Shown one piece after another: positions 1-64,000 of a DNA stretch of 64,000 nt (within the stretch, counting starts at the first letter, position 1; every line of letters begins with the position of its first letter). The DNA lies in NCBI GenBank assembly GCA_015163875.1, contig JAAOIH010000001.1, forward strand, positions 17,641-81,640. The letters are read 5' to 3'. The notes under the pieces are model-generated. The model did not search any database. It was given only the letters and a program-made list of their open reading frames with translations, and had not been told where the DNA came from. The position numbers were made by a program, and so were the translations under genes. The DNA is from Bdellovibrionales bacterium (lineage in GTDB: Bacteria > Bdellovibrionota > Bdellovibrionia > Bdellovibrionales > UBA1609).

Positions 1-2
1 TT

Positions 3-50
3 GGCAGGTCGGGTTACGACCCAGTACAGAAAGGATGTGATTGTGAATAA
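3..50 (+). CDS. yidD: yidD-like membrane protein insertion efficiency factor, 3' end only (gene runs off window start)
   Basis: Frame 3 reads GRSGYDPVQKGCDCE-stop (TAA 48-50). GYDPV matches the conserved C-terminal GGxDPVP motif of YidD. Position directly upstream of and overlapping yidC is the canonical rnpA-yidD-yidC layout. Confidence 0.5.
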   Translation, partial: GRSGYDPVQKGCDCE

Positions 51-1629
51 AAAAGAAACTTTTTTTGATTTTAAAACAATGTTTGCGATAGCGCTAGTTT
101 CTGTAATATGGTTTTTTTGGCAACAACACCTAGTTAAAAAATATCCAGAAAATTATAAAAACAAAGTATCAGGCCAGTCGGCAAAAAAAGAAGTCGCAAA
201 AAATAATGTGACGCCATTACAAGATAAAAATTTAAATAATCAAAAAATAAATAACAAAAAAGCTTTTGTAAAAAAAGAAAAACTATTTTTTGTAGAAAGC
301 AAAAATTTGTCTTTTTATATTTCTTCTAATGGAATGGCCGTAAAAAAAATATCTTTACATAAATATAAAGATAAAAAAAATAAAGATATTATAATTGGAG
401 ACAAAGATTCTTTATTTTTCTCTAGCTTTTTATATGATAATGAAAATTTATATTTTGATATTAAAAAAATTAAAAAAAACCAGTGGGTTGGGTCTGCTTT
501 TTTTAACGGAATAAGTATTAAAAAATTTATTAAGCTAAACTCACAAAACTACTCTATAGATGTAAGCATAAAAATTAAAAGCACAAACAAGGCAATTAAT
601 TCTATTAGCATGTACACAGAGTCTACTTTAGACAAAGAGACATCAAGCTTTGACCAATTTGGAGACAGCAAAAAAATATTTATTTCTAATTTAGAAACAA
701 AAAGCAGGTGGGGCTTTTCTAAAGAAGATTTATTAGAGGAAACACAAAATTCTAATAAAGTTGTTTCAGGAATAAATGTAGTGTCTTTAGGTAGCAGATA
801 TTTTACAGCAGCATTTATTGAAAAATCTGATTTATTGCCAAACCTAAATGTGCAAGTTTTAGAAAAACAAAATAAAGCAAAACTTGTGCTAAGTTATATT
901 ATCCCAAATAACAAAAGAAGCTTAGAGTTAAAATATATTAGTTATTTTGGACCAAAATCAAATGCATTTTTTTCTAATGTAGATAAAAGACTTTCTGACA
1001 CCATTGATTTTGGTTTTTTTGATGGCACAGCTAGCTTTATTTTAAAATTATTAGAGTGGATTTTTAGTTTTGTAAAAAACTGGGGAGTAGCTATTATTTT
1101 ACTAACTGTTTTAGTAAGATTAGTTTTGCTTCCAATTAATATTTTATCTTTTAAAAGCATGAAGTCCATGCAAGTTGTTCAACCTAAAATAAAAGCATTA
1201 AGACAAAAATATAAAGATGACAAAGTTAAATTAAATCAAGAGATGATGTCACTTATGAAAAACAATAAAGTAAATCCTTTATCTGGCTGCTTGCCAATGT
1301 TTTTGCAAATGCCTATTTTTTTCGCACTCTTTCAAGTTTTAGGAGAAAGTGTTGAACTTTATCAGTCGCCATTTATTTTTTGGATTACAGATCTTAGCTT
1401 AAAAGATCCGTTTTATCTTTTTCCAGTTTTGTCTGGACTAACTATTTTTTTACAACAAAAAATGACGCCAAGTAATTTAGAGCCAGCACAAGCAAAAATT
1501 ATGTTAATGATGCCAATAGTGTTTACTTTTTTTATGTTCGGTTTGCCTAGCGGATTAACCTTATATATGTTTGTAAATTCTGGCTTAGGATTATTGCAGC
1601 AATATTATTTTGTAAAAGTAAAAGCATAA
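43..1629 (+). CDS. yidC: membrane protein insertase YidC
   Basis: N-terminal TM (FAIALVSVIWFFW), large periplasmic domain, C-terminal YidC/Oxa1 core (WGVAIILLTVLVRLVLLPI, SGCLPMFLQMPIFFALF, GLTLYMFVNS). ORF is open from the window edge. Start proposed at GTG 43 (AAGGA at 30-34); ATG 79 is an alternative. Confidence 0.9.
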   Translation: MNKKETFFDFKTMFAIALVSVIWFFWQQHLVKKYPENYKNKVSGQSAKKEVAKNNVTPLQDKNLNNQKINNKKAFVKKEKLFFVESKNLSFYISSNGMAVKKISLHKYKDKKNKDIIIGDKDSLFFSSFLYDNENLYFDIKKIKKNQWVGSAFFNGISIKKFIKLNSQNYSIDVSIKIKSTNKAINSISMYTESTLDKETSSFDQFGDSKKIFISNLETKSRWGFSKEDLLEETQNSNKVVSGINVVSLGSRYFTAAFIEKSDLLPNLNVQVLEKQNKAKLVLSYIIPNNKRSLELKYISYFGPKSNAFFSNVDKRLSDTIDFGFFDGTASFILKLLEWIFSFVKNWGVAIILLTVLVRLVLLPINILSFKSMKSMQVVQPKIKALRQKYKDDKVKLNQEMMSLMKNNKVNPLSGCLPMFLQMPIFFALFQVLGESVELYQSPFIFWITDLSLKDPFYLFPVLSGLTIFLQQKMTPSNLEPAQAKIMLMMPIVFTFFMFGLPSGLTLYMFVNSGLGLLQQYYFVKVKA

Positions 1630-1664
1630 AAATAAATAATAAATTATTATACAAAGGAGATAGC

Positions 1665-2327
1665 ATGAGTTTTTTAGAGCGTATTTTTAAAGGAAAGAAA
1701 AAGGGGCCCGTTGATTTAGTTGCAGATACATTAGAGGGAATAATTGAAAAAGCAGATTTTCAATTATCTTTTGACATGGACGAAAAAGATAACACAATCA
1801 CAATTGATTTTTTTGGAGAAGATGAAGGCCTGTTAACTCAAAAAAATGGACAGCTTTTAGATTCTTTGCAAATGTTTTTAATTAGAATTATTCAACACAA
1901 GCAATTTGAAGACAGATATTATGTAACCGCAAATGTAGGATCTTTTAGAGAAGATTTTGAAGAAAATTTAATGAAGCATGCAGAAAAATTAAAAAAAGCT
2001 GTTTTAAGTAAAAATAAACCAGCCTATTTTGACCCACTATCTGCTAAAAATCGCAGATTAATTCACCAATTTTTTTCTGATGACAAAGAAGTTGAAGCAA
2101 TATCTATTGGAAACAGCGACTATAAAAAAATTAAACTAGTTATAAAAGGCTCTGCAAGAAATTTTAAAAAATCAGAACCACGAAGACGCGAAAAAAAACC
2201 TTATAAGAAAAAAGAAACTTTGGGCAATTCTTCAGACAATACCTCAGACAATAATAACGAAGAGGTAAATTACAATACCCTTGAGCACAATGTAGATTCT
2301 CAGTCTGAGGCTAGTTATAATAAATAA
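1665..2327 (+). CDS. jag: Jag/KhpB-type RNA-binding protein (Jag_N-KH-R3H)
   Basis: Canonical position after yidC. R3H-like segment LSAKNRRLIHQFF. GGAG-type RBS (AAGGAGA) upstream. Low-complexity basic/acidic tail. Confidence 0.8.
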   Translation: MSFLERIFKGKKKGPVDLVADTLEGIIEKADFQLSFDMDEKDNTITIDFFGEDEGLLTQKNGQLLDSLQMFLIRIIQHKQFEDRYYVTANVGSFREDFEENLMKHAEKLKKAVLSKNKPAYFDPLSAKNRRLIHQFFSDDKEVEAISIGNSDYKKIKLVIKGSARNFKKSEPRRREKKPYKKKETLGNSSDNTSDNNNEEVNYNTLEHNVDSQSEASYNK

Positions 2328-2347
2328 TTTTTTTTACATAAGCATTT

Positions 2348-3772
2348 ATGTTTCGTGATGACAAAGATACTATTTGTGCACTTTCAACCTCATCAGGTAG
2401 AGGTGCAATCGCAGTTGTTAGAATTAGTGGCAATAAAAGCTTGGCCACGGTTGCAAAATTTTGCAGTTTTTTAAACGACACACAAGTTAAATCACATCAA
2501 GTTTATTATGGATTTTTTAAGGACGATAAAAATAAAAAAAATATTGATGAAGTTTTAGTTACCTATTTTGAAAAAGGAAGATCTTTTACAACAGAGCAAG
2601 TTGTAGAAATTTCTTGCCACGGAGGATCTCAAAGTAGTTATCAAATTTTAAATTTACTAGTTAGTGCCGGACTTAGAATGGCAGATCCAGGAGAGTTTAC
2701 TTACAGGGCTTTTTTAAATGGAAGAATTGATTTAGTTCAAGCCGAAGGAATTTTATCTTTAATTGAAAGCCAAAATAAAACAATGGCAAACTTATCTTTA
2801 AGGCAAATAGAAGGCAACGGATCTTATTTACTAAAAAATATTGAAAAACAATTAATAGAAGTACTAGCACAGCTAGAGGCAAATATTGATTTTTCTTTTG
2901 AAGAGCTAGAGGTTAGTTCTGCCGAGGAGCTTTTAGTTCAAACAAAAAATATTTATAAAGAAATACAAATTTTATTAGATAGCTATAACAAAGCATGTTT
3001 ATTTAAAGAGGGGTTATTTGTTGCACTAGCCGGTAAACCAAATGTAGGCAAATCTAGTTTGTTTAACACATTTTTAGAAAAAAACCGAGCAATTGTAACC
3101 CCAGAGGCCGGAACAACCAGAGATTTTTTAGAAGAAGCAATTAATTTAGAAGGATTGCCTGTTACATTTATTGATACCGCAGGCCTTAGAGAAAGCAAAG
3201 ATTTAATTGAACAAGAAGGAATTAAAAAGGCCAAAACAAAAATAGAAAATGCACATTTTATTTTTTGTATATTTGATGTGTCTAAAGATTTTTTAAAAAA
3301 AGATGTAGATGATTTATTAAATAGTTTAAATGTTGCAGATTTTAATCGCTGTGTGTTTATTGCTAATAAAATAGATTTAAACACGCATTTTAGTTTAGAA
3401 AATTTTTATAGCAGTATTGAAAAAAGTTTTTCTTCTTTTGTCGACAAACCTCCAGCAAAAAATAAATGTTTTTTAATTAGTGCAAAACAAAATAAAAGCC
3501 TTGATTCACTAAGAAATTTTTTAAAAGATTTTATTAAATCACAACACCAAGCTGAATCAGCAGTAATTTTACAAGCCAGACATTTTGATTTACTAACAAA
3601 AGCTGAAAAAAACATAAACAAAGCTGTGGACATGCTTAAAGAAAAAAAAGATTTAGAATTTATTGCCTTTGAGCTACAAGAAGCCCTGCTAAAAGTTTAT
3701 AATATTTTAGGAAAAGAATTTGACGACCAAATTTTAGATAAAGTGTTTAAAGAATTTTGTTTGGGGAAGTAA
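2348..3772 (+). CDS. mnmE: tRNA modification GTPase MnmE
   Basis: G1 GKPNVGKSS, G3 DTAGLRE, N-terminal TrmE domain (ICALSTSSGRGAIAVVRISG), C-terminal CLGK tail typical of MnmE. Confidence 0.95.
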   Translation: MFRDDKDTICALSTSSGRGAIAVVRISGNKSLATVAKFCSFLNDTQVKSHQVYYGFFKDDKNKKNIDEVLVTYFEKGRSFTTEQVVEISCHGGSQSSYQILNLLVSAGLRMADPGEFTYRAFLNGRIDLVQAEGILSLIESQNKTMANLSLRQIEGNGSYLLKNIEKQLIEVLAQLEANIDFSFEELEVSSAEELLVQTKNIYKEIQILLDSYNKACLFKEGLFVALAGKPNVGKSSLFNTFLEKNRAIVTPEAGTTRDFLEEAINLEGLPVTFIDTAGLRESKDLIEQEGIKKAKTKIENAHFIFCIFDVSKDFLKKDVDDLLNSLNVADFNRCVFIANKIDLNTHFSLENFYSSIEKSFSSFVDKPPAKNKCFLISAKQNKSLDSLRNFLKDFIKSQHQAESAVILQARHFDLLTKAEKNINKAVDMLKEKKDLEFIAFELQEALLKVYNILGKEFDDQILDKVFKEFCLGK

Positions 3773-3855
3773 AACTTTTGTCAGCCTAAAGTTTGTGGAA
3801 AATTAATATATTCAAAAGTGACAATCACAGCCTAATAGTATAAATAAATAAAAAT

Positions 3856-5745
3856 ATGAAAAACAATTTTGACATCATCGTTGTAGGTGGAGGACATGCA
3901 GGAGTTGAGGCAGCCCTTGCGGCAGCACGACTTGGCCACAGTACACTTTTGCTAACTGGCTCTATCGACACAATTTCTTTTATGAGTTGCAATCCATCAA
4001 TTGGAGGGCTTGGCAAAGGACATATTGTAAAAGAAATTGATTTGCTTGGTGGGTTTATGGCTCAAGCTGCAGATAAGTCTTGCATACAATTTAAAAAATT
4101 AAATCAAAGCAAAGGGCCAGCGGTTAGAGGCTCAAGAGCACAGTGTGATAAAAATATTTATTCTAAAACTGTTCAAGATTTTATTTTAAAACAAAAAAAC
4201 TTAACTGTACAAGAGGCAGAAGTTAAAAAATTAATTTTAAAAAAATCAGAAGCAAAAGGTGTCGTGCTAAAAGATGATGCAGAAATTTTTTCTAGTGCAG
4301 TTATTTTAACTACCGGAACTTTTATGAGAGGTGTTTTACATATTGGAGATCATCGTATCTCTGGAGGTAGGGTTGGCGAAAAAGCTACTGTTGGATTATC
4401 TGATCAATTAGTTAACCAAGGTTTTGTATCAACAAGATTAAAAACTGGCACACCTCCCCGTTTAGATATTAATAGTATTAATTGGGCAAAAACTAAAGTT
4501 CAAAAAGGAGATGAAAAATTTACTCCGTTTAGTTTTAAATCAGAAAACAAATTGTCGTTAAAACAAATTTTATGTCACAGCACTTATACTAATGAAAAAA
4601 CCCACGACATTGTTCGTAAAAATTTAGATAAATCTGCAGCATTTCTTGGAACAATTGAAGGTGCAGGCCCAAGATATTGCCCAAGCATAGAAGATAAAAT
4701 CACGCGCTTTAAAGACAAAGATCGCCACCTAACTTTTTTAGAACCAGAAACACTTAATGGAAACAGTATTTATTTGCAGGGGCTGTCGACTTCTTTGCCA
4801 AAAGAAATACAATTAAAATTTTTGCAAACTATTTTGGGGCTTGAAGATGTAAAAATTTTAAACCCAGGATACTTAGTAGAGTATGATTTTTTTGACCCCT
4901 TGCAAGTTCGGCCAACTTTAGAAACTAAATCTATAAACAATTTATATTTTGCCGGCCAAATTAACGGAACCAGCGGATACGAAGAGGCAGCTTGCCAAGG
5001 ATTAATTGCAGGAGTTAATGCCGCCTTTAAATTACAAAAAAAAGATCCATTTATTTTAGGTCGAGATAAATCTTATATAGGAGTTTTAATTGACGACCTA
5101 GTAACAAAAGGAACAAAAGAGCCATATAGAATGCTTACCTCAAGGGCGGAACATCGTTTAGTTTTGCGCGAAGATAATGTAATAGAAAGAATTGCAGAAA
5201 CTTCTTTTTCGGCAGGGTTAATTATTAAAAAAGATTTTGATAAACTGTTTAGTATTTTGGAGGGGCGTAAAACTTTTTATAATGAAATTAAAAAAATTAA
5301 AATGGTGCCAAACCAAACAACTTTAGAAAAATTAAAACTAAATAATTTTTCGCCAATTCATAAACAAATTTCTTTGGTTGATTTTTTAAAAAGAGTGCCT
5401 GTGCATTATAAAAATTTACTAGATTTTGGATTAAAAAATAAATATGAAGAAAATATTCACTATCCAGTAGAGGTTAAAATTAAATACGAAGGCTATATTA
5501 AATTACAAGAAGAAAGAATTGTAAGAGCAAAAAAATTAGAAGACATGAAGCTAGAAATTAATTTGGACTACGGGTTGGTTAAGGGGCTGTCTAATGAAGA
5601 GGTTGAAAAATTAAAAAAAATTCAGCCGATTACTTTGGGACAAGCAAGTAGAATTAGTGGAGTTAATCCGTCAGCAATTCAAGCTTTAATTATATATAAA
5701 AAATCTTTAGAGATAAAAGCCAAGCCCGCGCCACAAAAAAACTAA
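3856..5745 (+). CDS. mnmG: tRNA uridine 5-carboxymethylaminomethyl modification enzyme MnmG (GidA)
   Basis: FAD-binding N-terminus DIIVVGGGHAGVEAA. 629 aa full-length GidA-family pattern (GPRYCPSIEDK, GQINGTSGYEEAA). Confidence 0.95.
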   Translation: MKNNFDIIVVGGGHAGVEAALAAARLGHSTLLLTGSIDTISFMSCNPSIGGLGKGHIVKEIDLLGGFMAQAADKSCIQFKKLNQSKGPAVRGSRAQCDKNIYSKTVQDFILKQKNLTVQEAEVKKLILKKSEAKGVVLKDDAEIFSSAVILTTGTFMRGVLHIGDHRISGGRVGEKATVGLSDQLVNQGFVSTRLKTGTPPRLDINSINWAKTKVQKGDEKFTPFSFKSENKLSLKQILCHSTYTNEKTHDIVRKNLDKSAAFLGTIEGAGPRYCPSIEDKITRFKDKDRHLTFLEPETLNGNSIYLQGLSTSLPKEIQLKFLQTILGLEDVKILNPGYLVEYDFFDPLQVRPTLETKSINNLYFAGQINGTSGYEEAACQGLIAGVNAAFKLQKKDPFILGRDKSYIGVLIDDLVTKGTKEPYRMLTSRAEHRLVLREDNVIERIAETSFSAGLIIKKDFDKLFSILEGRKTFYNEIKKIKMVPNQTTLEKLKLNNFSPIHKQISLVDFLKRVPVHYKNLLDFGLKNKYEENIHYPVEVKIKYEGYIKLQEERIVRAKKLEDMKLEINLDYGLVKGLSNEEVEKLKKIQPITLGQASRISGVNPSAIQALIIYKKSLEIKAKPAPQKN

Positions 5746-5787
5746 ACCAAAACTACACCCGCGCCACAAAAAAACCAAAACCAAAAC
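5725..5787. repeat. tandem duplication (period 33 nt) of the last six codons plus stop of mnmG
   Basis: CCCGCGCCACAAAAAAAC at 5725-5742 and again at 5758-5775. Flanks CTAAACCAAAAC versus CCAAAACCAAAAC. Followed by an A/C-rich tract to about 5805. Confidence 0.8.
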
Positions 5788-5809
5788 AAAAACCAAAACT
5801 AAACCAACA

Positions 5810-6991
5810 TCACAAGCTTAATTTTAAATGCACAAATTTTAAATACCTAGACTCTGGCATAGATTGCAAATACGGATGATCTGACCCCTGACTTGAAAGG
5901 CGAAAAACCTGCGCTTTTTTTCGATTAACAGAAACTGCCTGATTTATAATTTCTTGAAAATCAGAAAAGTTAATATGGCTAGAGCAAGAACTTAAAATTA
6001 AATCCCCGCCTGGTTTTAAAAATTTTATGGCAGCAGAAAATAAATTAATATATTTTTTTGTAGCTATTTGTTTTTGATCTTTTGATTTAGCCATAGATGG
6101 AGGGTCTACAATAACAATATCCCAAAGATTATCTGGTTTTTTTTCTAACCATTTTAAAATATCTTCTGACAAGGTGTTGTGAACATTATTTGGCAAATTA
6201 TTTAATTCCCAATTTTTTTGTGCATAGTTAATAGCAGGACTTGATAAATCTACACTACAAACTTTTTTAGAACCTCCCCTGCCCGCGTAAACAGAAAACC
6301 CACCAGTGTAACTAAATAAATTAAGAACAGATTTACCACTGCTAAGACCCTCAACATAATTACGATTGTCTCTTTGGTCTAAAAAAAATCCAGTTTTTTG
6401 TCCGTCTAAAACATTTACTAAAAAATTTAAATTGTTTTCTTTAATTATAATTTTTGTAAAATCTTTTTTTTCGTCTCCTAAAAAAAACATACCAGTGTTA
6501 TTTTTTATGTGACGGGATTTTATTACAATGCTTTCAGCAGAAGTAAAATCAAAAATCCAATTAAAATTAAATCGCCTTTCTTTTTTCCAAAATAATTCAG
6601 GGCCACTTCCGTCAAATTGTATTATTGCGGTGTGATTATAAATATCACAAACTAATCCCGGAAAGTAATCCCCCTCCCCGTTAATTAATCTAAATGCATT
6701 TGTAAAATTTGTATTAATATTTTTTCTAGAGGCTAGACTTTTTAAAAATTGGTTTTTAAAAAAAGCTTCGTCTGGAATATTTTTTTCTGTACTAAGTATT
6801 CTTAAAGCAAGTGGAGAATCTTTGTCATAAAACGCCCAAGCAATAAATCCTTTTTTATCATGCACTTGGCATAAACCTGCAAGATTTTTTTTTGGCAAAA
6901 CAATTGCGTCTTTGTAAACCCACGGCTGACCTTGCAAAATATATTTTCGCAAATTTCTACTAAGTGTAATTTTAAAAAATAAAGGGCTCAT
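5810..6991 (-). CDS. class I SAM-dependent rRNA methyltransferase, RlmI/PUA-domain type
   Basis: N-terminal PUA-like region (LRKYILQGQPWVYKDAI). C-terminal Rossmann methyltransferase (VLNLFSYTGGFSVYA, IVIVDPPSMAKS). Confidence 0.75.
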   Translation of the reverse strand: MSPLFFKITLSRNLRKYILQGQPWVYKDAIVLPKKNLAGLCQVHDKKGFIAWAFYDKDSPLALRILSTEKNIPDEAFFKNQFLKSLASRKNINTNFTNAFRLINGEGDYFPGLVCDIYNHTAIIQFDGSGPELFWKKERRFNFNWIFDFTSAESIVIKSRHIKNNTGMFFLGDEKKDFTKIIIKENNLNFLVNVLDGQKTGFFLDQRDNRNYVEGLSSGKSVLNLFSYTGGFSVYAGRGGSKKVCSVDLSSPAINYAQKNWELNNLPNNVHNTLSEDILKWLEKKPDNLWDIVIVDPPSMAKSKDQKQIATKKYINLFSAAIKFLKPGGDLILSSCSSHINFSDFQEIINQAVSVNRKKAQVFRLSSQGSDHPYLQSMPESRYLKFVHLKLSL

Positions 6992-7125
6992 AAAAATTTA
7001 ATATGATGTTGAAACTATGTCAGAGCAACTAGTTTGACTATTATATTTTATTTAGTTACTCAGAAGTAAGTATCAAACTAGACTTAGGCCAAGGCAGAAA
7101 AAAATTTATTTTCACCAACTATTGT

Positions 7126-7797
7126 ATGCAAAGTTTTAATTTACAATTTCCATTGTTATATCAAGTGCTTAAAGATTTGCCAGAATTCACTCGCATAATC
7201 ATAATGAATGAAGAAATTATTAAATTTAACAAAAAAATAAATCTGATTTCGCCAGCGACTGTTAAAATAATTGAAAGTGCTCATTTTTTAGATTCTATTT
7301 TGGGATCCAGATTAATTTTAAAAGACTCCCCCTCCCAAGAATTTTATGATGTTGGATCTGGAAACGGATTTCCTGGACTAATATTAGCCAGCTTAGATGA
7401 GCAAAGGTCGGTTAAGCTTGTAGAATCTGACAAGCGCAAGGCAGAATTTATAGAGCACTGCGCCTTTCAAATGAATTTAAATAATGTGGAGGTGGTTTGC
7501 TCTAGAGTAGAAAATCTGGCCTTAACAAAAAATACAGTATTTGTTTCAAGGGCATTTGCACCTATTTTAAAATCTTTAGATCTTTATAAAAAAGCATGCC
7601 CATCTGGATTTCAAGCCTATCATTTTAAATCTTTATATTGGCAAAATGAGGTTTCTTTGGGCTCTATATTGCCAGATAGCAAAAATGTTCCACATGGAAC
7701 AAAAAAAGCAAAAGATTTTTTTCACAGAGAGGTTGGCAAATACAAGCTCCCCCACAATAATCAAGATTTTTTTATCATAAATTCTTTTTTGGCCTAA
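7126..7797 (+). CDS. rsmG: 16S rRNA (guanine527-N7)-methyltransferase RsmG (GidB)
   Basis: SAM motif DVGSGNGFPGL. Conserved position before parAB. Internal ATG at 7204 is an alternative start. Confidence 0.85.
   Translation: MQSFNLQFPLLYQVLKDLPEFTRIIIMNEEIIKFNKKINLISPATVKIIESAHFLDSILGSRLILKDSPSQEFYDVGSGNGFPGLILASLDEQRSVKLVESDKRKAEFIEHCAFQMNLNNVEVVCSRVENLALTKNTVFVSRAFAPILKSLDLYKKACPSGFQAYHFKSLYWQNEVSLGSILPDSKNVPHGTKKAKDFFHREVGKYKLPHNNQDFFIINSFLA
7686..7701. promoter_or_regulatory. parS: parS-like centromere site TGTTCCACATGGAACA (copy 1, inside the 3' end of rsmG)
   Basis: 16-bp near-palindrome matching canonical parS TGTTTCACGTGAAACA at 13/16 positions. Identical 21-mer repeated at 7891. 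Confidence 0.65.
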
Positions 7798-7890
7798 GCT
7801 TTTAAAGCCCTAGACTTTAGTAGTAAATTTTTGTTTTATACAACACACAGACCTTGATTTTTTTCTTTTAGCAATTAAAGTATTGCTAAT

Positions 7891-7906
7891 TGTTCCACAT
7901 GGAACA
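7891..7906. promoter_or_regulatory. parS: parS-like centromere site TGTTCCACATGGAACA (copy 2, upstream of parA)
   Basis: Identical to copy 1. About 30 nt upstream of the parA start. Preceded by inverted repeat TAGCAAT-N6-ATTGCTA (7869-7888). Confidence 0.65.
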
Positions 7907-7935
7907 AAAAATCAAATATATTTTATGGAGGCATT

Positions 7936-8772
7936 TTGGCTCAAATTATTTGCATGTCTAATCAAAAAGGTGGTGTTGGAAAAACAACAACCACTGTAAA
8001 TTTAGGCGCTGCCCTATCTAGTTTTAATAAAAAAGTTTTAATTATTGATTTAGACCCTCAGGGAAACGCCTCTTCTGGGCTTGGAGTTAAAAATTACGAT
8101 AATGCAAATTTATATCACGCACTAATTGGCGAAAAAAGTATTTCATCGGTAACTAGGCAAACTAACCTGTCGCAACTCTTTATTGTTCCGTCTAATTCGG
8201 GACTTGTAGGTGTTGAGCCATTTTTATATCAGCAAAAAAACAAAGAATTATTTTTAAAAAAATCTCTGTCTAGTGTATCGGAAGAATATGATTATATCTT
8301 AATAGATTGCCCGCCATCTTTGGGTTTACTAACTTTAAACGCATTTACAGCCTCTAATTATTTTATGGTTCCATTACAATGTGAATATTATGCCTTGGAG
8401 GGGTTAAGCCAATTGCTAAATACTGCAGGAATTATTAAAAGTAATTTTAATCCAAACCTAGCTTTATTAGGAATTGTGTTAACAATGTTTGATACTAGAA
8501 ATAATTTAAGTCATCAGGTGGTTAGGGATGTAAAGCAGCATTTTTCTAACAAGGTTTTTAACTCAATTATCACAAGAAATGTACGACTTAGCGAGGCTCC
8601 CAGCTATGGAAAGTCTATTATTGAGTATGCACCACAGTCTATTGGTGCTGAGCGTTATATTTCTTTGGCAAAAGAGGTTGATAATAGATTTGTTCAGCTA
8701 AATACAGAAACAAATACACTGCCAAATGAATTTTCAGAACCAAGAATAGAAGAAATAACCAGTGCAAACTAG
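7936..8772 (+). CDS. parA: chromosome partitioning ATPase ParA/Soj
   Basis: Deviant Walker A NQKGGVGKTTTT and ParA-family body. TTG start with GGAGG RBS at 7925-7929. Confidence 0.95.
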   Translation: MAQIICMSNQKGGVGKTTTTVNLGAALSSFNKKVLIIDLDPQGNASSGLGVKNYDNANLYHALIGEKSISSVTRQTNLSQLFIVPSNSGLVGVEPFLYQQKNKELFLKKSLSSVSEEYDYILIDCPPSLGLLTLNAFTASNYFMVPLQCEYYALEGLSQLLNTAGIIKSNFNPNLALLGIVLTMFDTRNNLSHQVVRDVKQHFSNKVFNSIITRNVRLSEAPSYGKSIIEYAPQSIGAERYISLAKEVDNRFVQLNTETNTLPNEFSEPRIEEITSAN

Positions 8773-8880
8773 TTTGAGTATGCAAAAACAAAACAAAAGG
8801 CTGTAAAAGAATACTTTTTGAATAAGCTGATAAGGGATAAAAGTTTAGCTTTATAAAAAATAAAATAAAGAGGTTTAAAA

Positions 8881-9816
8881 ATGTCTAAAGATAATCAAAA
8901 AATAAAAAATAAAAAGGCACAAGGCTCTTTGGGAAGGGGGCTTGAATCTTTGTTGGGGGCTAGTGCATCTGGATTTAATTCTTTAGAAGGCGGGCCAGAC
9001 AAAGCAAATAACCCTGTAAATAATGGAGTTTTGTCTATTTCTGTAGAGTGGATTCGCCCAAATAAAAACCAACCTCGTGATATTTTTAATGACGAAGCTT
9101 TAGATGAGCTGTCTAAATCTATTAAGTCCCAAGGAATTTTACAACCAATAGTTGTAAGAACTTGCGGACAAAGATCTTTTGAAATTATAGCAGGAGAAAG
9201 GCGATGGAGAGCTGCCCAAAAAGCCGGCTTAAGTAAAGTTCCAGTTATAATTAAAGAGGCAAGCGATAATGTTTCTGCTGAATTAGCTTTAATAGAAAAT
9301 ATACAAAGAGAAGATTTAAATCCAATGGAAGAGGCAGAGGCATTACAAAATTTACTTAATTCCGGAAGCTTTACTCAACAAGTTTTAGCAGACAGACTTG
9401 GAAAAAACAGATCTTCTTTAGCAAACTTATTAAGACTATTAAACTTAGATACAGATGTTCGCAAACTTTTAAAAGCAAATAAATTATCTTTAGGCCAAGC
9501 TAAATTATTATTAAGTTTAGAAGATTTTAGTTTACAAAAAAGCTTTGCTAATATTGCTATTAAAAAAGATTTAAGCGTACAAGATTTATCAAAATTAATT
9601 AAAAAACAAAAATTAAAAAACAAGGCCAAAAGCTTTGCTCACACAGACAAAACAGAAAAACAAATACAGTTAAAAAAAGTTCAAGATCAAATTGAAAAAA
9701 AATTAGGAACAAAAGTTCAGCTAGATTATGCAAACGGTAAAGGCCATCTAAACATTCATTTTTCCACAGACAAACAGCTAAATCAGATTGTTCAATCTTT
9801 AGTGGGATTAAAGTAA
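8881..9816 (+). CDS. parB: chromosome partitioning protein ParB/Spo0J
   Basis: ParB box GERRWRAAQKAG (CTP-binding motif), HTH region, C-terminal dimerisation segment. Confidence 0.95.
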   Translation: MSKDNQKIKNKKAQGSLGRGLESLLGASASGFNSLEGGPDKANNPVNNGVLSISVEWIRPNKNQPRDIFNDEALDELSKSIKSQGILQPIVVRTCGQRSFEIIAGERRWRAAQKAGLSKVPVIIKEASDNVSAELALIENIQREDLNPMEEAEALQNLLNSGSFTQQVLADRLGKNRSSLANLLRLLNLDTDVRKLLKANKLSLGQAKLLLSLEDFSLQKSFANIAIKKDLSVQDLSKLIKKQKLKNKAKSFAHTDKTEKQIQLKKVQDQIEKKLGTKVQLDYANGKGHLNIHFSTDKQLNQIVQSLVGLK

Positions 9817-9820
9817 AACT

Positions 9821-10162
9821 ATGTTTCAAAATAACGAAGTAACAGGCCTTTTAACAGAGGGAACTTTTTTTGAAGGCCATTTAAGATTTAATGGCGTTTT
9901 AAAAATGGGCGGGGAGTTTAAAGGCTCTTTAGAATCCAAGGGAACATTGGTTATACAAGAAGGGGCTAAAGTTGAAGGGAAAATTTTAGTAGATACAGTT
10001 ATTGTTTCAGGTCACATGATCAATGTAGAAATTTTTTCTAAAAAAAAAGTATTGTTACAGCCAACTGCAGTTGTAAAGGGCTTTATTGAAACAGCAGTTT
10101 TAGAAGTTAAAGACGGCGCCTTATTTGAGGGCAGCATTAAAAAAATTAAGCAGTCTATTTAG
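9821..10162 (+). CDS. bactofilin (DUF583) cytoskeletal protein
   Basis: Beta-helical repeat pattern typical of bactofilins (GHLRFNGVLKMGGEFKGSLESKGTLVIQEGAKVEGKI...). 4-nt gap after parB. Confidence 0.85.
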   Translation: MFQNNEVTGLLTEGTFFEGHLRFNGVLKMGGEFKGSLESKGTLVIQEGAKVEGKILVDTVIVSGHMINVEIFSKKKVLLQPTAVVKGFIETAVLEVKDGALFEGSIKKIKQSI

Positions 10163-10267
10163 CAGTATATTTAACAGCCTATTTAGCACCTAGACCAAGC
10201 TATATCTAGACCCATTATTTAAGAATAAAGCTTGACCCTTTTAGGCATAAAATTTAATAAGATAGCC

Positions 10268-10693
10268 ATGAAGCTAATCACAGACCTTGGTTTAAACTAT
10301 ACTTTTTTTATTCAGGGTGCTTTATTTTTAGCAAGTTACTTTTTTTTGTCCTCTTTGTTTAAAGCTTATTATAAAGCATATATAAAAAGATGTAATTTGG
10401 TGGAGGGGCAAGAAAAACAAAACCAAGATATGCAAATTAAAACAGAAGAAATTAAAGAAAAATATTCTTTTAAATTAAAAGACTTAAACAAACAAGTACA
10501 CTCTATCTTTTTTAAAGACAAAAAACAGACAGAAGAAAAAATACAAAGTTTAATTTTAACGGCACAAAGTAGCGCAGAAAAATTAATATCTGATTCGCAA
10601 GAAAAAATTACCAAAGAGCTTACAAAACAAAAAGAGCAAATATCTATTTCTTCAAAAGAGATAAGCCAAATAATTACAGAGCGTATTTTATAA
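10268..10693 (+). CDS. atpF: F-type ATP synthase subunit b' (second b-type stalk subunit)
   Basis: Single N-terminal TM (FFIQGALFLASYFFLSS) plus long charged helix. First gene of the atp block. ORF extends to TTG 10232, but that TTG reads as TTGACC with TAATAA 17 nt downstream (possible promoter), so ATG 10268 is preferred. Confidence 0.6.
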   Translation: MKLITDLGLNYTFFIQGALFLASYFFLSSLFKAYYKAYIKRCNLVEGQEKQNQDMQIKTEEIKEKYSFKLKDLNKQVHSIFFKDKKQTEEKIQSLILTAQSSAEKLISDSQEKITKELTKQKEQISISSKEISQIITERIL

Positions 10694-10699
10694 TTAGTT

Positions 10700-11260
10700 A
10701 TGTTTATTTTATTTATTTTTTCTATTTTTTTCTCTTTATCAGCACATGCATCTTCTGCGGCACATGCTGGTATTCCGTGGAGCTTGATTGTTAGCCAGGC
10801 TGTAAACTTTGTCGCACTAATTATTTTGGCAAGACTATTTTTAAAAAAACCTATTTCTGAATATATAAAAAAACAAAAACAAAACTTTTTATTAAAAGAA
10901 GAAAATGTAAACAAAAAAGCTAACGAATCAAAATTATTATTTAATCAGTGGCAAGAAAAATGGAATAAATTATCAGACTCGTTTACAAAAAAAATTACAC
11001 AAGCTAAGGATAACTCCCTTAAACTTTCAGAAGATAATTTAGTAGAGGCCAAAAAACAAACTGTAAATATTTTAGAAAAAGCAGAAGTTCAAGTACAAAC
11101 AGAATTATCGCAGGCAAAAGTACACTTAGCCCAATTGCTGCTACAAACTTCTTGCAATACGGCTTTAGATCTTCAAAAAAAGCAAACCTCCCATAAAGCT
11201 ATTAATTTATCTTTGTTAAAAAATGTAAACGAAAATAAGGTTTTTAATGAAAAAAATTAA
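10700..11260 (+). CDS. atpF: F-type ATP synthase subunit b
   Basis: N-terminal hydrophobic segment, IPWSLIVSQAVNFVALIILARLFLKKPI motif typical of subunit b, long coiled helix. Confidence 0.7.
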   Translation: MFILFIFSIFFSLSAHASSAAHAGIPWSLIVSQAVNFVALIILARLFLKKPISEYIKKQKQNFLLKEENVNKKANESKLLFNQWQEKWNKLSDSFTKKITQAKDNSLKLSEDNLVEAKKQTVNILEKAEVQVQTELSQAKVHLAQLLLQTSCNTALDLQKKQTSHKAINLSLLKNVNENKVFNEKN

Positions 11261-11798
11261 ATTAATACAATCTTATTCAAAAGCTTACTACTGCCTAGCC
11301 GAAGATAAATCTTGTGTTAAAGAGGTTTTGCAAGACTGTAAAAATTTGTTAGCCTTATTAAAAAAAGATACTGCAATTTTATCTTTGTTTGATTTTAAAA
11401 CCTCTTCTATAAAAAATCAAAAAAAAGTTTTGCAGCTTTTGTTTAGCAAAACAGATTTTAATAAAATTACTAAAAACTTTTTATCTTTGCTTGTCGAAAA
11501 TAAAAGATTTTTTCTTATACAAGATATCGCAGACTATATGTTTGTTTTAAAAGACAAATATGACAAAGTTTTAAACGGAAGTGTTACAAGCGTTTCTAAA
11601 TTAAGCGAAACAGAAAAAAAATATTTAAAAGATTCTTTAGTAGATCAATTTAAATCAAATATTAATTTGCAATATAAAGAAGACAAATCTTTGGCAGAAG
11701 GCTTTATTGTTAGGATTGCAGGGCATAGTCTTAACACATCTTTTAATAATAAAATGGATAATTTAAATAAACATATAAAAAGAAATCTAAGTTTTTAA
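11247..11798 (+). CDS. atpH: F-type ATP synthase subunit delta (OSCP)
   Basis: Size and position between b and alpha. OSCP-like C-terminus ([14 protein letters not shown]). Confidence 0.75.
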
Positions 11799-11809
11799 GG
11801 AGACTAGGC

Positions 11810-13324
11810 ATGGACATATCTATTCGCATTGACGAAATCAGCGGTATCTTAAAAGATCAAATTGCAAACTATGATCAAAAATTAAATTTTGAAGAAGTCG
11901 GAACAGTTTTATCTGTTGGAGACGGTGTTGCACAAATTCATGGCTTAGAAAATGTTATGGTAGGCGAGCTTGTTCAATTTTCTTCAGACTTATATGGCAT
12001 GGCTTTAAACTTAACCGAACACTCTGTTGGTGTTGTTGTATTTGGCGAAGACAAAAGTATTAAAGAGGGTGACGAAGTAAAAAGAACAAAAAAAATTGTA
12101 CGAGTTCCAGTAGGTGACGCATTACTTGGAAGAGTTGTAGATGTTTTAGGAAGACCAATTGACGGAAAGGGAGCAATTGATACTAAAGAATTTAAATTAA
12201 TAGAAGTAAAAGCCCCCGGAGTTATGACCCGTTACCCAGTTAGTGAACCAATGCAAACTGGAATTAAAGCAATTGATTCTATGATTCCAATTGGTCGCGG
12301 ACAAAGAGAATTAATTATTGGAGACCGACAAACTGGAAAAACTGCAATTACTATTGATACTATTATTAATCAAAAAGGCCAGGATGTTCATTGTTTTTAT
12401 GTAGCAATTGGGCAAAAACAATCAACAGTTGCACAAGTTGTTGAAAAATTAACTCAAGCAGGCGCAATGGAATACACAACAGTTGTTGCAGCAACTGCTT
12501 CGCAATCTGCACCATTACAATTTTTAGCTCCGTTTTCTGGCTGTGCAATGGCAGAATATTATAGAGATAACGGCAAGCATGCTTTAATTATTTATGATGA
12601 CCTTACAAAACAGGCACAAGCCTATAGACAATTATCTTTATTATTAAGAAGACCTCCGGGAAGAGAAGCTTTTCCAGGTGATGTTTTTTATATTCACTCA
12701 AGACTTTTAGAAAGAGCTTGTAAATTAAATAAAGACGAAGGCGGAGGATCACTAACTGCGCTTCCAATTATTGAAACTCAAGCTGGAGATATTTCTGCGT
12801 ACATTCCAACTAATGTAATTTCAATTACTGATGGTCAGATTTTTTTAGAAACTGATTTATTTCATAAAGGAATTCGCCCAGCCGTGAATGTTGGAAAGTC
12901 TGTTTCTCGAGTGGGAGGTGATGCACAAATTAAAGCAATGAAGCAAGTTGCTGGAACTTTAAAATTATCTTTAGCTCAATTTAGAGAACTAGAAGCATTT
13001 TCTGCCTTTGCATCTGATCTGGACAAAACAACTCAAGCACAATTAGCCCGAGGCCGACGAATGGTTGAGGTGTTAAAACAACCTCAATACACTCCATACA
13101 AAGTTTATGATCAAATTATTTCTATTTTTGCAGTAACAAATGGATACATGGACGAAGTTAAAGAATCAGATTCTGCAGAGTATGAAAAACAATTGTTAGA
13201 GTTTATTCAACAGAATCATAAAAATATTATTACAGATTTAGAAAAAAGTAATAAAATTACCGACGAGATTAAAAAAGAATTAGTAGATGCTTTAGAAAAA
13301 TTTAAAGTTATTTTTGCAAAGTAA
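11810..13324 (+). CDS. atpA: F-type ATP synthase subunit alpha
   Basis: Walker A GDRQTGKT. Highly conserved alpha-subunit sequence throughout. Confidence 0.97.
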
Positions 13325-13357
13325 ATGTTAAGTGAAATAAAAAAGGATTTGTAATAT

Positions 13358-14230
13358 ATGTCTAGCACCAAAGACATTCGTAGCCGAATTACCAGCGTTA
13401 CTAATACGCAGCAGATTACCAAAGCAATGAAAATGGTTTCTGCTGCAAAACTTAGTAAGGCTCAGGCTCATATTACAAATATGCGACCGTATGCTAAACA
13501 AATGAAATCTTTAATTTCTCGCTTAATTAATAACCCAAAAGTTAGTCACCCATTTTTAGAAAAAAAAGAAAAGATAGAAAATATTTTATTAGTAGTAGTT
13601 AGTGGAGACAGGGGATTGTGCGGCGGCTTTAATACAACAGTAAACCGATTTGCAGAAACTTTTTTAAAAGAAAATAAAAAAAAATATAACAGCATTGATT
13701 TATTTTTAATTGGAAAAAAATCTATAGATTATTTTAAAGCAAGAGAAATTAAATCTGTAGACAGTGTTAATAATATTTCTAAAAACTTATCATACAAAAT
13801 TGCAGTTGGGGTAGCTGATAAATTAATGCACTTTTTTAAATCTGGAAAGTATGACGAAATTCATTTTGTTTATAACGAATTTAAATCTGTTATATCTCAA
13901 GAAAGAGCTGTTGAAAAAATATTTCCAATAGAATATAAAAATAGCGAAATAGATCAAACAAAAATATTATCTGATGATTATATTTTTGAACCAGAAGTTG
14001 TAAAATTTTTAGAAGAATTATTAGTTAGACATTTTACAAGCCAAGTTTACAGATGCTTAAGTGAAAGTGTTGCCGCAGAATATGCAGCCAGAATGACTGC
14101 AATGGATAGCGCAACTAACAACGCCAACGACATGATACATTCGTTAACTTTAACTTATAATAAATTAAGACAAGCAAATATTACAAAAGAGTTAATGGAA
14201 ATTGTTAGTGGCGCAGAGGCAGTTAAGTAA
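13358..14230 (+). CDS. atpG: F-type ATP synthase subunit gamma
   Basis: N-terminal IRSRITSVTNTQQITKAMKMVSAAKL and C-terminal ITKELMEIVSGAEA helices of gamma. Confidence 0.95.
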   Translation: MSSTKDIRSRITSVTNTQQITKAMKMVSAAKLSKAQAHITNMRPYAKQMKSLISRLINNPKVSHPFLEKKEKIENILLVVVSGDRGLCGGFNTTVNRFAETFLKENKKKYNSIDLFLIGKKSIDYFKAREIKSVDSVNNISKNLSYKIAVGVADKLMHFFKSGKYDEIHFVYNEFKSVISQERAVEKIFPIEYKNSEIDQTKILSDDYIFEPEVVKFLEELLVRHFTSQVYRCLSESVAAEYAARMTAMDSATNNANDMIHSLTLTYNKLRQANITKELMEIVSGAEAVK

Positions 14231-14266
14231 AAATAAAATTTACATAAATTTTAAAAAAAAATGTAA

Positions 14267-15685
<1,419 letters not shown>

Positions 15686-15687
15686 TT

Positions 15688-15945
15688 ATGCAATTAAATT
15701 TAGTATCACCAAACAAATTATTTTTTAGTAATAAAAAAGTAAACAGCGTTTCTGTAGTTTCAACCCAAGGCGGGCTTCAAATTTTAAAGGGCCACTCCCC
15801 ATTGTTAACTACTTTGGGAAGGGGATTTTTAAAGTTTTACGACACTGATAAAAAAGATTTTTTTTCTTATTTTGTTGATGGCGGTTATTTAGAGGTGTCT
15901 CCAAAAGGAGATATTTTTATTTTAGCAGAAAAAGTTGAATCTTAA
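15688..15945 (+). CDS. atpC: F-type ATP synthase subunit epsilon, N-terminal beta-sandwich domain only (85 aa)
   Basis: Position after atpD. Beta-sandwich pattern (LQILKGHSPLLTTLGRGFLKF...GGYLEV). No C-terminal helical hairpin is encoded; downstream frames are full of stops. Confidence 0.85.
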   Translation: MQLNLVSPNKLFFSNKKVNSVSVVSTQGGLQILKGHSPLLTTLGRGFLKFYDTDKKDFFSYFVDGGYLEVSPKGDIFILAEKVES

Positions 15946-16050
15946 TTTGTGTAAATCTATAAATTAAAAAACATATTTGGGTTAAGTTTATTTATTAACT
16001 AGCCCTTTCTCTGTTTTTGTGTACAAAAGTTTAGTTATTTTATTCTAATA

Positions 16051-17034
16051 TTGAATTATAACATATATAAGACGAAAATATTAATTGTGAAAAGTTTTAA
16101 ATATTTTTTGTCTTTATTTTTTATTTTGTTTAGTCAAAATGTTCTTGCACAAGAAATAACTTTAGTTTGGGGAGACACTCTATCTAAATTAATTTTTCAA
16201 TATCATGATCGCGATATTAGTAATTGGAAAGAAGTTTTGCCTTTGTATTTATCTTTAAATCCACAAATTAAAAATGAAAATTTAATTTATGCAGGAAGTA
16301 AACTCAACATACCCTCCCAAGAAGATGTTGTAGATTATTTAAATTCTAAAAATACATTTGGCCTTGAAGATATTGGAGTTTTGTTTGCCGGAAAAAATAA
16401 AAAACAAAGAAGATCATTAATAGATCATGTTGCAAATCCATGGTCTTTAGAATTACAAGCAGGCCCTTATTTTAAATTAAATAAAAATAATTCTAGCTTA
16501 GAGTATTTTTCCAAGGGCGGCTTTGATATAAAAGCAAAAGGAGTTTATCATTTTAATGATAAATATTCCGTTGGGGTTATTTATAGATACTCCAAAAAAT
16601 CTTATGAACTATCATCCTCACTACCTTTGTCTGGCATTTATTTAGAAGCTTATATGAATTGGAATAAGTTTATTGTTTCTGCACTTTTTGGCTCCCAAGA
16701 AAGGTTAACTTATAATAAAGCAACTATAAAATTATTAACAGCAAGCCATTTTGATTATGGAATTGGACTTCACTATAGATTACTTCAAACAAAAAATTTT
16801 GAAGGATTAGTTGGGCTAAACTCTAAGCTGTTTACAAAATCTACTTCTTTTAAAAATGGAATGAATAAAAATGGATATGCAGTAATGGCAAGCACAATTT
16901 TTAATTATAATTTTTGGAAAAATCATTTAATTGGATTAGAGTCATCATACAGTCTATCTAAAGGAAAAAATAAAAAACACGAATCTGGCTTAGAAGATTT
17001 TGTAACAAGATTAAGCCTTCAGTTTAGTTTTTGA
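16051..17034 (+). CDS. LysM-domain protein with predicted C-terminal outer-membrane beta-barrel
   Basis: Signal peptide (KYFLSLFFILFSQNVLA-QE). LysM (ITLVWGDTLSKLI...NLIYAGSKLNIP). Alternating-hydrophobicity strands ending in LSLQFSF (C-terminal Phe OMP signature). GTG 16087 is an alternative start. Confidence 0.6.
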   Translation: MNYNIYKTKILIVKSFKYFLSLFFILFSQNVLAQEITLVWGDTLSKLIFQYHDRDISNWKEVLPLYLSLNPQIKNENLIYAGSKLNIPSQEDVVDYLNSKNTFGLEDIGVLFAGKNKKQRRSLIDHVANPWSLELQAGPYFKLNKNNSSLEYFSKGGFDIKAKGVYHFNDKYSVGVIYRYSKKSYELSSSLPLSGIYLEAYMNWNKFIVSALFGSQERLTYNKATIKLLTASHFDYGIGLHYRLLQTKNFEGLVGLNSKLFTKSTSFKNGMNKNGYAVMASTIFNYNFWKNHLIGLESSYSLSKGKNKKHESGLEDFVTRLSLQFSF

Positions 17035-17054
17035 TTAATCTTTGGATAGTCATT

Positions 17055-20000
17055 TTATAAAATTATCATCACCCCTTGTAACTTCTGATAAACAACTTCC
17101 CACTTAGTATTTTTTACTTTTATTTTTACTACATTATTTTTACTTAATTGATATTGATCTGGTTGTTTTTGTATTAACCTAATTAAATGCTCTGCGTAAG
17201 GGTTATTATTAGTAAGCTTTAAACTTAGACTAGTATTTTTTAAATTAACAGAAATAATTCCAGTTTTTTTTGCAAAATTTTTAATAAGTATCAGGCCCAT
17301 TAAATTATAAATTTCTACAGGAGGTTTGCTAAAATTATTTCTAAATTCTTCTTCTAATAAATCTATGTCATTTATATTTTGAATATTAGAAATCTTTTTA
17401 TAATAATATAATCTTGTTCTAATATCAGAAATATATGTTTGTGGTATTAAACAAGCATAAGGCAAGTAAATATCTGGCTCTGATTTCATTTTTGTGTCAC
17501 CAACATATTTTTCACTAGTTTTTAAATTTTGTTTTTCTTTTGCTTTGTTAATAGCCTCTTCTAATAATTCTAAATAAAGCTCGTAACCGATAGCATTTAA
17601 AGTTCCAGATTGCTCTTCACCCAAAAGATCGCCCGCACCCCTAAGCTCCAAATCTTTTTGTGCTATTTGAATTCCGCTTCCTAATTTAGTGTTATCGCGA
17701 ATGCTGTACAATCTTTCTAAAGCTTTTTCGTCAATATTTTTTTGTGAAGGTATTAATAAATAACAATAAGCCCTATTATTAGATCTACCAACCCTGCCCC
17801 TAATTTGATAAAGCTGAGACAGGCCAAACATATTGGCATTATTAATAATTAAAGTATTTGCGTTTGGTATATCTAGCCCTGATTCAATAATTGTAGTGCA
17901 AACTAAAACATCAATTTTATTATTTGCAAAATCTAACATAGATTGTTCAAGTTGATTTTCTGGCATTTGCCCGTGTGCAAAAGCAACCCTAGCATTGGGG
18001 ACTAATTCTTTTATTTCTAAACTAATAAGTTCTATATTTTTAATTTTATTATTTAAAAAAAAGACCTGACCATCTCTTTTCATTTCTTGTTCAATGGCAT
18101 CTTTAATAATATTTTTATTATAAGAATTAATAAAAGTTCTAATAGATAATCTATTTTGAGGGGGAGTTTGAATTAAATTAATATCTTTTAAGCCTAAAAG
18201 GCTAAAATTTAATGTTCTTGGTATTGGAGTTGCAGACAAAGTTAAAGTGTCTATATTTTGTTTAATGTATTTTATTTTTTCTTTGTGCTTTACACCAAAC
18301 TTTTGTTCTTCGTCGATAATTAATAATCCTAATTTTTTATATTCTATATTAGAGCTTAATAATTTATGTGTTCCAATTATAACATCTATTTTTCCATTTT
18401 TTAATTTATCAATCACATCTTTTTGTTTTTTTTGAGGAACAAATCTATTTAAAGACTCAACTTCTACGCCAAATTTTTTAAGCCTTTCTCTAAAATGTTT
18501 GTGATGCTGAAAAGACAAAACAGTTGTAGGAACTAAAATAGCAACTTGTTTGCCGCACTCTATAGCCCTTGCGCAAGCCCTTATTGCGACTTCTGTTTTT
18601 CCAAACCCAACATCTCCACAAATTAGCCGGTCCATTGGAGTTTCACTTAAAAAATCAGATAAAACACTGTCAATTGCTTTTGCCTGATCCTTTGTTTCTT
18701 TATAAGGAAAGCTATCTTCAATACTTTTATAAAGCTTGCCACTTTTAAAAAACGCAGGCCGCTTAATACTTTTTCTATTTGCATAAAGCTCTAGCAGTTC
18801 TAAAGAAATATCTTGAAGGCGCTTTGTAACTTGTGTTTTTGCGTTACTCCATTTGTTGCCGCCAAGCTTGTCTAAAATACTAGTGTTGCCAATATATTTT
18901 TTTATATTATTTATTTTATAAACAGGAATATAAAGTCGCTCTTTATCTTTGTACTCTAGGTGTATAAATTCCATTTCTTGGTCCGAAATATTAATAAATT
19001 TTAACCCAAGATACCTTCCAATTCCGTGCTGAATGTGTGTAATTAAATCTCCCTGATTTAATGCATCTAAACTAATTGAACTTAATTGTAATTTTAATTT
19101 TTCTTGAGAGTGGTGCGTGACATAAGTTTTTAAGTTTAAAATTTCTTCGGCCTTTAATAAAACTAATTTTTCTTTTTCTAATATAAAGCTACTACTAATT
19201 GTTTTTTGTATTATGTGAGTTTCGCAGTCCCGCACATCACCTATAGATTCAATTTCTGATAAAGGAAGATCCATTTCTAAAAATAAATTTTTTATTTCAA
19301 TACTTTGGCTGTGCTTACTAGAAGATAAAATAATTTGTATGTTTTTGTCTTTCCATTTTTTTATTTGTTCTTTTAAATAAAATTTTTTATCCAATAAGTT
19401 TTTTTGTTTTATTTTTTGCACAAAAGTTTTTAAATGTTTTCCAGATTCTGGAAGCTCTACCAAATGTTCTGCATTTAAACTATTTTGATTTAAATAAATA
19501 ATATTATTTATTTTTTTATCATTAAGTAATTCTTTATTTATTTTATCTGATAAATTAAAATTCCATATACAAAGATTTTTTGAAAAATAATTTAATAAAG
19601 TATCCGACATTTTTGTATTGTTTTTTATATTCCATATAGAATCTTGTAAAATATTTTTAATATTAATTTGACTATCTAAGTCTAAAGTAAATATATCAGT
19701 TACCTTATCTCCAAAAAGTTCACATCTAGTTGGGCTTGTATTTTGTGGCGAAAAAAAATCTAAAGTACCAGATTTAATACTAAACTGACCAACCCCCTCA
19801 ACAATCAGGCTAGATTCATAACCATTATTTAGCATAAAATGCTCTACAGATTTTGGAAAAGAGTAATCTTTTGTGACAGCGGTCTGGTTATGCTTATATT
19901 CATTAATAGGAGGGGCAATTTTTAGGCTATTTATATGTAATAAAAAAATAGCATTTTTTTCTGCATTAATAATAGTTTTTAAAAAATTTAAAATTGACAA

Positions 20001-20264
20001 AGGCTGTTTAGAATCTTGAACATAAGTATAAACTGGACGATCAGGAAGCAAAAAGTTTAAATTCTTACAAAGAGACCAAAGCTCTGCCTCACTGCTTGTA
20101 ATTACAAGTTGAGATAAAAACACTTGTTGCAATTGTTGCGCTATAAAAGCTTCTTTGTGAAATCCGTCTACAAAATATTGCGAAGGAGTTTCTTGAAAAT
20201 TGATGTTGTTAAGTTCCAGCTTTCTTGTTGACTGCATAGGAGAGCACAATCTATAACATAACAT
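17055..20264 (-). CDS. mfd: transcription-repair coupling factor Mfd
   Basis: CarD/TRCF RNAP-interacting domain (GDLITHIQHGIGRYLG). SF2 helicase motifs (GDVGFGKTEVA, DEEQKFG, RGRVGRS). ATG 20237 is an alternative start. Confidence 0.9.
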   Translation of the reverse strand: MLCYRLCSPMQSTRKLELNNINFQETPSQYFVDGFHKEAFIAQQLQQVFLSQLVITSSEAELWSLCKNLNFLLPDRPVYTYVQDSKQPLSILNFLKTIINAEKNAIFLLHINSLKIAPPINEYKHNQTAVTKDYSFPKSVEHFMLNNGYESSLIVEGVGQFSIKSGTLDFFSPQNTSPTRCELFGDKVTDIFTLDLDSQINIKNILQDSIWNIKNNTKMSDTLLNYFSKNLCIWNFNLSDKINKELLNDKKINNIIYLNQNSLNAEHLVELPESGKHLKTFVQKIKQKNLLDKKFYLKEQIKKWKDKNIQIILSSSKHSQSIEIKNLFLEMDLPLSEIESIGDVRDCETHIIQKTISSSFILEKEKLVLLKAEEILNLKTYVTHHSQEKLKLQLSSISLDALNQGDLITHIQHGIGRYLGLKFINISDQEMEFIHLEYKDKERLYIPVYKINNIKKYIGNTSILDKLGGNKWSNAKTQVTKRLQDISLELLELYANRKSIKRPAFFKSGKLYKSIEDSFPYKETKDQAKAIDSVLSDFLSETPMDRLICGDVGFGKTEVAIRACARAIECGKQVAILVPTTVLSFQHHKHFRERLKKFGVEVESLNRFVPQKKQKDVIDKLKNGKIDVIIGTHKLLSSNIEYKKLGLLIIDEEQKFGVKHKEKIKYIKQNIDTLTLSATPIPRTLNFSLLGLKDINLIQTPPQNRLSIRTFINSYNKNIIKDAIEQEMKRDGQVFFLNNKIKNIELISLEIKELVPNARVAFAHGQMPENQLEQSMLDFANNKIDVLVCTTIIESGLDIPNANTLIINNANMFGLSQLYQIRGRVGRSNNRAYCYLLIPSQKNIDEKALERLYSIRDNTKLGSGIQIAQKDLELRGAGDLLGEEQSGTLNAIGYELYLELLEEAINKAKEKQNLKTSEKYVGDTKMKSEPDIYLPYACLIPQTYISDIRTRLYYYKKISNIQNINDIDLLEEEFRNNFSKPPVEIYNLMGLILIKNFAKKTGIISVNLKNTSLSLKLTNNNPYAEHLIRLIQKQPDQYQLSKNNVVKIKVKNTKWEVVYQKLQGVMIIL

Positions 20265-20272
20265 AGGTACTT

Positions 20273-20641
20273 ATGACAGCACTGTTTGCAATTTTATTTT
20301 TGATTTTTTTTGTTTTATGCTTTGGAGCTTTGCTACTTGGTTTGGCCTATATTTTAGGTCCTAAAAAATCTCCAAATGCTATAAAAAGTTCTTCCTATGA
20401 GTGCGGACTGCCATCTAGTGAACAAGTTAATAATGTTCCTGTAAAATATTATTTAACTGCAATATTATTTATTATTTTTGATATAGAAGTTATTTTTATT
20501 TATCCATGGGCGGTTGCTTATAAAGATTTTTTAACAGCGGGTTGGGGACTTTATATTCTTGTTGCAATGTTAATTTTTATTGCTCTTTTTTTGTATGGAT
20601 TAATTTGGGAAATTAGATCAAAAGCTTTGGATTGGCATTAG
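20273..20641 (+). CDS. nuoA: NADH-quinone oxidoreductase subunit A
   Basis: Three TMs and conserved YECG motif (SSYECGLPS). Confidence 0.9.
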   Translation: MTALFAILFLIFFVLCFGALLLGLAYILGPKKSPNAIKSSSYECGLPSSEQVNNVPVKYYLTAILFIIFDIEVIFIYPWAVAYKDFLTAGWGLYILVAMLIFIALFLYGLIWEIRSKALDWH

Positions 20642-20655
20642 ATTAAAAGGAAGAA

Positions 20656-21798
20656 ATGGATTTAATGAACATAATTATTAATGGTATTAAAATTATTTTT
20701 ATTTTTTTACTTATGGTACAAATTGTTCCATTACTTGTTTGGATTGAAAGAAGAGCCTCGGCCTTTATTCAAAATAGATTTGGCCCAAACAGAGTTGGAC
20801 CACTTGGGCTAACACAACTTTTAGCTGACTTAATTAAATTTTTATTTAAAGAAGAATTTATACCTAAAAATGCTAAAAAATCTTTATTTTATTTAGCGCC
20901 AATCTTGGCATTAATTCCAGGAGCATTAGCATTTGGGGCTATTCCACTTTCTGTTCCATTTACAATTCCAATTTTTTCTTTTTTTAGCAAAGAATTTGGC
21001 CCATACCTTATAGAATTTCAAAGTTATAATTTACATTTTTCGTTAGTGTTTATTTTGGGAGTATCTGCTTTGGGGGTATATTCTATATTATTAGCGGGCT
21101 GGGCTTCTGCAAATAAATATTCTTTATTTGGAGCATTGCGAGCGGCGGCCCAAGTAATTAGTTACGAACTTGCATTGGGAGTGTCTTTGGTTGGAGTTTT
21201 ATTAATTTATTCTACTTTTAATTTACAAACTATTATTAATGCACAACAGGGAGCTTTTGCTTTTTATTCAAGCGGATTATTGTACACAGTTTCTTTTTTA
21301 CCAAATTGGGGAATTTTTTTTCAACCACTTGGGTTTGTTTTATTTTTTATAGCAATTTTTGCAGAAACAAATAGACATCCATTTGATCTTCCAGAGGCCG
21401 AAGCAGAATTAGTTGCGGGATATCACACCGAATATGGCGGTTTAAAAATGAATATGTTTTACATAGCAGAATACGGGCATATGTTAGTTGGCTCTGCATT
21501 AATGACTGTTTTGTTTTTTGGAGGTTATCAAATTCCTTTTGTAAGCACTGCAGAGATTAGTCAATTTTTATCTTCTGCAGGAGTAAGCCTTGGGTGGCTT
21601 AGTTTTATAACATCAATGACATTGTTTTCTGTATTTATGATTAAAGTTTTTATTTTTTTATGGATTTTTATCTGGGTTCGTTGGACTTTGCCCAGATTTA
21701 AGTATGATCAATTAATGAAACTGGGTTGGACAAAATTATTACCACTGGGAGTTTTAAATACTGTTATTACTGCAATAATATTATTTATTTTAAAATAA
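20656..21798 (+). CDS. nuoH: NADH-quinone oxidoreductase subunit H
   Basis: WIERRASAFIQNRFGPNRVGPLGLTQLLADLIKF and ETNRHPFDLPEAEAELVAGYHTEY are NuoH/ND1 signatures. Confidence 0.95.
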   Translation: MDLMNIIINGIKIIFIFLLMVQIVPLLVWIERRASAFIQNRFGPNRVGPLGLTQLLADLIKFLFKEEFIPKNAKKSLFYLAPILALIPGALAFGAIPLSVPFTIPIFSFFSKEFGPYLIEFQSYNLHFSLVFILGVSALGVYSILLAGWASANKYSLFGALRAAAQVISYELALGVSLVGVLLIYSTFNLQTIINAQQGAFAFYSSGLLYTVSFLPNWGIFFQPLGFVLFFIAIFAETNRHPFDLPEAEAELVAGYHTEYGGLKMNMFYIAEYGHMLVGSALMTVLFFGGYQIPFVSTAEISQFLSSAGVSLGWLSFITSMTLFSVFMIKVFIFLWIFIWVRWTLPRFKYDQLMKLGWTKLLPLGVLNTVITAIILFILK

Positions 21799-21799
21799 A

Positions 21800-22318
21800 A
21801 TGTTTTATTTTTTTGCTATTTTACTTTTATTTTCTGCAATCATTGTAGTGTCTACAAAAAATTCTATGACTGCAATACTTGCACTAACGGGAACTATGAT
21901 TGTTCAGGCATTTTTATTTTTTTTATTAAAAGCTTATTTTTTAGGAGCCGTACAATTAATTGTGTACACTGGCGCTGTTATGGTTTTATTTGTAATGGTA
22001 ATTATGATTTTTAATAACGATAAAGAAGTTTTTAAAATACCAGAGCCACCAATGTCTGTATGGTTAAAAATTAGTGCAGTGGCATGGTTTTCTGGCTTAG
22101 TGTCTGGTATTTTTCTTATATCTAAAAATTCTTTGCACTTAACTTTAGTTACCGACTCAAATTTTTCAAATTTATTAAAAGACATGAGCATTAACGGGCT
22201 GTCGCAAGTTTTATTTACTAAATATCTTTTAGCCTTTGAAGTAATGGGAGTTTTTTTATTAGCAATTACAGTAGGAGTAATTTCTATTGCAAAATCTAGG
22301 GGAGGGACTCATGAGTAA
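21800..22318 (+). CDS. nuoJ: NADH-quinone oxidoreductase subunit J
   Basis: ND6-like TM pattern (GAVQLIVYTGAVMVLFVMVIM). Placed between H and K. Confidence 0.85.
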   Translation: MFYFFAILLLFSAIIVVSTKNSMTAILALTGTMIVQAFLFFLLKAYFLGAVQLIVYTGAVMVLFVMVIMIFNNDKEVFKIPEPPMSVWLKISAVAWFSGLVSGIFLISKNSLHLTLVTDSNFSNLLKDMSINGLSQVLFTKYLLAFEVMGVFLLAITVGVISIAKSRGGTHE

Positions 22319-22631
22319 TTTTTTAATTGCGGTGGGCCTGGAGCATTATTTAATTTTATCTATTTTATTATTTTCTATTGGAATGCTGGGATTCTTTTTT
22401 CACAAAAGTATTATCATGCTTCTTGTTTGTTTAGAATTAATGTTAAACGCAGTAAATTTATCTTTTGTAGCCTTTAGTCATTTTGCAAATAACATTAGCG
22501 GACAAGTTATGGTATTTTTTGCAATGAGCATTGCGGCAGCAGAAGTTGGAGTGGGGCTTGCCATTGCAGTTTTATTTTTTAAAAAGAAAAAATCTTTTGA
22601 TATAAGTGAAGTTGAAAAAATAAAAGGGTAG
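22311..22631 (+). CDS. nuoK: NADH-quinone oxidoreductase subunit K
   Basis: ND4L pattern (CLELMLNAVNLSFVAFS...IAAAEVGVGLAI). ATG 22311 overlaps the nuoJ stop, preceded by GGAGGG. Confidence 0.9.
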   Translation: MSNFLIAVGLEHYLILSILLFSIGMLGFFFHKSIIMLLVCLELMLNAVNLSFVAFSHFANNISGQVMVFFAMSIAAAEVGVGLAIAVLFFKKKKSFDISEVEKIKG

Positions 22632-22634
22632 TTT

Positions 22635-24557
22635 ATGCAAAATTTATTTTTTTCTTTAATTTTTATTTTTCCATTGGCAGGTTTTTTTATTAATGCCATT
22701 AGGTGGAATAGTAAAAAAGTACAATTATCTGGGTTTATAGCATCTGGCGCGGCACTTGGAAGTTTTGTGTCTGCATTGGTTTTACTTTTGCCATTTTTAT
22801 CCCAAGACGCATCTGAAAGAATTATAAATATTTATTTTTTTAACTGGCTTGAATTTGAATTTTTGTCAGTGCCATTTGGTTTTGTTTTAGATTCATTAAG
22901 CGGAATTATGACTTTAGTTATTACAGGTGTCGGAACATTAATTCATATTTTTAGCATATCATATATGTCAGGCGACGACCGCCCTGCAAAATATTTTTCT
23001 TATTTAAACTTTTTTTTATTTAATATGTTAATTTTAGTTTTAGCAGATAACCTGCTATTAACTTTTGTAGGATGGGAGGGAGTGGGGCTGTGTTCTTATT
23101 TATTAATTGGCTTTTGGTTTTCTGACATTCAAAAAGCAAAAGCTGGAATGAAGGCATTTATTGTAAATAGAATTGGAGACGCAGGGTTTTTACTAGGCCT
23201 GTTTGGTTTGTTCTCTATTTTTGGAAGTTTAAATTATGCAGAAATTTCTGTAGCCGCCGCAAATACTTCACCAGAAACTTGGGGAGTATTAAGCCTTGCT
23301 TGTTTATTTTTATTTATTGGAGCAGCAGGAAAGTCTGCACAAATTCCACTTTTTGTTTGGCTGCCAGACGCAATGGCTGGCCCCACTCCAGTTTCTGCAT
23401 TAATTCACGCCGCAACTATGGTGACATCTGGAATTTATTTAATTGTTAGGTTAAGTTCTGTTTTTATTTTAGTGCCAAACATATTACATATTATTGCAAC
23501 AGTTGGAGTAATAACTATGTTGCTTGCAGCAAGTATTGCAATTACACAAAAAGATATTAAAAAAGTATTAGCATATTCTACTGTTTCGCAATTAGGGTAT
23601 ATGTTTATAGCTGTTGGAGTAGGGGCTTTTTCTGTAGCAATGTTTCATTTAATTACTCATGCATTTTTTAAAGCACTAATGTTTTTAGGCGCAGGGTCTG
23701 TTATTCATTCTATGAGAGGCGAGCAAAATATGGATAAAATGGGTGGGCTAAAAAAATATATGCCAATTACTTATTATACTTTTTTAATGGGCTGGCTTGC
23801 TATTATTGGAACTCCTTTTTTCTCTGGATTTTTTAGCAAAGATGAAATTTTATTTTATAGTTTTGCAAGTCCGCTAGGGCATCCGCTATTATGGCTTTTA
23901 TCTGTTTTAGGTGCGGGCTTAACAGCTTTTTATATGACAAGATTAATGTCCTTAACTTTTTGGGGTAAAGAAAAATTTGATTCTAATGTTAAGCCTCACG
24001 AGGGAGATAAATTTATTACAATCCCGTTAATTATTTTATCTATTTTAAGTATATTTGCTGGTTTAATTTCTGTTCCACATTTAATTAGCAAAACAATGTT
24101 GGGACATATTCCAAATTTTTTACAAAATACATTGGCACTTATTGCCCCAAATATACAGGCTATTTATATGTCACCTGCTCAAGAATTTTTATTAATGTTT
24201 GCTTCTGTTTTTGTAGCTGGCTTGATGGCCGCGTTGGCATTTGTATTTTATATTAAAAAAACTTCTTTACCAAAAATATTATCTAACAAATTTAAAGTAA
24301 TATATAATTTATCATTGTCTAAATATAAAATAGACGAAGGCTATAATAAAATAATAGTGCTGCCATTACAGTATATATCTAAGTCTTTATCAGACATGGA
24401 TAAATTATTTATTGATGACATTACTTTTAAGCTTAGTAATTTTGTTCAAAAATTAGGATCTGGATTTTGTTTTTTACAAAATGGAAAGCTGCAAAGCTAT
24501 GCATTTTATTTTGTTTTAGGATTAGGCGTAATTGTTGGGTGTTTTTTTATTACTTAA
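22635..24557 (+). CDS. nuoL: NADH-quinone oxidoreductase subunit L
   Basis: 640 aa ND5-type antiporter-like subunit (GWEGVGLCSYLLIGFW, AGKSAQIPLFVWLPDAMAGPTPVSALIHAATMV) with C-terminal extension. Confidence 0.95.
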   Translation: MQNLFFSLIFIFPLAGFFINAIRWNSKKVQLSGFIASGAALGSFVSALVLLLPFLSQDASERIINIYFFNWLEFEFLSVPFGFVLDSLSGIMTLVITGVGTLIHIFSISYMSGDDRPAKYFSYLNFFLFNMLILVLADNLLLTFVGWEGVGLCSYLLIGFWFSDIQKAKAGMKAFIVNRIGDAGFLLGLFGLFSIFGSLNYAEISVAAANTSPETWGVLSLACLFLFIGAAGKSAQIPLFVWLPDAMAGPTPVSALIHAATMVTSGIYLIVRLSSVFILVPNILHIIATVGVITMLLAASIAITQKDIKKVLAYSTVSQLGYMFIAVGVGAFSVAMFHLITHAFFKALMFLGAGSVIHSMRGEQNMDKMGGLKKYMPITYYTFLMGWLAIIGTPFFSGFFSKDEILFYSFASPLGHPLLWLLSVLGAGLTAFYMTRLMSLTFWGKEKFDSNVKPHEGDKFITIPLIILSILSIFAGLISVPHLISKTMLGHIPNFLQNTLALIAPNIQAIYMSPAQEFLLMFASVFVAGLMAALAFVFYIKKTSLPKILSNKFKVIYNLSLSKYKIDEGYNKIIVLPLQYISKSLSDMDKLFIDDITFKLSNFVQKLGSGFCFLQNGKLQSYAFYFVLGLGVIVGCFFIT

Positions 24558-24580
24558 TATAAAAACTAAAAAGGAAGTTT

Positions 24581-26092
24581 ATGAGTTTATCGTTATTAAT
24601 TTTTTTTCCACTAATTGGTATTTTTCTTAGCTTTTTTGTACCAAGCTTGTATGGAAAGCGAATAGTATTATTTTCAACAGCTGTTATTGAATTTTTATTA
24701 TCAGTTAAATTATTATTTGCATTTAACACACAAACCGCTGCGCTACAGTTTGTAGAAAAACAAGAGTGGATTTCTTCTTTCGGAATTTCTTATTTTTTAG
24801 GGGTAGACGGCCTGTCTATTGGATTAGTTTTGTTAACAAGTTTTTTAACATTGCTAATTTTTATTTATTCGTGGAAAAAGCGCGAGCTTAGTTTTTTATC
24901 AGCATTTTTAATTTTAGAACTAGCCTTAATGGGAAGTTTTTTGTCTATTGATGCAATTTTATTTTATATTTTTTTTGAGATATCTTTATTACCAATGTAT
25001 TTTATTGTTGGGCTATGGGGGGGAGAGAGAAAAATTTATGCCTCATATAAACTTTTAATTTATACCTTGGCAGGCTCTTTATTTATGTTGCTTGGAATAA
25101 TTTATATGATGAACTTAACTAAATTAGAATTAGGTAATTTTAGCAGCAATTTATTAGACTGGTATAAATTAGACATTCCATTTATTGCAGGAACATTATT
25201 TAGCACACAAAGTTTATTATTTTTTATTTTTTCTATAGCCTTTGCAATTAAAATTCCGCTATTCCCCCTGCACACATGGTTGCCAGACGCACATGTAGAG
25301 GCGCCCACCGAGGGCTCAATGATGCTTGCGGGATTAATGTTAAAACTTGGAGTTTATGGATTTTTTAGATTTGTGTTGCCAATTTTTCCAGAAGCTTCGC
25401 AATATTGGGGCTGGCTATTTATTTTTATAGGAGTGCTTGGAATTATTTATGCGTCTTTAATTGCAATGGTTCAAACTGATATAAAAAAATTAATTGCGTA
25501 TTCATCTATCGCACATATGGGTTATGTTATAATTGGACTTTTTAGTTTTAATATTTTTGGTTTAACTGGGGCTTATTATCAAATGTTAGCACATGGTATT
25601 ACAAGCAGCGCCTTATTTTTTATGGTTGGTTTAATTTATTATAAAACAAAAACTAGACAAATAAAAGATTACGGAGGCCTGGCATCTGTAGCACCCTACT
25701 TTAGTATTTTATTTTTTATTTTTACATGTGCAAGCATGGCGGTACCATTAACAAGTGGTTTTGTTGGAGAGTTTTTAATTTTAATTGGAGCATTTAAGCT
25801 AAGCCCAATTATTGCATACTTTGCAGTCTTGGGCGTTATACTTGGTGCAAGCTATATGTTGATTTTATATAAAAAAGTATTTTTTGGAAAAATATCAACA
25901 CTTTATAAAGATACTTCTTTAAATTTAGATTTATGCTTAAAAGAAAAATATATTTTAGTAATTTTAGCAGTAGTTGTTTTTTCTATGGGGATTTTTCCAC
26001 AAATATTTTTAAAATATTCTAATATTAGTTTGCAACATTTAAATAAAAATTATCAAAACTATAACTTATCGTTAGAGCAGGAGAATAAATAG
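24581..26092 (+). CDS. nuoM: NADH-quinone oxidoreductase subunit M
   Basis: ND4-type (IKIPLFPLHTWLPDAHVEAPTEGSMMLAGLMLKLG). Confidence 0.9.
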   Translation: MSLSLLIFFPLIGIFLSFFVPSLYGKRIVLFSTAVIEFLLSVKLLFAFNTQTAALQFVEKQEWISSFGISYFLGVDGLSIGLVLLTSFLTLLIFIYSWKKRELSFLSAFLILELALMGSFLSIDAILFYIFFEISLLPMYFIVGLWGGERKIYASYKLLIYTLAGSLFMLLGIIYMMNLTKLELGNFSSNLLDWYKLDIPFIAGTLFSTQSLLFFIFSIAFAIKIPLFPLHTWLPDAHVEAPTEGSMMLAGLMLKLGVYGFFRFVLPIFPEASQYWGWLFIFIGVLGIIYASLIAMVQTDIKKLIAYSSIAHMGYVIIGLFSFNIFGLTGAYYQMLAHGITSSALFFMVGLIYYKTKTRQIKDYGGLASVAPYFSILFFIFTCASMAVPLTSGFVGEFLILIGAFKLSPIIAYFAVLGVILGASYMLILYKKVFFGKISTLYKDTSLNLDLCLKEKYILVILAVVVFSMGIFPQIFLKYSNISLQHLNKNYQNYNLSLEQENK

Positions 26093-26094
26093 TT

Positions 26095-27648
26095 ATGAAT
26101 ATTTTATTTAATTTGCCGCAAGTTTTTGTTCTACTGCCATTAATTTTTTTATTTATTGCGGCATTAGTACCAATAAGTATTAAAGTAACAGGCGCTAACT
26201 TGTCACATAACTTTATAACAATCGAAGTTTTACTGGGCATTTTGTTATCTATCGTGTCTATTTTTGTATTTTCGTCACAACAGTCTTTAATTTTATTTAA
26301 TTCTTTAAAGTTAGACGACATTGTAGAATACTCGGCTGCACTAGTTTTAGTTAGTTTATTTGTTAGCATATTATTTTTAAAAAATAACCAAAGCTTTACC
26401 GCCCATCAATTTGAAGAAAAGATTTTTTTATTATTAAATTCAGCAATAGGGCTAATTATAATGTTATGGGCAAATGATTTGCTGTTAATGTTTATTGGAC
26501 TAGAATATGCTTCTCTGTCTTTGTATATTTTAATTTTATTAAGCAAAAACTCCTCTTTTAGCAAAGAGGCCGCTATTAAATATTTTTTGTTAGGAAGTTT
26601 TTTATCAGTAATTTTATTATATGGATTAAGTTTTATTTACGGCTCTGTTGGAAGCTTGTATTTTAGCGAACTCTTAAGTGTTTCACATAATATTTTTTCT
26701 ATGAGCAGGTTATTTTCATTGGGCATTTTATTAGTTTTTGCTGGATTATTTTTTAAAGTTGCAATTTTTCCATTTCACTTTTGGTTGCCAGATGTATACG
26801 AAGGAGCAGAAACTGCCGTAGTTAGTTTTATGGCGTCATCTTTTAAATTAGTTATATTTATTATTTTATTAAAACTTGCGTATTTAGACATCGCCTTTGG
26901 CCCGCATGGACAATCTTTATTAAATATTTTTGAGTGGATGTCTGCACTAACTATTTTAATTGGGAGTGTTGCCGCACTAAAACAAACTAAATTAAAAAAA
27001 ATTCTTGCATACTCTAGCATTGCGCATTCTGGTTATTTACTAATTGCAGTTATTGTAGCCATGAGAGAAGAGTCATCTTATGCTTTAATGTCTAGTCTGT
27101 ATTATTTGTTATCTTATTGCACGCTAACTGTAGCGGCATTTGGAATTGTCAGTTATTTAGAACAATGCAAATTACAAAATAATTTAGATAAAAATAATAC
27201 TAGTGACGAAGACCAAGAGCCCGTGCTTTTAGTTTCTGATTTAAAGTCTTTGCTTTATACAAAGCCTGCACTGTCTGTTAGTTTTATTATTGTTCTTTTA
27301 GGACTTGCAGGCTTGCCTCCTACATTTGGTTTTTTTGCTAAATTTTTAGTGTTACTTTCTGCATTAAACGAGCAAATGTTTTGGCTAAGTATTTGGGCGA
27401 TAATAGGCTCTATTATTAGCCTATATTATTATTTTAAACCGATTATTAGCATGTGCAGCTTAGATAATGATAAATTAGACACAGTTTTTTTAAAAAAAGA
27501 TTCTACAAAAAATATTTTTTGGAACAAAACACATTTATTTTCTATTGTTGTTTTGGCATTTCTTAGTATTTCTTTGGGCTTTTTTTCGCAAGATATTATT
27601 GAGTTTTTATCGCAAATATCAAATGCGTTTATAGAATATAAAATTTAA
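26095..27648 (+). CDS. nuoN: NADH-quinone oxidoreductase subunit N
   Basis: ND2-type (FKVAIFPFHFWLPDVYEGAETAVVSFMAS). Last gene of the block. Confidence 0.85.
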   Translation: MNILFNLPQVFVLLPLIFLFIAALVPISIKVTGANLSHNFITIEVLLGILLSIVSIFVFSSQQSLILFNSLKLDDIVEYSAALVLVSLFVSILFLKNNQSFTAHQFEEKIFLLLNSAIGLIIMLWANDLLLMFIGLEYASLSLYILILLSKNSSFSKEAAIKYFLLGSFLSVILLYGLSFIYGSVGSLYFSELLSVSHNIFSMSRLFSLGILLVFAGLFFKVAIFPFHFWLPDVYEGAETAVVSFMASSFKLVIFIILLKLAYLDIAFGPHGQSLLNIFEWMSALTILIGSVAALKQTKLKKILAYSSIAHSGYLLIAVIVAMREESSYALMSSLYYLLSYCTLTVAAFGIVSYLEQCKLQNNLDKNNTSDEDQEPVLLVSDLKSLLYTKPALSVSFIIVLLGLAGLPPTFGFFAKFLVLLSALNEQMFWLSIWAIIGSIISLYYYFKPIISMCSLDNDKLDTVFLKKDSTKNIFWNKTHLFSIVVLAFLSISLGFFSQDIIEFLSQISNAFIEYKI

Positions 27649-27684
27649 AAATACTATATTTAATAAAAATACTAACAGTAATTT

Positions 27685-28890
27685 TTATTTTAAAGCAGAC
27701 ATTCCAGCTTTTAGGCCTTTTTTAAATGCGTAACTTAATAATTTTTTATTTAAACTAATATGATCTGACCAAAAAAGCCGATAGTCAGTTTTTTCTGGCT
27801 GAATATAAATATACTTTGTATTTTGCTTAAAATTTATTTTTTTTTCTATTATATTAAAAATTTTATCTTTTTCTTCTCCGCTTAATTTTAAACTATCTAA
27901 ATATTTTTTTAAATTGTTAAAAGTATTGTGGAGTTGTGCCTTTCTATCTTTTTCTGTTTTATTTTGTTTATAAATTAATTGATATATTGCCTGAGTTAAA
28001 ATAAACGGAATTCCATGTTTTGATAAAGACCCCTTACTTTCGTGATAGTGATATGGAATAATTGGATTAGACATCACAACTATATCGGCCATTTGAATAT
28101 CTGCTATTTTAGGAGCTAAATCTTCTAAAATTCCACCGTCATAAAAAAATTGTGTATCTTTTTTATTAGTAATTGGATATGGAGAAAAAATACCCGGCAT
28201 TGCAGTGCTTGCGGCAATTGCCTCGCTTATAAGTCCGTAGTCTGCGTATTCAATTTCTGGATACTTTTTTTTATATTTTGAAAAAGCCATTAAACCAAGC
28301 TCGTCTAGTTTTGAACATAAAATAAAAAGATCAACTCCAAGTTGTTTAAATTCATTTTTTGATCCAACTTTATTTTTAAAATATTTTTCTATTTTATTGG
28401 GAGATAAAATTCCACTAATTGGAAGGTAGGCTTTTAATAATGACTCTAGGCTAAATGTTTTTGTTAGCGCATTAAAAGAAACAAAAGATTTTAATAAATT
28501 TTTTCCCTCATCAAGGCTTAAGTTAAAAGAAAATAGATCTCTATATTTAATTGCAGGAAGTTTTTCGGTAGACTTTTTAAACCAACTGTGATTAAAAAAA
28601 TTTACATCTTCCTTATCAATAGTTGCTTTTAAAATATCCTCAATGCTGTAGCCCTTTGCCAAAAAACTACAAATAATAGCACCAGCACTAGACCCAATAT
28701 ATGTTTGAAATACGGGCTGATTTTTTGATAGACTTAATGTTTCTTTTACTTCTTTTTGAGTGCCTCCAGAAAATACAAATCCCTTTTCTTGAAGAGCCAC
28801 ACATACTCCAGCATGAAACGCGGCAGCCTTAGTTCCACCACCTCCCAAAACAAGGGCTGGTTTTTTATATTGATCAAATGTTGTAGGCAT
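27685..28890 (-). CDS. patatin-like phospholipase
   Basis: Oxyanion GGGGTKAAAFHAGV, nucleophile elbow GSSAGA, catalytic DGG (FYDGGILED). Confidence 0.85.
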   Translation of the reverse strand: MPTTFDQYKKPALVLGGGGTKAAAFHAGVCVALQEKGFVFSGGTQKEVKETLSLSKNQPVFQTYIGSSAGAIICSFLAKGYSIEDILKATIDKEDVNFFNHSWFKKSTEKLPAIKYRDLFSFNLSLDEGKNLLKSFVSFNALTKTFSLESLLKAYLPISGILSPNKIEKYFKNKVGSKNEFKQLGVDLFILCSKLDELGLMAFSKYKKKYPEIEYADYGLISEAIAASTAMPGIFSPYPITNKKDTQFFYDGGILEDLAPKIADIQMADIVVMSNPIIPYHYHESKGSLSKHGIPFILTQAIYQLIYKQNKTEKDRKAQLHNTFNNLKKYLDSLKLSGEEKDKIFNIIEKKINFKQNTKYIYIQPEKTDYRLFWSDHISLNKKLLSYAFKKGLKAGMSALK

Positions 28891-29025
28891 AGAATATCAG
28901 CTTATAAAGTTGTAATATTTAGTACAAGAAAATACTAATCTGCTTAATATGAGTAGTCAAAAAAAATAATGCATAATGGCAAAATCTAGTTGCTCTTTTT
29001 ATTAGCTCTGTTAATCTAAAAGGGA

Positions 29026-29529
29026 ATGGAGGATCTTTTGGACACTTGGCTATCCTTAAATGAATACTCAAATAAGTATCGAGTTAGCTTATCTACTTTA
29101 CGCCGTCGGATTAAATCTGACAAAGTAGAATTTGCATTTCGATATGGTAAGTATTTTTTAAAAGATGTGTCTTTACAAGGAAGAGCTTCTATATCGTTCC
29201 CTCACACACCTAAACCTCCTGTTTTAAAGCCAAAAAACAGAGAGGCTTTAATAAAAAAAGCTTCTTCTTCTGATACAAAAAAAAATGTTTTTTCTAAAAC
29301 AGATTTGTCTGCCTATAGTTTTTTTAATATTGATAAAGACATAGCTTTAGAGACAGAAGACACAGATCAAGTTTTGACTAGTCACAATCAAGCAGAATCT
29401 GAAGAAGGCCTTCAGTTACCAACGGTTCAAAATGACTACAAAATGATTATTCAAAAACAAAAAGATCAGATCACAAAATTACATGGCGAAATAGACGATC
29501 TTAAAACTTTGATAATGGCCCTAGAATAA
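29026..29529 (+). CDS. hypothetical protein with N-terminal excisionase/MerR-like HTH and C-terminal coiled coil
   Basis: WLSLNEYSNKYRVSLSTLRRRIKSDKVEF resembles a winged-HTH DNA-binding segment; the rest is low complexity. Function not recognised. Confidence 0.4.
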   Translation: MEDLLDTWLSLNEYSNKYRVSLSTLRRRIKSDKVEFAFRYGKYFLKDVSLQGRASISFPHTPKPPVLKPKNREALIKKASSSDTKKNVFSKTDLSAYSFFNIDKDIALETEDTDQVLTSHNQAESEEGLQLPTVQNDYKMIIQKQKDQITKLHGEIDDLKTLIMALE

Positions 29530-29552
29530 AAAAATTTTATTAAACATAAACA

Positions 29553-31910
29553 CTAAGCTGCATTTTGTTTTTCTATACCACTGCCAAGAAGCTCTGTTTT
29601 TTGTAAGCTAGTATTAAATGCTAAAGTTAATACCTCATCTAAATGCTCTACAAATAAAAATTGAATTTGTGATCTTAAATTTAATGGAATATCTTCTACA
29701 TCTTTTTTATTTGCTAATGGTAAAATAATTTTATAAATTCCATGTGCGAGTGCTGCGATGCACTTTTCTTTAATTCCGCCAACTGGCAAAACTCTTCCAG
29801 TTAAAGTTAACTCTCCAGTCATAGCTAAATCTTTAGAAATTGGCTTATCACTCATAACACTAATAAGCGTAACTGCCATAGTGATACCAGCAGATGGGCC
29901 ATCTTTTGGAATCGCCCCAGCTGGTAAATGTAAATGAATATCATATTTTTCAAACCATTTTGGTTTAATTTCTAATGCAGAGTAATGTGCTTTTGCATAA
30001 GAAAAAGCAGCCTGTGCAGATTCTTTCATTATGTCACCAAGCTGACCTGTTAATTGCAACTGACCCTTTCCTTCTTTTTTTAAAGCTTCTACATATAAAA
30101 TTTCTCCACCTACAGATGTCCAGGCAAGGCCCGTGCTAACTCCAATTGAATTTTCTTGTAATTGGTTTTCTTTTAAAAAGTGTGGAACACCTAAAAAATC
30201 ATGCAAGTTTTTTTCTGTTACTACAATTGCGGATTCTGTTTTTTCTACTATTTTTCTGGCCATTTTTTGACATACTTTTAATATTGTTCTTCCTAGCGTT
30301 CTTACTCCGGATTCGCGAGTGTATGCCTCAATCATTTTTATAATACTTGAGTTTTCAAATTTAATATTTTCTGAGGTTAGCCCAGATTGTGCAATTTGTT
30401 TTTTTACTAAGTACTGCTCTGCGATTAATAATTTTTCTTCTCTTGTGTATCCAGATAATTGTATAATATCTAATCTGTCTCTTAGGGCAGATGGTATATT
30501 TGCAAGATTGTTTGCAGTTGCAATAAAAATAGTTTTGCTTAAATCAAATTCAACATTAAGATAATGATCTTTAAAATGTTCATTTTGTTCTGGATCTAAA
30601 ATTTCTAACATTGCAGCACTTGGGTCACCCTTTCCATCGGCGCCAAGTTTGTCTAGCTCATCTAAAACAATAATTGGATTATTACTTTTTGTCTGTTGAA
30701 AAGCTTGAATAATTTTTCCAGGCATGGCGCCAACATAAGTTCGACGATGTCCTCTTAACTCTGATTCATCTTTTAAACCACCAAGTGCTATGCGATGATA
30801 TTTTCTTCCCATGGCTTTTGCGATACTTTTTCCTAAAGAAGTTTTTCCAACGCCAGGGGGCCCAACTAAGCAAAGTATAGATTGATTTAAATTAGATTCT
30901 TTTAATTTATTTACAGCTAAAAATTCTAATATATGATCTTTTACTTTTTCTAATCCGTAATGTTCTGAGTTTAAAATTTCTTCTGATTTTTTTAAATTAA
31001 TAACACTTTTTTCACCTATGTTCCAAGGCAGCTCCACAATAGTGTCTAGATAATTTCTTAATATAGAAAATTCACTAGACTCTGGGTGTATTGTTCCTAA
31101 ACGCTTTAATTGTTTTTCTACTTCTAGCTTTGTTTTTTTTGGAAATTTTATTTTACTAATTTGTTTTTGCAATTCTTGTATATCTTCTGACTGCTGATTG
31201 TTGTCTTGCTCTGTAAAATTACTATAATTAGTTGTATCATTTACAGTCGAAGGCTTGGTATTTTTTTGACCAGAACCTGATTGCAAAATATTAATCTCTG
31301 TATTTAGTATCTCTTTAATAAATAATAATTTTTTTTCTGATTCATTTTCTTCTAATAATTTTTGAGCACTTTGTAATTTTAAACCAAGGCTGTTAGCTAT
31401 TAAGTCACAAAAATGATGAATATTATTAATGTCGTCTAGTATGTTTAATATTTCTGGATTTAAAAGTTTTTTATAAGAATTTAAATATAATAAATCTTTT
31501 TTAATTCTAGCAACAGTAACTTCTGTTTCGTTATTAAAAGGAAGACTGTCTAATGCCAAGCTTATAGAGCTAATATTAGCCTGTAAAAATTCTGAATTTG
31601 AATTGTTACTAATAATTTTTGCCCTAGACTTTCCCTGTACTAAAATTTTAATTCTACCATCAGATAGTTTGCGCATTCGCAAAATACTTACAACACTTCC
31701 TACTTGAAAAAGGTCTGTAATATTTGGATTTTCTGTATTTTTATTTTTTTGAGCAGTAATAAATAGCTCTCTATTTGTAGACAAAGAATGAGAAATAGCC
31801 TGTATAGACTTTGGTCTCATTACATACAGCGGAATTATCATATATGGAAAAACAACTAAATCACGAACTGGCAATATTGCTAAGCTTATCTCTAAGTTTG
31901 TATTTTTCAT
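29553..31910 (-). CDS. lon: ATP-dependent protease Lon
   Basis: LON N-domain, Walker A GPPGVGKTS, catalytic PKDGPSAGITM serine motif. Confidence 0.97.
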   Translation of the reverse strand: MKNTNLEISLAILPVRDLVVFPYMIIPLYVMRPKSIQAISHSLSTNRELFITAQKNKNTENPNITDLFQVGSVVSILRMRKLSDGRIKILVQGKSRAKIISNNSNSEFLQANISSISLALDSLPFNNETEVTVARIKKDLLYLNSYKKLLNPEILNILDDINNIHHFCDLIANSLGLKLQSAQKLLEENESEKKLLFIKEILNTEINILQSGSGQKNTKPSTVNDTTNYSNFTEQDNNQQSEDIQELQKQISKIKFPKKTKLEVEKQLKRLGTIHPESSEFSILRNYLDTIVELPWNIGEKSVINLKKSEEILNSEHYGLEKVKDHILEFLAVNKLKESNLNQSILCLVGPPGVGKTSLGKSIAKAMGRKYHRIALGGLKDESELRGHRRTYVGAMPGKIIQAFQQTKSNNPIIVLDELDKLGADGKGDPSAAMLEILDPEQNEHFKDHYLNVEFDLSKTIFIATANNLANIPSALRDRLDIIQLSGYTREEKLLIAEQYLVKKQIAQSGLTSENIKFENSSIIKMIEAYTRESGVRTLGRTILKVCQKMARKIVEKTESAIVVTEKNLHDFLGVPHFLKENQLQENSIGVSTGLAWTSVGGEILYVEALKKEGKGQLQLTGQLGDIMKESAQAAFSYAKAHYSALEIKPKWFEKYDIHLHLPAGAIPKDGPSAGITMAVTLISVMSDKPISKDLAMTGELTLTGRVLPVGGIKEKCIAALAHGIYKIILPLANKKDVEDIPLNLRSQIQFLFVEHLDEVLTLAFNTSLQKTELLGSGIEKQNAA

Positions 31911-32007
31911 TGCGACCTTTCCTTTTGTTTATTAGGTATATATATAGGTCGGGTATTTTTGATAAATAGCTAATGGGCCATGGGTTAGTTTTTAAATAAA
32001 ATAACAG

Positions 32008-33978
32008 TTATTTTGTTTCTTTTTTGTATATTTGTATTTTATTTTTTTTAATTTGATACAAGCTTAGAGGGCGAGTAAATTCTCTGTTTTCAGAAATATA
32101 CAAAGTTTCAAATGCACCTAAAAAATTTGCAGTTTTACTCATTGCTGTTTGTAGCTGTAATCTAGTGCTAATATTGTTTTTAGTTAGTGTCTCTTTTACT
32201 AAATGTGCCGCCTCGTAAGCGTAGCTAGCTAAAAGATGTGGCCTTTGATAAAATATTTTTTTAAATTCTTTATAAAAAAAAGAATTTTTTTTATCTTTGT
32301 AGGTTAAACTAGAATCTGCAAATAATATTGGTGCTGTATATTTTGGAAGAAATTTTATTAATTTAGGTTTGTTCCACAAATTTGTTCCAAGCAAAAGAAT
32401 GTCATCTATTTCGTGATAAATTAACATATTACTAATTTGAATTAAACTTCTAAAAGTATCTGGAATAAATAATGCCTGAAATTGCAACACTGGTTTTAAT
32501 AAATTATCCACAGAAACACTGTGGGCACGCCTTTTATTTTTATTTTTACTAAGCCATTGTTTTAAAGATTTTTTGTATTCTTCTTCTCTGTCTTTTAAAA
32601 AATATAAACCAGAAAGGCTTTTTACTTCTTTGTTAAAATCTTTTTCTTTGGAGGGGTAAGACTGAGCACCCACAATAGATTGTTTATTTTCTAAGACTAT
32701 ATCCCAAAATAAATTTGAATGTTTTGTTCCATAAGCGTCGTTTGGATATAAAGTAGCCCACTTGTTTGCACTAAAGTTTTCTTGTATTGCATTAAACAAA
32801 ATTTCTAACTGCATTTTACTTGTAATAGAATTTCTAAATACATACGGACGATTTATAGTAATGTCTGGACTTTGAGAAAGCGAAATATAAGGAACCTCAA
32901 ATTGAGAGGCGGCTTTTGCAACAATTTTAGATGTTTTACTTAGTGGATTTCCAATAATTGCAATAACCTGATCTTGTGTTAACAGCTTGTGCACGGCAAG
33001 TTCTGTATGCTGATTGCTGCCGTGACTGTCTACTATAATTAACTCTAGCCACGAGTTAGATTTTTTATCCCAAATACCTAGGCCAAGTGAAACCGCATTT
33101 ACAATAGCCCTTCCAATTTTTTTATACTTTCCAGTTAGAGGAACAATAAGTCCAATTTTATTTTTATTTACACTTTTATATTTTTTTATTTTTTGCAAAA
33201 AAGAAAGGGCCGATTGTTTTTCATTTTGATCTTGAGATGTTTTAAATAACTGTAAAAACGTTTTTTTTGCTTCAGAAAAATTTTTTTCTTTTAGCATTAG
33301 TTTTCCGTATCTCATAAGGGCAAATATTTGTAAATCTGGATATTTTTTCTCTCTAACAAGTGTTGCAATTTCTTTTTCGCTTAAAAGATTTTTGACAATC
33401 CAGCTAATTTGTTTTTTTATTGCAAATTGCAAAGACTTGTTATCTGCCAAACTTTGGCCTGCAGCAAGTGCATTAAAATATTGTTGCAATTGGTAATAGT
33501 ATTTAAATAATTTTGTATATAAATAATTTTGCAATGGAGCATCTAGCTGTTTTATTTTTAATTGTAAAATAAAAGAAACTGCAAATTGATACTGTCGCCG
33601 CTCTTCAGAAAATTTTATTAATCTTAAAATTGCCCTTTTTATAAGAGGGCTATTGTATTTAGAAAGCGCAATTTGTTCTAGTAGTTGAATTTGTAAACCA
33701 AGGTCTCCAGATTTAAGGGCCAGCTTGCTTCTTAAAAAAAGAGATTGAAAAAAGCTATGAGTATTTGGATAAGTTTGCTCTATTATTTTTAATTTTTTAA
33801 TTAATTTAAAATCATTAATTTGTTTTTTATTGTATTGATATAAAAGAGTTTTTAACTGAGCCTTGGCAGACGGGTGCAGCCGAGGCTTGGGCTTTGGAAC
33901 AGGCACATGCGCACACGAGCTAAGATATAAATATGTAAATAAACTAAAAAAAAAAATTAAATAATTATTTTTAATCAT
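32008..33978 (-). CDS. LpoA-like lipoprotein (helical TPR-like N-domain plus LivJ-type periplasmic-binding C-domain)
   Basis: Lipobox LYLSSC. Helical repeat N-half. C-half resembles type I periplasmic-binding fold (IGLIVPLTGKYKKIGRAIVNAVSLGL). Start ATG 33978 overlaps the grpE stop by 8 nt; ORF extends to 34014. Confidence 0.55.
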   Translation of the reverse strand: MIKNNYLIFFFSLFTYLYLSSCAHVPVPKPKPRLHPSAKAQLKTLLYQYNKKQINDFKLIKKLKIIEQTYPNTHSFFQSLFLRSKLALKSGDLGLQIQLLEQIALSKYNSPLIKRAILRLIKFSEERRQYQFAVSFILQLKIKQLDAPLQNYLYTKLFKYYYQLQQYFNALAAGQSLADNKSLQFAIKKQISWIVKNLLSEKEIATLVREKKYPDLQIFALMRYGKLMLKEKNFSEAKKTFLQLFKTSQDQNEKQSALSFLQKIKKYKSVNKNKIGLIVPLTGKYKKIGRAIVNAVSLGLGIWDKKSNSWLELIIVDSHGSNQHTELAVHKLLTQDQVIAIIGNPLSKTSKIVAKAASQFEVPYISLSQSPDITINRPYVFRNSITSKMQLEILFNAIQENFSANKWATLYPNDAYGTKHSNLFWDIVLENKQSIVGAQSYPSKEKDFNKEVKSLSGLYFLKDREEEYKKSLKQWLSKNKNKRRAHSVSVDNLLKPVLQFQALFIPDTFRSLIQISNMLIYHEIDDILLLGTNLWNKPKLIKFLPKYTAPILFADSSLTYKDKKNSFFYKEFKKIFYQRPHLLASYAYEAAHLVKETLTKNNISTRLQLQTAMSKTANFLGAFETLYISENREFTRPLSLYQIKKNKIQIYKKETK

Positions 33979-34690
33979 TTGCTGGTTTGTCGTTGTTTGT
34001 GCTTTTGTCATCATTTGTTAATTCTGTATCTTTTGATTTAGCCGCAGAAACAATAACCTGACTTGGGCGAATAACTTTATCATGCAATTTATATCCAACC
34101 TTGCACTCTTTTATAATATAGCCAACTTTAACAGTTTCGCTATTTTCTGAACTAATAGCTTCGTGCAAGTGGGGATCAAATACTTTTTTATTTGTTTCTA
34201 TTTTTTTTAATCCATGGCTCTCTAGGCTTTTTGATAATTCTTCAGAAGTCATTTTAAAGCCAGTGTAAATATTTTCGTAATTGTCTTTTGTTATTTTTGT
34301 TTGCAGTGCCATTTCAAAAAGATCAGAGATTTTTAAAATATCTAGCATTATATTTTCTGATCCAAAACTTATAAGTCGTAATTGTTCTTTTGCCATATTT
34401 TTTTTATAATTTTCAAACTCTGCTTTTAAATATGCATATTGAGTTTTAAATTCATCGGACTCTTTTTTTGCTAATTCTAATGGAGAAAGTTTTGGAGATG
34501 TGTCTGTTTTTTTGTCATCTTTTGTGTCGTCTTTTTTATTTTCTTCAGAAAAATCTAAAGTAAGACCTTCTTCGCCCTCTTCTTGACCAGTGACTGCATT
34601 TTCTTCAGCGCTGTTTTCAGAGCTTTCATCTTTGTTGTTTTCTGTGCTGCCTTCTGTATTATTTTCTGTATTTTTTATATACTCATTCAT
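33971..34690 (-). CDS. grpE: nucleotide exchange factor GrpE
   Basis: Long helix plus C-terminal beta domain (FDPHLHEAIS...GYKLHDKVIRPSQVIVS). About 70-aa acidic N-terminal extension. Confidence 0.9.
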   Translation of the reverse strand: MNEYIKNTENNTEGSTENNKDESSENSAEENAVTGQEEGEEGLTLDFSEENKKDDTKDDKKTDTSPKLSPLELAKKESDEFKTQYAYLKAEFENYKKNMAKEQLRLISFGSENIMLDILKISDLFEMALQTKITKDNYENIYTGFKMTSEELSKSLESHGLKKIETNKKVFDPHLHEAISSENSETVKVGYIIKECKVGYKLHDKVIRPSQVIVSAAKSKDTELTNDDKSTNNDKPAND

Positions 34691-35832
34691 AGGCTTACCT
34701 TTAAAAATATATTATTGCTTATATTTATACCTTGGGGAGTTAATAGCCAAGTTTTTTTCTTATGAACAATAAGCTTTTCTTTAACAAAGCTTTCTAATTG
34801 CTGTTTTACCATTAGTAGACTGTCTGGGCCAAACTTCTTAAGTAATTTTTCTTCTGACAATCCCAAGCTTGTGCGTAAATGAGTATAGCAAAAATCTTGC
34901 AAGGACTCTGATTTTGACAATATCTCAAACTTTCTTTTGGGGTAGTAATCTAATAATTTTTTTAATTGTTTTTTTTCAACAGATTCTAAATATGTTTTCA
35001 TTGTAGAAGAATTCCATGCCCTTGCCCCCCATAATTCTTGTTTTGGAAAGTAAGAATGTGCACTTAACCCTATCCCCCAGTATGTTTGATCCTCCCAATA
35101 AAGACTATTGTGTTTGGATTTAAATCCAGGTTTTGAAAAATTAGATACTTCGTATTGTTGAAAATTATTTTTTATTAAATTTGTTCTAATATTATTTAGC
35201 ATAATAGCCTGCTCGTCATCTAGTGGTCTGTTTTTATTCATAGGATGAAATTTTTGAAGACTTAAAAGGTATGGACTAATGTGGGTAGCATTTGCGTCTA
35301 TAAATAATTTTGCATCTTTTTCTAGTAAATCTAAATTTTGTGTTGGCAAACCAAAAAGCCAATCTAAAGAAAAATTTAAACCTTGTAAAAGTTCTATACT
35401 TTTATGGTTATCTTTTAGGCTGTGTTCGCGGTTACAAATTTTTAACAACGAAGGCTGAAAACTTTGAATTCCCAAGCTAAAACGATTGATCCCTAAACTC
35501 TTATACTCTGATAATTTTTCTTTTGTTAAATTTTCTGGATTAATTTCTATGCTAACTTCTGTTTGCGAGCTTATAACAAAACCCGAAGACTTTAGCGCAA
35601 GCATAATTCTTTCTATTTGTTTAGTAGGAAATAAACTTGGAGTTCCACCTCCAAAATATAAAGACTCTAAATTTTTGTAACCAACTTGCGGCCCTCTATT
35701 TTTTATTTCTTTAATTATTCCGCTTGCGTAGTCTTTTAAATTATTTGAATTAAATTTTGTACGCACTGCAAAATCACAGTAACTACATCGCTTGCTACAA
35801 AAAGGAATGTGTATATAAATGCCAAATTTCAT
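34687..35832 (-). CDS. hemW: radical SAM heme chaperone HemW (HemN-like, oxygen-independent coproporphyrinogen oxidase family)
   Basis: YIHIPFCSKRCSYCDF (CxxxCxxC radical SAM), GGGTPS motif, 381 aa HemW-size. Confidence 0.85.
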   Translation of the reverse strand: MKFGIYIHIPFCSKRCSYCDFAVRTKFNSNNLKDYASGIIKEIKNRGPQVGYKNLESLYFGGGTPSLFPTKQIERIMLALKSSGFVISSQTEVSIEINPENLTKEKLSEYKSLGINRFSLGIQSFQPSLLKICNREHSLKDNHKSIELLQGLNFSLDWLFGLPTQNLDLLEKDAKLFIDANATHISPYLLSLQKFHPMNKNRPLDDEQAIMLNNIRTNLIKNNFQQYEVSNFSKPGFKSKHNSLYWEDQTYWGIGLSAHSYFPKQELWGARAWNSSTMKTYLESVEKKQLKKLLDYYPKRKFEILSKSESLQDFCYTHLRTSLGLSEEKLLKKFGPDSLLMVKQQLESFVKEKLIVHKKKTWLLTPQGINISNNIFLKVSL

Positions 35833-35873
35833 AATTATTATCTACTAAGGTCTAATTTTTTTAATACCAAGCT

Positions 35874-36413
35874 TTGGCCTTTTTGTTTAAAATGCTAATA
35901 TTATATATGTCAACTCAAGAACTTTTGTCTATAACCAATGACACCCAATCTTTTTTTTATTCCACCTTAGAAGATGCTGTAAAAAATAAAAAATTATTTC
36001 TGTCTCAGCCGCTACTTAAGTATCTTAGCTCTATTTTAGCTCACTATAGCCTAAGTAAAAATCTTTGTCAGGAAGATAGTCTTCATAGCGCCCTAGCAAA
36101 AAAATATAAAAAAGCCCTGTCTTTTAAAGATTTACAGCAAAAAATACTATTAAAACAGGTGGCAGAAGAAATCCTGTACACACTTGGTTTTTTTACTCCA
36201 TTTTTAAAGAAAAAAATAATTGGAGTGGGCTTTTATGTAAATCTTGGAACTTATTCTTATAAGCGATTATCCTCTGTTGAAAAGTCTGAAGAAAAAAAAG
36301 ATATTTTTTTATACTGCAGTGAAAATTTTTTAGCATTTTTAGACTTATTTCATTATATATCTAAAAACTGTCTTCATATTTCGGCCCATGTAAATAATTC
36401 TAAATCTTTGTAG
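35874..36413 (+). CDS. hypothetical protein
   Basis: Intact ORF with no recognised motif. ATG 35907 is the more likely start. Confidence 0.3.
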   Translation: MAFLFKMLILYMSTQELLSITNDTQSFFYSTLEDAVKNKKLFLSQPLLKYLSSILAHYSLSKNLCQEDSLHSALAKKYKKALSFKDLQQKILLKQVAEEILYTLGFFTPFLKKKIIGVGFYVNLGTYSYKRLSSVEKSEEKKDIFLYCSENFLAFLDLFHYISKNCLHISAHVNNSKSL

Positions 36414-36445
36414 TATTTTTTTTAATTAAGCGTATTGTTTTAGTT

Positions 36446-36712
36446 ATGTTTAATTTTGGTTTTTTTGAACTCATTTTACTTTTTATAATCATAGTAGTTT
36501 TTGTTGGGCCAGAGCAATTACCAACTGTAGCTAAAAATTTATTAAAATTATTAAACAGTTGGCGGCAAACAACAGAAAAAGTTACAGAAAGCGTTACAGA
36601 ACCATTAAATGATATAAAAAAACAAGTTAATAAATCTATTAACGAAAGTAGAGAGTCTTTATTAAAGCAAGCAGACGAGATTAAAGAAAAAACATCAACG
36701 GACAAAAATTGA
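36446..36712 (+). CDS. tatA: twin-arginine translocase subunit TatA/TatB family
   Basis: MFNFGFFELILLFIIIVVFVGPEQLP: canonical TatA/B N-terminal TM plus hinge and amphipathic helix. Confidence 0.8.
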   Translation: MFNFGFFELILLFIIIVVFVGPEQLPTVAKNLLKLLNSWRQTTEKVTESVTEPLNDIKKQVNKSINESRESLLKQADEIKEKTSTDKN

Positions 36713-37419
36713 AAAAACAAAGCTTAACAGATCACTTAATAGATTTACGAAGTTTTTTTATTCGCTCAGCATTTATTTTATTAATAGGGTTTTGTGTTTG
36801 TTGGTTTTATGTTGACGAATTATTTGAATTTGTTAGAGCCCCGATTGTTGGCTTTTTGCCAAATCAAGCACTAATTTTTATTTCGCCAACAGAAAAATTT
36901 ACCTCATATATTAAAGTTGCATTTTTATCCAGTGTGTTTTTTTCTATTCCATTTTTATTATATCAATTATGGATTTTTGTAGCCCCAGCCCTGTATAAAA
37001 AAGAAAAAAAATTTATGTTAGCATTTTTATTTATAGGCAGTTTTTTATTTACTACTGGAGTTGCCTTTGTTTATTTTATTGTGTTTCCAAATGCTTTTTC
37101 TTTTTTATTAAGCTTTGGCGCTTCTGCAGACCAAGCCATGATTAGTATTGCAGAATACCTGTCTTTCTTTTTTGTTATGTTTTTAGTTTTTGGCGCGGCC
37201 TTTGAAATGCCACTAATATTTTCTCTTTTGGCAGTAATGGGAATTTTATCTTCTAAATTTTTAAAATCATATCGAAGTTATGCCATTGTGTTACTATCTA
37301 TTGCCTCTGCAATTTTAACTCCGCCAGATATTTTTAGCATGGTGTTTATGCTGATCCCATTGTTATTGCTATATGAGATTTCTATTTTTTTTGTAAAAAT
37401 ATTAGAAAAAAAAGTTTAA
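36709..37419 (+). CDS. tatC: twin-arginine translocase subunit TatC
   Basis: LTDHLIDLRSFFIRS N-terminus, six TMs, 4-nt overlap with tatA. Confidence 0.95.
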   Translation: MKKQSLTDHLIDLRSFFIRSAFILLIGFCVCWFYVDELFEFVRAPIVGFLPNQALIFISPTEKFTSYIKVAFLSSVFFSIPFLLYQLWIFVAPALYKKEKKFMLAFLFIGSFLFTTGVAFVYFIVFPNAFSFLLSFGASADQAMISIAEYLSFFFVMFLVFGAAFEMPLIFSLLAVMGILSSKFLKSYRSYAIVLLSIASAILTPPDIFSMVFMLIPLLLLYEISIFFVKILEKKV

Positions 37420-37523
37420 GTACAGTGTTTTAAAAATCTTAAGTAATTTGTTGTTTTGTTTTTGCTAGATTTTTGTTAATTTTTTTCACACCTGAATGCT
37501 AAACATTTAACAGTAAGTCCATT

Positions 37524-37967
37524 TTATTTTTGTAATTTTTTACAAATTAAATAATCTGTAGATATTTTTCCAGGGCCCCAAAGTATTATAATAAATAATG
37601 CCAATCCCCAAAGCTTGTGATCGTAAAAACCACCACTCCACAAGGCGGGATAAGAAATTACCGCAACAGCATTTAAAATAAATAATTTTAAAGCAGAAAG
37701 TCTGGATAATATTCCTAAAACCAAAACAACTGGTAAAACTATTTCGCCAGCAGTTGCAAGATAAGCTGCAATATGAGGGCTGATTAGCGGGACTTTGTAT
37801 TCTTCTTCAAATAAATACAAAGTAGCGTCCCAACCAGATATTTTATTTAAGCCTGCTTTAAAAAAAATCCAACCAACATAAATCCTAATTGATAATAAAA
37901 AAATTGGCTGCAGATAATCAGATATTTTATTAAAAATGTTATTGTAATAAATTAAAAACTTTTTCAT
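37524..37967 (-). CDS. DoxX-family membrane protein (fourth gene of the RiPP operon)
   Basis: DoxX pattern (LLSIRIYVGWIFFKAGLNKI...GEIVLPVVLVLGILSRLSAL), 4 TMs. 19-nt gap after the DUF2063 gene. Confidence 0.8.
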   Translation of the reverse strand: MKKFLIYYNNIFNKISDYLQPIFLLSIRIYVGWIFFKAGLNKISGWDATLYLFEEEYKVPLISPHIAAYLATAGEIVLPVVLVLGILSRLSALKLFILNAVAVISYPALWSGGFYDHKLWGLALFIIILWGPGKISTDYLICKKLQK

Positions 37968-37986
37968 TTTGTTATCCTTTGTAAAA

Positions 37987-38757
37987 TTATTTTTTTAACA
38001 TAAAACTTTTTTGTTCTAAAAAAAATAACAACTCATTTTGTAAATTAAAACTGTCGTTTATCCTTATTGCTTTTTTTGTAGAGTAAACTATGCCCTTATT
38101 ATTGTTGATTTCTGTTAAAAAAGCAAAACTTTCTTTTTTAATGGCTAGTATTTGTGGAGTAAAATTATTACGAACAATTAAAAAATAAAATTTTTTGTTT
38201 TCTTGTATTTTTAATGTGTCAATTTTTGTTAATTTAATTATTTTATCTAATGGGTATGAAGATAAAATTAAATGACAAGACACATGAAGTCCAAGCCTTG
38301 TTAAAAGCGAATCTTTTTTCTGCTCTTTTGCAAATTCAACAATATTAAGACATTCTGTGTTTTTTGAATAGTAAGATAGTGATAATAAAAATTCTAATTT
38401 AGCCAAATCTGGCAAATAAAGAAGGTTTTTTGTATGTTTATAATGTTTTAAAAAATTACTAAACTCATGCCCATAATTTTGTATGCTTTCTTTTTTGGGA
38501 GGGTAAGCTTTAATGTAATCACGGGCGGTTTGCTCAAAGGTCTTTTTTCCAATAATTTCAAAAGTTTTAGAATAAGAAGTTTTTAAACTATCTATATGAG
38601 TAGAAAAAAAATTATTTTGATAAATTTGAATAAGTTGCAAGCTAGATAAATTATGATGGCTTGTGTATTTACCAAGTAGATTTGTATTTTTGCAAACCTC
38701 GCCAGTATTAAATAAATCTTTAATAAAATATTTTTGTATAGTTTTTATAGTTTTCAT
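37987..38757 (-). CDS. DUF2063-family protein (MbnC/BufC-like partner of the MNIO enzyme)
   Basis: IQIYQNNFFSTHIDSLKTSYSKTFEIIGKKTFEQTARDYIKAYPP...YLPDLAKLEFLLS matches the DUF2063 N-terminal pattern (vYrNn...L...fP...lG...F...yl...P...dlArlE). Confidence 0.8.
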   Translation of the reverse strand: MKTIKTIQKYFIKDLFNTGEVCKNTNLLGKYTSHHNLSSLQLIQIYQNNFFSTHIDSLKTSYSKTFEIIGKKTFEQTARDYIKAYPPKKESIQNYGHEFSNFLKHYKHTKNLLYLPDLAKLEFLLSLSYYSKNTECLNIVEFAKEQKKDSLLTRLGLHVSCHLILSSYPLDKIIKLTKIDTLKIQENKKFYFLIVRNNFTPQILAIKKESFAFLTEINNNKGIVYSTKKAIRINDSFNLQNELLFFLEQKSFMLKK

Positions 38758-38778
38758 TTTTAATAAATATTTTTGTAA

Positions 38779-39528
38779 TCAACAGATACTATTTATAATA
38801 TCTTGGGCTTTGTTTTTTTCATTTAATAATATTTGTATGTCTGGAATATTAGTGTCCCACTCTATTAGTGTATGCGCTTTTTTAAATATTTTAATGCTTT
38901 TAGAAAAAAGATCCCAAACCTCTTTTGATACAGAAGATCCATGATCGTCTATATAAATATTTATATTATTTTCTAAATTAATTTGGTGACCAGCTAAATG
39001 AATTTCTTGAACATCTAGATCTTTAATTTTATTTAAATATTCTAATGGATCAAAATTGTGATTTTTAGAGTTAACAAAAATATTATTTATATCTAACAAA
39101 ACTCCACAACCACTTTGACTACTGGCGCTTGATAAAAACTGCCACTCTGACATATCAGATTCAGAAAAACTTAAATAACTAGACGGGTTTTCTATTAAAA
39201 TTTTTTTATTAAGTAAGCTTTGTGCTTGGTCAATATTGTTAACAAAATTTTTTAAACTAAGCTTTGTGTATGGTATTGGCAAAAGATCATGTGTAAATAT
39301 ATTATCTAACCCGCTCCAGCTCATATGATCAGATATTAAAAAAGGCTGAAGTTTATCAGAAAGTTTTTTTATTTTTTTTGCGTAATCTAAATTAATAGAC
39401 TGACAAGACCCAAGCGAAAAACCAAGGCAGTGAAAGCTAATAGGGTAGTGTTTTCTTAATTTGTAAAGACAATCTATATGTTTTCCACCATCAGAAAAAT
39501 AATTTTCTGGATGAATTTCTAACCACAT
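38779..39528 (-). CDS. DUF692 / MNIO (MbnB-family multinuclear non-heme iron oxidase), main ORF lacking the conserved N-terminus
   Basis: WLEIHPENYF, ISFHCLGFSLGS, ISDHMSWSG, HDLLPIPYT, ILIENPSSYLSF, SEWQFL, GCGVLLDINNIFVNSKNHNFDP, EIHLAGH, IDDHGSSVSKEVW, TLIEWD are the DUF692 TIM-barrel signatures. No SD precedes ATG 39528. Confidence 0.85.
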   Translation of the reverse strand: MWLEIHPENYFSDGGKHIDCLYKLRKHYPISFHCLGFSLGSCQSINLDYAKKIKKLSDKLQPFLISDHMSWSGLDNIFTHDLLPIPYTKLSLKNFVNNIDQAQSLLNKKILIENPSSYLSFSESDMSEWQFLSSASSQSGCGVLLDINNIFVNSKNHNFDPLEYLNKIKDLDVQEIHLAGHQINLENNINIYIDDHGSSVSKEVWDLFSKSIKIFKKAHTLIEWDTNIPDIQILLNEKNKAQDIINSIC

Positions 39529-39549
39529 ATTTTTATATTTTTTTTTTTA

Positions 39550-39600
39550 AAAAATTTCTAAATGTGGAGACCGCAACCCAATGCCACATTCTTGCGGCAT
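39550..39600 (-). pseudogene. 17-codon N-terminal segment of the DUF692/MNIO gene, in frame with the main ORF but cut off by one TAA (39547-39549)
   Basis: Minus strand reads ATG CCG CAA GAA TGT GGC ATT GGG TTG CGG TCT CCA CAT TTA GAA ATT TTT TAA = MPQECGIGLRSPHLEIF-stop, then KKKYKN-MWLEIHPENYF in the same frame. GIGLR is the conserved first strand of DUF692 enzymes. Confidence 0.65.
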
Positions 39601-39644
39601 TGGTTTTTTTATAGAATTTTGCATTCTATTGTTAACAATTATAT

Positions 39645-39908
39645 TTATTTTTTCTTAATAGTGTTAACTAAGCTTCCGCCAACTATTTTTTTGCACAAAC
39701 CTTTTGGAACTACTATAAACGCATCTTTTTGTGCATTTTTTTTAGCACTACCAGCGCAAGAAGTGGTATTAGTTGAGCAATCGTTTTGGCCAGCTTTTAC
39801 TATTCCGTAGCATTTTTCTTTTTTTGCAGCACTTGCATCTTTGGCCTGTGTAGTGATAGCCAAAAGAGCAATTGCGGATATGCTTGCAGCAATTTGTTTT
39901 TTAGTCAT
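39645..39908 (-). CDS. DUF2282-family secreted Cys-containing precursor peptide (bufferin BufA1-like)
   Basis: Sec signal [27 protein letters not shown], then [24 protein letters not shown]...[13 protein letters not shown] with four Cys in DUF2282 spacing. GGAG RBS. Confidence 0.85.
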
Positions 39909-39935
39909 AGTTTTCTCCGTGTTTTAATTACACAT

Positions 39936-39963
39936 AATTTAAAAGTTTAAAAAAATAAGTCAA
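39936..39963 (-). promoter_or_regulatory. possible sigma70-type promoter of the RiPP operon
   Basis: Minus strand TTGACT-N16-TAAATT about 30 nt upstream of the GGAG RBS of the precursor gene. Pattern match only. Confidence 0.3.
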
Positions 39964-39980
39964 TGAGCATTTTTGTATTT

Positions 39981-40505
39981 TTATTTAAAGCTGATTAGCC
40001 GTTCTCCAGATTCCACATTGTCATTTTTTTTTACTAATATTTCTTTAATACAGACATCATCTGGTGCTTGAATTTCGTTTTCCATTTTCATAGCCTCTAT
40101 TATTAATAATGGAGAGCCTTTTTTATAAGTTTTTCCAACTTCGGCATATAATTCTACAATTTTCCCAGGCATTCCAGCTAAAATACTAGAAGATTTTTGC
40201 AAGCCAGATCCAGCCCCGATTTCTTCTCTTAGTATTTCTTCTTCATTTAACACATTTAAAGATCTGTGAGAGCCCTTGCAGAATAATATTTTTTTATCAC
40301 CATGCTTTGAGCTATGAAGAACATGAGATTTATTTTTAAAAATAAAACTCACAGCATCCGGAAGCTCTACAAAATCTTTTTTAGATATTATATACGAAGC
40401 TTTTTTTTCTAAATCTTCTTCTTCAAGCTCAATGTGCCACTCTTCTAAATGCTCAATAATATCTAGCATATAAGTTTTGTTTTTCATATTAACTTTAAAT
40501 TTCAT
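39981..40505 (-). CDS. biotin carboxyl carrier domain protein (stand-alone C-terminal part of an acyl-CoA carboxylase alpha subunit)
   Basis: Biotinylation motif EAMKMENEI in a C-terminal biotinyl/lipoyl domain. About 100-aa N-terminal linker/BT-like region. Own GGAG RBS. Confidence 0.8.
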   Translation of the reverse strand: MKFKVNMKNKTYMLDIIEHLEEWHIELEEEDLEKKASYIISKKDFVELPDAVSFIFKNKSHVLHSSKHGDKKILFCKGSHRSLNVLNEEEILREEIGAGSGLQKSSSILAGMPGKIVELYAEVGKTYKKGSPLLIIEAMKMENEIQAPDDVCIKEILVKKNDNVESGERLISFK

Positions 40506-40544
40506 ATTCTGTTACTCCAAAAATAGTATTATACAAAAATTTTT

Positions 40545-42026
40545 TTAAAAATCATCTTCTGTTGGCGAGTTTTTCCAAACACTTTGGTGAGCTGAATTTA
40601 TATTTTTACTTTTTAGCTTTTGCAAAGCTGCTGTAATTATAAAAACATGATCATTTACAAAAGAAAAAAATTCTTTGTGCTTTTTATTAATAATATTTTT
40701 TTCAATAAATCCAGTATGGTAAGTTGCATCTGTAAACATTGGGTGTTGCAATATATGTTTGTGTAAAATAATATTTGTTTTAATTCCAGTTATTCTTGTT
40801 TCTTGTATTGCAGTAGTTAATCTTTTTATGCAAGTTTCTCTAGAGTCTCCCCATGCAATAATTTTTGTAATTAACGGATCATAACTTAATGGCACACAAT
40901 AGCCAGAGTATGCGCAACTATCTACCCTAATAAATGGACCCTGAGGATGCTGACACAAACTAATTGTTCCAGGATTTGGTAAAAAAGTTTTTGGATCTTC
41001 GGCACAAATTCTAAGTTCAATTGCGTGGCCTTGAGATTTTAAATCAGACTGCTTCCACGAAAGCTTTAAACCAGCCGCAACTCTAATTTGTTCTTTTACT
41101 AAATCTACTCCAACCGTCATTTCTGTTATTGGGTGCTCTACCTGCAGTCTGGGATTAATTTCCATAAAATAAAATTTTTCAGAATGAGGCTCGTAAATAA
41201 ACTCCATTGTTCCGGCGCTAAAATATTTTAAATGCTTTCCTGCTTTTGCAGATAAGTCACAAATTTTTTTTCTTACACTTGGTTTTAAGTTATGAGCTGG
41301 CGACTCTTCTAATATTTTTTGATTACGCCTTTGGGCAGAGCACTCTCTTTCAAAAAGATGTACAACATTACCTTTTTGGTCGCCAAAAATTTGCACTTCA
41401 ATATGTTTTGGGTTAATTACAAGTTTTTCTATAAAAACACGATCGTCATTAAAATAAACAAGGCCTTCTTTTTTACATTTTATTAATGCAGATTCTAATT
41501 CTTCTTGTTTAAAAACTTTTGCAATACCCTTGCCACCACCGCCGGCGGTAGCTTTTATAATTATTGGATATCCAATTTTTTCTGCAACACTTTGTGCCTC
41601 TTTAATGGATTTAATTGCATCTTCGCTACCTGGCAATAAAGGCATTTTTATTTTTTTCATTTCTTCTCTTGCACTTAACTTATCACCAATTTTTTTAATT
41701 AATTTTGGAGAGGGCCCTATAAAAATTATTCCAGCGTCAATAACGGCTTGTGCAAAATTAGGGTCTTCGCTTAAAAATCCATAACCAGGGTGAATTGCAT
41801 CTACTTTTGCTTTTTTTGCAATGTTAATAATATTTTTAATATTTAAATAAGATTCTTTTGCGTCGGCTGCACCAACATAATATGCTCTGTCTGCAAGCAA
41901 CACATGCAAAGCCTGACGATCTTCTTCGCTAAAAATAGCAATGCTTTCTATTCCCATTGTTCTGGCTGTGCGAATAATACGAACGGCAATTTCGCCACGA
42001 TTTGCAATTAATATTTTTTTAAACAT
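40545..42026 (-). CDS. accC: biotin carboxylase (acyl-CoA carboxylase alpha subunit, BC domain)
   Basis: MFKKILIANRGEIAVRIIRT, ATP-grasp GGGGKG, EMNPRLQVEHPITE-type motif (MEINPRLQVEHPITE). Confidence 0.95.
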   Translation of the reverse strand: MFKKILIANRGEIAVRIIRTARTMGIESIAIFSEEDRQALHVLLADRAYYVGAADAKESYLNIKNIINIAKKAKVDAIHPGYGFLSEDPNFAQAVIDAGIIFIGPSPKLIKKIGDKLSAREEMKKIKMPLLPGSEDAIKSIKEAQSVAEKIGYPIIIKATAGGGGKGIAKVFKQEELESALIKCKKEGLVYFNDDRVFIEKLVINPKHIEVQIFGDQKGNVVHLFERECSAQRRNQKILEESPAHNLKPSVRKKICDLSAKAGKHLKYFSAGTMEFIYEPHSEKFYFMEINPRLQVEHPITEMTVGVDLVKEQIRVAAGLKLSWKQSDLKSQGHAIELRICAEDPKTFLPNPGTISLCQHPQGPFIRVDSCAYSGYCVPLSYDPLITKIIAWGDSRETCIKRLTTAIQETRITGIKTNIILHKHILQHPMFTDATYHTGFIEKNIINKKHKEFFSFVNDHVFIITAALQKLKSKNINSAHQSVWKNSPTEDDF

Positions 42027-42038
42027 ACAAAAACTTTT

Positions 42039-43592
42039 TTACAATGGAGGGTTGCCATGTTTTTTTGCTGGATTTTTATCACGCTTATTTTTTAGTGCAT
42101 CAAATGCCTGAACAATATGTTTTCTAGTGTCTTTTGGTAAAATAATTTGATCAATATAACCTAAGTTTGCAGCAACAAAAGGATTGCTAAACTGCTCTTC
42201 ATATTTTTTTATTAATTCTGTTTTTGTTTGTTCTGGATTTTTAGATTCTTTCATTTCTTTTTTGCAAATTACATTAATTGCGCCCTCGGCACCCATAACG
42301 GCAATCTCTGCATTTGGATAAGCTAAATTAATGTCGCCCCTTAAATGCCTAGATGACATTACAATATATGCTCCACCATAAGCCTTTCTTGCGGTAAGAG
42401 TAACTTTTGGAACTGTTGCTTCGGCGTATGCATAAAGTAATTTTGCACCATGAGTAATAAGCCCGTTCCATTCTTGATTTGTCCCTGGTAAAAACCCAGG
42501 AACATCTACCAAGCTTAGTATTGGAATATTAAATGCATCACAAAATCTAATAAAGCGTGCAGCTTTTCTGCTTGCGTCTATGTTTAAGCAACCAGCCAAA
42601 ACTTGTGGTTGATTTGCAACGATGCCAATATTTTGTCCGTCCATTCTTGAAAAACCGGTAACTATGTTGGCTGCAAAGCTTTGTTGTGTTTCAAAAAAAT
42701 AAGAGTCATCAACAATATTTTTAATAATTTGTTTTATGTCGTATGGTTTTTTTGCATTATCTGGAATAATATTTTCTAATTCGTTGTTGGGGCCTAAATT
42801 TTTGTTTTCTATATTTTTAGAAACAAGAATTTCTTTATTATTTGATGGTAAAAAATTTAAAAGTTCTCTAATCATTAACAAACAATTTTTATCATCACTT
42901 GTTGCAAAGTGTGCAACTCCAGATTTTTGAGTATGAGTTTTTGCACCACCTAATTCTTCTTGGCTAACCTCTTCGTGAGTTACTGTTTTAATTACATCGG
43001 GACCAGTTACAAACATATAACTAGTATCTTTTACCATAAAAACAAAATCTGTCAGACTTGGTCCGTAAACTGCCCCGCCAGCGCAGGCCCCCATAATTGC
43101 ACTAATTTGAGGTATTACTCCCGAGGCTTTTATGTGCCGTAAAAATATATCTCCATAAGCTGCTAAAGATTCTACTCCCTCTTGAATTCTGGCCCCACCG
43201 GAATCATTTATTGCTATAAGAGGTGCTCCATTTTTTAAAGCCATGTCCATTATTTTTACAATTTTTTCTCCTTGAACTTTACTCATGCTTCCGCCCAAAA
43301 CACTAAAGTCCTGGCTGTATATAAAAACTAATCTACCATTAATTTTTCCGTAGCCTGTTATAACTCCGTCGCCATAAAATTGTTTTTTTTCCATTCCAAA
43401 ATTTTGACAATTATGTTTTCTTAATTGGTCTGTTTCTGTAAATGTATTTTTATCTAATAAAAATTCGATGCGCTCTCTTGCCGTAAGTCGATTATTTTTT
43501 TTATATTTTTCAGCGCTTGCAGATCCGCCGCCCTCTAAAGCTTTATTTATTTTTTTATTTAATAAGTCGTTATTACTTTGTTTAGTTTCCAT
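42039..43592 (-). CDS. acyl-CoA carboxylase carboxyltransferase beta subunit (propionyl-/methylcrotonyl-CoA carboxylase type)
   Basis: 517 aa two-lobed carboxyltransferase (RERIEFLLD, INDSGGARIQEG, GACAGGAVYGP, KAYGGAYIVM). Confidence 0.95.
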   Translation of the reverse strand: METKQSNNDLLNKKINKALEGGGSASAEKYKKNNRLTARERIEFLLDKNTFTETDQLRKHNCQNFGMEKKQFYGDGVITGYGKINGRLVFIYSQDFSVLGGSMSKVQGEKIVKIMDMALKNGAPLIAINDSGGARIQEGVESLAAYGDIFLRHIKASGVIPQISAIMGACAGGAVYGPSLTDFVFMVKDTSYMFVTGPDVIKTVTHEEVSQEELGGAKTHTQKSGVAHFATSDDKNCLLMIRELLNFLPSNNKEILVSKNIENKNLGPNNELENIIPDNAKKPYDIKQIIKNIVDDSYFFETQQSFAANIVTGFSRMDGQNIGIVANQPQVLAGCLNIDASRKAARFIRFCDAFNIPILSLVDVPGFLPGTNQEWNGLITHGAKLLYAYAEATVPKVTLTARKAYGGAYIVMSSRHLRGDINLAYPNAEIAVMGAEGAINVICKKEMKESKNPEQTKTELIKKYEEQFSNPFVAANLGYIDQIILPKDTRKHIVQAFDALKNKRDKNPAKKHGNPPL

Positions 43593-43657
43593 AAGAATTT
43601 TGTATAATTATAGAGCATAGGTAGCATTATGCTACGCGTTAATTAGCATAATAAGGG

Positions 43658-44125
43658 CTAATTATGATAGGGGAGGTTCTTCCAAATATTTAAACTTCTG
43701 TAAATTTGCTCCATAGCCATAATTTGAGCAATATGGTGATTAAAACTTTGATAAGATAAGCTTAAAGTTTTGTCTGCTGTTTTTTTTATTTTTTCGTTTA
43801 CACCGTAAGCACCCCCAACAATAAAATAAATTTTATCAGGAGAGGACTCCCAAACAGAAATTAATTCTTTTGCAAACTCATTTGATGACAAGCAAAGTTT
43901 TCCGCGCTCATCAAATAAAATAATTTTACCACCGGGTTTAATATTTTTTAAAATACTTTTTGAATCTTCTTCTTTTTTTAATTCCTTATGCTCTCGGCTG
44001 ATACCCTTGCTTTTTGCACTACAAATATCAAAATTAATAAAATAATTAATTTTTTTTTGATATTGTTTTTGAGCCTCTAAAACCCAAGGCTCGTTATGCT
44101 GCGTACAAAGAAAAATATTTTTCAT
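43658..44125 (-). CDS. rlmH: 23S rRNA (pseudouridine1915-N3)-methyltransferase RlmH
   Basis: 155 aa SPOUT fold. C-terminal LSLSYQSFNHHIAQIMAMEQIYRSLNIWKNLPYH matches the RlmH tail. Confidence 0.9.
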   Translation of the reverse strand: MKNIFLCTQHNEPWVLEAQKQYQKKINYFINFDICSAKSKGISREHKELKKEEDSKSILKNIKPGGKIILFDERGKLCLSSNEFAKELISVWESSPDKIYFIVGGAYGVNEKIKKTADKTLSLSYQSFNHHIAQIMAMEQIYRSLNIWKNLPYHN

Positions 44126-44183
44126 ATACTTACTCTAGAATTTTTTCTTGCTTTCTACTAGTTTTTTTATATAAGTTTTGTAT

Positions 44184-44894
44184 ATGAGACTAATTACAAA
44201 AATATTTTATTTATTTTGTCTTTTTATTTTAAGCAGCTCTTGCGAAAACACAAATAATCTAAAATCTCTGGGGCTGTTTAAGGCAGCAGATACTAATTAT
44301 AGCAAAAACCTTAGATTTATTTCTTTTAAAAAATTAAAAAAAAGTTTACCAGCAAACTCAATTGCTGTCGGGCTAGATGTTGATGATACAGTTTTATTTT
44401 CTAGTCCTGGATTTATGTATCGGGTAAATAATATAGATGGCAAGGGCGGACAAAATAAATATGGAAAAACACTATCTGCGCAGTTAAAAAATAAACAATT
44501 TTGGAAAGATATGAATTTTAAATTTGATCAATTTAGCATGCCTAAAAAAATTGCATATAAAATAATTGCACTTCATAAAAAAAGAGGAGATAAAATTTAC
44601 TTTATTACCGCAAGGCCCCCCTCCAAAAAAGAAAGGCTGTCTATAATATTAGCCAAACATTTTAAATTATCACATAAAAAATTATTATATTTTTCTAACA
44701 GAAAAACTAAAGCTCCGTTTATTAAAAAATTAAATATTAAGTTATTTTATGGAGATTCTGACTCAGACATAACCAGCGCTAAAGAGGCGGGGGTTAGAGC
44801 TATAAGAATTTTAAGATCGCCGATGTCTAATTATAAAAAAAAGTTTTCTTTAGGAAAGTTTAAAGAAGAAATTTTACAAAATTCTGCACTATAA
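44184..44894 (+). CDS. aphA: class B acid phosphatase (AphA-like, HAD/DDDD family)
   Basis: GLDVDDTVLFSSPGF and FYGDSDSDITSAKEAGVRAIRILR closely follow the E. coli AphA motifs (DIDDTVLFSSPGF, FYGDSDNDI). Signal/lipobox-like N-terminus. Confidence 0.85.
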   Translation: MRLITKIFYLFCLFILSSSCENTNNLKSLGLFKAADTNYSKNLRFISFKKLKKSLPANSIAVGLDVDDTVLFSSPGFMYRVNNIDGKGGQNKYGKTLSAQLKNKQFWKDMNFKFDQFSMPKKIAYKIIALHKKRGDKIYFITARPPSKKERLSIILAKHFKLSHKKLLYFSNRKTKAPFIKKLNIKLFYGDSDSDITSAKEAGVRAIRILRSPMSNYKKKFSLGKFKEEILQNSAL

Positions 44895-44958
44895 AATTTA
44901 TGCAATTAAATTTAGGCCGTAATGTTTTTGCACAATATTTGTCCAGACAAACTATAAT

Positions 44959-45783
44959 TTAAGAAAATAACTTTTTGCACCTAAGTGATAAATTTTTTTC
45001 ACTCATCCAAACTCGATCAATAATAATTTTAGGTGTAGAAACTTTTTGAATTAATTTTTGATCTAATAATTCTTCAGCCGTATAATGTGTCATTTTTAGC
45101 GAATCAAAAGCGCCAAGCATTGCTATTTTAAGTAAAAAATTTTCCCATTTTTTTTTATTTTTTAAATTTTTAGAATTTTCTAAAAAAAGTTTATTTAATA
45201 AAAAACTATCTACAGCAGACTCTTGCTTTCCATCAAGTTTAGAGGCATGAAATCCTAATTTTGTAGAGGCCAGCATTATTTTTTGACTGCCAAGAAAAAA
45301 TAAACCTGCGGCAGCAGACAGCGCATTACCAGTTACTATTGTAGTTAATCTTTGAGAGTCTATTGTTTTGTCCATTTCCATAATTGGATTTGCATAACCT
45401 CCAGGGCTATCAATTAAAAAAATTAAAGCTTTGTTTTTATTTTTATCATATTTGTTTAACCAAAAATTAATATCATGATGTAAGTTTTTATATATTTCGC
45501 CTTTTATAGATATTGCGACATATTTTTCGCTATTAAAAAGTTTTAAGTTTCCCATTTCACTTGTTGGGGTATTTTTTTTATTTAAAAAAGACATGATAGA
45601 TAAATTAATAGGGCTGTATGGCCTTTTTATTTTATCCTCTAAAGAAGTTTTTATTAATGTCGCAAAATTAGCAACTTGCCTTTGGCTGCTAGTTTTTTGC
45701 AATGTACTTTTTAAATTACTGGCAAAAACAGAATTATTAAATATAAGATTTATAAGTATAAAATATAAGAAAATATTTTTCAT
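44959..45783 (-). CDS. secreted ClpP/SppA-fold serine peptidase-like protein
   Basis: Signal peptide. LIDSPGGY and ALSAAAGLFFLGS resemble the ClpP/S49 fold motifs. Confidence 0.5.
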   Translation of the reverse strand: MKNIFLYFILINLIFNNSVFASNLKSTLQKTSSQRQVANFATLIKTSLEDKIKRPYSPINLSIMSFLNKKNTPTSEMGNLKLFNSEKYVAISIKGEIYKNLHHDINFWLNKYDKNKNKALIFLIDSPGGYANPIMEMDKTIDSQRLTTIVTGNALSAAAGLFFLGSQKIMLASTKLGFHASKLDGKQESAVDSFLLNKLFLENSKNLKNKKKWENFLLKIAMLGAFDSLKMTHYTAEELLDQKLIQKVSTPKIIIDRVWMSEKNLSLRCKKLFS

Positions 45784-45824
45784 ACTTAAATATTTGCAAA
45801 AAATGTACTTGAAAGTGTATTAAT

Positions 45825-46841
45825 ATGATACAGTTTGCCATGGATTCTTTATCTCAAATAGCACTAGGCGCCAGCATTGCTATAGTAGCCACCAGCGGAA
45901 CAAAACATCGCAGAATAATATTTTGGGCGGCATTTTTGGCAACTTTGCCAGACTTAGATATTTTTTTTCCAGCAGCTAATGATTTAGAGCTAGCATTATC
46001 ACATAGAACATGGACTCACTCTTGGATAATTCAATCCTTGATTGCACCTTTTGCGGCATGGTTAATTTATAAAATAGATAAAACTTTAAATTATTTACAC
46101 TGGCTGTTAATTGTTTGGTTGGTGTGGGTTACCCATAGCGCATTAGATGTTTTTACAGTTTACGGAACACATATATTTTGGCCATTTGGAGGTGAATCTA
46201 TATTTTTGGCCAATGTTTTTATAATAGATCCTCTTTATACTTTGCCATTTTTACTAACATTAATCTTAGCTTTTTTTTCAAAGACAAAAAATGCCTACAG
46301 ACTAGCAACCGCAGGATTAATTATAAGTAATGTTTATTTATTATGGACTTTGTCTGCACAAAAATTTATTTTTCAAAGAACAGTTGTAGAATTAAAAAAA
46401 CAAAATATTTCTTACGAAAAAATTTTTATTGGCCCAACATATTTTAATAGCTTTTTATGGAGGATAGTTGTTTTAAAAAAAGAAAAATACTACGAAGCCT
46501 TTAGTTCTGTTTTTGATAAAACTCCAAATATTTATTTTAGTTCTTATTCTAGAAACTTAAATTTAATATCCAGCTTAAAAAAAGAGCCTGTAATAAAAAA
46601 ACTTAAATATTTTAGTCATGACTATTACGCAGTAGAGCTGGCAGATAAAAAACGCAGCATTAGAGTGGTGGATTTACGAATGGGCTGGTCTGCTAATTAT
46701 TATTTTAAATATAAAATTGCAGAAATAAAAAGCTCAAAAAAAACATATAAAATTGTAACGCCACAAAGAATTACCTCAAGGCCCTTAAAGGGCGAAATAA
46801 AAAATATTTGGAATAGAATTTGGAATAAAACAAAACTATAA
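45825..46841 (+). CDS. membrane-bound metal-dependent hydrolase, YdjM/YbcI (DUF457) family with C-terminal extension
   Basis: MDSLSQIALGASIA, LPDLD, HRTWTHS motifs and multiple TMs. Confidence 0.6.
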   Translation: MIQFAMDSLSQIALGASIAIVATSGTKHRRIIFWAAFLATLPDLDIFFPAANDLELALSHRTWTHSWIIQSLIAPFAAWLIYKIDKTLNYLHWLLIVWLVWVTHSALDVFTVYGTHIFWPFGGESIFLANVFIIDPLYTLPFLLTLILAFFSKTKNAYRLATAGLIISNVYLLWTLSAQKFIFQRTVVELKKQNISYEKIFIGPTYFNSFLWRIVVLKKEKYYEAFSSVFDKTPNIYFSSYSRNLNLISSLKKEPVIKKLKYFSHDYYAVELADKKRSIRVVDLRMGWSANYYFKYKIAEIKSSKKTYKIVTPQRITSRPLKGEIKNIWNRIWNKTKL

Positions 46842-46860
46842 AACAAAGTTATAAAAAAAC

Positions 46861-48150
46861 TTAAGGATACATTCTTCCGTACATTCTAGGAAAGGCTATT
46901 GTTTCTCTAACATGAGACAAGCCACAAATCCAACTAACAGTTCTTTCAAGCCCAAGCCCAAATCCAGAACTTTGAAATGCCCCGTATCTTCTTAAATCTG
47001 TATACCATTTTAAATGTTCTAAGTTTAGATCATGTTCTTTAATTTTTTTTTCTAAAATTTCTAGCCTGTCTTCTCTTTGACCGCCTCCAATAATTTCTCC
47101 GTAACCCTCTGTTGCCAAAAGATCGCAACTTAAAGAGTAAGTTGGGTCAGCCTCTTCTTCTTTCATATAAAAAGCTTTAATTGCTGTTGGATAATGATGA
47201 ACAAAAACTGGTTTATCAAATTGTGAACTAATAATAGTTTCATCTGTAGCGCCAAAGTCATTGCCGTCTTTAAATCCCGTATCTTTTTTTAGCAAAATTT
47301 CAACAGCTTCTTTGTAATGTAATTTTGGAAATGGAGCTTTTATTTTTTCTAAAGTGGAGGTGTCTCGTTCTAAAGTTTTTAGTTCTTCTTTTTTATTTTT
47401 TAGTACCCTTCCAACAATGTATTCTACAAATTGCTCTGCTAGTTCCATGTTGTCTTTTAGATTTGCAAAGGCCACCTCTGGTTCTACCATCCAAAATTCA
47501 ATTAAGTGTCTTCTTGTTTTAGATTTTTCTGCCCTAAAAGTTGGGCCAAAACAATAAGCTTTGCCAAGAGCTGCGGCAGCGGCTTCCATATATAATTGTC
47601 CACTTTGTGACAAGTATGCTTTTTCGTCAAAGTATTGAGTTTCAAATAAAGTGCTAGTTCCCTCGCAAGCATTGGGAGTAAAAATAGGTGCATCTGATAA
47701 TGTAAAACCTTTTCCATTAAAAAAATCATAAATAGCAGAAACAATTTCTGCCCTAATTCGTAAAATGGCATTTTGTTTTTTAGATCGTATCCATAAATGG
47801 CGATTGTTCATTAAAAAATCAACACCATGATCTTTTGGAGAAATCGGAAAGTCTTTGGTGATGTGTAAAATATTTAAAGTTTCTGCACCAAGCTCAACTC
47901 CGCCCGGACTTCTTGGCTCTTCGCGAACAACGCCTGTAACCTCTACTGTTGTTTCTTGAGTTAGTTTAGCAAAATCTTCTAAAGCTTTTTCTTCACACTC
48001 ACCTTTAAAATAAATACATTGGCAAAGACCAGTTCCATCTCTTAATAATAAAAATTTAATTTTACCAGAAGACCTAGAGTTATAAACCCAACCTTTTAAA
48101 GTTACTTTTTTTCCTATATGTTTTTTTAAGTCAGAAATATAATTATGCAT
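46861..48150 (-). CDS. asnS: asparagine--tRNA ligase
   Basis: OB anticodon-binding N-domain. Class IIb core SGQLYMEAAAAALGKAYCFGPTFRAEKSKTRRHLIEFWMVEPEVAF and GFGLGLER. Confidence 0.9.
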   Translation of the reverse strand: MHNYISDLKKHIGKKVTLKGWVYNSRSSGKIKFLLLRDGTGLCQCIYFKGECEEKALEDFAKLTQETTVEVTGVVREEPRSPGGVELGAETLNILHITKDFPISPKDHGVDFLMNNRHLWIRSKKQNAILRIRAEIVSAIYDFFNGKGFTLSDAPIFTPNACEGTSTLFETQYFDEKAYLSQSGQLYMEAAAAALGKAYCFGPTFRAEKSKTRRHLIEFWMVEPEVAFANLKDNMELAEQFVEYIVGRVLKNKKEELKTLERDTSTLEKIKAPFPKLHYKEAVEILLKKDTGFKDGNDFGATDETIISSQFDKPVFVHHYPTAIKAFYMKEEEADPTYSLSCDLLATEGYGEIIGGGQREDRLEILEKKIKEHDLNLEHLKWYTDLRRYGAFQSSGFGLGLERTVSWICGLSHVRETIAFPRMYGRMYP

Positions 48151-48179
48151 ATCTTGCCTTGTTTAAGTTTGTTAAAAAT

Positions 48180-48911
48180 TTAATCTTTTTCTGTTAAAAT
48201 TTCTTTAATAACTTCTACTCCAGAGCTTAGCCCTAATCTATCCACGCCCATTTTTAAATATTCTTTTGCTTGAACAAAGCTTTTAATTCCACCACTAGCT
48301 TTTATTCTTAAGCGATTTTTATCATAAGCTCTGGCAGCTTTTATAATTTTTATATCTTCTATAGAGGCGCCTCTTGTAGAAAACCCAGTTGAAGTTTTTA
48401 TGTAATGTGCCTTAGCATTTTGTATAATTTTTGTAGCCTGTATAATTTCTTGCTCTGACAGCAAAGCTGTTTCTATAATTACTTTAAGAATATTATCTTT
48501 GCTGTGTGCTTCTAAAACATCTAAAACTTTTTTAATTTCTTCTTCTACATATTGAAACTCTTGATTTTTTAAAGCAGAAATATTTATAACCATGTCAATT
48601 TCAACAGCACCATCATTTAAAGCTTGAATTGTTTCGGCAACTTTTGTTTCTGTGGAGTTGTAGCCCAAAGGAAAACCAATTACTGTACAAATTTTTGGAG
48701 GATTAATTGGAGTTGGTTTTGTTTTTTTAAAAAAATTAACTGCGCGCTTTATAAAACACGGGGGAATGCACACAGAATAAAATCCGTGATGTATTGCCTC
48801 GTCACAAAGTTTTAAAATTTGCTTTTGGCTAGCACCAGGCTTTAACATAGTATGATCTATTTTACTGGCAACTTCTTGTGCCGAGGCTTTCTTTGCTTGT
48901 AAAGTGTTCAT
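48180..48911 (-). CDS. deoC: deoxyribose-phosphate aldolase
   Basis: IDHTMLKP, IKTSTGF and KASGGI motifs of DeoC. ORF extends to 49010, but ATG 48911 gives the normal length. Confidence 0.85.
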   Translation of the reverse strand: MNTLQAKKASAQEVASKIDHTMLKPGASQKQILKLCDEAIHHGFYSVCIPPCFIKRAVNFFKKTKPTPINPPKICTVIGFPLGYNSTETKVAETIQALNDGAVEIDMVINISALKNQEFQYVEEEIKKVLDVLEAHSKDNILKVIIETALLSEQEIIQATKIIQNAKAHYIKTSTGFSTRGASIEDIKIIKAARAYDKNRLRIKASGGIKSFVQAKEYLKMGVDRLGLSSGVEVIKEILTEKD

Positions 48912-48948
48912 AGTGTATAGACATATAAAAAAACAAGGGACTTGGCAA

Positions 48949-50196
48949 ATGAATAGGCTACTAATTAACAAGAGGGCTAGTACAGAACAGGTAGTTTTTG
49001 TACAGGGCAATGTAGTTAAAAATTTTTGGTTTCATAATTTAAATAAACCTTTATTTGTTGGGTCTATTTATAAAGCCAAAGTTTCAAGAGTTGTAAAAAG
49101 CATTAGATCAGCTTTTGTAGATTTCGGAATGGATAACCCAGGGTTTTTATACGAAAAAGATGTACAAGAAATAAGAGCAAATAAAAATTTAAACAAAGAA
49201 TGTCTAATAGAAAATGTTTTAGCTCCAGGGGATAATTTAATTGTTCAGGTTCGCAAAGCCCCAATCGGCAACAAGGCAATGCGACTAAGCACACATATTA
49301 CTTTGGCTGGGGCGTATTTAGTTTTTATTCCAGAGGCATTAACTGATGAAGTTAAATTTTCTCGTAAATTTGCAGACGAAGAAAAAAAAACAAAGCTAAT
49401 TAATTGGTTTAAAGAATTAAATTTAAACTCATCTGTAATTTTTAGAACAGCGGCAGAGTTTGCATCCATAAAAGATTTACAAAAAGATTTATTGCATTTA
49501 AAAAATTCATGGGAAAGTTTAAAAAAAGACATTAGCTCAAAAAAAGTCGGAAGCTGTCTTTTGCAGGCGCGACACACAGAAACTTATTTACGAGATTTAT
49601 TAGTACACAACATTGATGAGATAATTGTTAACGATAAAGATAGCTATAATAATATTAATTTAATATTAAAAGATTCTTTTTCTTTTTTAAAATCTAATTT
49701 AAAATTGCAAGTTACAGATAATTTATTTTCTGATGCAGGTATTACAAAACAAATACAACAATTATTTAAAAAAACAGTATGGTTAAAATCTGGAGCTTAT
49801 TTAGTTATCGAAGAAACAGAAATGGGAGTAAGCATTGATGTAAACACTGGCAAAAATACTAACAGCAATCATAATCCAGAAGAATTTGTTTTTCAAATTA
49901 ACAAAGAGGCAGCTACAGAAGCTGTTTCACAAATTATGCTAAGGTCTTGTGGAGGATTAATTTTTATAGATTTTATTGATATGGATTTAGAAGAACATAA
50001 ATTACAATTATTAGAGCATTTGCAGAAATTATTTAAAGCAGACCAATCATATACTAGATGTTACCCAGTTTCTGACTTAGGAATAGTAGAAATTAGTCGC
50101 AAAAGAACAGGCCCAAGCTTATTAAGCAGGGCTAGTAACAAATGCACTAACTGCAACGGAGACGGCAATTTGTTAAAAGAAGATTTTATATATTAG
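48949..50196 (+). CDS. rng: ribonuclease G/E family endoribonuclease
   Basis: S1 domain (VGSIYKAKVSRVVKSIRSAFVDFG) and catalytic core (GGLIFIDFIDM). ORF opens at GTG 48904; ATG 48949 has an AAGGGA RBS. Confidence 0.85.
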   Translation: MNRLLINKRASTEQVVFVQGNVVKNFWFHNLNKPLFVGSIYKAKVSRVVKSIRSAFVDFGMDNPGFLYEKDVQEIRANKNLNKECLIENVLAPGDNLIVQVRKAPIGNKAMRLSTHITLAGAYLVFIPEALTDEVKFSRKFADEEKKTKLINWFKELNLNSSVIFRTAAEFASIKDLQKDLLHLKNSWESLKKDISSKKVGSCLLQARHTETYLRDLLVHNIDEIIVNDKDSYNNINLILKDSFSFLKSNLKLQVTDNLFSDAGITKQIQQLFKKTVWLKSGAYLVIEETEMGVSIDVNTGKNTNSNHNPEEFVFQINKEAATEAVSQIMLRSCGGLIFIDFIDMDLEEHKLQLLEHLQKLFKADQSYTRCYPVSDLGIVEISRKRTGPSLLSRASNKCTNCNGDGNLLKEDFIY

Positions 50197-50315
50197 CAAT
50201 CTTGACATCAGGCTTAATTTAGTGAAAAACTGCATTGTTTAAGATTTTTGATAAAGCAAATCTATAAATGATGATTCAAAATGTTATTGTAATTTATATT
50301 TAAAGGAAATTAATA

Positions 50316-51392
50316 ATGGGCTCTCAAAAAAATATCAACGAAGTTCAAGTTTTAGCAACGGCAGAATATATATGGTTAGACGGAGCCAGCCCAACACAAG
50401 ATATTAGAACTAAAACACGAATCTTAAGTACACATTCTGCAAATAAAATTGAAGACTTTCCAGAGTGGGGATTTGATGGGTCATCAACATGGCAGGCACA
50501 TGGCTCTCATTCTGATTGCGTACTAAAACCTGTTTATTTTTGTTTAAATCCATTAAGAACAATGGCCGGAAATCATTATGTAGTTGTGTGTGAAGTTTAC
50601 GAGTCTGACGGACAGCCTCATAGCTCTAACGCCAGACATAATTTAAAAGAATTATTAAATAAATCTAAAGGAACAAATCCGTGGATAGGCTTTGAACAAG
50701 AATATACATTTTTTGAATACACTCGTCCGCTGGGATGGCCAGACAAAGGCGGTTTTCCAGAACCACAAGGCCCATTTTATTGTGGGGTTGGCGAAAATAA
50801 AGTTTTTGGCAGAGATATTGTAGAAGAACATATGGATGTGTGCCAAAGAGCCGGCTTAAGTTTTTATGGAATTAACGCAGAGGTAATGCCCTCACAATGG
50901 GAATTTCAAGTAGGATATCGCGGTGTAAGCAGCGAAGCAAGTGACCCACTAAGCATCTCTGATCAAATGTGGATTGCTAGATATATGTTAAAAATGGTGG
51001 CAGAAAAATATGGAGTAATTGTATCTTTTAGCAATAAGCCAATGCCTGGTGATTGGAATGGCGCTGGAATGCACACTAATTTTTCTACAAATGCCACAAG
51101 AGAAAAAGGAACTGGCTTAGATGCAATAAACAAAGTTGTTGAAAATCTTAAAAAAAATCACAGTAAAGACATTCGCAAATATGGAGCAGGCCTAGAAGAA
51201 AGACTTACAGGCCTTCACGAAACTTGTCACATAGGTCAATTTAGATCTGGAGTTTCTGACAGAGGGGCATCTATTAGAATTCCACTTCAAACATCACAAA
51301 ATTCTTGCGGATATTTTGAAGACAGAAGGCCTGGAGCAAATGCTGATCCATATAAAGTTTCTGCATGTCTTGTTGAGGCGGCGTGTTTTTAG
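50316..51392 (+). CDS. glnII: glutamine synthetase type II (eukaryote-like GSII)
   Basis: 358 aa. AEYIWLDG N-terminus, GAGMHTNFST, RPGANADPY motifs characteristic of GSII rather than GSI. Confidence 0.9.
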   Translation: MGSQKNINEVQVLATAEYIWLDGASPTQDIRTKTRILSTHSANKIEDFPEWGFDGSSTWQAHGSHSDCVLKPVYFCLNPLRTMAGNHYVVVCEVYESDGQPHSSNARHNLKELLNKSKGTNPWIGFEQEYTFFEYTRPLGWPDKGGFPEPQGPFYCGVGENKVFGRDIVEEHMDVCQRAGLSFYGINAEVMPSQWEFQVGYRGVSSEASDPLSISDQMWIARYMLKMVAEKYGVIVSFSNKPMPGDWNGAGMHTNFSTNATREKGTGLDAINKVVENLKKNHSKDIRKYGAGLEERLTGLHETCHIGQFRSGVSDRGASIRIPLQTSQNSCGYFEDRRPGANADPYKVSACLVEAACF

Positions 51393-51445
51393 TTTTTAAT
51401 AAAATAAAATAAAATAAAAAATAAATTAATCAAAAGAAGTTTATT

Positions 51446-51793
51446 ATGGTACAAAATATAGGAATTAAAATAGAAGATAATAAAAACGCCAAAGTTGTTA
51501 GCATTGAAGGACTTTTAGATGCGTCAATGGCAAATGCAGTTAGCGAAAGACTGCATGATATTTTAGAGGGCGAATGCAAAAAATTAGTTTTTGACTTAAG
51601 TAGCCTTGAATACATATCTAGCGCAGGCCTTCGTGTTTTATTATATTCTGCTAAAAAAATGCAATCAAAAAACGGACAAACATCTCTTTGTGATATTCCA
51701 AAAAGTGTTCAAAGAGTATTAGAAATTAGCGGATTAAATACTATTTTTTCAATTCATAAAAATATAGACACAGCAATTTCCTCTATGAAATAA
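51446..51793 (+). CDS. STAS-domain anti-sigma-factor antagonist (SpoIIAA/RsbV-like)
   Basis: 115 aa. DLSSLEYISSAGLRVL contains the conserved phosphorylatable Ser context (DxSxVxxIDSxGL). Confidence 0.85.
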   Translation: MVQNIGIKIEDNKNAKVVSIEGLLDASMANAVSERLHDILEGECKKLVFDLSSLEYISSAGLRVLLYSAKKMQSKNGQTSLCDIPKSVQRVLEISGLNTIFSIHKNIDTAISSMK

Positions 51794-51804
51794 ATTTAAA
51801 AAAT

Positions 51805-53085
51805 ATGTCTATTCAGATCTTAGAAATTAACTATATTTTAAATACATTTCTTCTTCTTTTTTCTGCAACACTAGTTATGTGGATGGCCGCTGGTTTTTGC
51901 ATGTTAGAAAGCGGGCTTGTTCGCTCTAAAAGTACAGCAGTAATTTGTTTAAAAAATATTGTCCTATATGCAGGCGCCTGCGCTTGTTATTATTTATTAG
52001 GATATAATTTAATGTTTAAAGATGTCGGTCTATGGATAGGAACTTTAGATTTTTTTGTTTTTCCAAATATTGAGGAACTAAAACTTTTAAGCGGAGCTAA
52101 TGTTAATTTACAAAAACTATTATCTACTGGATCTTTTTCTTTAGCGATAGTATTTTTTCAAATGGTATTTGTTGCAACTACTGCATCTATTATATCTGGA
52201 GCTTTAGCAGAAAGAGTTAAGATGTGGTCTTTTTTTATTTTTATAGCTGTTTTTTGCATTTTTATTTATCCAACAGTTGGCGCATGGACTTGGGGGAATG
52301 GCTGGCTATCACAAATGGGATTTAAAGATTTTGCAGGATCAACTATTGTTCACTCAGCCGGAGGCTGGGCTGCTTTATTTGGTGCATGGCTAGTGGGGCC
52401 ACGATCTGGAAAATATAATAAAAATGGAAAAGTTGTTTCGACTCCAGCGTCCAATGTTCCACTTGCAACATTGGGAACTTTTATTCTTTGGTTCGGATGG
52501 CTAGGATTTAACGGAGGATCTGTGTTAAGCTTAAGCAGCGTTTTTGATGTTGCAACAATGGCAATTGTTTTTTTTAATACTAATTTAGCAGCAGTTGGAG
52601 GGGTACTATCTGCATTGGGCTTAAGTTTATTACTTTATAAACAAGTAAAAGTTCTTTTAGTTTTAAACGGAGCAATAGCAGGGCTAGTAGCAATTACAGC
52701 GGGACCAGATATTTCTAATCCAATATTTGCATTTATAATTGGCTCTATAGGAGGGGTTTTATCAACATTGGCCATTCCTGTTTTAGAAAAATTTAAAATA
52801 GATGATGTTGTTGGAGCAGTTCCAGCACACTTAGTTTCTGGAATTTGGGGAACATTAGCTGTTGGAATCTTTACAGAAGCATCTTTTAAAATACAATTAA
52901 TAGGAGTTGTAAGTGTAGGACTTTTTGTATTAACAAGTTCTGCAATTGCATGGTTAATTATTAAGTGGACACTGGGGCTTAGAGTTTCATCTAGCTCAGA
53001 ATTTTTAGGACAAGATATTACAGAGCTTGGAATAGAGGCTTACCCAGAATTTTTAAACATAGATGATTTACATAATAAACAATAG
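51805..53085 (+). CDS. amt: ammonium transporter Amt
   Basis: 11-TM Amt/MEP pattern (FAGSTIVHSAGGWAALFGAWLVGPR, LGTFILWFGWLGFNGGS, DDVVGAVPAHLVSGIWGTLAVG). Confidence 0.95.
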   Translation: MSIQILEINYILNTFLLLFSATLVMWMAAGFCMLESGLVRSKSTAVICLKNIVLYAGACACYYLLGYNLMFKDVGLWIGTLDFFVFPNIEELKLLSGANVNLQKLLSTGSFSLAIVFFQMVFVATTASIISGALAERVKMWSFFIFIAVFCIFIYPTVGAWTWGNGWLSQMGFKDFAGSTIVHSAGGWAALFGAWLVGPRSGKYNKNGKVVSTPASNVPLATLGTFILWFGWLGFNGGSVLSLSSVFDVATMAIVFFNTNLAAVGGVLSALGLSLLLYKQVKVLLVLNGAIAGLVAITAGPDISNPIFAFIIGSIGGVLSTLAIPVLEKFKIDDVVGAVPAHLVSGIWGTLAVGIFTEASFKIQLIGVVSVGLFVLTSSAIAWLIIKWTLGLRVSSSSEFLGQDITELGIEAYPEFLNIDDLHNKQ

Positions 53086-53093
53086 GAATACAA

Positions 53094-53537
53094 ATGGACT
53101 TAAAAAATACAATTAAATCAAATTGCATACTATCTTATAATTTAAAAAAAATAGAAGATTTGCAAATCATGATGGATTTGTTTCAAGATTATCATAATGC
53201 ACACGCAATGAATGAAAAAGTATTTTTTGATTTTAAACTTTGTATAGAAGAAGTTATAGTAAATATATTTATCCATGGGTATAAAGAATTTAAAAAAGAA
53301 CCAGATATAAATTTATGTTTATATAAAACAGAAGACTGCTTTGTTGCTGATGTAATTGATAATGCAAAAACTTTTAATCCAGTAAGCGATTTTATACAAA
53401 TGAATTTTGCAACCAGCATAGAAAAAAAACCAATTGGAGGCCTTGGCATACGCTTATTAAAAAATCTTTCTGATGATTTAGAATATATCCCAAGAGAAAG
53501 CGGAAACCAATTAAAAATTTATAAAAAATATAATTAG
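53094..53537 (+). CDS. anti-sigma regulatory factor-type Ser/Thr kinase (RsbW/SpoIIAB-like HATPase)
   Basis: 147 aa. N-box-like EEVIVNIFIHGY and G-box GGLGIRLL. Confidence 0.75.
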   Translation: MDLKNTIKSNCILSYNLKKIEDLQIMMDLFQDYHNAHAMNEKVFFDFKLCIEEVIVNIFIHGYKEFKKEPDINLCLYKTEDCFVADVIDNAKTFNPVSDFIQMNFATSIEKKPIGGLGIRLLKNLSDDLEYIPRESGNQLKIYKKYN

Positions 53538-53555
53538 TTTTTAAGGAATTAAATT

Positions 53556-54716
53556 ATGGTAAAAATTTTAGTGGTAGATGACGAAGTAGACATGGAGTCA
53601 TTGATTACACAAAAGTTTAGAAAAAAACTTCACAGTAAAGAGTGGGAAATGATATTCCGCCACAACGGAGAGCAGGCCCTAGATGTTTTACAAAAAGATC
53701 CAACAATTGATATTGTTTTGTCTGATATAAATATGCCACAAATGAACGGACTAACTCTTACTCAAAAAATTCAAGAAGCTGGATTTGATATACGAACAGT
53801 AATTGTTTCAGCTTATGGAGATATTGAAAATATAAGAACGGCAATGAATAACGGAGCATTTGATTTTATTACTAAGCCAATTAATTTTAAAGACATGGAG
53901 CACACAATAACAAGAGGCTTTGATAATCTTTCTAAAATGAAAGATGCAATGCAATCTAAAAATGATTTGATTCATTTAAAAAAAGAATTAAATCTAGCTC
54001 ATAAAATTCAACAGTCTATACTTCCAAATGATTTTAATTTAGATAAAAATTGTGAAATACATGCAGTTATGACTCCCGCAAAAGAAATTGGTGGTGATTT
54101 TTATGATTTTTTTAAAATAGATAACGATCACATTGCACTTGTAGTTGCAGATGTTTCTGGCAAAGGCGTCGCAGCAGCTTTATTTGCTCTGATTACACAA
54201 ACAGTATTAAATGGATTAAGTATGTCTAATAATCCAAGCGAAGTGTGTAAAGTTATTAAAGAGGTTAATAAAAAAAGTTGTATAAATAATGAAAGCTTAA
54301 TGTTTGTTACACTTTTTTACGGAGTGCTTAACACAAAAACAGGCAAATTTACTTACACTAATGCAGGACACAACCCACCCTTTATAATTAAAAATGATTT
54401 TAAAGTTGAAGAGCTTGAGCTAACTGACGGAATTCCATTGGGGATATCTATAGATAAAGATTTTTTAGAAAAAACAATAGAATTAAAACCAGAAGAAACA
54501 TTATTTATTTATACAGACGGAGTAACAGAGTCTATGAATTCTGATAACCAAGAGTTTGGAGAATCTAGATTAATAAAAATTTTATCAGAGCCGTGCAAAA
54601 AAGATATTAAATCTCTTAATACAAAAGTACACCAAAGTGTTAAAGATTTTGCAGGCGACACTCCACAGTCTGATGATTTAACTTATCTTGCTATTAAATA
54701 TTTGCCAAAACAATAA
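53556..54716 (+). CDS. response-regulator receiver fused to PP2C/SpoIIE phosphatase (RsbU-like)
   Basis: Receiver (ILVVDDE...LSDINMPQMNG...ITKP) plus PP2C (GGDFYDFF, VADVSGKGVAAAL, YTDGVTE, DDLTYLA). Confidence 0.9.
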   Translation: MVKILVVDDEVDMESLITQKFRKKLHSKEWEMIFRHNGEQALDVLQKDPTIDIVLSDINMPQMNGLTLTQKIQEAGFDIRTVIVSAYGDIENIRTAMNNGAFDFITKPINFKDMEHTITRGFDNLSKMKDAMQSKNDLIHLKKELNLAHKIQQSILPNDFNLDKNCEIHAVMTPAKEIGGDFYDFFKIDNDHIALVVADVSGKGVAAALFALITQTVLNGLSMSNNPSEVCKVIKEVNKKSCINNESLMFVTLFYGVLNTKTGKFTYTNAGHNPPFIIKNDFKVEELELTDGIPLGISIDKDFLEKTIELKPEETLFIYTDGVTESMNSDNQEFGESRLIKILSEPCKKDIKSLNTKVHQSVKDFAGDTPQSDDLTYLAIKYLPKQ

Positions 54717-54727
54717 AGGAATATATT

Positions 54728-55915
54728 TTGATTTTTCGTTTTTTATTTTTTATTAACTTTTTTTTTTCAAATTTTGCAATTGCAAATTCTGATTTTGTAG
54801 AAGGAGTAACTAAGACAGAAATATTTTTTGGACAATCTGCCGCATTAACGGGCCCTGCAAAAAGCTTAGGATTAAATATGCAAAAAGGCATTTTATCAGC
54901 ATTTGTAGAAGTAAATAATAATGGCGGGGTTAATGGCAGAAAACTTAGACTTAAAAGTTTAGACGATCACTACGAACCAGAAACGGCCATTAAAAATATT
55001 TACCACCTAATAGATAAAGAAAAAGTTTTTTCTTTAATTGGGGGAGTTGGTACGCCAACTTCAAAAGCAATCGTCCCCATTATTAAAAAATCAAAAAAAC
55101 TTTATATTGGCCCCCTTACAGGAGCCTCTTTTTTAAGATCATCCCATGTTAACACAGTTGTTAATATAAGAAGCTCTTACTTTCAAGAAATTAAAGAAAT
55201 GGTTTTAAGGTTAAAAAATGATTTAAAAATTAAACGAATTGCAATCTTTTATCAAAACGACTCTTATGGGATTGACGGCTTAAATGCTTTAGAAAAATCT
55301 GTAAAAGAGATTAATAAAGGATTAAAAATTGTTTCTAGAGGGTCTTATCTCAGAAACACAATGGCTATTAAAACCGCACTTTTAAATATTAAAAAAGCTA
55401 AGCCAGATGCTATTATTATTATTGGAACTTATTCACCTGCAGCACATTTTATAAAATGGTCAGAAAAGTTAAAAATTAAATCAAAACTTTTTTTATCTGT
55501 TTCTTTTGTTGGAGTTTCTGAATTGGCAAAAAAACTTAAAAATAGCAAAAGTCTTGTTTTTGTAACTCAGGTAGTTCCGTTTCCCTACAATAAAAAGGGG
55601 CGTCTTTTAAAAAATTATCACAGGGCAATGAAAAAAATTAAAAGCTCTAATAAAATAGGATTTGTTAGTTTAGAGGGCTACATTGTTGGAAGAATTGTAA
55701 TTGAAGCCCTTAAAAGAGCCGGAAAAAAATTAACAAACAAAAGTTTTAAAAAAGTTTTTAAATCAAAAAAAAGTAATTTTAATATCGATGGATTAAGGTT
55801 GTCTTATACTAAAAAAAATAATCAAGGATCTAATAAAGTGTTTCTTACAAGAATTTTTAAAGGAAGGGTTTTGCCTTTAAAAAATTTAAAAGCATTTTAT
55901 AAAAAAATAAAATAA
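54728..55915 (+). CDS. periplasmic substrate-binding protein, LivJ/branched-chain amino acid-binding type
   Basis: Signal peptide. FGQSAALTGPAKSLGLNMQKGILSAFVEVNNNGGVNGRKLRL is the type I periplasmic-binding signature. TTG start. Confidence 0.8.
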   Translation: MIFRFLFFINFFFSNFAIANSDFVEGVTKTEIFFGQSAALTGPAKSLGLNMQKGILSAFVEVNNNGGVNGRKLRLKSLDDHYEPETAIKNIYHLIDKEKVFSLIGGVGTPTSKAIVPIIKKSKKLYIGPLTGASFLRSSHVNTVVNIRSSYFQEIKEMVLRLKNDLKIKRIAIFYQNDSYGIDGLNALEKSVKEINKGLKIVSRGSYLRNTMAIKTALLNIKKAKPDAIIIIGTYSPAAHFIKWSEKLKIKSKLFLSVSFVGVSELAKKLKNSKSLVFVTQVVPFPYNKKGRLLKNYHRAMKKIKSSNKIGFVSLEGYIVGRIVIEALKRAGKKLTNKSFKKVFKSKKSNFNIDGLRLSYTKKNNQGSNKVFLTRIFKGRVLPLKNLKAFYKKIK

Positions 55916-55961
55916 ATTATTTTTACACAAAACTTTTATAATGTTTGATTCTTAATTTTTA

Positions 55962-58157
55962 TTATTTAGGCAATTTTAAAATAAATTTAGTAAATTCACC
56001 AAGCTTGCTTTCAAGCGTCATTGTGCCAGAGTGTTTTTGCATAATATCATTAGACAAAGAAAGCCCAAGGCCAGTGCCTTTGTCGGTTGGTTTTGTTGTA
56101 AAAAATGGATCAAAAACTTTTTGCTGAATTTCTTTAGAAATTCCAGGGCCGTTGTCTTTAATAGAAATTTCTATAAAATTTTTGTCGCCTTTATTTATTA
56201 ATCTAGTTTTAATTTCAATGATGGGCTTGTAATTATTTTTTTCTTCTTCTGTTGAAAATTTTTGTATTTTATCTTCTATTGCATCGCAGGAGTTGCCTAC
56301 TAAATTTAAAATAACTCTTGATATATCTTGAGGGTATATTTTTATTTTACCTAAGTTATCTTCATAATCTTTTTTAAATTCAACATCAAATCCAGAATTT
56401 ACAACAACTTTTCCTTTATAGGCCAGATTTATTGATCTATCTAAAAATGGATGTAGATCAATGTCTTCTTTTTTGTCATTTGCTGATTGCCCGCTGGAAT
56501 GCTGCAACATTCCAGTTACAATTTTATCAGTTCTTTGTCCGTGAGAATAAATTTTTTCTAAATTTTCGCCCAAGTCTTTCATTAATAAATTAATAAAGCT
56601 AATTTTTTCTTTTTCTAAAGTAGACTCTATTGATTTTAATTCCTCGACAAGTTCTTTTATAATATCTTTAGAAAGTAAAGAAAAATTATTAATAAAATTT
56701 AACGGATTTTTAATTTCATGTGCAACACCAGCTACTAGCCCACCTAAAGAAGCCAGTTTTTCTTGCATGACCATTTGTTTTTGAGCATTTTTTAATTTTT
56801 TAATAATGTCTTCTAGCTGATCATTTTTTTCTTGAATTTCTTTTGCTAATTTTTCTACTAAATTTATTCTTTGTGCCTCTATTGCATATTTACGAAACAC
56901 CTCTAATGATTTTGCCATATCTGCAATTTCGTCACTTCCACTAACAACTAATGGAATTTTTAAATCGCCATTAGACATTGTCAGCATTGTTTTAGATAAA
57001 GTTTTAATTCTTCCAATTAAGTATTTTTTTACAAATAAAATTCCTATCAATAAAGCTAAAAAAATAGTTATAATATTTAAAATTAAAAGTTGATTTTGAT
57101 TATTATAAATAGTTTTTTCAAAAACTTTAGATATATTATGACCATCAAGCTCTATACTTGTAATTAATATACCAGTTTGCTTAGATAGCAAAGTTACAAA
57201 ATGCCTATTTTTTTCTAAGTATTTTTTTTGTTGCTTTTGTTCTTGAAAAATTTTGCTTAATAATTTAAAAACCCCCTGATCTTTTATGTCAAAAGATTTG
57301 CTATTTTTTTTTCCAAAACCGCTTTGATCTAAAAAATAAATTTTTTCAGATATTTTTTTATATAAATTATGATTAGATAAAAACTTTAATGCATGCTGAG
57401 AATTTCTTAAAGCCGCACGAAACCTTTCTTTAATTGGTTGAATTAAATCAGCCTTTGATAGTTGAGAAACCTGAAGTAGCAAATTGGACAAAATATTACT
57501 TTGTGTATCTAAAGAAAGCAGCCCTCTATAGTAAGAAATAGATTCTGGGTTAGATCTAATATTAACTGGCACAGCTTTTTTTTGTTTTAAAGTTTTAAAT
57601 CCAGTGTGTAAAAAAAAAGTTTGGTTATCTATTGCAGATATTAATATTCTCCCAACTTCTCTGGATTCTTTAGTTACCTTAGATAAAAGAATGTTTAGAT
57701 CTTTTTTCCAGATTAAGGTGTTGCTAACTGACCTTTCTAAATTTTTTAAGTTTTCTAATAAAGATTGTGATAAAATTTGAATGTTGCCGACAGTGCCTTT
57801 TTTAGAATTATGTGTAGTTTGTTTTAGTTTATTTAATATATCAGACAACCCGTTGCTACTTTTGTTTATAATAATTTTTGTTTTATTTATTTCTTTTTCT
57901 GTTTGTGAAGAAAAAAGTCTTGGGGCAACCTCTGTTAAAGCGGCGCTTTCTTGGCCAATTTTTATGGCTAGCGAAAGTTCAGGAATTCTTTCTTCTGTAA
58001 TAGCCCTCTGAATTCCGTTCATTTCTATTAAAGATTTCCATCCCAAAAAACTGGCTATAAATATCAAGCCAACAAATATAAATAAACCAAAATACATTTG
58101 AACTCCAATAGTCCATTTAATTGGCAAATTTAAAAATAAATGTTTAAGAGATCTCAT
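55962..58157 (-). CDS. sensor histidine kinase with large periplasmic domain and HAMP
   Basis: Two TMs flanking about 330 aa, HAMP, H-box AHEIKNPLNF, HATPase (DNGPGI, GTGLGLS). Confidence 0.9.
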   Translation of the reverse strand: MRSLKHLFLNLPIKWTIGVQMYFGLFIFVGLIFIASFLGWKSLIEMNGIQRAITEERIPELSLAIKIGQESAALTEVAPRLFSSQTEKEINKTKIIINKSSNGLSDILNKLKQTTHNSKKGTVGNIQILSQSLLENLKNLERSVSNTLIWKKDLNILLSKVTKESREVGRILISAIDNQTFFLHTGFKTLKQKKAVPVNIRSNPESISYYRGLLSLDTQSNILSNLLLQVSQLSKADLIQPIKERFRAALRNSQHALKFLSNHNLYKKISEKIYFLDQSGFGKKNSKSFDIKDQGVFKLLSKIFQEQKQQKKYLEKNRHFVTLLSKQTGILITSIELDGHNISKVFEKTIYNNQNQLLILNIITIFLALLIGILFVKKYLIGRIKTLSKTMLTMSNGDLKIPLVVSGSDEIADMAKSLEVFRKYAIEAQRINLVEKLAKEIQEKNDQLEDIIKKLKNAQKQMVMQEKLASLGGLVAGVAHEIKNPLNFINNFSLLSKDIIKELVEELKSIESTLEKEKISFINLLMKDLGENLEKIYSHGQRTDKIVTGMLQHSSGQSANDKKEDIDLHPFLDRSINLAYKGKVVVNSGFDVEFKKDYEDNLGKIKIYPQDISRVILNLVGNSCDAIEDKIQKFSTEEEKNNYKPIIEIKTRLINKGDKNFIEISIKDNGPGISKEIQQKVFDPFFTTKPTDKGTGLGLSLSNDIMQKHSGTMTLESKLGEFTKFILKLPK

Positions 58158-58348
58158 AATTATTTTGCTTCATTTATCTGCTTATATTGATAGAGGCTAA
58201 TGAAAAGATATACATAAAATACATATAAGGGTCGCATATGGCAACCAGCCTAGCCGACAAAGAGCCTATTTGCGCCCATACTTTATGTCCTATTTATTGG
58301 CTTTTCTTGACAAGATATACCTCCCGTGGCAAAACTTTCTTTGATGAA

Positions 58349-58389
58349 TAGCTAAAAAAAAGCTATGACAGTAGCTAAAGCTATGACAG
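58349..58389. repeat. tandem direct repeat TAGCTAAA(AAAAA)GCTATGACAG x2 immediately upstream of the rplU RBS
   Basis: 58349-58371 and 58372-58389 are identical except for a 5-A insertion in the first copy. Confidence 0.8.
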
Positions 58390-58399
58390 AGGTTAAGCA

Positions 58400-58756
58400 A
58401 TGTATGCAGTTATAAAAACAGGTGGAAAGCAATATAAAGTTCAAGCTGGCGAGTCAGTTTGGGTAGAAAAAATAGAATCTGATGAGGGAACTCCCTGTAA
58501 ATTTGAAACATTATTAGTTTCTGTAAAAGGAGAGGTTTTTGTAGGAAGCCCAACTTTAAAAGATTCTAGTGTTAGTGCAGAAATTCGTCGCCACTTTAAA
58601 GCTCCTAAAATTTTAGTATTTAAAAAGAAAAGAAGACAAGGCTACCGAAGACTAAATGGCCACAGGCAGCCTATGACCGAGTTATTTATAAAAGAAATTA
58701 CTTCTCCTAACGGTGAAGTTGAAAAAGCAAAAAAGAAAGCTGTAAAAAAAGCTTAA
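58400..58756 (+). CDS. rplU: 50S ribosomal protein L21
   Basis: MYAVIKTGGKQYKV N-terminus, with lysine-rich C-terminal extension. Confidence 0.95.
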   Translation: MYAVIKTGGKQYKVQAGESVWVEKIESDEGTPCKFETLLVSVKGEVFVGSPTLKDSSVSAEIRRHFKAPKILVFKKKRRQGYRRLNGHRQPMTELFIKEITSPNGEVEKAKKKAVKKA

Positions 58757-58770
58757 GCAAGGGAGTTTAA

Positions 58771-59049
58771 ATGGCATCAAAGAAAGCCTCAGGCAGTACC
58801 CGAAATGGTCGTGATTCACAAAGCAAACGCTTAGGTGTAAAAAAGTTTGGCGGCCAACATGTAAAACCCGGAATGATTTTAATTAGACAGCGTGGAACTA
58901 AAGTATTACAAGGCGCAAATGTAAAAATGGGCCGTGATCATACTCTGTATTCTATTATTGATGGTCGAGTACAATTTGAGAGAGTTACAAAAACTAAGTT
59001 ACGCATTTGTGTATATCCAAAAGATCAATTTAAAAAAGCAGTAGCTTAA
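58771..59049 (+). CDS. rpmA: 50S ribosomal protein L27
   Basis: [27 protein letters not shown]...IRQRGTK is canonical L27. Confidence 0.97.
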
Positions 59050-59069
59050 AAAAGTTTTTAATTATTTAA

Positions 59070-60080
59070 ATGTCCTTTATTGACGAAGTAAGCATTAATG
59101 TAGCCTCCGGCTCTGGCGGCTCAGGTGCGGTAAGTTTTCGCAGAGAAAAACATGTTCCGCGAGGTGGCCCCGATGGAGGTGACGGCGGGCGAGGCGGCGA
59201 TGTTATTTTTTCTGTTGATTATAATATGCGGTCGTTACTAAATTATAGATTTACAAAATTTTATTCTGCAGACTCAGGCGGAAAAGGCGAAGGACAGCAC
59301 AGCCAAGGCTCTGATGGAAAAAATTTAATTTTAGAAGTACCTCCAGGAACTTTAGTTAAAGATAAAAACGGCAGAATTTTAGTAGACCTAAGCGATCAAT
59401 CTAATGTTGTTTTATTGGGAGGTGGTCGAGGCGGAAAAGGAAATTCTTTTTTTAAAACAAGTGTTAATCAAGCCCCAAGACATTCTCAACCTGGCGAACC
59501 AGGAGGGTCTTTACAAATTACTTTAGAGTTAAAATTAATTGCAGATGTTGGTTTACTTGGTTTTCCAAATGCAGGAAAATCCACTTTTTTATCGGTTGTA
59601 TCAAAAGCTAAACCAAAAATTGCAGACTACCCATTTACAACTTTAAAACCACAGTTGGGAGTTGTCGGGTGGAGAGAAAAATCTTTTGTATTAGCAGATA
59701 TTCCAGGATTAATAGAAGAAGCAGCACAGGGAAAAGGATTAGGATTTCAATTTTTAAGACATGTAGAAAGAAACCAAGTTTTACTACACTTAATTGATGT
59801 TAGCGAATTTGCAGAAAGGCAAGCTTGGGAGGCCTACCAATCTTTAAATAAAGAGCTATTAGATTACGATAAATTACAAAAAACTAAAAACATAGAGCAC
59901 AAAAATTTAAGCAGTCGCCCACAAATTATTGTATTTAGTAAAGTTGATTTATCTACTAATTTAGAAGAATTAAAAAAACCATTTTTAGAAAAAAATTTAT
60001 TAATATTTGAAATATCCTCTATGACAAGATTAGGTGTGCAAAAATTATTAGATCACATTGCAGAAGTTTTAGAGTTGTAA
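59070..60080 (+). CDS. obg: GTPase Obg/CgtA
   Basis: FIDEV...GGSGAVSFRREK, glycine-rich Obg fold, G1 GFPNAGKST, G3 DIPGLIE. Confidence 0.95.
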   Translation: MSFIDEVSINVASGSGGSGAVSFRREKHVPRGGPDGGDGGRGGDVIFSVDYNMRSLLNYRFTKFYSADSGGKGEGQHSQGSDGKNLILEVPPGTLVKDKNGRILVDLSDQSNVVLLGGGRGGKGNSFFKTSVNQAPRHSQPGEPGGSLQITLELKLIADVGLLGFPNAGKSTFLSVVSKAKPKIADYPFTTLKPQLGVVGWREKSFVLADIPGLIEEAAQGKGLGFQFLRHVERNQVLLHLIDVSEFAERQAWEAYQSLNKELLDYDKLQKTKNIEHKNLSSRPQIIVFSKVDLSTNLEELKKPFLEKNLLIFEISSMTRLGVQKLLDHIAEVLEL

Positions 60081-60095
60081 AAAAAGGGAATACTT

Positions 60096-61127
60096 ATGAA
60101 TAAAAAAAATATTGGTATTTTTGGAGGAGCATTTAACCCTCCACATGATGGACATTTACAAAGCTTAAAACATGTCAAAAAAGTACTGGAGCTAAATAAA
60201 TTATGTGCAGTGCCTTATTATAAAAGTCCACATGGAAAATCTTTAAGTAACGCACTTCCAACAGACAGATTAAATATGTTGTCGTTAATGTTGTCTAAAG
60301 AAAAAAATATACAGCCAGAAGCTTTTGAAATAAAACAAAAAAATATTAGCTATACTTATTTGACTATCGAAGAATTTAAAAAAAATCATTTAAATGATAA
60401 TTTATTTTTAATTATGGGCGTAGATACTTTCGAAAATTTTAGTTCTTGGAAAAATTTTGAAAAAATTATAACACAAGCAAATATAGTTATTACAACAAGG
60501 TCTGGAGTTTCTATTCAAGATTTAAAAGATTATATTCCATCAGAATTAAAAGCATACATAATGGAGGATGTTTTAAAGGCATTTAAAACCTCCACAAAAA
60601 AAATAAAAAAAATATTACTTGCTACAGAAAAATATTTATATTTTGTAGAGGTGCCATCGGTGTTTGTTTCGTCTACAGAATTAAGAACTTTAATTTCTGA
60701 TAAAAAATCTTGCCCAGAGCATTTACATAAAAATGTTTTTTCTTATATTCAAGAACATAATTTATATTTAGACAAATACAGAGCCGTGACTGACGCAAGA
60801 GCTTTTACTGTTTTTTGTTCTAAATTTTTATCAGAGCAGGGAGGGGTTGGAACTTTAGCCTTTAATTTAACAGAAGAAAACAGCTTGTCTGATTTTTCGT
60901 TAATTACATCAGCAGATAATAATAAAAAAGTAAGTTTTTTGGCAGAAAGTTTAATTAGGTCAGTTGTTGAAAATTATAGTGTTAAGCCTCAGCATGTAGA
61001 GGGCCTAGACGACGGAAGATGGGTTATTTTAGATTACGGTTTTTTAATTATTCATTTATTCCACGAGCCGATGCGAGGAAAGTATTATATGGAAGAGCTG
61101 TGGAAGGATTGCAAAGAAGTTGTATAG
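60096..61127 (+). CDS. nadD: fusion protein: nicotinate-nucleotide adenylyltransferase NadD (N-terminal about 225 aa) plus ribosome silencing factor RsfS (C-terminal about 115 aa)
   Basis: GIFGGAFNPPHDGHL and SSTELR (NadD). C-terminal DFSLITSADNNKKVSFLAESLI...GRWVILDYGFLIIHLFHEPMRGKYYMEELW (RsfS/iojap). One uninterrupted ORF. Confidence 0.85.
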   Translation: MNKKNIGIFGGAFNPPHDGHLQSLKHVKKVLELNKLCAVPYYKSPHGKSLSNALPTDRLNMLSLMLSKEKNIQPEAFEIKQKNISYTYLTIEEFKKNHLNDNLFLIMGVDTFENFSSWKNFEKIITQANIVITTRSGVSIQDLKDYIPSELKAYIMEDVLKAFKTSTKKIKKILLATEKYLYFVEVPSVFVSSTELRTLISDKKSCPEHLHKNVFSYIQEHNLYLDKYRAVTDARAFTVFCSKFLSEQGGVGTLAFNLTEENSLSDFSLITSADNNKKVSFLAESLIRSVVENYSVKPQHVEGLDDGRWVILDYGFLIIHLFHEPMRGKYYMEELWKDCKEVV

Positions 61128-61151
61128 GTAAAATTTTTGCATTCATAGTAA

Positions 61152-61793
61152 ATGCTTAAATCTCTTTTTGTAAAATTACTGTCTATACTTAGACATTGTC
61201 CGATTTGCGGTCAATTTTATTTTTCTGTTAATTTTACATGCAAGTCTTGTAACCAAAAATTATTTGGCAGCATTAATTTTTCTAAAGCAGAGGTAAATTT
61301 GCCATTTCCAGTATATAGTTTGTGGACATGGGGTAAGTTAGATTATTTTCTTTCTTTTTTATTATATTCATTAAAGGGGAGTGGCAATTCTTTTTTTTAT
61401 AAAAAAGTTGCAGAAGAATGTTTTTTTCAGCCTGTTTTATTAAAAAAAGAATTAATTTATATACCAGCAGCTAGTAGATCTAAATATTTAGATCACTCTG
61501 GATATTTTGCAAAAGCATTAGCTGATAAATGTTCTTCAAAATTTTTAAATATTCTTTGTAGAAAAAAAAATAAAAAACAAAAACGATTATCAAGAATGGA
61601 TAGATTAAAAAATTCTACAAGTTTAAAAAATACTATATCTAGCCAAGATTTAAAAAGCATTGGTAATAAAAATATTATTTTTGTTGACGATGTACTAACT
61701 ACAGGAGGCACAGCATTATCGGCCTACAAAGCTCTTGGTTGTCCAAAATTTTTTAAAGTTTTAGTTCTGGCCTACAGACCTAAAATTAGATAA
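61152..61793 (+). CDS. comF: ComF-family phosphoribosyltransferase
   Basis: N-terminal 4-Cys finger (CPICGQ...CKSC). C-terminal PRTase motif IIFVDDVLTTGGT. Confidence 0.7.
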   Translation: MLKSLFVKLLSILRHCPICGQFYFSVNFTCKSCNQKLFGSINFSKAEVNLPFPVYSLWTWGKLDYFLSFLLYSLKGSGNSFFYKKVAEECFFQPVLLKKELIYIPAASRSKYLDHSGYFAKALADKCSSKFLNILCRKKNKKQKRLSRMDRLKNSTSLKNTISSQDLKSIGNKNIIFVDDVLTTGGTALSAYKALGCPKFFKVLVLAYRPKIR

Positions 61794-61802
61794 GCTTTTA
61801 AA

Positions 61803-62432
61803 ATGTTTATAAAGCTTACTCTATTTTGTTTTATTTTTTTTATTGCAGAGCTTGCAGAAGTAAAAACTTTATCTACATTAGAAAAAGTTTTAAACTCTTA
61901 TGTAAAATCTAGTGGTTTAAAAATTTATTTATTAAAAAAAGAAGCCCAGACTTTATTGGGAACTAAATCTACACATAAAGCATATTTATATGTTAAGTAT
62001 AAAAAAATAAAATTAAGTTATTTAAAGCCTAAAAAAGTAGATATTATTTTTAATAAAAAAGATTTGTGGATAATTAATAAAAAATCTATTAAATATACTA
62101 ATAAAAAATCTTTGTGGTCACAAATCCCAATAATTCAATTATTTAGTTTAAATTTAGATTTAAAAAATTATTTTTTTATTAGGTGGAAAGAAGACAAAGC
62201 TGGCGTTAGAACTTACAGATTAAGGGCAAGACTTGCGTCTTTAAAAAATAAAATTAAAGATTTTAAGATAGTAATTAATATTTTAACTAAACAAATTATA
62301 AAAATTTCTTACAAAGACGACATAGACAACAAAATGGAATACAAATTTTTAAAAACAAAATTTAAACAAAAAATAAAAGACAGTTTTTTTAATTTTAAAC
62401 CTAAAAAAACAGACAGAGTTATTAATTTATAA
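61803..62432 (+). CDS. LolA-like periplasmic protein (tentative)
   Basis: Signal peptide, about 200 aa beta-rich, C-terminal FNFKPKKTDRVINL resembles the LolA tail (FxFxPPxGxxVID). Weak. Confidence 0.4.
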   Translation: MFIKLTLFCFIFFIAELAEVKTLSTLEKVLNSYVKSSGLKIYLLKKEAQTLLGTKSTHKAYLYVKYKKIKLSYLKPKKVDIIFNKKDLWIINKKSIKYTNKKSLWSQIPIIQLFSLNLDLKNYFFIRWKEDKAGVRTYRLRARLASLKNKIKDFKIVINILTKQIIKISYKDDIDNKMEYKFLKTKFKQKIKDSFFNFKPKKTDRVINL

Positions 62433-62497
62433 AAACACAAAAAATTACTAATTTATAAAAAACTTTTTACTAAAAGGTAATTATTAAAATACAATAT

Positions 62498-63487
62498 CTA
62501 GCCATGGCCGCCCATTAAAAATTTTTCGTGCCTAGTGTCTAGCAGAGGAGTGTCTATTGATGTAAAAAACTCTTCTACACTGTCTAATAGTTCTGATTTT
62601 TCTTTTATTTGAAATATTTTTTGTCTAAAATCTGTGGAGTTTTTGTATCCGGCTGAGTACCATGCAGATAATTTTTTTATTTGTAGTAATTGAATTCTTT
62701 CTTCATATTTTAAAAAATGTCCCGTAAGAGTTTTAAATAACATTTTAAAATCTCTGGGAACAATTTTATTTTTAGATGCCTCTAAAAATATCCAAGGATT
62801 TTTTAAACAACCGCGACCTATCATTACAGCATCGCAGCCTGATGTTTTTAAATTATTAACAGCATCTTTATAAGTATGTATGTCTCCATTTCCAATAATT
62901 GGTATTGGGCTGTGCTCTTTAACTTTTTTTATATAATCCCAATCTGCTAATCCAGAGTAACCTTGCGCTCTTGTTCTGCCGTGTATACTTATCCAAGTTA
63001 AGCCTTCGTTGTATGCTAAAGTTGCAACCTCTAAAGCATTTTTACTTTCAGAATCCCACCCAGTTCTAATTTTTGCAGTCACGGGTATGTTTACAGACTT
63101 TTTAATACAAGAAAAAATATTAGCCAGAGTTTTTAAATCTTTTAACAGGGCAGACCCAGCTCCTTTTTTTACAACTTTATTAACAGGGCAACCAAGATTT
63201 ATATCTACAAAACTTGCGCCAAGGTCTTCTATATATTTTGAAGCATATTCTAAATTTTTTAAATCAGTGCCAAATAATTGCACTCCAACTGGTTGCTGCT
63301 TGCTACTGAATTCCATTAATTTTTTTGTTTTTTCGCTATTAAATTGCAAGCCAGTTGCAGAGGTTAGCTCTGTGGTGATTATTCCGCAGCCCATTTCTTT
63401 CATAAATGATCTAAAGGGGCTGTCTGTAATTCCAGCCATAGGGGCTAATACAAAAGGATTTTTATAAAGCTCTTTTAATAGGTCCAT
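62498..63487 (-). CDS. dusB: tRNA-dihydrouridine synthase (DusB-like)
   Basis: LAPMAGITDSPFR, DINLGCP (catalytic Cys), HGRTR motifs. Confidence 0.9.
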   Translation of the reverse strand: MDLLKELYKNPFVLAPMAGITDSPFRSFMKEMGCGIITTELTSATGLQFNSEKTKKLMEFSSKQQPVGVQLFGTDLKNLEYASKYIEDLGASFVDINLGCPVNKVVKKGAGSALLKDLKTLANIFSCIKKSVNIPVTAKIRTGWDSESKNALEVATLAYNEGLTWISIHGRTRAQGYSGLADWDYIKKVKEHSPIPIIGNGDIHTYKDAVNNLKTSGCDAVMIGRGCLKNPWIFLEASKNKIVPRDFKMLFKTLTGHFLKYEERIQLLQIKKLSAWYSAGYKNSTDFRQKIFQIKEKSELLDSVEEFFTSIDTPLLDTRHEKFLMGGHG

Positions 63488-63530
63488 TAAATGATTAAAG
63501 CACCAAATTTTAAAAAAAGTCCACCCATTC

Positions 63531-63640
63531 TAACTTAACAAGTAAAACCTCTTCTAAAATGGCAGATGTTTTAACCTAACAAGTAAAACTATTTTAAAAT
63601 ACCAACTATTTTAATTGCCAAGTAAAATTTCTTCCAAAAG
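63531..63640. repeat. three degenerate tandem units (period about 40 nt) sharing (C)AAGTAAAA...T(C/T)TTC(T/C)AAAA
   Basis: Units at 63531-63560, 63571-63600 and 63609-63640. The third is the 3' end of CDS 63611-63988. Confidence 0.7.
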
Positions 63641-63988
63641 CCCGCCAGATATAGTGTTAAATTCTTCATAAGAGTTAAGGTCTTGTAATTGTATCAGATC
63701 TTTATTTTGTATTAAAGCCTTTAACTCTATTGGAATTTGCCCTGTATTTTTAAAGTATATTCCATATTGTTTTTTGTTATTGTATATTTTATATAAAATA
63801 GTCTGCAGTAAAACAGCATGTTTAAAATTAGCGTTTTTGTTTAAATTATTAATTTTTTTTAAACTGTCTTTTTGGCTTATATTTAATGTTAAAATAGATT
63901 TAGCATGGGCAAAGCTTTCTTCGCCTAAAAATAATTTAATTTCGCCAAGAACTTTATAAATAAATTGTTCGCTTAAAATTGCTGTCAT
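63611..63988 (-). CDS. hypothetical protein
   Basis: Intact 125-aa ORF with no recognised motif. Its 3' end is the first unit of a degenerate tandem repeat. Confidence 0.3.
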   Translation of the reverse strand: MTAILSEQFIYKVLGEIKLFLGEESFAHAKSILTLNISQKDSLKKINNLNKNANFKHAVLLQTILYKIYNNKKQYGIYFKNTGQIPIELKALIQNKDLIQLQDLNSYEEFNTISGGLLEEILLGN

Positions 63989-64000
63989 TTGTGTTTGTAT

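Follow-up and report, generated by a model that had tools for sequence, protein, structure and literature searches.

The window analysed here (64,000 nucleotides) contains four co-directional genes on the minus strand, running from 39908 to 37524, and the ends of their ORFs match exactly the coordinates given by the first-pass annotation. The first gene, bufA (39645..39908), encodes an 87-residue Buf1/DUF2282 precursor (PF10048). It is followed by bufB, whose main ORF (38779..39528) encodes 249 residues of an MNIO (DUF692) bufferin maturase without beta1 and alpha1 (PF05114), by bufC (37987..38757), encoding a 256-residue DUF2063 partner (PF09836), and by bufD (37524..37967), encoding a 147-residue DoxX-family membrane protein (PF07681). 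The intergenic gaps are 19-21 nt when the ancestral ATG at 39624 is taken as the start of bufB, the one between bufC and bufD being 19 nt. The flanking genes are tatA/tatC and an acyl-CoA carboxylase, as had been reported. Using the curated gathering scores as thresholds in the Pfam search, all four proteins scored above them, in agreement with the four families (DUF2282, DUF692, DUF2063 and DoxX) that had been put forward for an HMM check. The gene set is that of the published core of bufferin clusters (PMC11626156; PMC12452194), and the curated HMMs together with the architecture described in PMC11626156 back the earlier proposal, a RiPP cluster of the bufferin type (Buf1/DUF2282) whose other genes encode an MNIO, a DUF2063 partner and a DoxX protein. 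Buf1-type bufferin ("captophorin") clusters were described in 2024, and more than 20,000 examples have now been counted; the first-pass annotation had given both this date and the bufferin chemistry correctly. The locus is an ordinary member of this very common family. We consider it very likely that it represents a Buf1-type bufferin (captophorin) operon, bufABCD, vertically inherited in an AT-rich, small-genome clade of Bdellovibrionales, in which bufB is interrupted in this strain.

Upstream of bufA, a consensus scan found a promoter-like element (39936..39963, minus strand) composed of TTGACT, 16 nt and TAAATT, with a putative function in transcription. The relatives L012, L013, L014 and L017 have a conserved arrangement of TTGACT, 16 nt and TAnnCT in the corresponding position, and the number of promoter-like sites that the scan found in the region equals the chance expectation. 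A Shine-Dalgarno sequence, GGAG (39915..39918, minus strand), lies 6 nt (39914-39909) ahead of the bufA ATG, and GGAG is also found in the same four relatives. Another promoter candidate (39667-39638, 11/12 match) was set aside, as it is not conserved in the relatives. An attenuating hairpin between bufA and bufB was likewise rejected as inconsistent, with -0.1 kcal/mol in the window (z = +0.99) and -1.3 to -5.7 kcal/mol in five relatives (z = -0.2 to -2.1). The scan of the region found no terminator, and no Rfam family matches within the window.

BufA matches PF10048 (DUF2282/BufA1) over profile positions 1-53 of 53, with E=8e-24 and 83.8 bits against a cut-off of 22.4. The signal peptide and core sequences quoted earlier are exact. 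The predicted Sec-type signal peptide comprises residues 1-27 (39908-39828) and the core the remaining 60 (residues 28-87). By inspection and hydropathy, the signal peptide has K3/K4 in its n-region, a hydrophobic segment spanning residues 6-18 and, ahead of the predicted cut at 27/28, A-S-A (positions -3 to -1); inspection of the signal region found no lipobox Cys. The four Cys residues (C33, C44, C51 and C72) are separated by 10, 6 and 20 residues, which is the family mode (120 of 147 representatives), and the DUF2282-like spacing claimed for them is thus borne out. The core is conserved across five relatives, contains 13 Lys and no His, and has a pI of about 9.8. Its description as unusually Lys-rich stands only in part: the Lys content of the domain, 17%, is high (the family averages 10.6%, sd 3.4, and the domain ranks 7th among 147) but within the family range. 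The Lys-rich feature is common to the whole clade, and basic C-terminal tails are present in other DUF2282 members too.

BufC matches PF09836 (E=6e-15, 55.7 bits against 27.2), and BufD, which has hydrophobic segments, matches PF07681 (E=7e-18, 65.5 bits against 23.6); the third and fourth genes are thus the DUF2063 and DoxX genes that they had been taken for. In the AF2 model of BufC (pLDDT 86.8) a helical N-domain is followed by an alpha/beta C-terminal domain. Foldseek matched this model to TglI (8hi7_A, E=1e-4, TM 0.61) and to NGO1945 (3dee, E=3e-4) over about 225-230 columns, in line with a DUF2063 partner whose C-terminal domain serves peptide recognition; no significant match to isolated RRE domains was obtained. 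A sequence search found no solved structures for BufA or BufC. The DoxX gene is frequent, and not obligatory, in bufferin operons.

The closest characterised system is buf1ABCD of Caulobacter vibrioides (CCNA_03363-03366; Leprevost et al. 2024, PMC11626156), whose four gene families and gene order are those found here; this architecture recurs in the "gig" operons of Cupriavidus metallidurans, Legionella pneumophila and Bordetella pertussis. Common to the Caulobacter operon and the one described here are a DUF2282 precursor with a Sec signal and four Cys, a Ser-Cys-Ala context at Cys III, a BufB-equivalog MNIO, and a partner composed of a DUF2063 domain and a C-terminal domain. The two differ in the length of the core (60 residues here, 68 in Caulobacter) and in the gap between Cys II and Cys III (6 residues here; 7 in the 10/7/20 spacing of Caulobacter). 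The operon in the window further differs in its very basic core, its symbiont host and the nonsense codon in bufB, and, unlike in Caulobacter, none of the neighbouring genes encodes a sigma or anti-sigma regulator of the sigF/nrsF type. Nor does a copper-responsive regulator lie nearby.

More distant are the EGKCG-type captophorins, namely oxazolin (hvfABCX, Haemophilus influenzae), fontiphorin and gonophorin (PMC13097082; bioRxiv 10.64898/2026.07.17.739211). They share the MNIO, the DUF2063-type partner, DoxX and a precursor with a Sec signal, and their 5-thiooxazoles and copper binding would apply here by analogy. Their precursors are made of EGKCG repeats, whereas BufA is a folded DUF2282 domain with no such repeat. 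Scores below the NCBIfam cut-offs argue against membership of the HvfABCX/oxazolin subfamily (HvfB 207.8 bits against 360, HvfC equivalog 26.1 against 142 and HvfX 62.7 against 80). The HvfC and HvfX models describe a sister subfamily; the low scores of BufC and BufD with them count against the identity, as does the absence of a nearby sigma or anti-sigma regulator. With methanobactin MbnABC and with TglHI the locus shares the MNIO TIM-barrel fold, the pattern of metal ligands, a required dedicated partner and a Cys target, and BufC resembles TglI by fold. The products of those systems, however, are oxazolone/thioamide pairs or result from beta-carbon excision, not thiooxazoles, and the leader peptides of their precursors carry no Sec signal. 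Cells secrete methanobactin to take up copper, whereas bufferin serves periplasmic buffering. The locus does not belong to the methanobactin group, as TIGR04159 gives 58 bits against 325, the partner is DUF2063 and not MbnC, and the precursor is DUF2282.

A mechanism can be proposed from the characterised Caulobacter system. BufA would be synthesised with its Sec signal peptide and, before export, the iron-dependent oxidase BufB and its partner BufC would convert the central Cys44 and Cys51 into 5-thiooxazoles, while the outer Cys33 and Cys72 would form a disulfide. In the Caulobacter bufferin, Cys II and III carry the thiooxazoles and Cys I and IV the disulfide; the modification does not need DoxX, BufB and BufC being both necessary and sufficient for it. 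BufD would by analogy be an accessory membrane protein dispensable for modification. The mature product, a basic peptide of roughly 6.3 kDa, is expected to bind copper in the periplasm through two N and two S atoms and to buffer copper stress, as the Caulobacter peptide binds copper 1:1 with 2N/2S coordination.

It could be argued that the operon is no metallophore pathway, that DUF2282, as a membrane or secreted protein, does something unrelated and that the DUF692, DUF2063 and DoxX proteins have a substrate other than a peptide. In its older Pfam entry DUF2282 is a "predicted integral membrane protein", which fits this view, as does the BufA core, in which the His found before Cys III in 67 of the 147 family representatives is absent; the lack of a nearby copper-responsive regulator points the same way. 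Genetics, in vitro reconstitution, NMR and metal-binding data on the homologous Caulobacter operon contradict it, and all characterised MNIOs that have a partner of the DUF2063 type make 5-thiooxazoles on peptides (PMC13097082). In addition, the hydrophobic stretch of BufA is by inspection a cleavable signal peptide, not a membrane anchor. We regard such an unrelated function as extremely improbable and retain the bufferin assignment.

The 249-residue BufB matches PF05114 (MbnB_TglH_ChrH) with E=1e-87 and 293.8 bits against 25, and the NCBIfam equivalog NF050167 (MNIO_BufB, "MNIO family bufferin maturase") with 315.3 bits against a cut-off of 310; both matches agree with its earlier identification as a DUF692 MNIO. 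The Pfam match covers profile positions 23-262 of 263. The gene is thus not a full-length MNIO gene, since the ORF is without profile positions 1-22, which correspond to beta1 and alpha1; this lesion bears on the function of BufB in this strain and not on its homology. In the AF2 model of the P0002 BufB (pLDDT 93.7), which matches the structures 3BWW, TglH and MbnB (3BWW, a close relative of HvfB, being the best solved match), beta1 is formed by residues 14-16 and alpha1 by residues 19-28.

That the N-terminus of the MNIO is damaged had been hinted at in the first-pass annotation. The hint is correct, although the phrase "repaired N-terminus" understates a true nonsense codon accompanied by a new downstream start. 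The in-frame TAA (39547..39549, minus strand) replaces Leu26, for which the closest relatives have TTA, and lies where a T6 run meets an A11 run; the codon alignment reads TTT TAA AAA in the window and TTT TTA AAA in L012. The premature stop closes the orphaned 5' part (39547..39624, minus strand), whose 25 codons, MQNSIKKPMPQECGIGLRSPHLEIF, cover beta1 and the first part of alpha1 with the conserved GxGLRxxH motif and align with the N-termini of the 280-residue relatives and of PDB 3BWW. The segment missing from the main ORF holds G14, G16, L17 and H21, whose conservation among the homologues is at least 90% in each case, and R/K18, conserved in 98 of 98. Seven codons past the TAA, the codon alignment shows a change of CTG to ATG at 39528, which opens the 249-residue ORF; none of the 99 aligned homologues has Met at this position. 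The N-terminus is kept in 98 of 99 homologues. The exception, P0061, was discounted as a short homologue, as its start is mis-called and a GIGLR motif lies in frame upstream.

An error of sequencing or assembly at the T6/A11 junction, with an intact bufB behind it, is very unlikely. The change does lie exactly at a homopolymer boundary (T7A10 in the relatives and T6A11 here). It is, however, a substitution and not a change of length, and the accompanying CTG to ATG lies outside any homopolymer. The Logan assembly of SRR11301536, which was made independently and disagrees with the window at 9 other positions, also has the TAA stop base, and a third sequence (P0001, 2 amino acids different) is likewise called as a 249-residue protein from the same Met. 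In favour of an error, the two assemblies with the TAA probably come from one sponge sample and the same metagenome. A degenerate 50-mer scan of metagenome contigs for the two alleles elsewhere gave no match, and a scan of genome contigs for the same alleles found only distant relatives (identity of 44% or less).

Taking the stop as genuine, two ways of reading through it were also rejected. Recoding of TAA as a sense codon conflicts with its use in the window, where it is the commonest stop codon and terminates 39 of 55 long ORFs, bufA included; no tRNA genes were found within the window. A hand analysis of the T6A11 run led us to judge rescue by a frameshift or by slippage of the polymerase unlikely: a single shift leads to another stop within about 5-10 codons, and only a double event (+1 U, -1 A) restores the ancestral message.

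Analysis of related genomes places the operon in a conserved setting. Five relatives (L012, L013, L014/L015, L016 and L017) carry this operon at the same location, with the biotin carrier protein gene on one side and tatC on the other. BufB is intact in all of them (274-280 residues), with an identity of 69-85% among the six sequences. Estimates of dN/dS between the window and L012 are 0.09-0.13 for bufA, bufB, bufC and bufD. To call the locus accessory-looking, as had been done, is therefore misleading, since throughout the clade the operon keeps its synteny and is under purifying selection. Comparison of the sequences places both point changes in bufB on this strain's own branch. Relative-rate counts for bufB with three outgroups are 19:11, 13:16 and 13:12, and the count of 28:10 obtained with L013 is probably an effect of the tree. 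In the test for relaxed constraint on this branch, dN/dS is 0.106, compared with 0.115 in a pair of intact relatives. Neither the relative-rate counts nor dN/dS reveal decay on this branch.

The nonsense codon and the new downstream start in bufB make production of the modified peptide in this strain uncertain. As read from the DNA, the gene could yield no more than a peptide of 25 residues, covering beta1 and the first part of alpha1, and an enzyme of 249 residues without that beta/alpha unit, the latter probably by ribosomes that terminate 18 nt upstream and re-initiate at the new ATG. We lean slightly towards maturation of BufA having been lost or strongly weakened in this strain. Counting against loss are the absence of a second lesion in the 249 codons, the intact bufA, bufC and bufD, the absence of clear rate acceleration, and the new ATG, which is placed exactly where re-initiation needs one. 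A second MNIO gene may also exist elsewhere in the genome.

The same observations speak for a bufB that still works, the main alternative, which we consider real though somewhat doubtful. Translation would restart at the ATG 18 nt downstream, the 249-residue protein would be active alone or with the 25-residue beta1 peptide as a split TIM barrel, and the thiooxazole peptide would still be made. This is consistent with a Met that arose from CTG seven codons after the stop, with dN/dS of about 0.1 and with a score above the BufB equivalog cut-off. Every family-invariant His, Asp, Glu and Asn position is also retained in the ORF (H65, H100, E145, D178, N181, H209, D226, H228, E255 and D257). On the other hand, according to the AF2 model the main chain loses an entire beta/alpha unit of the barrel, and residues 26-32 are in neither piece. 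The lost GxGL(R/K)xxH motif is nearly invariant, and the Arg equivalent to R/K18 lines the substrate site and contacts the substrate in the FonB model (PMC13097082). The near-universal retention of the N-terminus among homologues and the lack of a Shine-Dalgarno sequence ahead of the new ATG also argue against activity, and the clean ORF may only reflect a recent stop. A still more tentative and on balance unlikely proposal is that bufB has become a naturally split multinuclear iron oxidase, whose 25- and 249-residue pieces, or the large one alone, would install thiooxazoles together with BufC, the CTG to ATG change having been favoured by selection because it preserves the pathway while the symbiont genome shrinks.

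The source of the DNA is very probably a Bdellovibrionales symbiont of a deep-sea hydrothermal-vent sponge; its genome measures about 1.2 Mb at 29% GC. As bufferins are already known as a very large family of copper-buffering peptides, the identification itself adds little. Nevertheless, the maintenance of the operon at a fixed site under purifying selection, in a symbiont of sponges at metal-rich vents with so small a genome, argues that the pathway is useful there. The strain is a natural experiment on the tolerance of an MNIO for loss or splitting of its first beta/alpha unit, and on whether unmodified BufA has any role. In the public annotation the 249-residue ORF is given as a normal protein, which masks the lesion in bufB.

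The bufABCD operon is composed of four co-directional genes on the minus strand of the window, where the first-pass annotation had placed them and where the ORF listing also finds them: bufA (39908..39645, 87 aa), the main ORF of bufB (39528..38779, 249 aa), bufC (38757..37987, 256 aa) and bufD (37967..37524, 147 aa). The family assignments proposed there were borne out by profile-HMM search, with the full DUF2282/BufA1 profile in BufA (E=8e-24), MbnB_TglH_ChrH (MNIO, formerly DUF692) in BufB (E=1e-87), DUF2063 in BufC (E=6e-15) and DoxX in BufD (E=7e-18), all four far exceeding the Pfam gathering scores. The 249-aa BufB ORF also passes the NCBIfam equivalog "MNIO family bufferin maturase" (315.3 bits, cut-off 310). 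Regarding the flanks, the expected acyl-CoA carboxylase and tat genes are present: those for biotin carboxyl carrier, biotin carboxylase and carboxyltransferase lie upstream, and tatC and tatA, convergent with bufABCD, downstream. Judged from its sequence, bufABCD has every defining feature of a Buf1 bufferin cluster, a type defined in 2024 (PMC11626156) and surveyed in 2025 (PMC12452194); the wider class, for which captophorins is a newer name, has more than 20,000 clusters in RefSeq (PMC13097082). Because the window proteins fall short of the equivalog cut-offs of the HvfABCX/EGKCG subtype and of the methanobactin type, the operon is set apart from both. Adjoining tatA is a 179-aa ORF (35874-36413, plus strand) with no Pfam match; since all five relatives carry a gene of 164-172 aa, likewise without Pfam matches, at this position, it is a conserved but uncharacterised gene.

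NCBI entries MBE8221144-47, from a MAG labelled "Bdellovibrionales bacterium", match the four proteins without a difference, and across 11.2 kb the Logan assembly of run SRR11301536 shares 99.92% identity with the window. This metagenome comes from a tedaniid sponge at the Crane hydrothermal vent site, southern Okinawa Trough, and the bin reported from it for a Bdellovibrionales symbiont measures about 1.2 Mb (PMC8518922). On the near-identity to the assembly and the NCBI label, the window very probably belongs to a sponge symbiont. Outside the operon the window carries housekeeping genes (mnmE, mnmG, parAB, ATP synthase, complex I, mfd, lon, grpE, glnA and amt), and the operon had been described as accessory-looking. 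This does not hold, as bufABCD occupies the identical slot, with the carrier protein gene on one side and tatC on the other, in five relatives from other samples, with BufB identity of 69-85% among the six sequences. Between the window and the closest relative (dS about 1), dN/dS is 0.09 for bufA, 0.11 for bufB, 0.13 for bufC and 0.12 for bufD, resembling the neighbouring carboxylase genes, and an upstream TTGACT, 16 nt, TAnnCT element with a GGAG ribosome-binding site is kept 5' of bufA in four of the five relatives. The common slot, low dN/dS and conserved upstream elements thus argue that the locus is a stable, selected part of the small chromosome of this clade and not a recent acquisition. 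That so small a symbiont genome has kept the operon in the metal-rich setting of a vent is of ecological interest. A second promoter-like element (39638-39667, minus strand; TTAACA, 18 nt, TATAAT, 11 of 12 matches to the sigma-70 consensus), running from the 3' end of bufA into the spacer before bufB, is not shared by relatives and probably reflects chance in AT-rich DNA.

The anticipated signal peptide of BufA is recognizable by inspection as Sec-type, with Lys3-Lys4, hydrophobic residues 6-18 and Ala-Ser-Ala before the predicted cut at 27/28. Of the 60 core residues 13 are Lys and none is His; the pI is calculated at 9.8 and the average mass at 6272 Da. Its cysteines (Cys33, Cys44, Cys51 and Cys72) are separated by 10, 6 and 20 residues, the commonest spacing in the DUF2282 family (120 of 147 representatives), and Cys III stands in the context Ser-Cys-Ala. 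The core had been called unusually Lys-rich; with 17% Lys in the domain, where the family averages 10.6% (sd 3.4) and the proteins of the window 9.9% overall, it is indeed at the high end (rank 7 of 147). However, the five closest relatives have a near-identical core and KKK-type tail, and basic C-terminal tails also occur in other members among the 147 representatives, so that Lys-richness is a clade trait rather than an outlier. DUF2282 precursors were also seen directly 5' of an MNIO gene, at about 5450-5990, in three Candidatus Midichloriaceae MAGs (L002-L004), which are Rickettsiales of intracellular type; these have a long Ala/Pro/Thr-rich spacer between signal peptide and domain, and His preceding Cys III.

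BufC is divergent, with 11 relatives in all, profile search included, and scores below the NCBIfam HvfC equivalog cut-off. By its AlphaFold2 model (pLDDT 86.8) it resembles TglI, which partners the MNIO TglH (8hi7_A, E=1e-4, TM 0.61), and the DUF2063 protein NGO1945 (3dee, E=3e-4). From Pfam and hydropathy, BufD is a small, hydrophobic member of the DoxX family.

The MNIO N-terminus had been suspected of damage, and codon alignment located an in-frame TAA and a new ATG. In both Pfam and NCBIfam the 249-aa ORF aligns only from profile positions 22-23 onwards, and translation in frame 5' of it gives MQNSIKKPMPQECGIGLRSPHLEIF, TAA, KKKYKN and then the ORF Met, where full-length relatives have ...LEIFLKKKYKNLWLEIH... 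The window reads TTT TAA AAA AAA AAA TAT AAA AAT ATG against TTT TTA ... AAT CTG in the closest relative; two substitutions therefore created the stop (39549-39547) and the start (39528). The stop lies at the junction of a T6 and an A11 run (39530-39556), T7A10 in relatives, and such runs are abundant in the window (GC about 0.29). Recoding of TAA as a sense codon is not credible, because it is the commonest stop codon of the window, ending 39 of 55 ORFs. A sequencing error is very improbable: the Logan assembly carries the same stop and start bases yet differs from the window at nine other sites, and a third database sequence, two residues different, is likewise called as 249 aa. As all three probably derive from one sponge sample, their agreement rules out an assembly slip but is compatible with strain-level polymorphism.

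In a confident model of the full-length BufB relative P0002 (pLDDT 93.7), beta1 spans residues 14-16, alpha1 19-28 and beta2 35-37. The stop falls within alpha1 and the new Met just ahead of beta2, so the main ORF is predicted to lack one complete beta/alpha unit. Within the lost part, G14, G16, L17 and H21 are each conserved in at least 90% of 99 homologues and position 18 holds Arg or Lys throughout; its counterpart in the related enzyme FonB, Arg15, is at the modelled substrate site, and its change alters substrate tolerance (PMC13097082). The 249-aa ORF keeps the Asp aligned with the proposed catalytic base, and the site-3 residues Asn, Asp and His, which matter in HvfB, correspond to its LDINN and IDDHG motifs. 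Also kept are all the family-invariant residues (H65, H100, E145, D178, N181, H209, D226, H228 and E255), which are probably the iron ligands, partly on the basis of MbnB structures. At the position of the new start, Met is absent from all 99 homologues; the only one that looked N-terminally short was a mis-called start.

In Caulobacter, formation of 5-thiooxazoles from Cys II and Cys III of BufA (-4 Da each) requires BufB and BufC, which also suffice for it, and a disulfide links Cys I to Cys IV of Buf1. The bufferin binds one copper ion via two N and two S, the KD being about 6e-15 M for Cu(II) and about 7e-20 M for Cu(I); neither modification nor copper protection depends on DoxX. Both precursors share the Ser-Cys-Ala context, whereas the Cys gaps are 10/7/20 in Caulobacter and 10/6/20 in the window, where the shorter II-III gap is the family norm and the core is shorter and more basic. 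The host also differs, the adjacent sigma/anti-sigma genes of Caulobacter have no counterpart at the window operon, and the window bufB is broken. By analogy, BufB and BufC would turn Cys II and Cys III of the window BufA into 5-thiooxazoles, Cys I and Cys IV would form the disulfide, the signal peptide would be removed on Sec export, and the periplasmic peptide, a 60-residue core of about 6262 Da, would bind one copper, with BufD not required for modification or copper protection.

The outcome in the window strain hinges on bufB. We lean towards maturation having been lost or strongly weakened, since the lesion takes away a conserved structural unit along with a residue of the substrate site. 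That a truncated or two-piece BufB still works is a less probable but realistic outcome: the placement of the new ATG, an ORF with no second lesion and intact partner genes speak for it, and the same missing beta/alpha unit and substrate-site residue against it. Ribosomes that stop at the TAA could re-initiate at the new ATG; at a distance of 18 nt this is plausible for bacterial translation. The locus may be a natural experiment on whether the MNIO barrel tolerates loss of its first unit.

Elsewhere in the window, mnmE, mnmG, parA and parB, the usual surroundings of a chromosomal replication origin, are clustered near the start (1-9816). Two ORFs amid housekeeping genes, of 327 aa (16051-17034, plus strand) and 167 aa (29026-29529, plus strand), gave no Pfam hit at E<=0.001. 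In a 668-aa protein (32008-34014, minus strand) the periplasmic binding protein domain is confined to residues 286-467 or thereabouts, after a long unmatched N-terminal part; its gene shares its first 44 nt with the end of grpE, an arrangement kept in relatives, whose products have 654-656 aa. Finally, three neighbouring genes adjoining glnA and amt form a possible signalling module: they encode a response regulator with a fused SpoIIE-type phosphatase (53556-54716), a periplasmic binding protein (54728-55915) and, on the minus strand, a HAMP histidine kinase (55962-58157).

Follow-up and report, generated by a model that had tools for sequence, protein, structure and literature searches.

The bufB gene of a bufferin operon in a Bdellovibrionales sponge symbiont is interrupted near its 5' end by an in-frame TAA, which detaches the conserved GIGLR stretch from the 249-aa open reading frame (ORF) that remains. 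We consider it probable that the TAA is a real and recent nonsense mutation, most likely one that has abolished or severely reduced bufferin maturation and made bufB a young pseudogene.

A bufferin operon in a vent-sponge symbiont

The operon belongs to an uncultured, AT-rich bacterium, labelled Bdellovibrionales, which inhabits a hydrothermal-vent sponge; the sponge metagenome, "TC", comes from a hydrothermal vent of the southern Okinawa Trough, and the Bdellovibrionales symbionts of these sponges have genomes of ~1.2 Mb that were described as reduced (PMC8518922). The stretch of DNA analysed here (the window) spans 64 kb, is ~96% coding and has a GC content of 30%. No tRNA genes were found in these 64 kb, and an Rfam scan of the same sequence returned no family at gathering score, with a chance-level match (E = 0.76) near the hairpins described below. 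A window so compact, low in GC and free of tRNA genes and Rfam families fits the reduced symbiont genome of PMC8518922.

Four consecutive minus-strand genes were assigned by Pfam to DUF2282, MNIO/DUF692, DUF2063 and DoxX, corresponding to bufA-bufB-bufC-bufD. The DUF2063 and DoxX genes adjoin on the same strand, and seven syntenic loci share this gene order. Judged by its genes, the locus has the bufABCD layout of bufferin operons, which have been surveyed in PMC12452194. Its features are:

39645–39908, minus strand: bufA, bufferin precursor DUF2282/BufA1, 87 aa, intact (Pfam PF10048, 83.8 bits)
39547–39624, minus strand: orphaned 5' part of bufB, 25 codons (MQNSIKKPMPQECGIGLRSPHLEIF) plus the premature TAA, comprising strand β1 and most of helix α1
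39547–39549, minus strand: premature TAA at the junction of T6 (39554–39549) and A11 (39548–39538), from the sequence and ortholog comparison
39526–39528, minus strand: lineage-specific ATG, 18 nt 3' of the stop, candidate restart codon
38779–39528, minus strand: remaining ORF of bufB, MNIO/DUF692, 249 aa (Pfam PF05114, 293.8 bits; NCBIfam MNIO_BufB)
37987–38757, minus strand: bufC, DUF2063 partner, 256 aa, intact (Pfam PF09836; orthologs 249–256 aa)
37524–37967, minus strand: bufD, DoxX family membrane protein, 147 aa, intact (Pfam PF07681; all orthologs 147 aa)

The size and position of bufA match those in the syntenic orthologs. Its translation contains four cysteines (C33, C44, C51 and C72), the count expected of Buf1-type precursors, and begins with a hydrophobic, signal-like N-terminus that was judged by eye to be a putative signal peptide. 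In Caulobacter, BufB and BufC are required and sufficient for the modification of BufA1, turning cysteines of the exported BufA1 into copper-binding 5-thiooxazoles, and DoxX is dispensable (PMC11626156). The bufABCD genes of Caulobacter vibrioides (gig-like operon family) represent the four gene families of this locus in identical order and share the four-Cys DUF2282 precursor, and the window maturase passes the BufB equivalog model: the 249-aa ORF scores 315.3 bits against NCBIfam MNIO_BufB (cut-off 310, profile positions 22–262) and 293.8 bits against PF05114 (cut-off 25). Unlike its C. vibrioides counterpart, however, the window bufB is cut by a nonsense codon at position 26, and it belongs to an uncultured sponge symbiont of 30% GC.

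The TAA separates bufB from its N-terminus

Read on the minus strand from 39600 to 38779, the sequence gives MPQECGIGLRSPHLEIF-stop-KKKYKNMWLEIHPENY... The codons from 39600 are ATG CCG CAA GAA TGT GGC ATT GGG TTG CGG TCT CCA CAT TTA GAA ATT, followed by TTT TAA AAA AAA AAA TAT AAA AAT ATG(39528) TGG TTA GAA ATT CAT, and the region from ATG 39600 across the TAA translates as MPQECGIGLRSPHLEIF-stop-KKKYKNMWLEIH. The initial annotation had placed a stop between the GIGLR stretch and the MNIO ORF, and all of its coordinates (T6, A11, TAA 39549–39547 and ATG 39528) are right. Besides this A11 tract, the 64-kb window has just one other homopolymer of 11 bases.

A complete MNIO domain includes the N-terminal G-x-G-L-R strand, which is missing from the 249-aa ORF; the ORF covers only positions 23–262 of the PF05114 profile. 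When the upstream stretch is added, the match grows to positions 2–262 and the score rises from 293.8 to 311.1 bits, a gain of 17 bits. In addition, the upstream stretch aligns residue by residue with the N-termini of intact orthologs. On the evidence of profile and alignment, the upstream GIGLR stretch is genuine coding sequence and the true N-terminus of bufB, and the 249-aa ORF is what remains of a truncated DUF692/MNIO gene, as had been proposed.

The gene had, however, been taken to start at ATG 39600 and to give a joined product of about 273 aa, and both points need revision. The orthologs start eight codons upstream of ATG 39600 (M.YSIKKPMP...), where the window has a matching ATG at 39624 (MQNSIKKPMPQECGIGLR), and therefore the ancestral bufB ORF comprises 281 codon positions (39624–38782) followed by a stop, with the premature TAA at position 26. 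The absence of a Shine–Dalgarno (SD) sequence before the ORF had also been pointed out; indeed none is found at ATG 39528, but its absence is uninformative, because an SD precedes only ~40% of the ORF starts in the window (~23 of 58) and is lacking at the ancestral start as well.

Orthologs encode leucine at the stop position

A protein database search returned six close orthologs with 73–82% identity and lengths of 274–281 aa, all of them intact, as well as a variant, P0001, that is 99% identical to the window protein, differs from it by two amino acids and is likewise called at 249 aa. P0001 apart, the other homologs among the matches listed have 271–319 aa. No listed homolog starts natively at MWLEIH, so the finding that had been named beforehand as speaking against an interrupted gene, namely a native start at this point in homologs of the clade, is not borne out. 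At the positions of Asp125 and Ser127 of the window's 249-aa ORF (window 39150–39156), P0001 has Asn and Pro; most close orthologs share these states of P0001, and the window haplotype therefore has two derived non-synonymous changes.

The ortholog loci are fully syntenic with the window (carboxylase genes, bufA, bufB, bufC, bufD, tatC and tatB). A scan of genome contigs returned only distant gammaproteobacterial loci, with 38–42% identity and lacking the P-I-P motif and the hairpin of the clade. In the alignment, the ortholog proteins read ...KKPMPKECGIGLRSPHLEIF-L-KKKYKN-L-WLEIHPENY, with Leu at the stop of the window and Leu at its Met. The codons at these two positions are:

Window: TAA at the stop position, ATG at the start position
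L006: TTA at the stop position, CTG at the position of the window's ATG
L007: TTA at the stop position, CTA at the position of the window's ATG
L008: TTA at the stop position, CTG at the position of the window's ATG
L013: CTT at the stop position, CTC at the position of the window's ATG
L014: CTT at the stop position, CTA at the position of the window's ATG
L015: CTT at the stop position, ACT (Thr) at the position of the window's ATG

Where the window has its stop, all six orthologs have a Leu codon; three use TTA and three use CTT. The nearest of them, L006, reads GAA ATT TTT TTA AAA AAA AAA TAT AAA AAT CTG TGG, which is exactly the T7A10 arrangement with TTA that had been predicted from the window sequence. 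The window lineage has two derived single-base changes 21 nt apart, a T-to-A change that creates the stop and a C-to-A change that creates the ATG. The most divergent close ortholog, L015 (1130–1456), has a BufA of 108 aa, as against 87–89 aa, with a GUG-type start region, and a BufB of 274 aa.

The TAA is present on three haplotypes

A Logan contig from SRR11301536 (L001/L010) likewise reads T6A11, with 6 differences from the window in 5,806 positions, and a Logan contig from SRR11301537 (L011) has the same T6A11 together with a third combination of two nearby SNPs. The TAA is seen, then, on three distinguishable haplotypes, namely that of the window and those of contigs built separately from two libraries. 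SRR11301536 and SRR11301537 are the 500-bp and 300-bp insert libraries of the one sponge metagenome TC (PMC8518922); all TAA-bearing copies come from one sponge holobiont and one study, the libraries and haplotypes being separate and the source population the same. This indirect evidence makes a fairly strong case that the TAA is real, as far as per-run contigs can show.

The lost segment forms the first β/α unit of the barrel

An AlphaFold2 model of the intact ortholog P0002 (mean pLDDT 92.6, pTM 0.90) places a strand at residues 14–16 (GIG) and a helix at residues 19–28, both with pLDDT >90, and the next strand at residues 35–37 (LEI of WLEIH). The stop corresponds to residue 26 and the new Met to residue 33, and therefore the 249-aa ORF lacks the whole first β/α unit; in terms of this predicted structure, the missing part is strand β1 and helix α1 of the TIM barrel. 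Within the lost segment, G14 and L17 are invariant in 119 homologs, and G16, R18 and H21 are at least 90% conserved. Both the predicted strand and this conservation agree with the earlier description of GIGLR as the conserved first strand of the family. A sequence match to 3BWW (Histophilus somni DUF692; E = 9e-33) starts at chain residue 2 and spans the GxGxR N-terminus, whereas the window ORF begins after that segment; the matches to MbnB (7DZ9 and 7TCR) and TglH (8HI7) span the downstream part only.

Downstream of the stop, every family-invariant residue is kept, whether the invariant columns are defined in 18 or in 119 homologs. In the numbering of the 273-residue read-through product, these include E28, H30, H57, H92, E137 and D170, as well as N173, H201, D218, H220 and E247. 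We take the kept His, Asp, Glu and Asn residues of BufB to be iron ligands on the basis of MbnB structures. In the alignment, the 249-aa ORF retains the conserved iron-site His, Asp, Glu and Asn residues of the MNIO family.

A probable recent nonsense mutation in bufB

A genuine nonsense mutation is the best supported of the four explanations that were offered with the initial annotation. By this reading, an ancestral TTA (Leu, in T7A10) would have become TAA (in T6A11) by a T-to-A substitution at bufB position 26. The stop is common to every examined sequence variant of the population, so that full-length BufB would no longer be possible. Ribosomes initiating at ATG 39624 would release a 25-residue peptide, and in any product of the remaining ORF the TIM barrel would be devoid of strand β1 and helix α1. 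What is observed is the sequence itself, its ancestry, its occurrence in separate libraries and the structure formed by the lost segment, and from these we infer that function has probably been lost: bufferin maturation would be abolished or severely reduced, and bufB would be a young pseudogene in a genome-reduced symbiont. Gene loss is expected in a symbiont genome of ~1.2 Mb, and under the nonsense-mutation reading the result is an ordinary, recently broken symbiont gene.

The rest of the gene and the operon would be undecayed because the event is recent. Between species, synonymous sites would be near saturation (73–81% nucleotide identity at 30% GC), and for this reason a relative-rate count was used rather than dN/dS. 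With L008 as the outgroup, bufB has 19 window-specific and 11 L006-specific amino-acid changes (ratio 1.7), compared with 104 and 66 (ratio 1.6) for seven neighbouring genes pooled, and bufB shows no excess. This lack of excess change, together with the intact bufA, bufC and bufD, suggests that the event is recent relative to species divergence or that the remainder of the gene is still under selection; continued function would explain the undecayed state of bufB, bufA, bufC and bufD equally well. Within the population there are six SNPs in 5.8 kb, four synonymous and two non-synonymous (one in the acid phosphatase gene, the other in the orphaned part of bufB), too few to test.

As in nonsense pseudogenes of genome-reduced, host-associated bacteria, a single disabling substitution affects a gene that is otherwise intact and is common to the local population, here of an organism with a ~1.2-Mb genome. 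Unlike such pseudogenes, the window bears no other signs of decay (96% coding), and a new in-frame start lies 18 nt past the stop.

Possible restart at the new ATG

The new start raises the possibility, which we regard as real but unlikely, that the gene works, with restart at the new ATG or direct initiation on the A/U-rich leader yielding an active 249-aa BufB. Such a BufB would act alone or together with the 25-residue β1-α1 peptide in trans, as a two-piece TIM barrel. The ATG is unique to the window lineage, the six orthologs having CTN (Leu) or ACT (Thr). In the interval from the stop to the conserved WLEIH core, no other codon could become a start by one substitution, and the chance expectation is ~5%: of 486 sites at which the orthologs are invariant, only 25 (5.1%) are altered in the window alone, the ATG site among them. 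After this ATG, the next start in frame comes 68 codons later. From WLEIH on, the conserved His, Asp and Glu residues are all kept, the 249-aa ORF exceeds the BufB equivalog cut-off, and bufB is without excess amino-acid change. The new ATG may hint, as far as a codon comparison can, that a truncated product is made and selected for. However, the ATG coincidence was recognized post hoc (p ~0.05), which keeps restart a candidate without establishing it, and with strains only ~0.1% apart, the missing decay carries little statistical power.

Structure and initiation context weigh further against restart. The lost segment amounts to a whole β/α unit with two invariant and three near-invariant residues, and it is missing in none of the 119 other homologs among the matches listed. 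ATG 39528 is preceded by a pure A/U leader, 18 nt after the stop, and no SD lies ahead of it. On native E. coli gene pairs, reinitiation across 11–20 nt was reduced but non-zero and gene-specific, falling by 40–80% at +14 nt and being nearly abolished by +38 nt (PMC10666635). Restart at ATG 39528 is thus plausible, but probably inefficient. The reinitiation explanation, which had been among those first offered, gains some support from the lineage-specific ATG.

Proteins restarted after nonsense mutations are classically known from lacI and phage T4 rIIB. There, as in termination-reinitiation (PMC10666635), a premature stop is likewise followed by a close in-frame start in an A/U-rich context; unlike in these known restarts, the 18-nt spacing in the window falls in the reduced, gene-specific range, and the putative product is without a barrel unit. 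That the stop and the new ATG have together created a two-piece BufB, with 25- and 249-residue parts translated from a single mRNA by termination and restart, that reassembles as an active TIM barrel, or else a seven-unit barrel that is active alone, with the operon remaining functional, seems to us distinctly improbable.

Strain variation, sequencing error and recoding as alternatives

Intact and broken alleles could coexist at a strain- or phase-variable locus, with the assemblies giving the majority allele. The population does contain several variants, P0001 in addition to at least three haplotypes, a long A tract is prone to mutation, and the Logan contigs break within or shortly after bufB, as at variable sites. 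However, no intact allele of >82% identity was found in a clustered database representing ~15 billion protein sequences, and a JGI metagenome scan admitting either allele gave no match. Moreover, slippage of the A tract cannot remove the TAA, and reversion needs a specific back-substitution. We therefore hold a variable locus to be very improbable. Regarding the contig ends themselves, one Logan contig of SRR11301537 ends at 38924 and another begins at 38925, inside bufB, and the SRR11301536 contig ends at 38723, 56 nt past bufB; these ends may reflect strain variation or a break in coverage.

A sequencing or assembly error at the homopolymer boundary would mean that the true sequence is T7A10 and the gene intact. 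The change falls exactly on the T/A homopolymer junction, and T7A10 is what the nearest ortholog has, yet T6A11 recurs in the deposited assembly and in both separately built library contigs, across the three haplotypes. The total length of the tract (17 bases) is also unchanged, which points to a substitution rather than to the length error typical of homopolymers. In the window, 95 of the 101 long homopolymers (A/T tracts of at least 8 bases or C/G tracts of at least 6 bases) sit inside unbroken ORFs and leave them intact. An error of this kind, which had been offered first, is disfavoured and now seems remote. Two further tracts, an A11 at 33946–33956 and a T10 at 54758–54767 (plus strand), lie inside the intact ORFs 32008–34014 and 54728–55915. 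Compared with the syntenic loci, the other genes are all unbroken and of similar length, the called length differing somewhat for TatB, the small ORF adjoining TatB and the acid phosphatase.

Programmed recoding, by UAA readthrough or by two successive shifts (+1 at UUU-UAA, then -1 on the A run) to give full-length BufB, is scarcely credible: UUU UAA AAA AAA AAA is formally slippery both ways, but TAA is the normal stop, which ends 42 of the 61 ORFs in the window (27 of these in the same TAA-A context), none of the six orthologs has a stop at the site, so that there is no conserved recoding site, no structure is predicted 3' of it as a stimulatory element, the predicted hairpins lying upstream, and two compensating shifts would both need high efficiency, which leaves nothing in favour of the slippery-tract bypass once suggested.

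Reassignment of TAA in the genetic code is ruled out by the same stop-codon usage. Transcriptional slippage on A11 as a means of rescue is ruled out by reasoning, because the UAA persists at every A-run length down to two.

Two conserved RNA hairpins near the start of bufB

A 171-nt segment at the bufA-bufB junction has a folding z-score of -5.0 and is predicted to form two hairpins, both upstream of the stop:

39611–39629, minus strand: RNA hairpin 1, AUAGAAU-GCAAA-AUUCUAU, enclosing the ancestral start AUG 39624–39622 (predicted fold)
39578–39603, minus strand: RNA hairpin 2, CCAAUGCCGCA-AGAA-UGUGGCAUUGG, bufB codons 8–16 (predicted fold and covariation)

The hairpins were compared across seven orthologous loci (the window, L006, L007, L008, L013, L014 and L015). 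For hairpin 1, 93.9% of cells are paired, and changes are only one-sided (G-U). Hairpin 2 has a conserved core of 8 bp, which reaches 11 bp in the window; pairing holds in 98.2% of its cells, compared with 28–49% in slid controls, and two-sided changes occur in three of the eight pairs. Among these, G-C is replaced by A-U in L007 and L013, whereas G-C persists in L006 and L014, the loci of the set most closely related to them. The covariation score was reached by 2 of 500 shuffles. The compensating changes include some at synonymous third positions, and these point to selection on the RNA. In the distant (gammaproteobacterial) bufB loci, the hairpin was not found. We infer that the hairpin may serve translational coupling or set the ratio of precursor to enzyme.

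Position 39604 is polymorphic (A or C), and the C of L001 and L011 replaces Lys by Asn in the orphaned fragment. This C would also form a pair with G 39577 and so lengthen hairpin 2 by one base pair.

Implications for bufferin operons

The deposited 249-aa "DUF692 protein" is best understood as the probable remnant of a nonsense-broken gene and not as a naturally short enzyme, which is mainly an annotation point. What remains of interest beyond it are the lineage-specific restart codon and the covarying hairpins. The latter suggest that in this clade translation of the maturase is controlled at the RNA level, a point of possibly wider interest for the way RiPP operons balance precursor and enzyme. 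If bufB is inactive, the symbiont of this sponge would have lost bufferin-type copper buffering, whereas related lineages from other sequencing runs, one of which belongs to the run series of this sponge, retain the system. The locus would then provide a small natural experiment on the need for bufferins in a metal-rich vent habitat.

Follow-up and report, generated by a model that had tools for sequence, protein, structure and literature searches.

What does a partner switch control when its genes surround that of an ammonium transporter and no sigma factor gene accompanies them? This question is raised by a locus in the 64-kb stretch of DNA analyzed here (the window), where STAS, RsbW-like kinase, and receiver-PP2C genes lie around amt, next to a gene for type II glutamine synthetase (GSII). 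What is known of Amt regulation in bacteria comes almost entirely from GlnK/PII. A glnK partner is lacking for many amt genes, including most members of the 'marine' subtype outside Alphaproteobacteria. We found no published account of a partner-switch cassette around amt.

A sequence-only reading of the window had described seven genes at this locus. All seven were recovered at exactly the positions given, and the Pfam and NCBIfam domain calls agree (Table 1). The same seven genes are present in an independent assembly, with gene calls made by others. The gaps between the STAS, amt, RsbW-like kinase, PP2C, and binding-protein genes, taken from the coordinates, are 11, 8, 18, and 11 nt, which confirms the claimed range of 8–18 nt. 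No terminator-like site was found in any gap of these five co-directional genes, and a single transcript running from the STAS to the binding-protein gene is probable. The GSII gene ends 53 nt before the STAS gene and is possibly co-transcribed with it. A Pfam scan assigned 20 further ORFs of the window to housekeeping genes.

Table 1. Genes of the locus, with coordinates in the window.
Gene product	Coordinates	Strand	Length; Pfam or NCBIfam domains
GSII (type II glutamine synthetase, GlnII-like)	50316..51392	+	358 aa; Gln-synt_N + Gln-synt_C
STAS protein, single-domain, RsbV/SpoIIAA-type antagonist	51446..51793	+	115 aa; STAS, TIGR00377
Amt ammonium transporter, close to 'marine subtype'	51805..53085	+	426 aa; Ammonium_transp
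RsbW/SpoIIAB-like GHKL serine kinase	53094..53537	+	147 aa; HATPase_c_2
Receiver-PP2C (SpoIIE-family) phosphatase	53556..54716	+	386 aa; Response_reg + SpoIIE
LivJ/HAAT-type solute-binding protein, TTG start	54728..55915	+	395 aa; Peripla_BP_6
Membrane histidine kinase	55962..58157	-	731 aa; HAMP, HisKA, HATPase_c

Components of the switch and its sensor

The STAS protein scores 75.6 bits against the Pfam model and 85.2 bits against TIGR00377, and its best sequence matches in the PDB are TM1442 and SpoIIAA. The motif YISSAGLRVL, noted earlier as a phosphorylatable serine context, is present, and its second serine (S59) is aligned to the phosphorylated Ser58 of B. subtilis SpoIIAA. S59, G61, and L62 do not vary among 12 cassette STAS proteins and SpoIIAA. 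Ser59 is the predicted phospho-acceptor, as judged from the alignment. An NCBIfam glutaminase model also aligns its C-terminal segment (residues 322–404 of 429) to the STAS protein of the window, which suggests that there are glutaminases with a fused STAS domain.

The RsbW-like kinase matches its Pfam domain with 63.9 bits and gives weak NCBIfam matches to RsbW and SpoIIAB. Its sole meaningful sequence match in the PDB is RsbW (6m36). The N-box residues E53 and N57, Asp89 of the G1 box, and G116 and G118 of the G2 box are invariant across 17 cassette orthologues, RsbW, and SpoIIAB; G115 of the G2 box is nearly invariant in the same set. The G1 box in the window lineage reads DNA, not DxG (Gly to Ala). 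The SpoIIE domain of the phosphatase scores 159 bits in Pfam. D8, D9, D57, S85, and K107 of the receiver are invariant in eight receiver-PP2C orthologues, as are D181, D199, D321, D373, and D374 of the PP2C domain; the metal-binding aspartates are thus kept. At least 120 database proteins score above 660 bits against the profile of this phosphatase. Throughout the cassette, the catalytic and phospho-acceptor residues are all conserved.

The Amt protein scores 325.8 bits against Ammonium_transp (PF00909). It falls just under the cutoffs of TIGR03644, the 'marine subtype' model (505.6 vs. 514 bits), and TIGR00836 (343.2 vs. 343.3 bits). It retains the equivalents of E. coli AmtB F107, W148, D160, H168, F215, S219, and H318, so that the pore residues (Phe gate, Trp148, Asp160, and twin His) are all present. 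No fused signaling or extra domain was found by Pfam. An N1/N2 signature, QX6EX15NX2D[F/T]X54-60TX2[S/T], has been proposed as the mark of Amt proteins that act as ammonium receptors (PMC11152129); it has no match, whole or partial, in the window Amt. As a group feature it has only an acidic C-terminal tail, and Amts without an adjacent cassette have this tail too.

The solute-binding protein matches Peripla_BP_6 with 155.4 bits, and its similarity to the LivJ and UrtA models is weak. Its N-terminus, read by eye, resembles a signal peptide. The best PDB match is 4kv7, the name of which gives no tested ligand. HAAT-family ABC permease and ATPase genes are absent from every cassette locus examined. 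The histidine kinase combines a TorS-like, all-helical periplasmic sensor with HAMP, HisKA, and HATPase_c domains. TorS_sensor_domain (PF21689) is the top Pfam match of the periplasmic region in five of six orthologues, with 41.5 bits in L167 and a below-cutoff 20.5 bits in the window. An AlphaFold model has a pLDDT of 77 and a pTM of 0.70. Its six best fold matches in the PDB are all TorS sensor domains (E = 2.7e-7 to 2.6e-5), with target-normalized TM-scores of 0.80–0.88 for five and 0.66 for the sixth; a sequence-profile search of the PDB did not recover TorS. The TorS fold docks the binding protein TorT. The kinase gene is convergent in the window and co-directional in most other lineages, and in other phyla the binding-protein gene overlaps it by 4 bp. 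We presume that the binding protein is a co-receptor of the histidine kinase. The input route through these two proteins, suggested by the sequence-only reading, is strengthened by the TorS fold and the absence of ABC partner genes.

Recurrence of the cassette beside amt

The module turned out to be an instance of a widespread cassette of five genes, namely those for STAS, receiver-PP2C, the RsbW-like kinase, an orphan LivJ-type binding protein, and the histidine kinase. Among nine cassettes drawn from separate RR-PP2C sequence clusters, and found through the phosphatase alone without reference to Amt, seven have amt directly adjacent. Cassette genes occur in 14 of 80 Amt-anchored loci. The amt-linked cassettes span at least three phyla, with loci from Bdellovibrionota, Latescibacterota, Chloroflexota, and Acidobacteriota, and the adjacent Amts belong to two Amt subfamilies. 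At least six gene orders are seen: STAS-amt-RsbW, amt-RsbW-STAS, RsbW and amt divergent, histidine kinase-amt, histidine kinase convergent with amt, and amt-glnK-STAS. The commonest position of amt is directly after the histidine kinase gene. One metagenome cassette has a convergent amt, and an Acidobacteriota locus has a lone cassette-type STAS gene upstream of amt. Two loci (L001 and L002) keep amt-RsbW-STAS-PP2C, with the two-component input replaced by a membrane sensor fused to PP2C. The same gene set recurs beside amt in unrelated phyla, and the arrangement is thus far beyond chance. These data support a functional tie between the switch and Amt, and the cassette's presence beside amt in at least three phyla points to an undescribed signaling route for nitrogen uptake. 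The cassette apparently occurs often in several uncultured lineages, and many of the MAGs from these lineages seem to be symbiont-associated.

Conservation of the amt insertion among relatives, the lack of which the sequence-only reading would have counted against its hypothesis, held only in part. Adjacency to amt recurs elsewhere, but amt was seen between the STAS and kinase genes in the window and in L162 alone. Within the same chromosomal context, the sister lineage (L163/L164) carries GSII-STAS-RsbW-RR-PP2C, where amt is missing and a clean spacer of 55 nt is found; the wider data suggest that this is a secondary loss. The cassettes of L166 and L171 also have no adjacent amt. In L170, a different transporter gene has been inserted behind that of STAS; it encodes a Na/H exchanger that has CBS domains.

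Other nitrogen genes accompany the cassette in places. The GSII of the window scores 434.9 bits against NCBIfam GlnII, under the 500-bit cutoff, and GSII-STAS adjacency is limited to one small clade (the window, L162, and L163/L164). A glutaminase gene follows the PP2C gene in L001 and L002. At least six loci have genes for a circularly permuted ATP-grasp protein, an Alpha-E protein, and a transglutaminase beside amt, behind the cassette.

Searching the 64-kb window by tblastn with E. coli GlnK and GlnB gave no PII gene, as the earlier reading had maintained. Its further suggestion that the module stands in place of GlnK does not hold everywhere. In L167 and L172, the cassette STAS gene is directly preceded by a canonical amt-glnK pair, and the module is therefore not simply a PII substitute. 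Within one Amt subfamily, adjacency to glnK (alphaproteobacterial loci and one Geobacteraceae locus) and adjacency to the cassette are found in different clades. The reported lack of a sigma factor in the cluster extends to the whole window: RpoD, RpoE, SigF, and RpoN probes found none in the 64 kb, giving one spurious weak match inside the ATP-synthase operon. No sigma gene is consistently linked to the cassette in about 25 related loci across phyla. The sole exception, in L170, is an ECF sigma factor with its own zf-HC2 anti-sigma, approximately 5 kb upstream of the cassette.

Possible outputs of the switch

We tentatively favor the reading that the locus is a local rearrangement of a widespread cassette functionally coupled to ammonium uptake, with protein-level control of Amt as the likeliest output; we hold this at somewhat less than even confidence. 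The binding protein would capture a periplasmic ligand, probably a nitrogen compound, and would dock on the TorS-like sensor domain. The histidine kinase would then set the phosphorylation state of the receiver on the PP2C phosphatase. This input chain is supported by the fold and by residue conservation. By analogy with characterized switches, the RsbW-like kinase would phosphorylate STAS on Ser59, and PP2C would take the phosphate off. Unphosphorylated STAS would bind the kinase, which would free its second partner. The core parts have the conserved residues shown above, and their mechanism is proposed by analogy. The second partner is probably not a co-encoded sigma factor. Amt may instead be placed under protein-level control by STAS or by the freed kinase; this is the most likely output because amt alone recurrently accompanies the cassette. 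Ammonium uptake would thereby be coupled to an external nitrogen cue, alongside PII and not replacing it.

That the STAS/kinase pair gates Amt directly is plausible, though rather unlikely. The fuller proposal, which we consider doubtful, is that this pair is an unrecognized post-translational regulator of Amt, a phosphorylation-driven analogue of the PII plug that works alongside GlnK and is commanded by the binding protein and TorS-like kinase. If true, an external nitrogen cue would gate uptake, in place of internal 2-oxoglutarate/glutamine status. STAS domains are known as regulators of transporters (SLC26/SulP and MlaB), and partner switches with non-sigma outputs are known from HsbA, SiaC, SypA, and BtrV. 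Against direct control, the cassettes of L167 and L172 adjoin amt-glnK, and those Amts therefore already have a PII regulator. The cassettes of L163/L164, L166, and L171, which have no amt beside them, and the lack of any extra domain in Amt speak against it too. GSII, glutaminase, and the ATP-grasp/Alpha-E/transglutaminase set, which are also found beside the cassette, are possible targets as well.

An unlikely alternative is a canonical switch, in which the RsbW-like protein would act as anti-sigma to a sigma factor whose gene lies elsewhere in the genome, and amt and glnII would simply belong to the regulon or share expression with the sensor genes. By sequence, the kinase and STAS protein are indeed closest to RsbW/SpoIIAB and RsbV/SpoIIAA, and a receiver-PP2C that feeds RsbV/RsbW is the design of B. 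cereus RsbK/RsbY and sigma-B. Orphan rsbV-rsbW pairs distant from their sigma gene are known, and the cassette lacks amt in three lineages. However, apart from the unrelated ECF sigma/anti-sigma pair of L170, neither the window nor the approximately 25 loci hold a sigma gene. The kinase matches RsbW poorly (33 bits, where the NCBIfam cutoff is 145 bits), and regulon membership alone leaves the retention of amt through many rearrangements unexplained.

It is improbable that Amt is itself the input, reporting ammonium flux or occupancy to the histidine kinase or the switch proteins, with the output elsewhere. Transporter co-sensors of histidine kinases are well known, and the position of amt most often directly after the histidine kinase gene would suit such a role. 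Amt as input would resemble co-sensing by DctA for DcuS, a transporter co-sensor of a histidine kinase mentioned in PMC5703999, or the sequestering of GlnK by AmtB. Amt proteins repurposed as ammonium receptors (PMC11152129) also count in its favor. Yet the window Amt keeps all transport residues and has no receptor signature, the histidine kinase is already equipped with a TorS-like sensor of its own and a binding protein, and L001 and L002 keep amt-RsbW-STAS although the histidine kinase is absent.

We give equally low credence to a switch that targets GSII, glutaminase, the ATP-grasp/Alpha-E/transglutaminase amidoligase set, or a second-messenger enzyme, with amt as a co-functioning neighbor. 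GSII adjoins STAS in the window, L162, and L163, even without amt. The glutaminase and amidoligase neighbors described above, and the alignment of the glutaminase model's C-terminal segment to the STAS protein, point the same way. Each of these partners is, however, confined to one lineage or subset of loci, whereas amt alone is common to most arrangements.

That amt landed by chance in an unrelated partner-switch operon, without functional relationship, is extremely improbable and effectively refuted by the neighborhood data: the amt-free operon of the sister lineage and the different transporter gene of L170 would fit, but amt adjoins seven of the nine cassettes found without reference to Amt, and the adjacency recurs across at least three phyla, different gene orders, and two Amt subfamilies, while by our own estimate, assuming one to three amt genes per 2–5 Mb genome, an 18-kb window should hold amt less than approximately 3% of the time.

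Comparison with known systems

The cassette resembles the B. cereus RsbK-RsbY-RsbV-RsbW-sigmaB pathway in that a signal would pass from a histidine kinase to a receiver-PP2C and a phosphorylatable STAS protein, opposed by an RsbW-type kinase, and all catalytic motifs are present. It differs in having no sigB-like gene in or near the operon. Its histidine kinase is not an RsbK-type hybrid but has a TorS-like sensor in the periplasm, together with a binding protein, and its genomic partner is an ammonium transporter. Partner switches that do not act on a co-encoded sigma factor include HptB-HsbR-HsbA and SiaABCD of P. aeruginosa, SypE-SypA of V. fischeri, BtrUVW of Bordetella, and CrsR-CrsA of Shewanella; their outputs are enzymes, secretion systems, and other regulators. 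In contrast to the cassette, they usually fuse kinase, receiver, and PP2C in one protein, and none of those named is known to be linked to Amt, a LivJ-type binding protein, or nitrogen genes. They are likewise Gram-negative STAS/kinase/PP2C systems, often with a receiver domain (see also PMC10120452). Partner switches without a co-encoded sigma factor are growing in number, and the cassette is a nitrogen-linked addition to them.

Like GlnK (PII) and AmtB, the cassette has a small cytoplasmic signaling protein encoded beside amt, the covalent modification of which would follow a signal related to nitrogen. STAS and PII have unrelated folds, and the window has no PII gene. Two cassettes coexist with amt-glnK at the same locus, so that the cassette is not simply a replacement. 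With its periplasmic ligand sensor and its partner switch coupled to amt across phyla, the conserved cassette offers a candidate mechanism for controlling ammonium uptake independently of PII, or else for sensing nitrogen by a new pathway. In Ks-Amt5 and Sd-Amt1 (PMC11152129), an Amt module is also associated with signal-transduction components; there, Amt is fused to a histidine kinase or diguanylate cyclase and carries the N1/N2 signature, whereas the window Amt stands alone, without the signature and with its transport residues kept.

TorT-TorS shares with the cassette a binding protein without its own transporter and an all-helical TorS-fold sensor on the kinase. Unlike TorT, the cassette binding protein belongs to the LivJ/HAAT family (Peripla_BP_6). 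The cassette kinase is not a hybrid phosphorelay kinase as TorS is, and its cognate regulator is a PP2C phosphatase, in contrast to the DNA-binding TorR.

Switch proteins of the window locus

All seven open reading frames of the cluster lie exactly where the sequence-only reading had placed them, and every domain call was upheld by Pfam and NCBIfam (table). Gene calls are identical in a contig assembled independently from a different sequencing run. The five co-directional genes from STAS to the binding protein are separated by gaps of 11, 8, 18 and 11 nt. No terminator-like hairpins were found in the cluster gaps by a terminator scan. Terminator-like sites occur at about three times the shuffled expectation, every one of them within coding regions, and the scan does not place the transcript ends. 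Promoter-like sites in the cluster are at chance level, and there is no relevant Rfam match across it, for example to a glutamine riboswitch.

The catalytic and phospho-acceptor residues of the switch are preserved. In the STAS protein, Ser59 lines up with Ser58, the residue phosphorylated in SpoIIAA; this agrees with the phosphorylatable serine context recognized earlier. Ser59, G61 and L62 are invariant among 12 cassette STAS proteins. In the RsbW-like kinase, the N-box residues E53 and N57, the G1 aspartate D89 and the G2 glycines are common to RsbW and SpoIIAB. Its G1 glycine is Ala in the window lineage and Gly in most orthologues. The acidic pocket, D57, S85 and K107 of the receiver and the metal-binding aspartates of the phosphatase domain are invariant in eight orthologues of the receiver-PP2C protein (RR-PP2C). 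The receiver is also 50-60% identical to receivers in the metagenome loci L085-L102. Most of these loci have tandem REC-REC genes, and in many the adjoining kinases match the C-terminal half of the window histidine kinase at about 40% identity. They belong to a related family of two-component systems whose output differs.

The absence of glnK and of a sigma factor was also borne out. Neither GlnK nor GlnB of E. coli retrieved a PII gene from the 64-kb window by tblastn, and four sigma-family probes gave only one spurious match there, inside the ATP-synthase operon.

Genomic linkage of the cassette and amt

The sequence-only reading had called for a neighbourhood survey in relatives. Two surveys, anchored on Amt and on the phosphatase, support the cassette-amt link (14 of 80 and seven of nine loci, respectively). 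A genome-collection scan with the window Amt returned the 80 loci. Cassette genes lie beside amt in Bdellovibrionales (L001, L002), Oligoflexales (L003, L004), Latescibacterota (L008, L010, L021, L031), Caldilineaceae (L016, L019, L022, L029) and Acidobacteriota (L020, with a lone cassette-type STAS gene just upstream of amt). In 24 other loci, alphaproteobacterial save one from Geobacteraceae, glnK is directly 5' of amt; the two kinds of neighbourhood show zero overlap within the 80. L001 and L002 keep amt-RsbW-STAS-PP2C followed by a glutaminase gene, and their PP2C protein has a membrane sensor of its own. Here it is the core switch that remains with amt, and not its two-component input. 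The glutaminase is of a "kidney-type", eukaryote-like form (EF-hand_14, Glutaminase and ankyrin repeats) that also adjoins Amt in L046 and L047. Its gene lies 3' of the PP2C gene in Bdellovibrionales MAGs and directly 3' of amt in Pelagibius.

An RR-PP2C profile retrieved at least 120 near-full-score orthologues, which were clustered. Nine, each from a separate cluster and chosen independently of Amt, were examined for neighbours. The cassette of STAS, RR-PP2C, RsbW, binding protein and kinase genes is intact in all nine, and amt is directly adjacent in seven. It follows the histidine kinase gene in L169 and, across an insertion sequence, in L173; it lies within an ATP-grasp/Amt/Alpha-E/transglutaminase set in L168, L170 and L174. 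A canonical amtB-glnK pair is directly upstream of STAS in L172 and in L167, which has a second amt downstream. The cassette thus coexists with PII in these two loci, and an Amt switch in place of GlnK is ruled out as a general rule. No amt was found within 9 kb of the cassette in L166 and L171. Because the search patterns of a metagenome scan fell in the receiver domain of the RR-PP2C alignment, generic response regulators made up 77 of its 80 loci. L082-L084 were informative; in L082, a sponge-type contig, the cassette is convergent with amt.

The amidoligase-type set (circularly permuted ATP-grasp, Amt, Alpha-E and transglutaminase genes) is found directly 3' of the kinase gene in several phyla, also in L021 and L031. 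We found no discussion in the literature of an ammonium transporter within this predicted amidoligase/peptidase operon. In L170 the gene inserted between STAS and RR-PP2C encodes a Na+/H+ exchanger that has CBS domains. It mirrors the window amt; the slot 3' of STAS seems to accept transporter genes.

The orders seen are STAS-amt-RsbW, amt-RsbW-STAS, RsbW and amt divergent, histidine kinase gene then amt, histidine kinase gene convergent with amt, and amt-glnK-STAS. Such variety argues for selection on proximity and not for an inherited frozen operon. A homologue search with the RsbW-like kinase, in which four proteins were listed, yielded L162 and L163, the sister loci. The gene order of the window recurs in L162 (67% identical). 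L163/L164 share the chromosomal context of the window (AsnRS, DeoC, RNase G and GSII through L21, L27 and Obg), and their kinase is 57% identical to that of the window. They read GSII-STAS-RsbW-RR-PP2C, with only a 55-nt spacer at the position of amt. The insertion of amt between the antagonist and its kinase, to which the earlier reading had drawn attention, is thus not conserved in the sister lineage. In the other Bdellovibrionota and Oligoflexia loci, amt is always beside the kinase gene and the Amts form one clade. Parsimony therefore favours a secondary loss of amt in L163 over its recent insertion in the window.

Predicted input and output of the switch

The earlier reading put the receiver-PP2C under control of the binding protein and the histidine kinase. 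The N-terminus of the binding protein reads as a signal peptide. There are no ABC permease or ATPase genes beside its gene at the window locus, nor HAAT-family ones in any related locus; in other phyla it overlaps the histidine kinase gene by 4 bp. Neither the best PDB relative of the binding protein (4kv7) nor its weak LivJ/UrtA similarity points to a particular ligand. For the periplasmic region of the kinase (~300 residues), Pfam TorS_sensor_domain is the top match in five of six orthologues, scoring 41.5 bits in L167 and below the cutoff in the window. The six best PDB fold matches of an AlphaFold model of this region (13-sequence alignment, pLDDT 77, pTM 0.70) are TorS sensor domains (3o1i, 3o1h, 3o1j, 3i9y, 3i9w; E 2.7e-7 to 2.6e-5). 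Five of them have target-normalised TM-scores of 0.80-0.88, and 3i9w has 0.66. TorS was found by the fold search only, not by a PDB sequence-profile search with the sensor domain. The matched crystal structures show the sensor domain in complex with the binding protein TorT. With an orphan binding protein and a TorS fold, the predicted chain from binding protein through histidine kinase to receiver-PP2C has good support as an input of the TorT/TorS kind. The binding protein would dock on the TorS-like sensor domain, and the histidine kinase would then act on the receiver-PP2C.

The recurring neighbours of the cassette (amt in most loci, glnK, GSII, the kidney-type glutaminase and the ATP-grasp/Alpha-E/transglutaminase set) are all nitrogen or amide related, which points to nitrogen signalling. 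From this gene content we favour such a role, with Amt as its most likely point of action. That the switch gates Amt directly is a tentative proposal. A sigma factor encoded elsewhere is a somewhat less likely target. The three core partner-switch proteins are present, but no sigma gene lies with the cassette in the window or in ~25 related loci, except in L170, where the gene of an ECF sigma, paired with a zf-HC2 anti-sigma of its own, is ~5 kb upstream of the cassette. The RsbW-like kinase also resembles the RsbW/SpoIIAB models only weakly.

It is rather improbable that Amt serves as a co-sensor. The equivalents of the Phe gate, Trp148, Asp160 and the twin His are all kept, and no extra domain is present. 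The N1/N2 signature proposed for ammonium-receptor Amts (PMC11152129) is absent from the window Amt, which was rejected as an ammonium receptor on this ground; it appears to be a transporter rather than a dedicated receptor. Equally improbable is another nitrogen enzyme as the target of the switch. GSII had been named as a candidate beside Amt; its linkage holds in the window clade, but adjacency is limited to that small clade. A chance link is hardly credible, since the seven-of-nine adjacency is by our estimate orders of magnitude above expectation (one to three amt per few-Mb genome assumed).

The one group feature found in the Amts is an acidic C-terminal tail (...EAYPEFVLMPEE-acidic), versus ...EAYPEFGxGSQKI in GlnK-linked Amts. 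It was rejected as a mark of cassette linkage, being common to Amts without an adjacent cassette. Across L001-L080 and L162-L174, two tail types follow the conserved EAYPEF: GxGSQK[IVL] in GlnK-linked Amts and the acidic tail (VLMPEE..DDE) in most other clades, cassette adjacent or not. Exceptions are several unlinked Amts of Alpha- and Gammaproteobacteria, whose tails are of the GxGSQ type or otherwise short.

Mechanistically, the module is closest to B. cereus RsbK-RsbY-RsbV-RsbW (two-component input into a receiver-PP2C), to TorT/TorS (binding-protein-dependent kinase) and to those Gram-negative partner switches (HsbA, SiaC, SypA, BtrV) whose outputs are not sigma factors. It qualifies neither as a PII-Amt pair nor as a sensor Amt. 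Full-text literature searches turned up no STAS/RsbW/PP2C module described as tied to an ammonium transporter; known building blocks are combined here with a conserved genomic partner not found described. PII-independent Amt regulation becomes directly testable with this module.

Surroundings of the cluster

The host MAG ("Bdellovibrionales bacterium") has a low GC content of about 30%. Twenty other window ORFs are housekeeping genes, including grpE. The origin-proximal set at the start of the window would place the nitrogen cluster ~50 kb from the likely replication origin. The ATP-synthase operon apparently comes next, judged from ORF order and sizes. The window also carries a bufferin-like RiPP operon.

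Coordinates of features in the window and in related loci
Feature	Locus	Position	Details
Origin-proximal set	window	1-15685	yidC, mnmE, mnmG, rsmG, parA, parB
Bufferin-like RiPP operon	window	37524-39908 (-)	four genes below
DoxX	window	37524-37967 (-)	
DUF2063	window	37987-38757 (-)	
MbnB/TglH/ChrH (DUF692) enzyme	window	38779-39528 (-)	
RiPP precursor	window	39645-39908 (-)	87 aa, signal peptide, four Cys, "...SCAG"
GSII	window	50316-51392	ORF
STAS	window	51446-51793	ORF, Pfam and NCBIfam domain
Amt	window	51805-53085	ORF, Pfam and NCBIfam domain
HATPase_c_2 kinase (RsbW-like)	window	53094-53537	ORF, Pfam and NCBIfam domain
Receiver-PP2C	window	53556-54716	ORF, Pfam and NCBIfam domain
LivJ-type binding protein	window	54728-55915	TTG start; ORF, Pfam and NCBIfam domain
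HAMP histidine kinase	window	55962-58157	convergent; ORF, Pfam and NCBIfam domain
Kidney-type glutaminase	L001	11107-12666	
Kidney-type glutaminase	L046	7345-9507	
Amidoligase-type set with amt	L167	8164-12947	
Amidoligase-type set with amt	L168	14195-18094	
Amidoligase-type set with amt	L170	13963-18830	
Amidoligase-type set with amt	L174	14162-18892	
Na+/H+ exchanger region	L170	6725-10170	CBS domains
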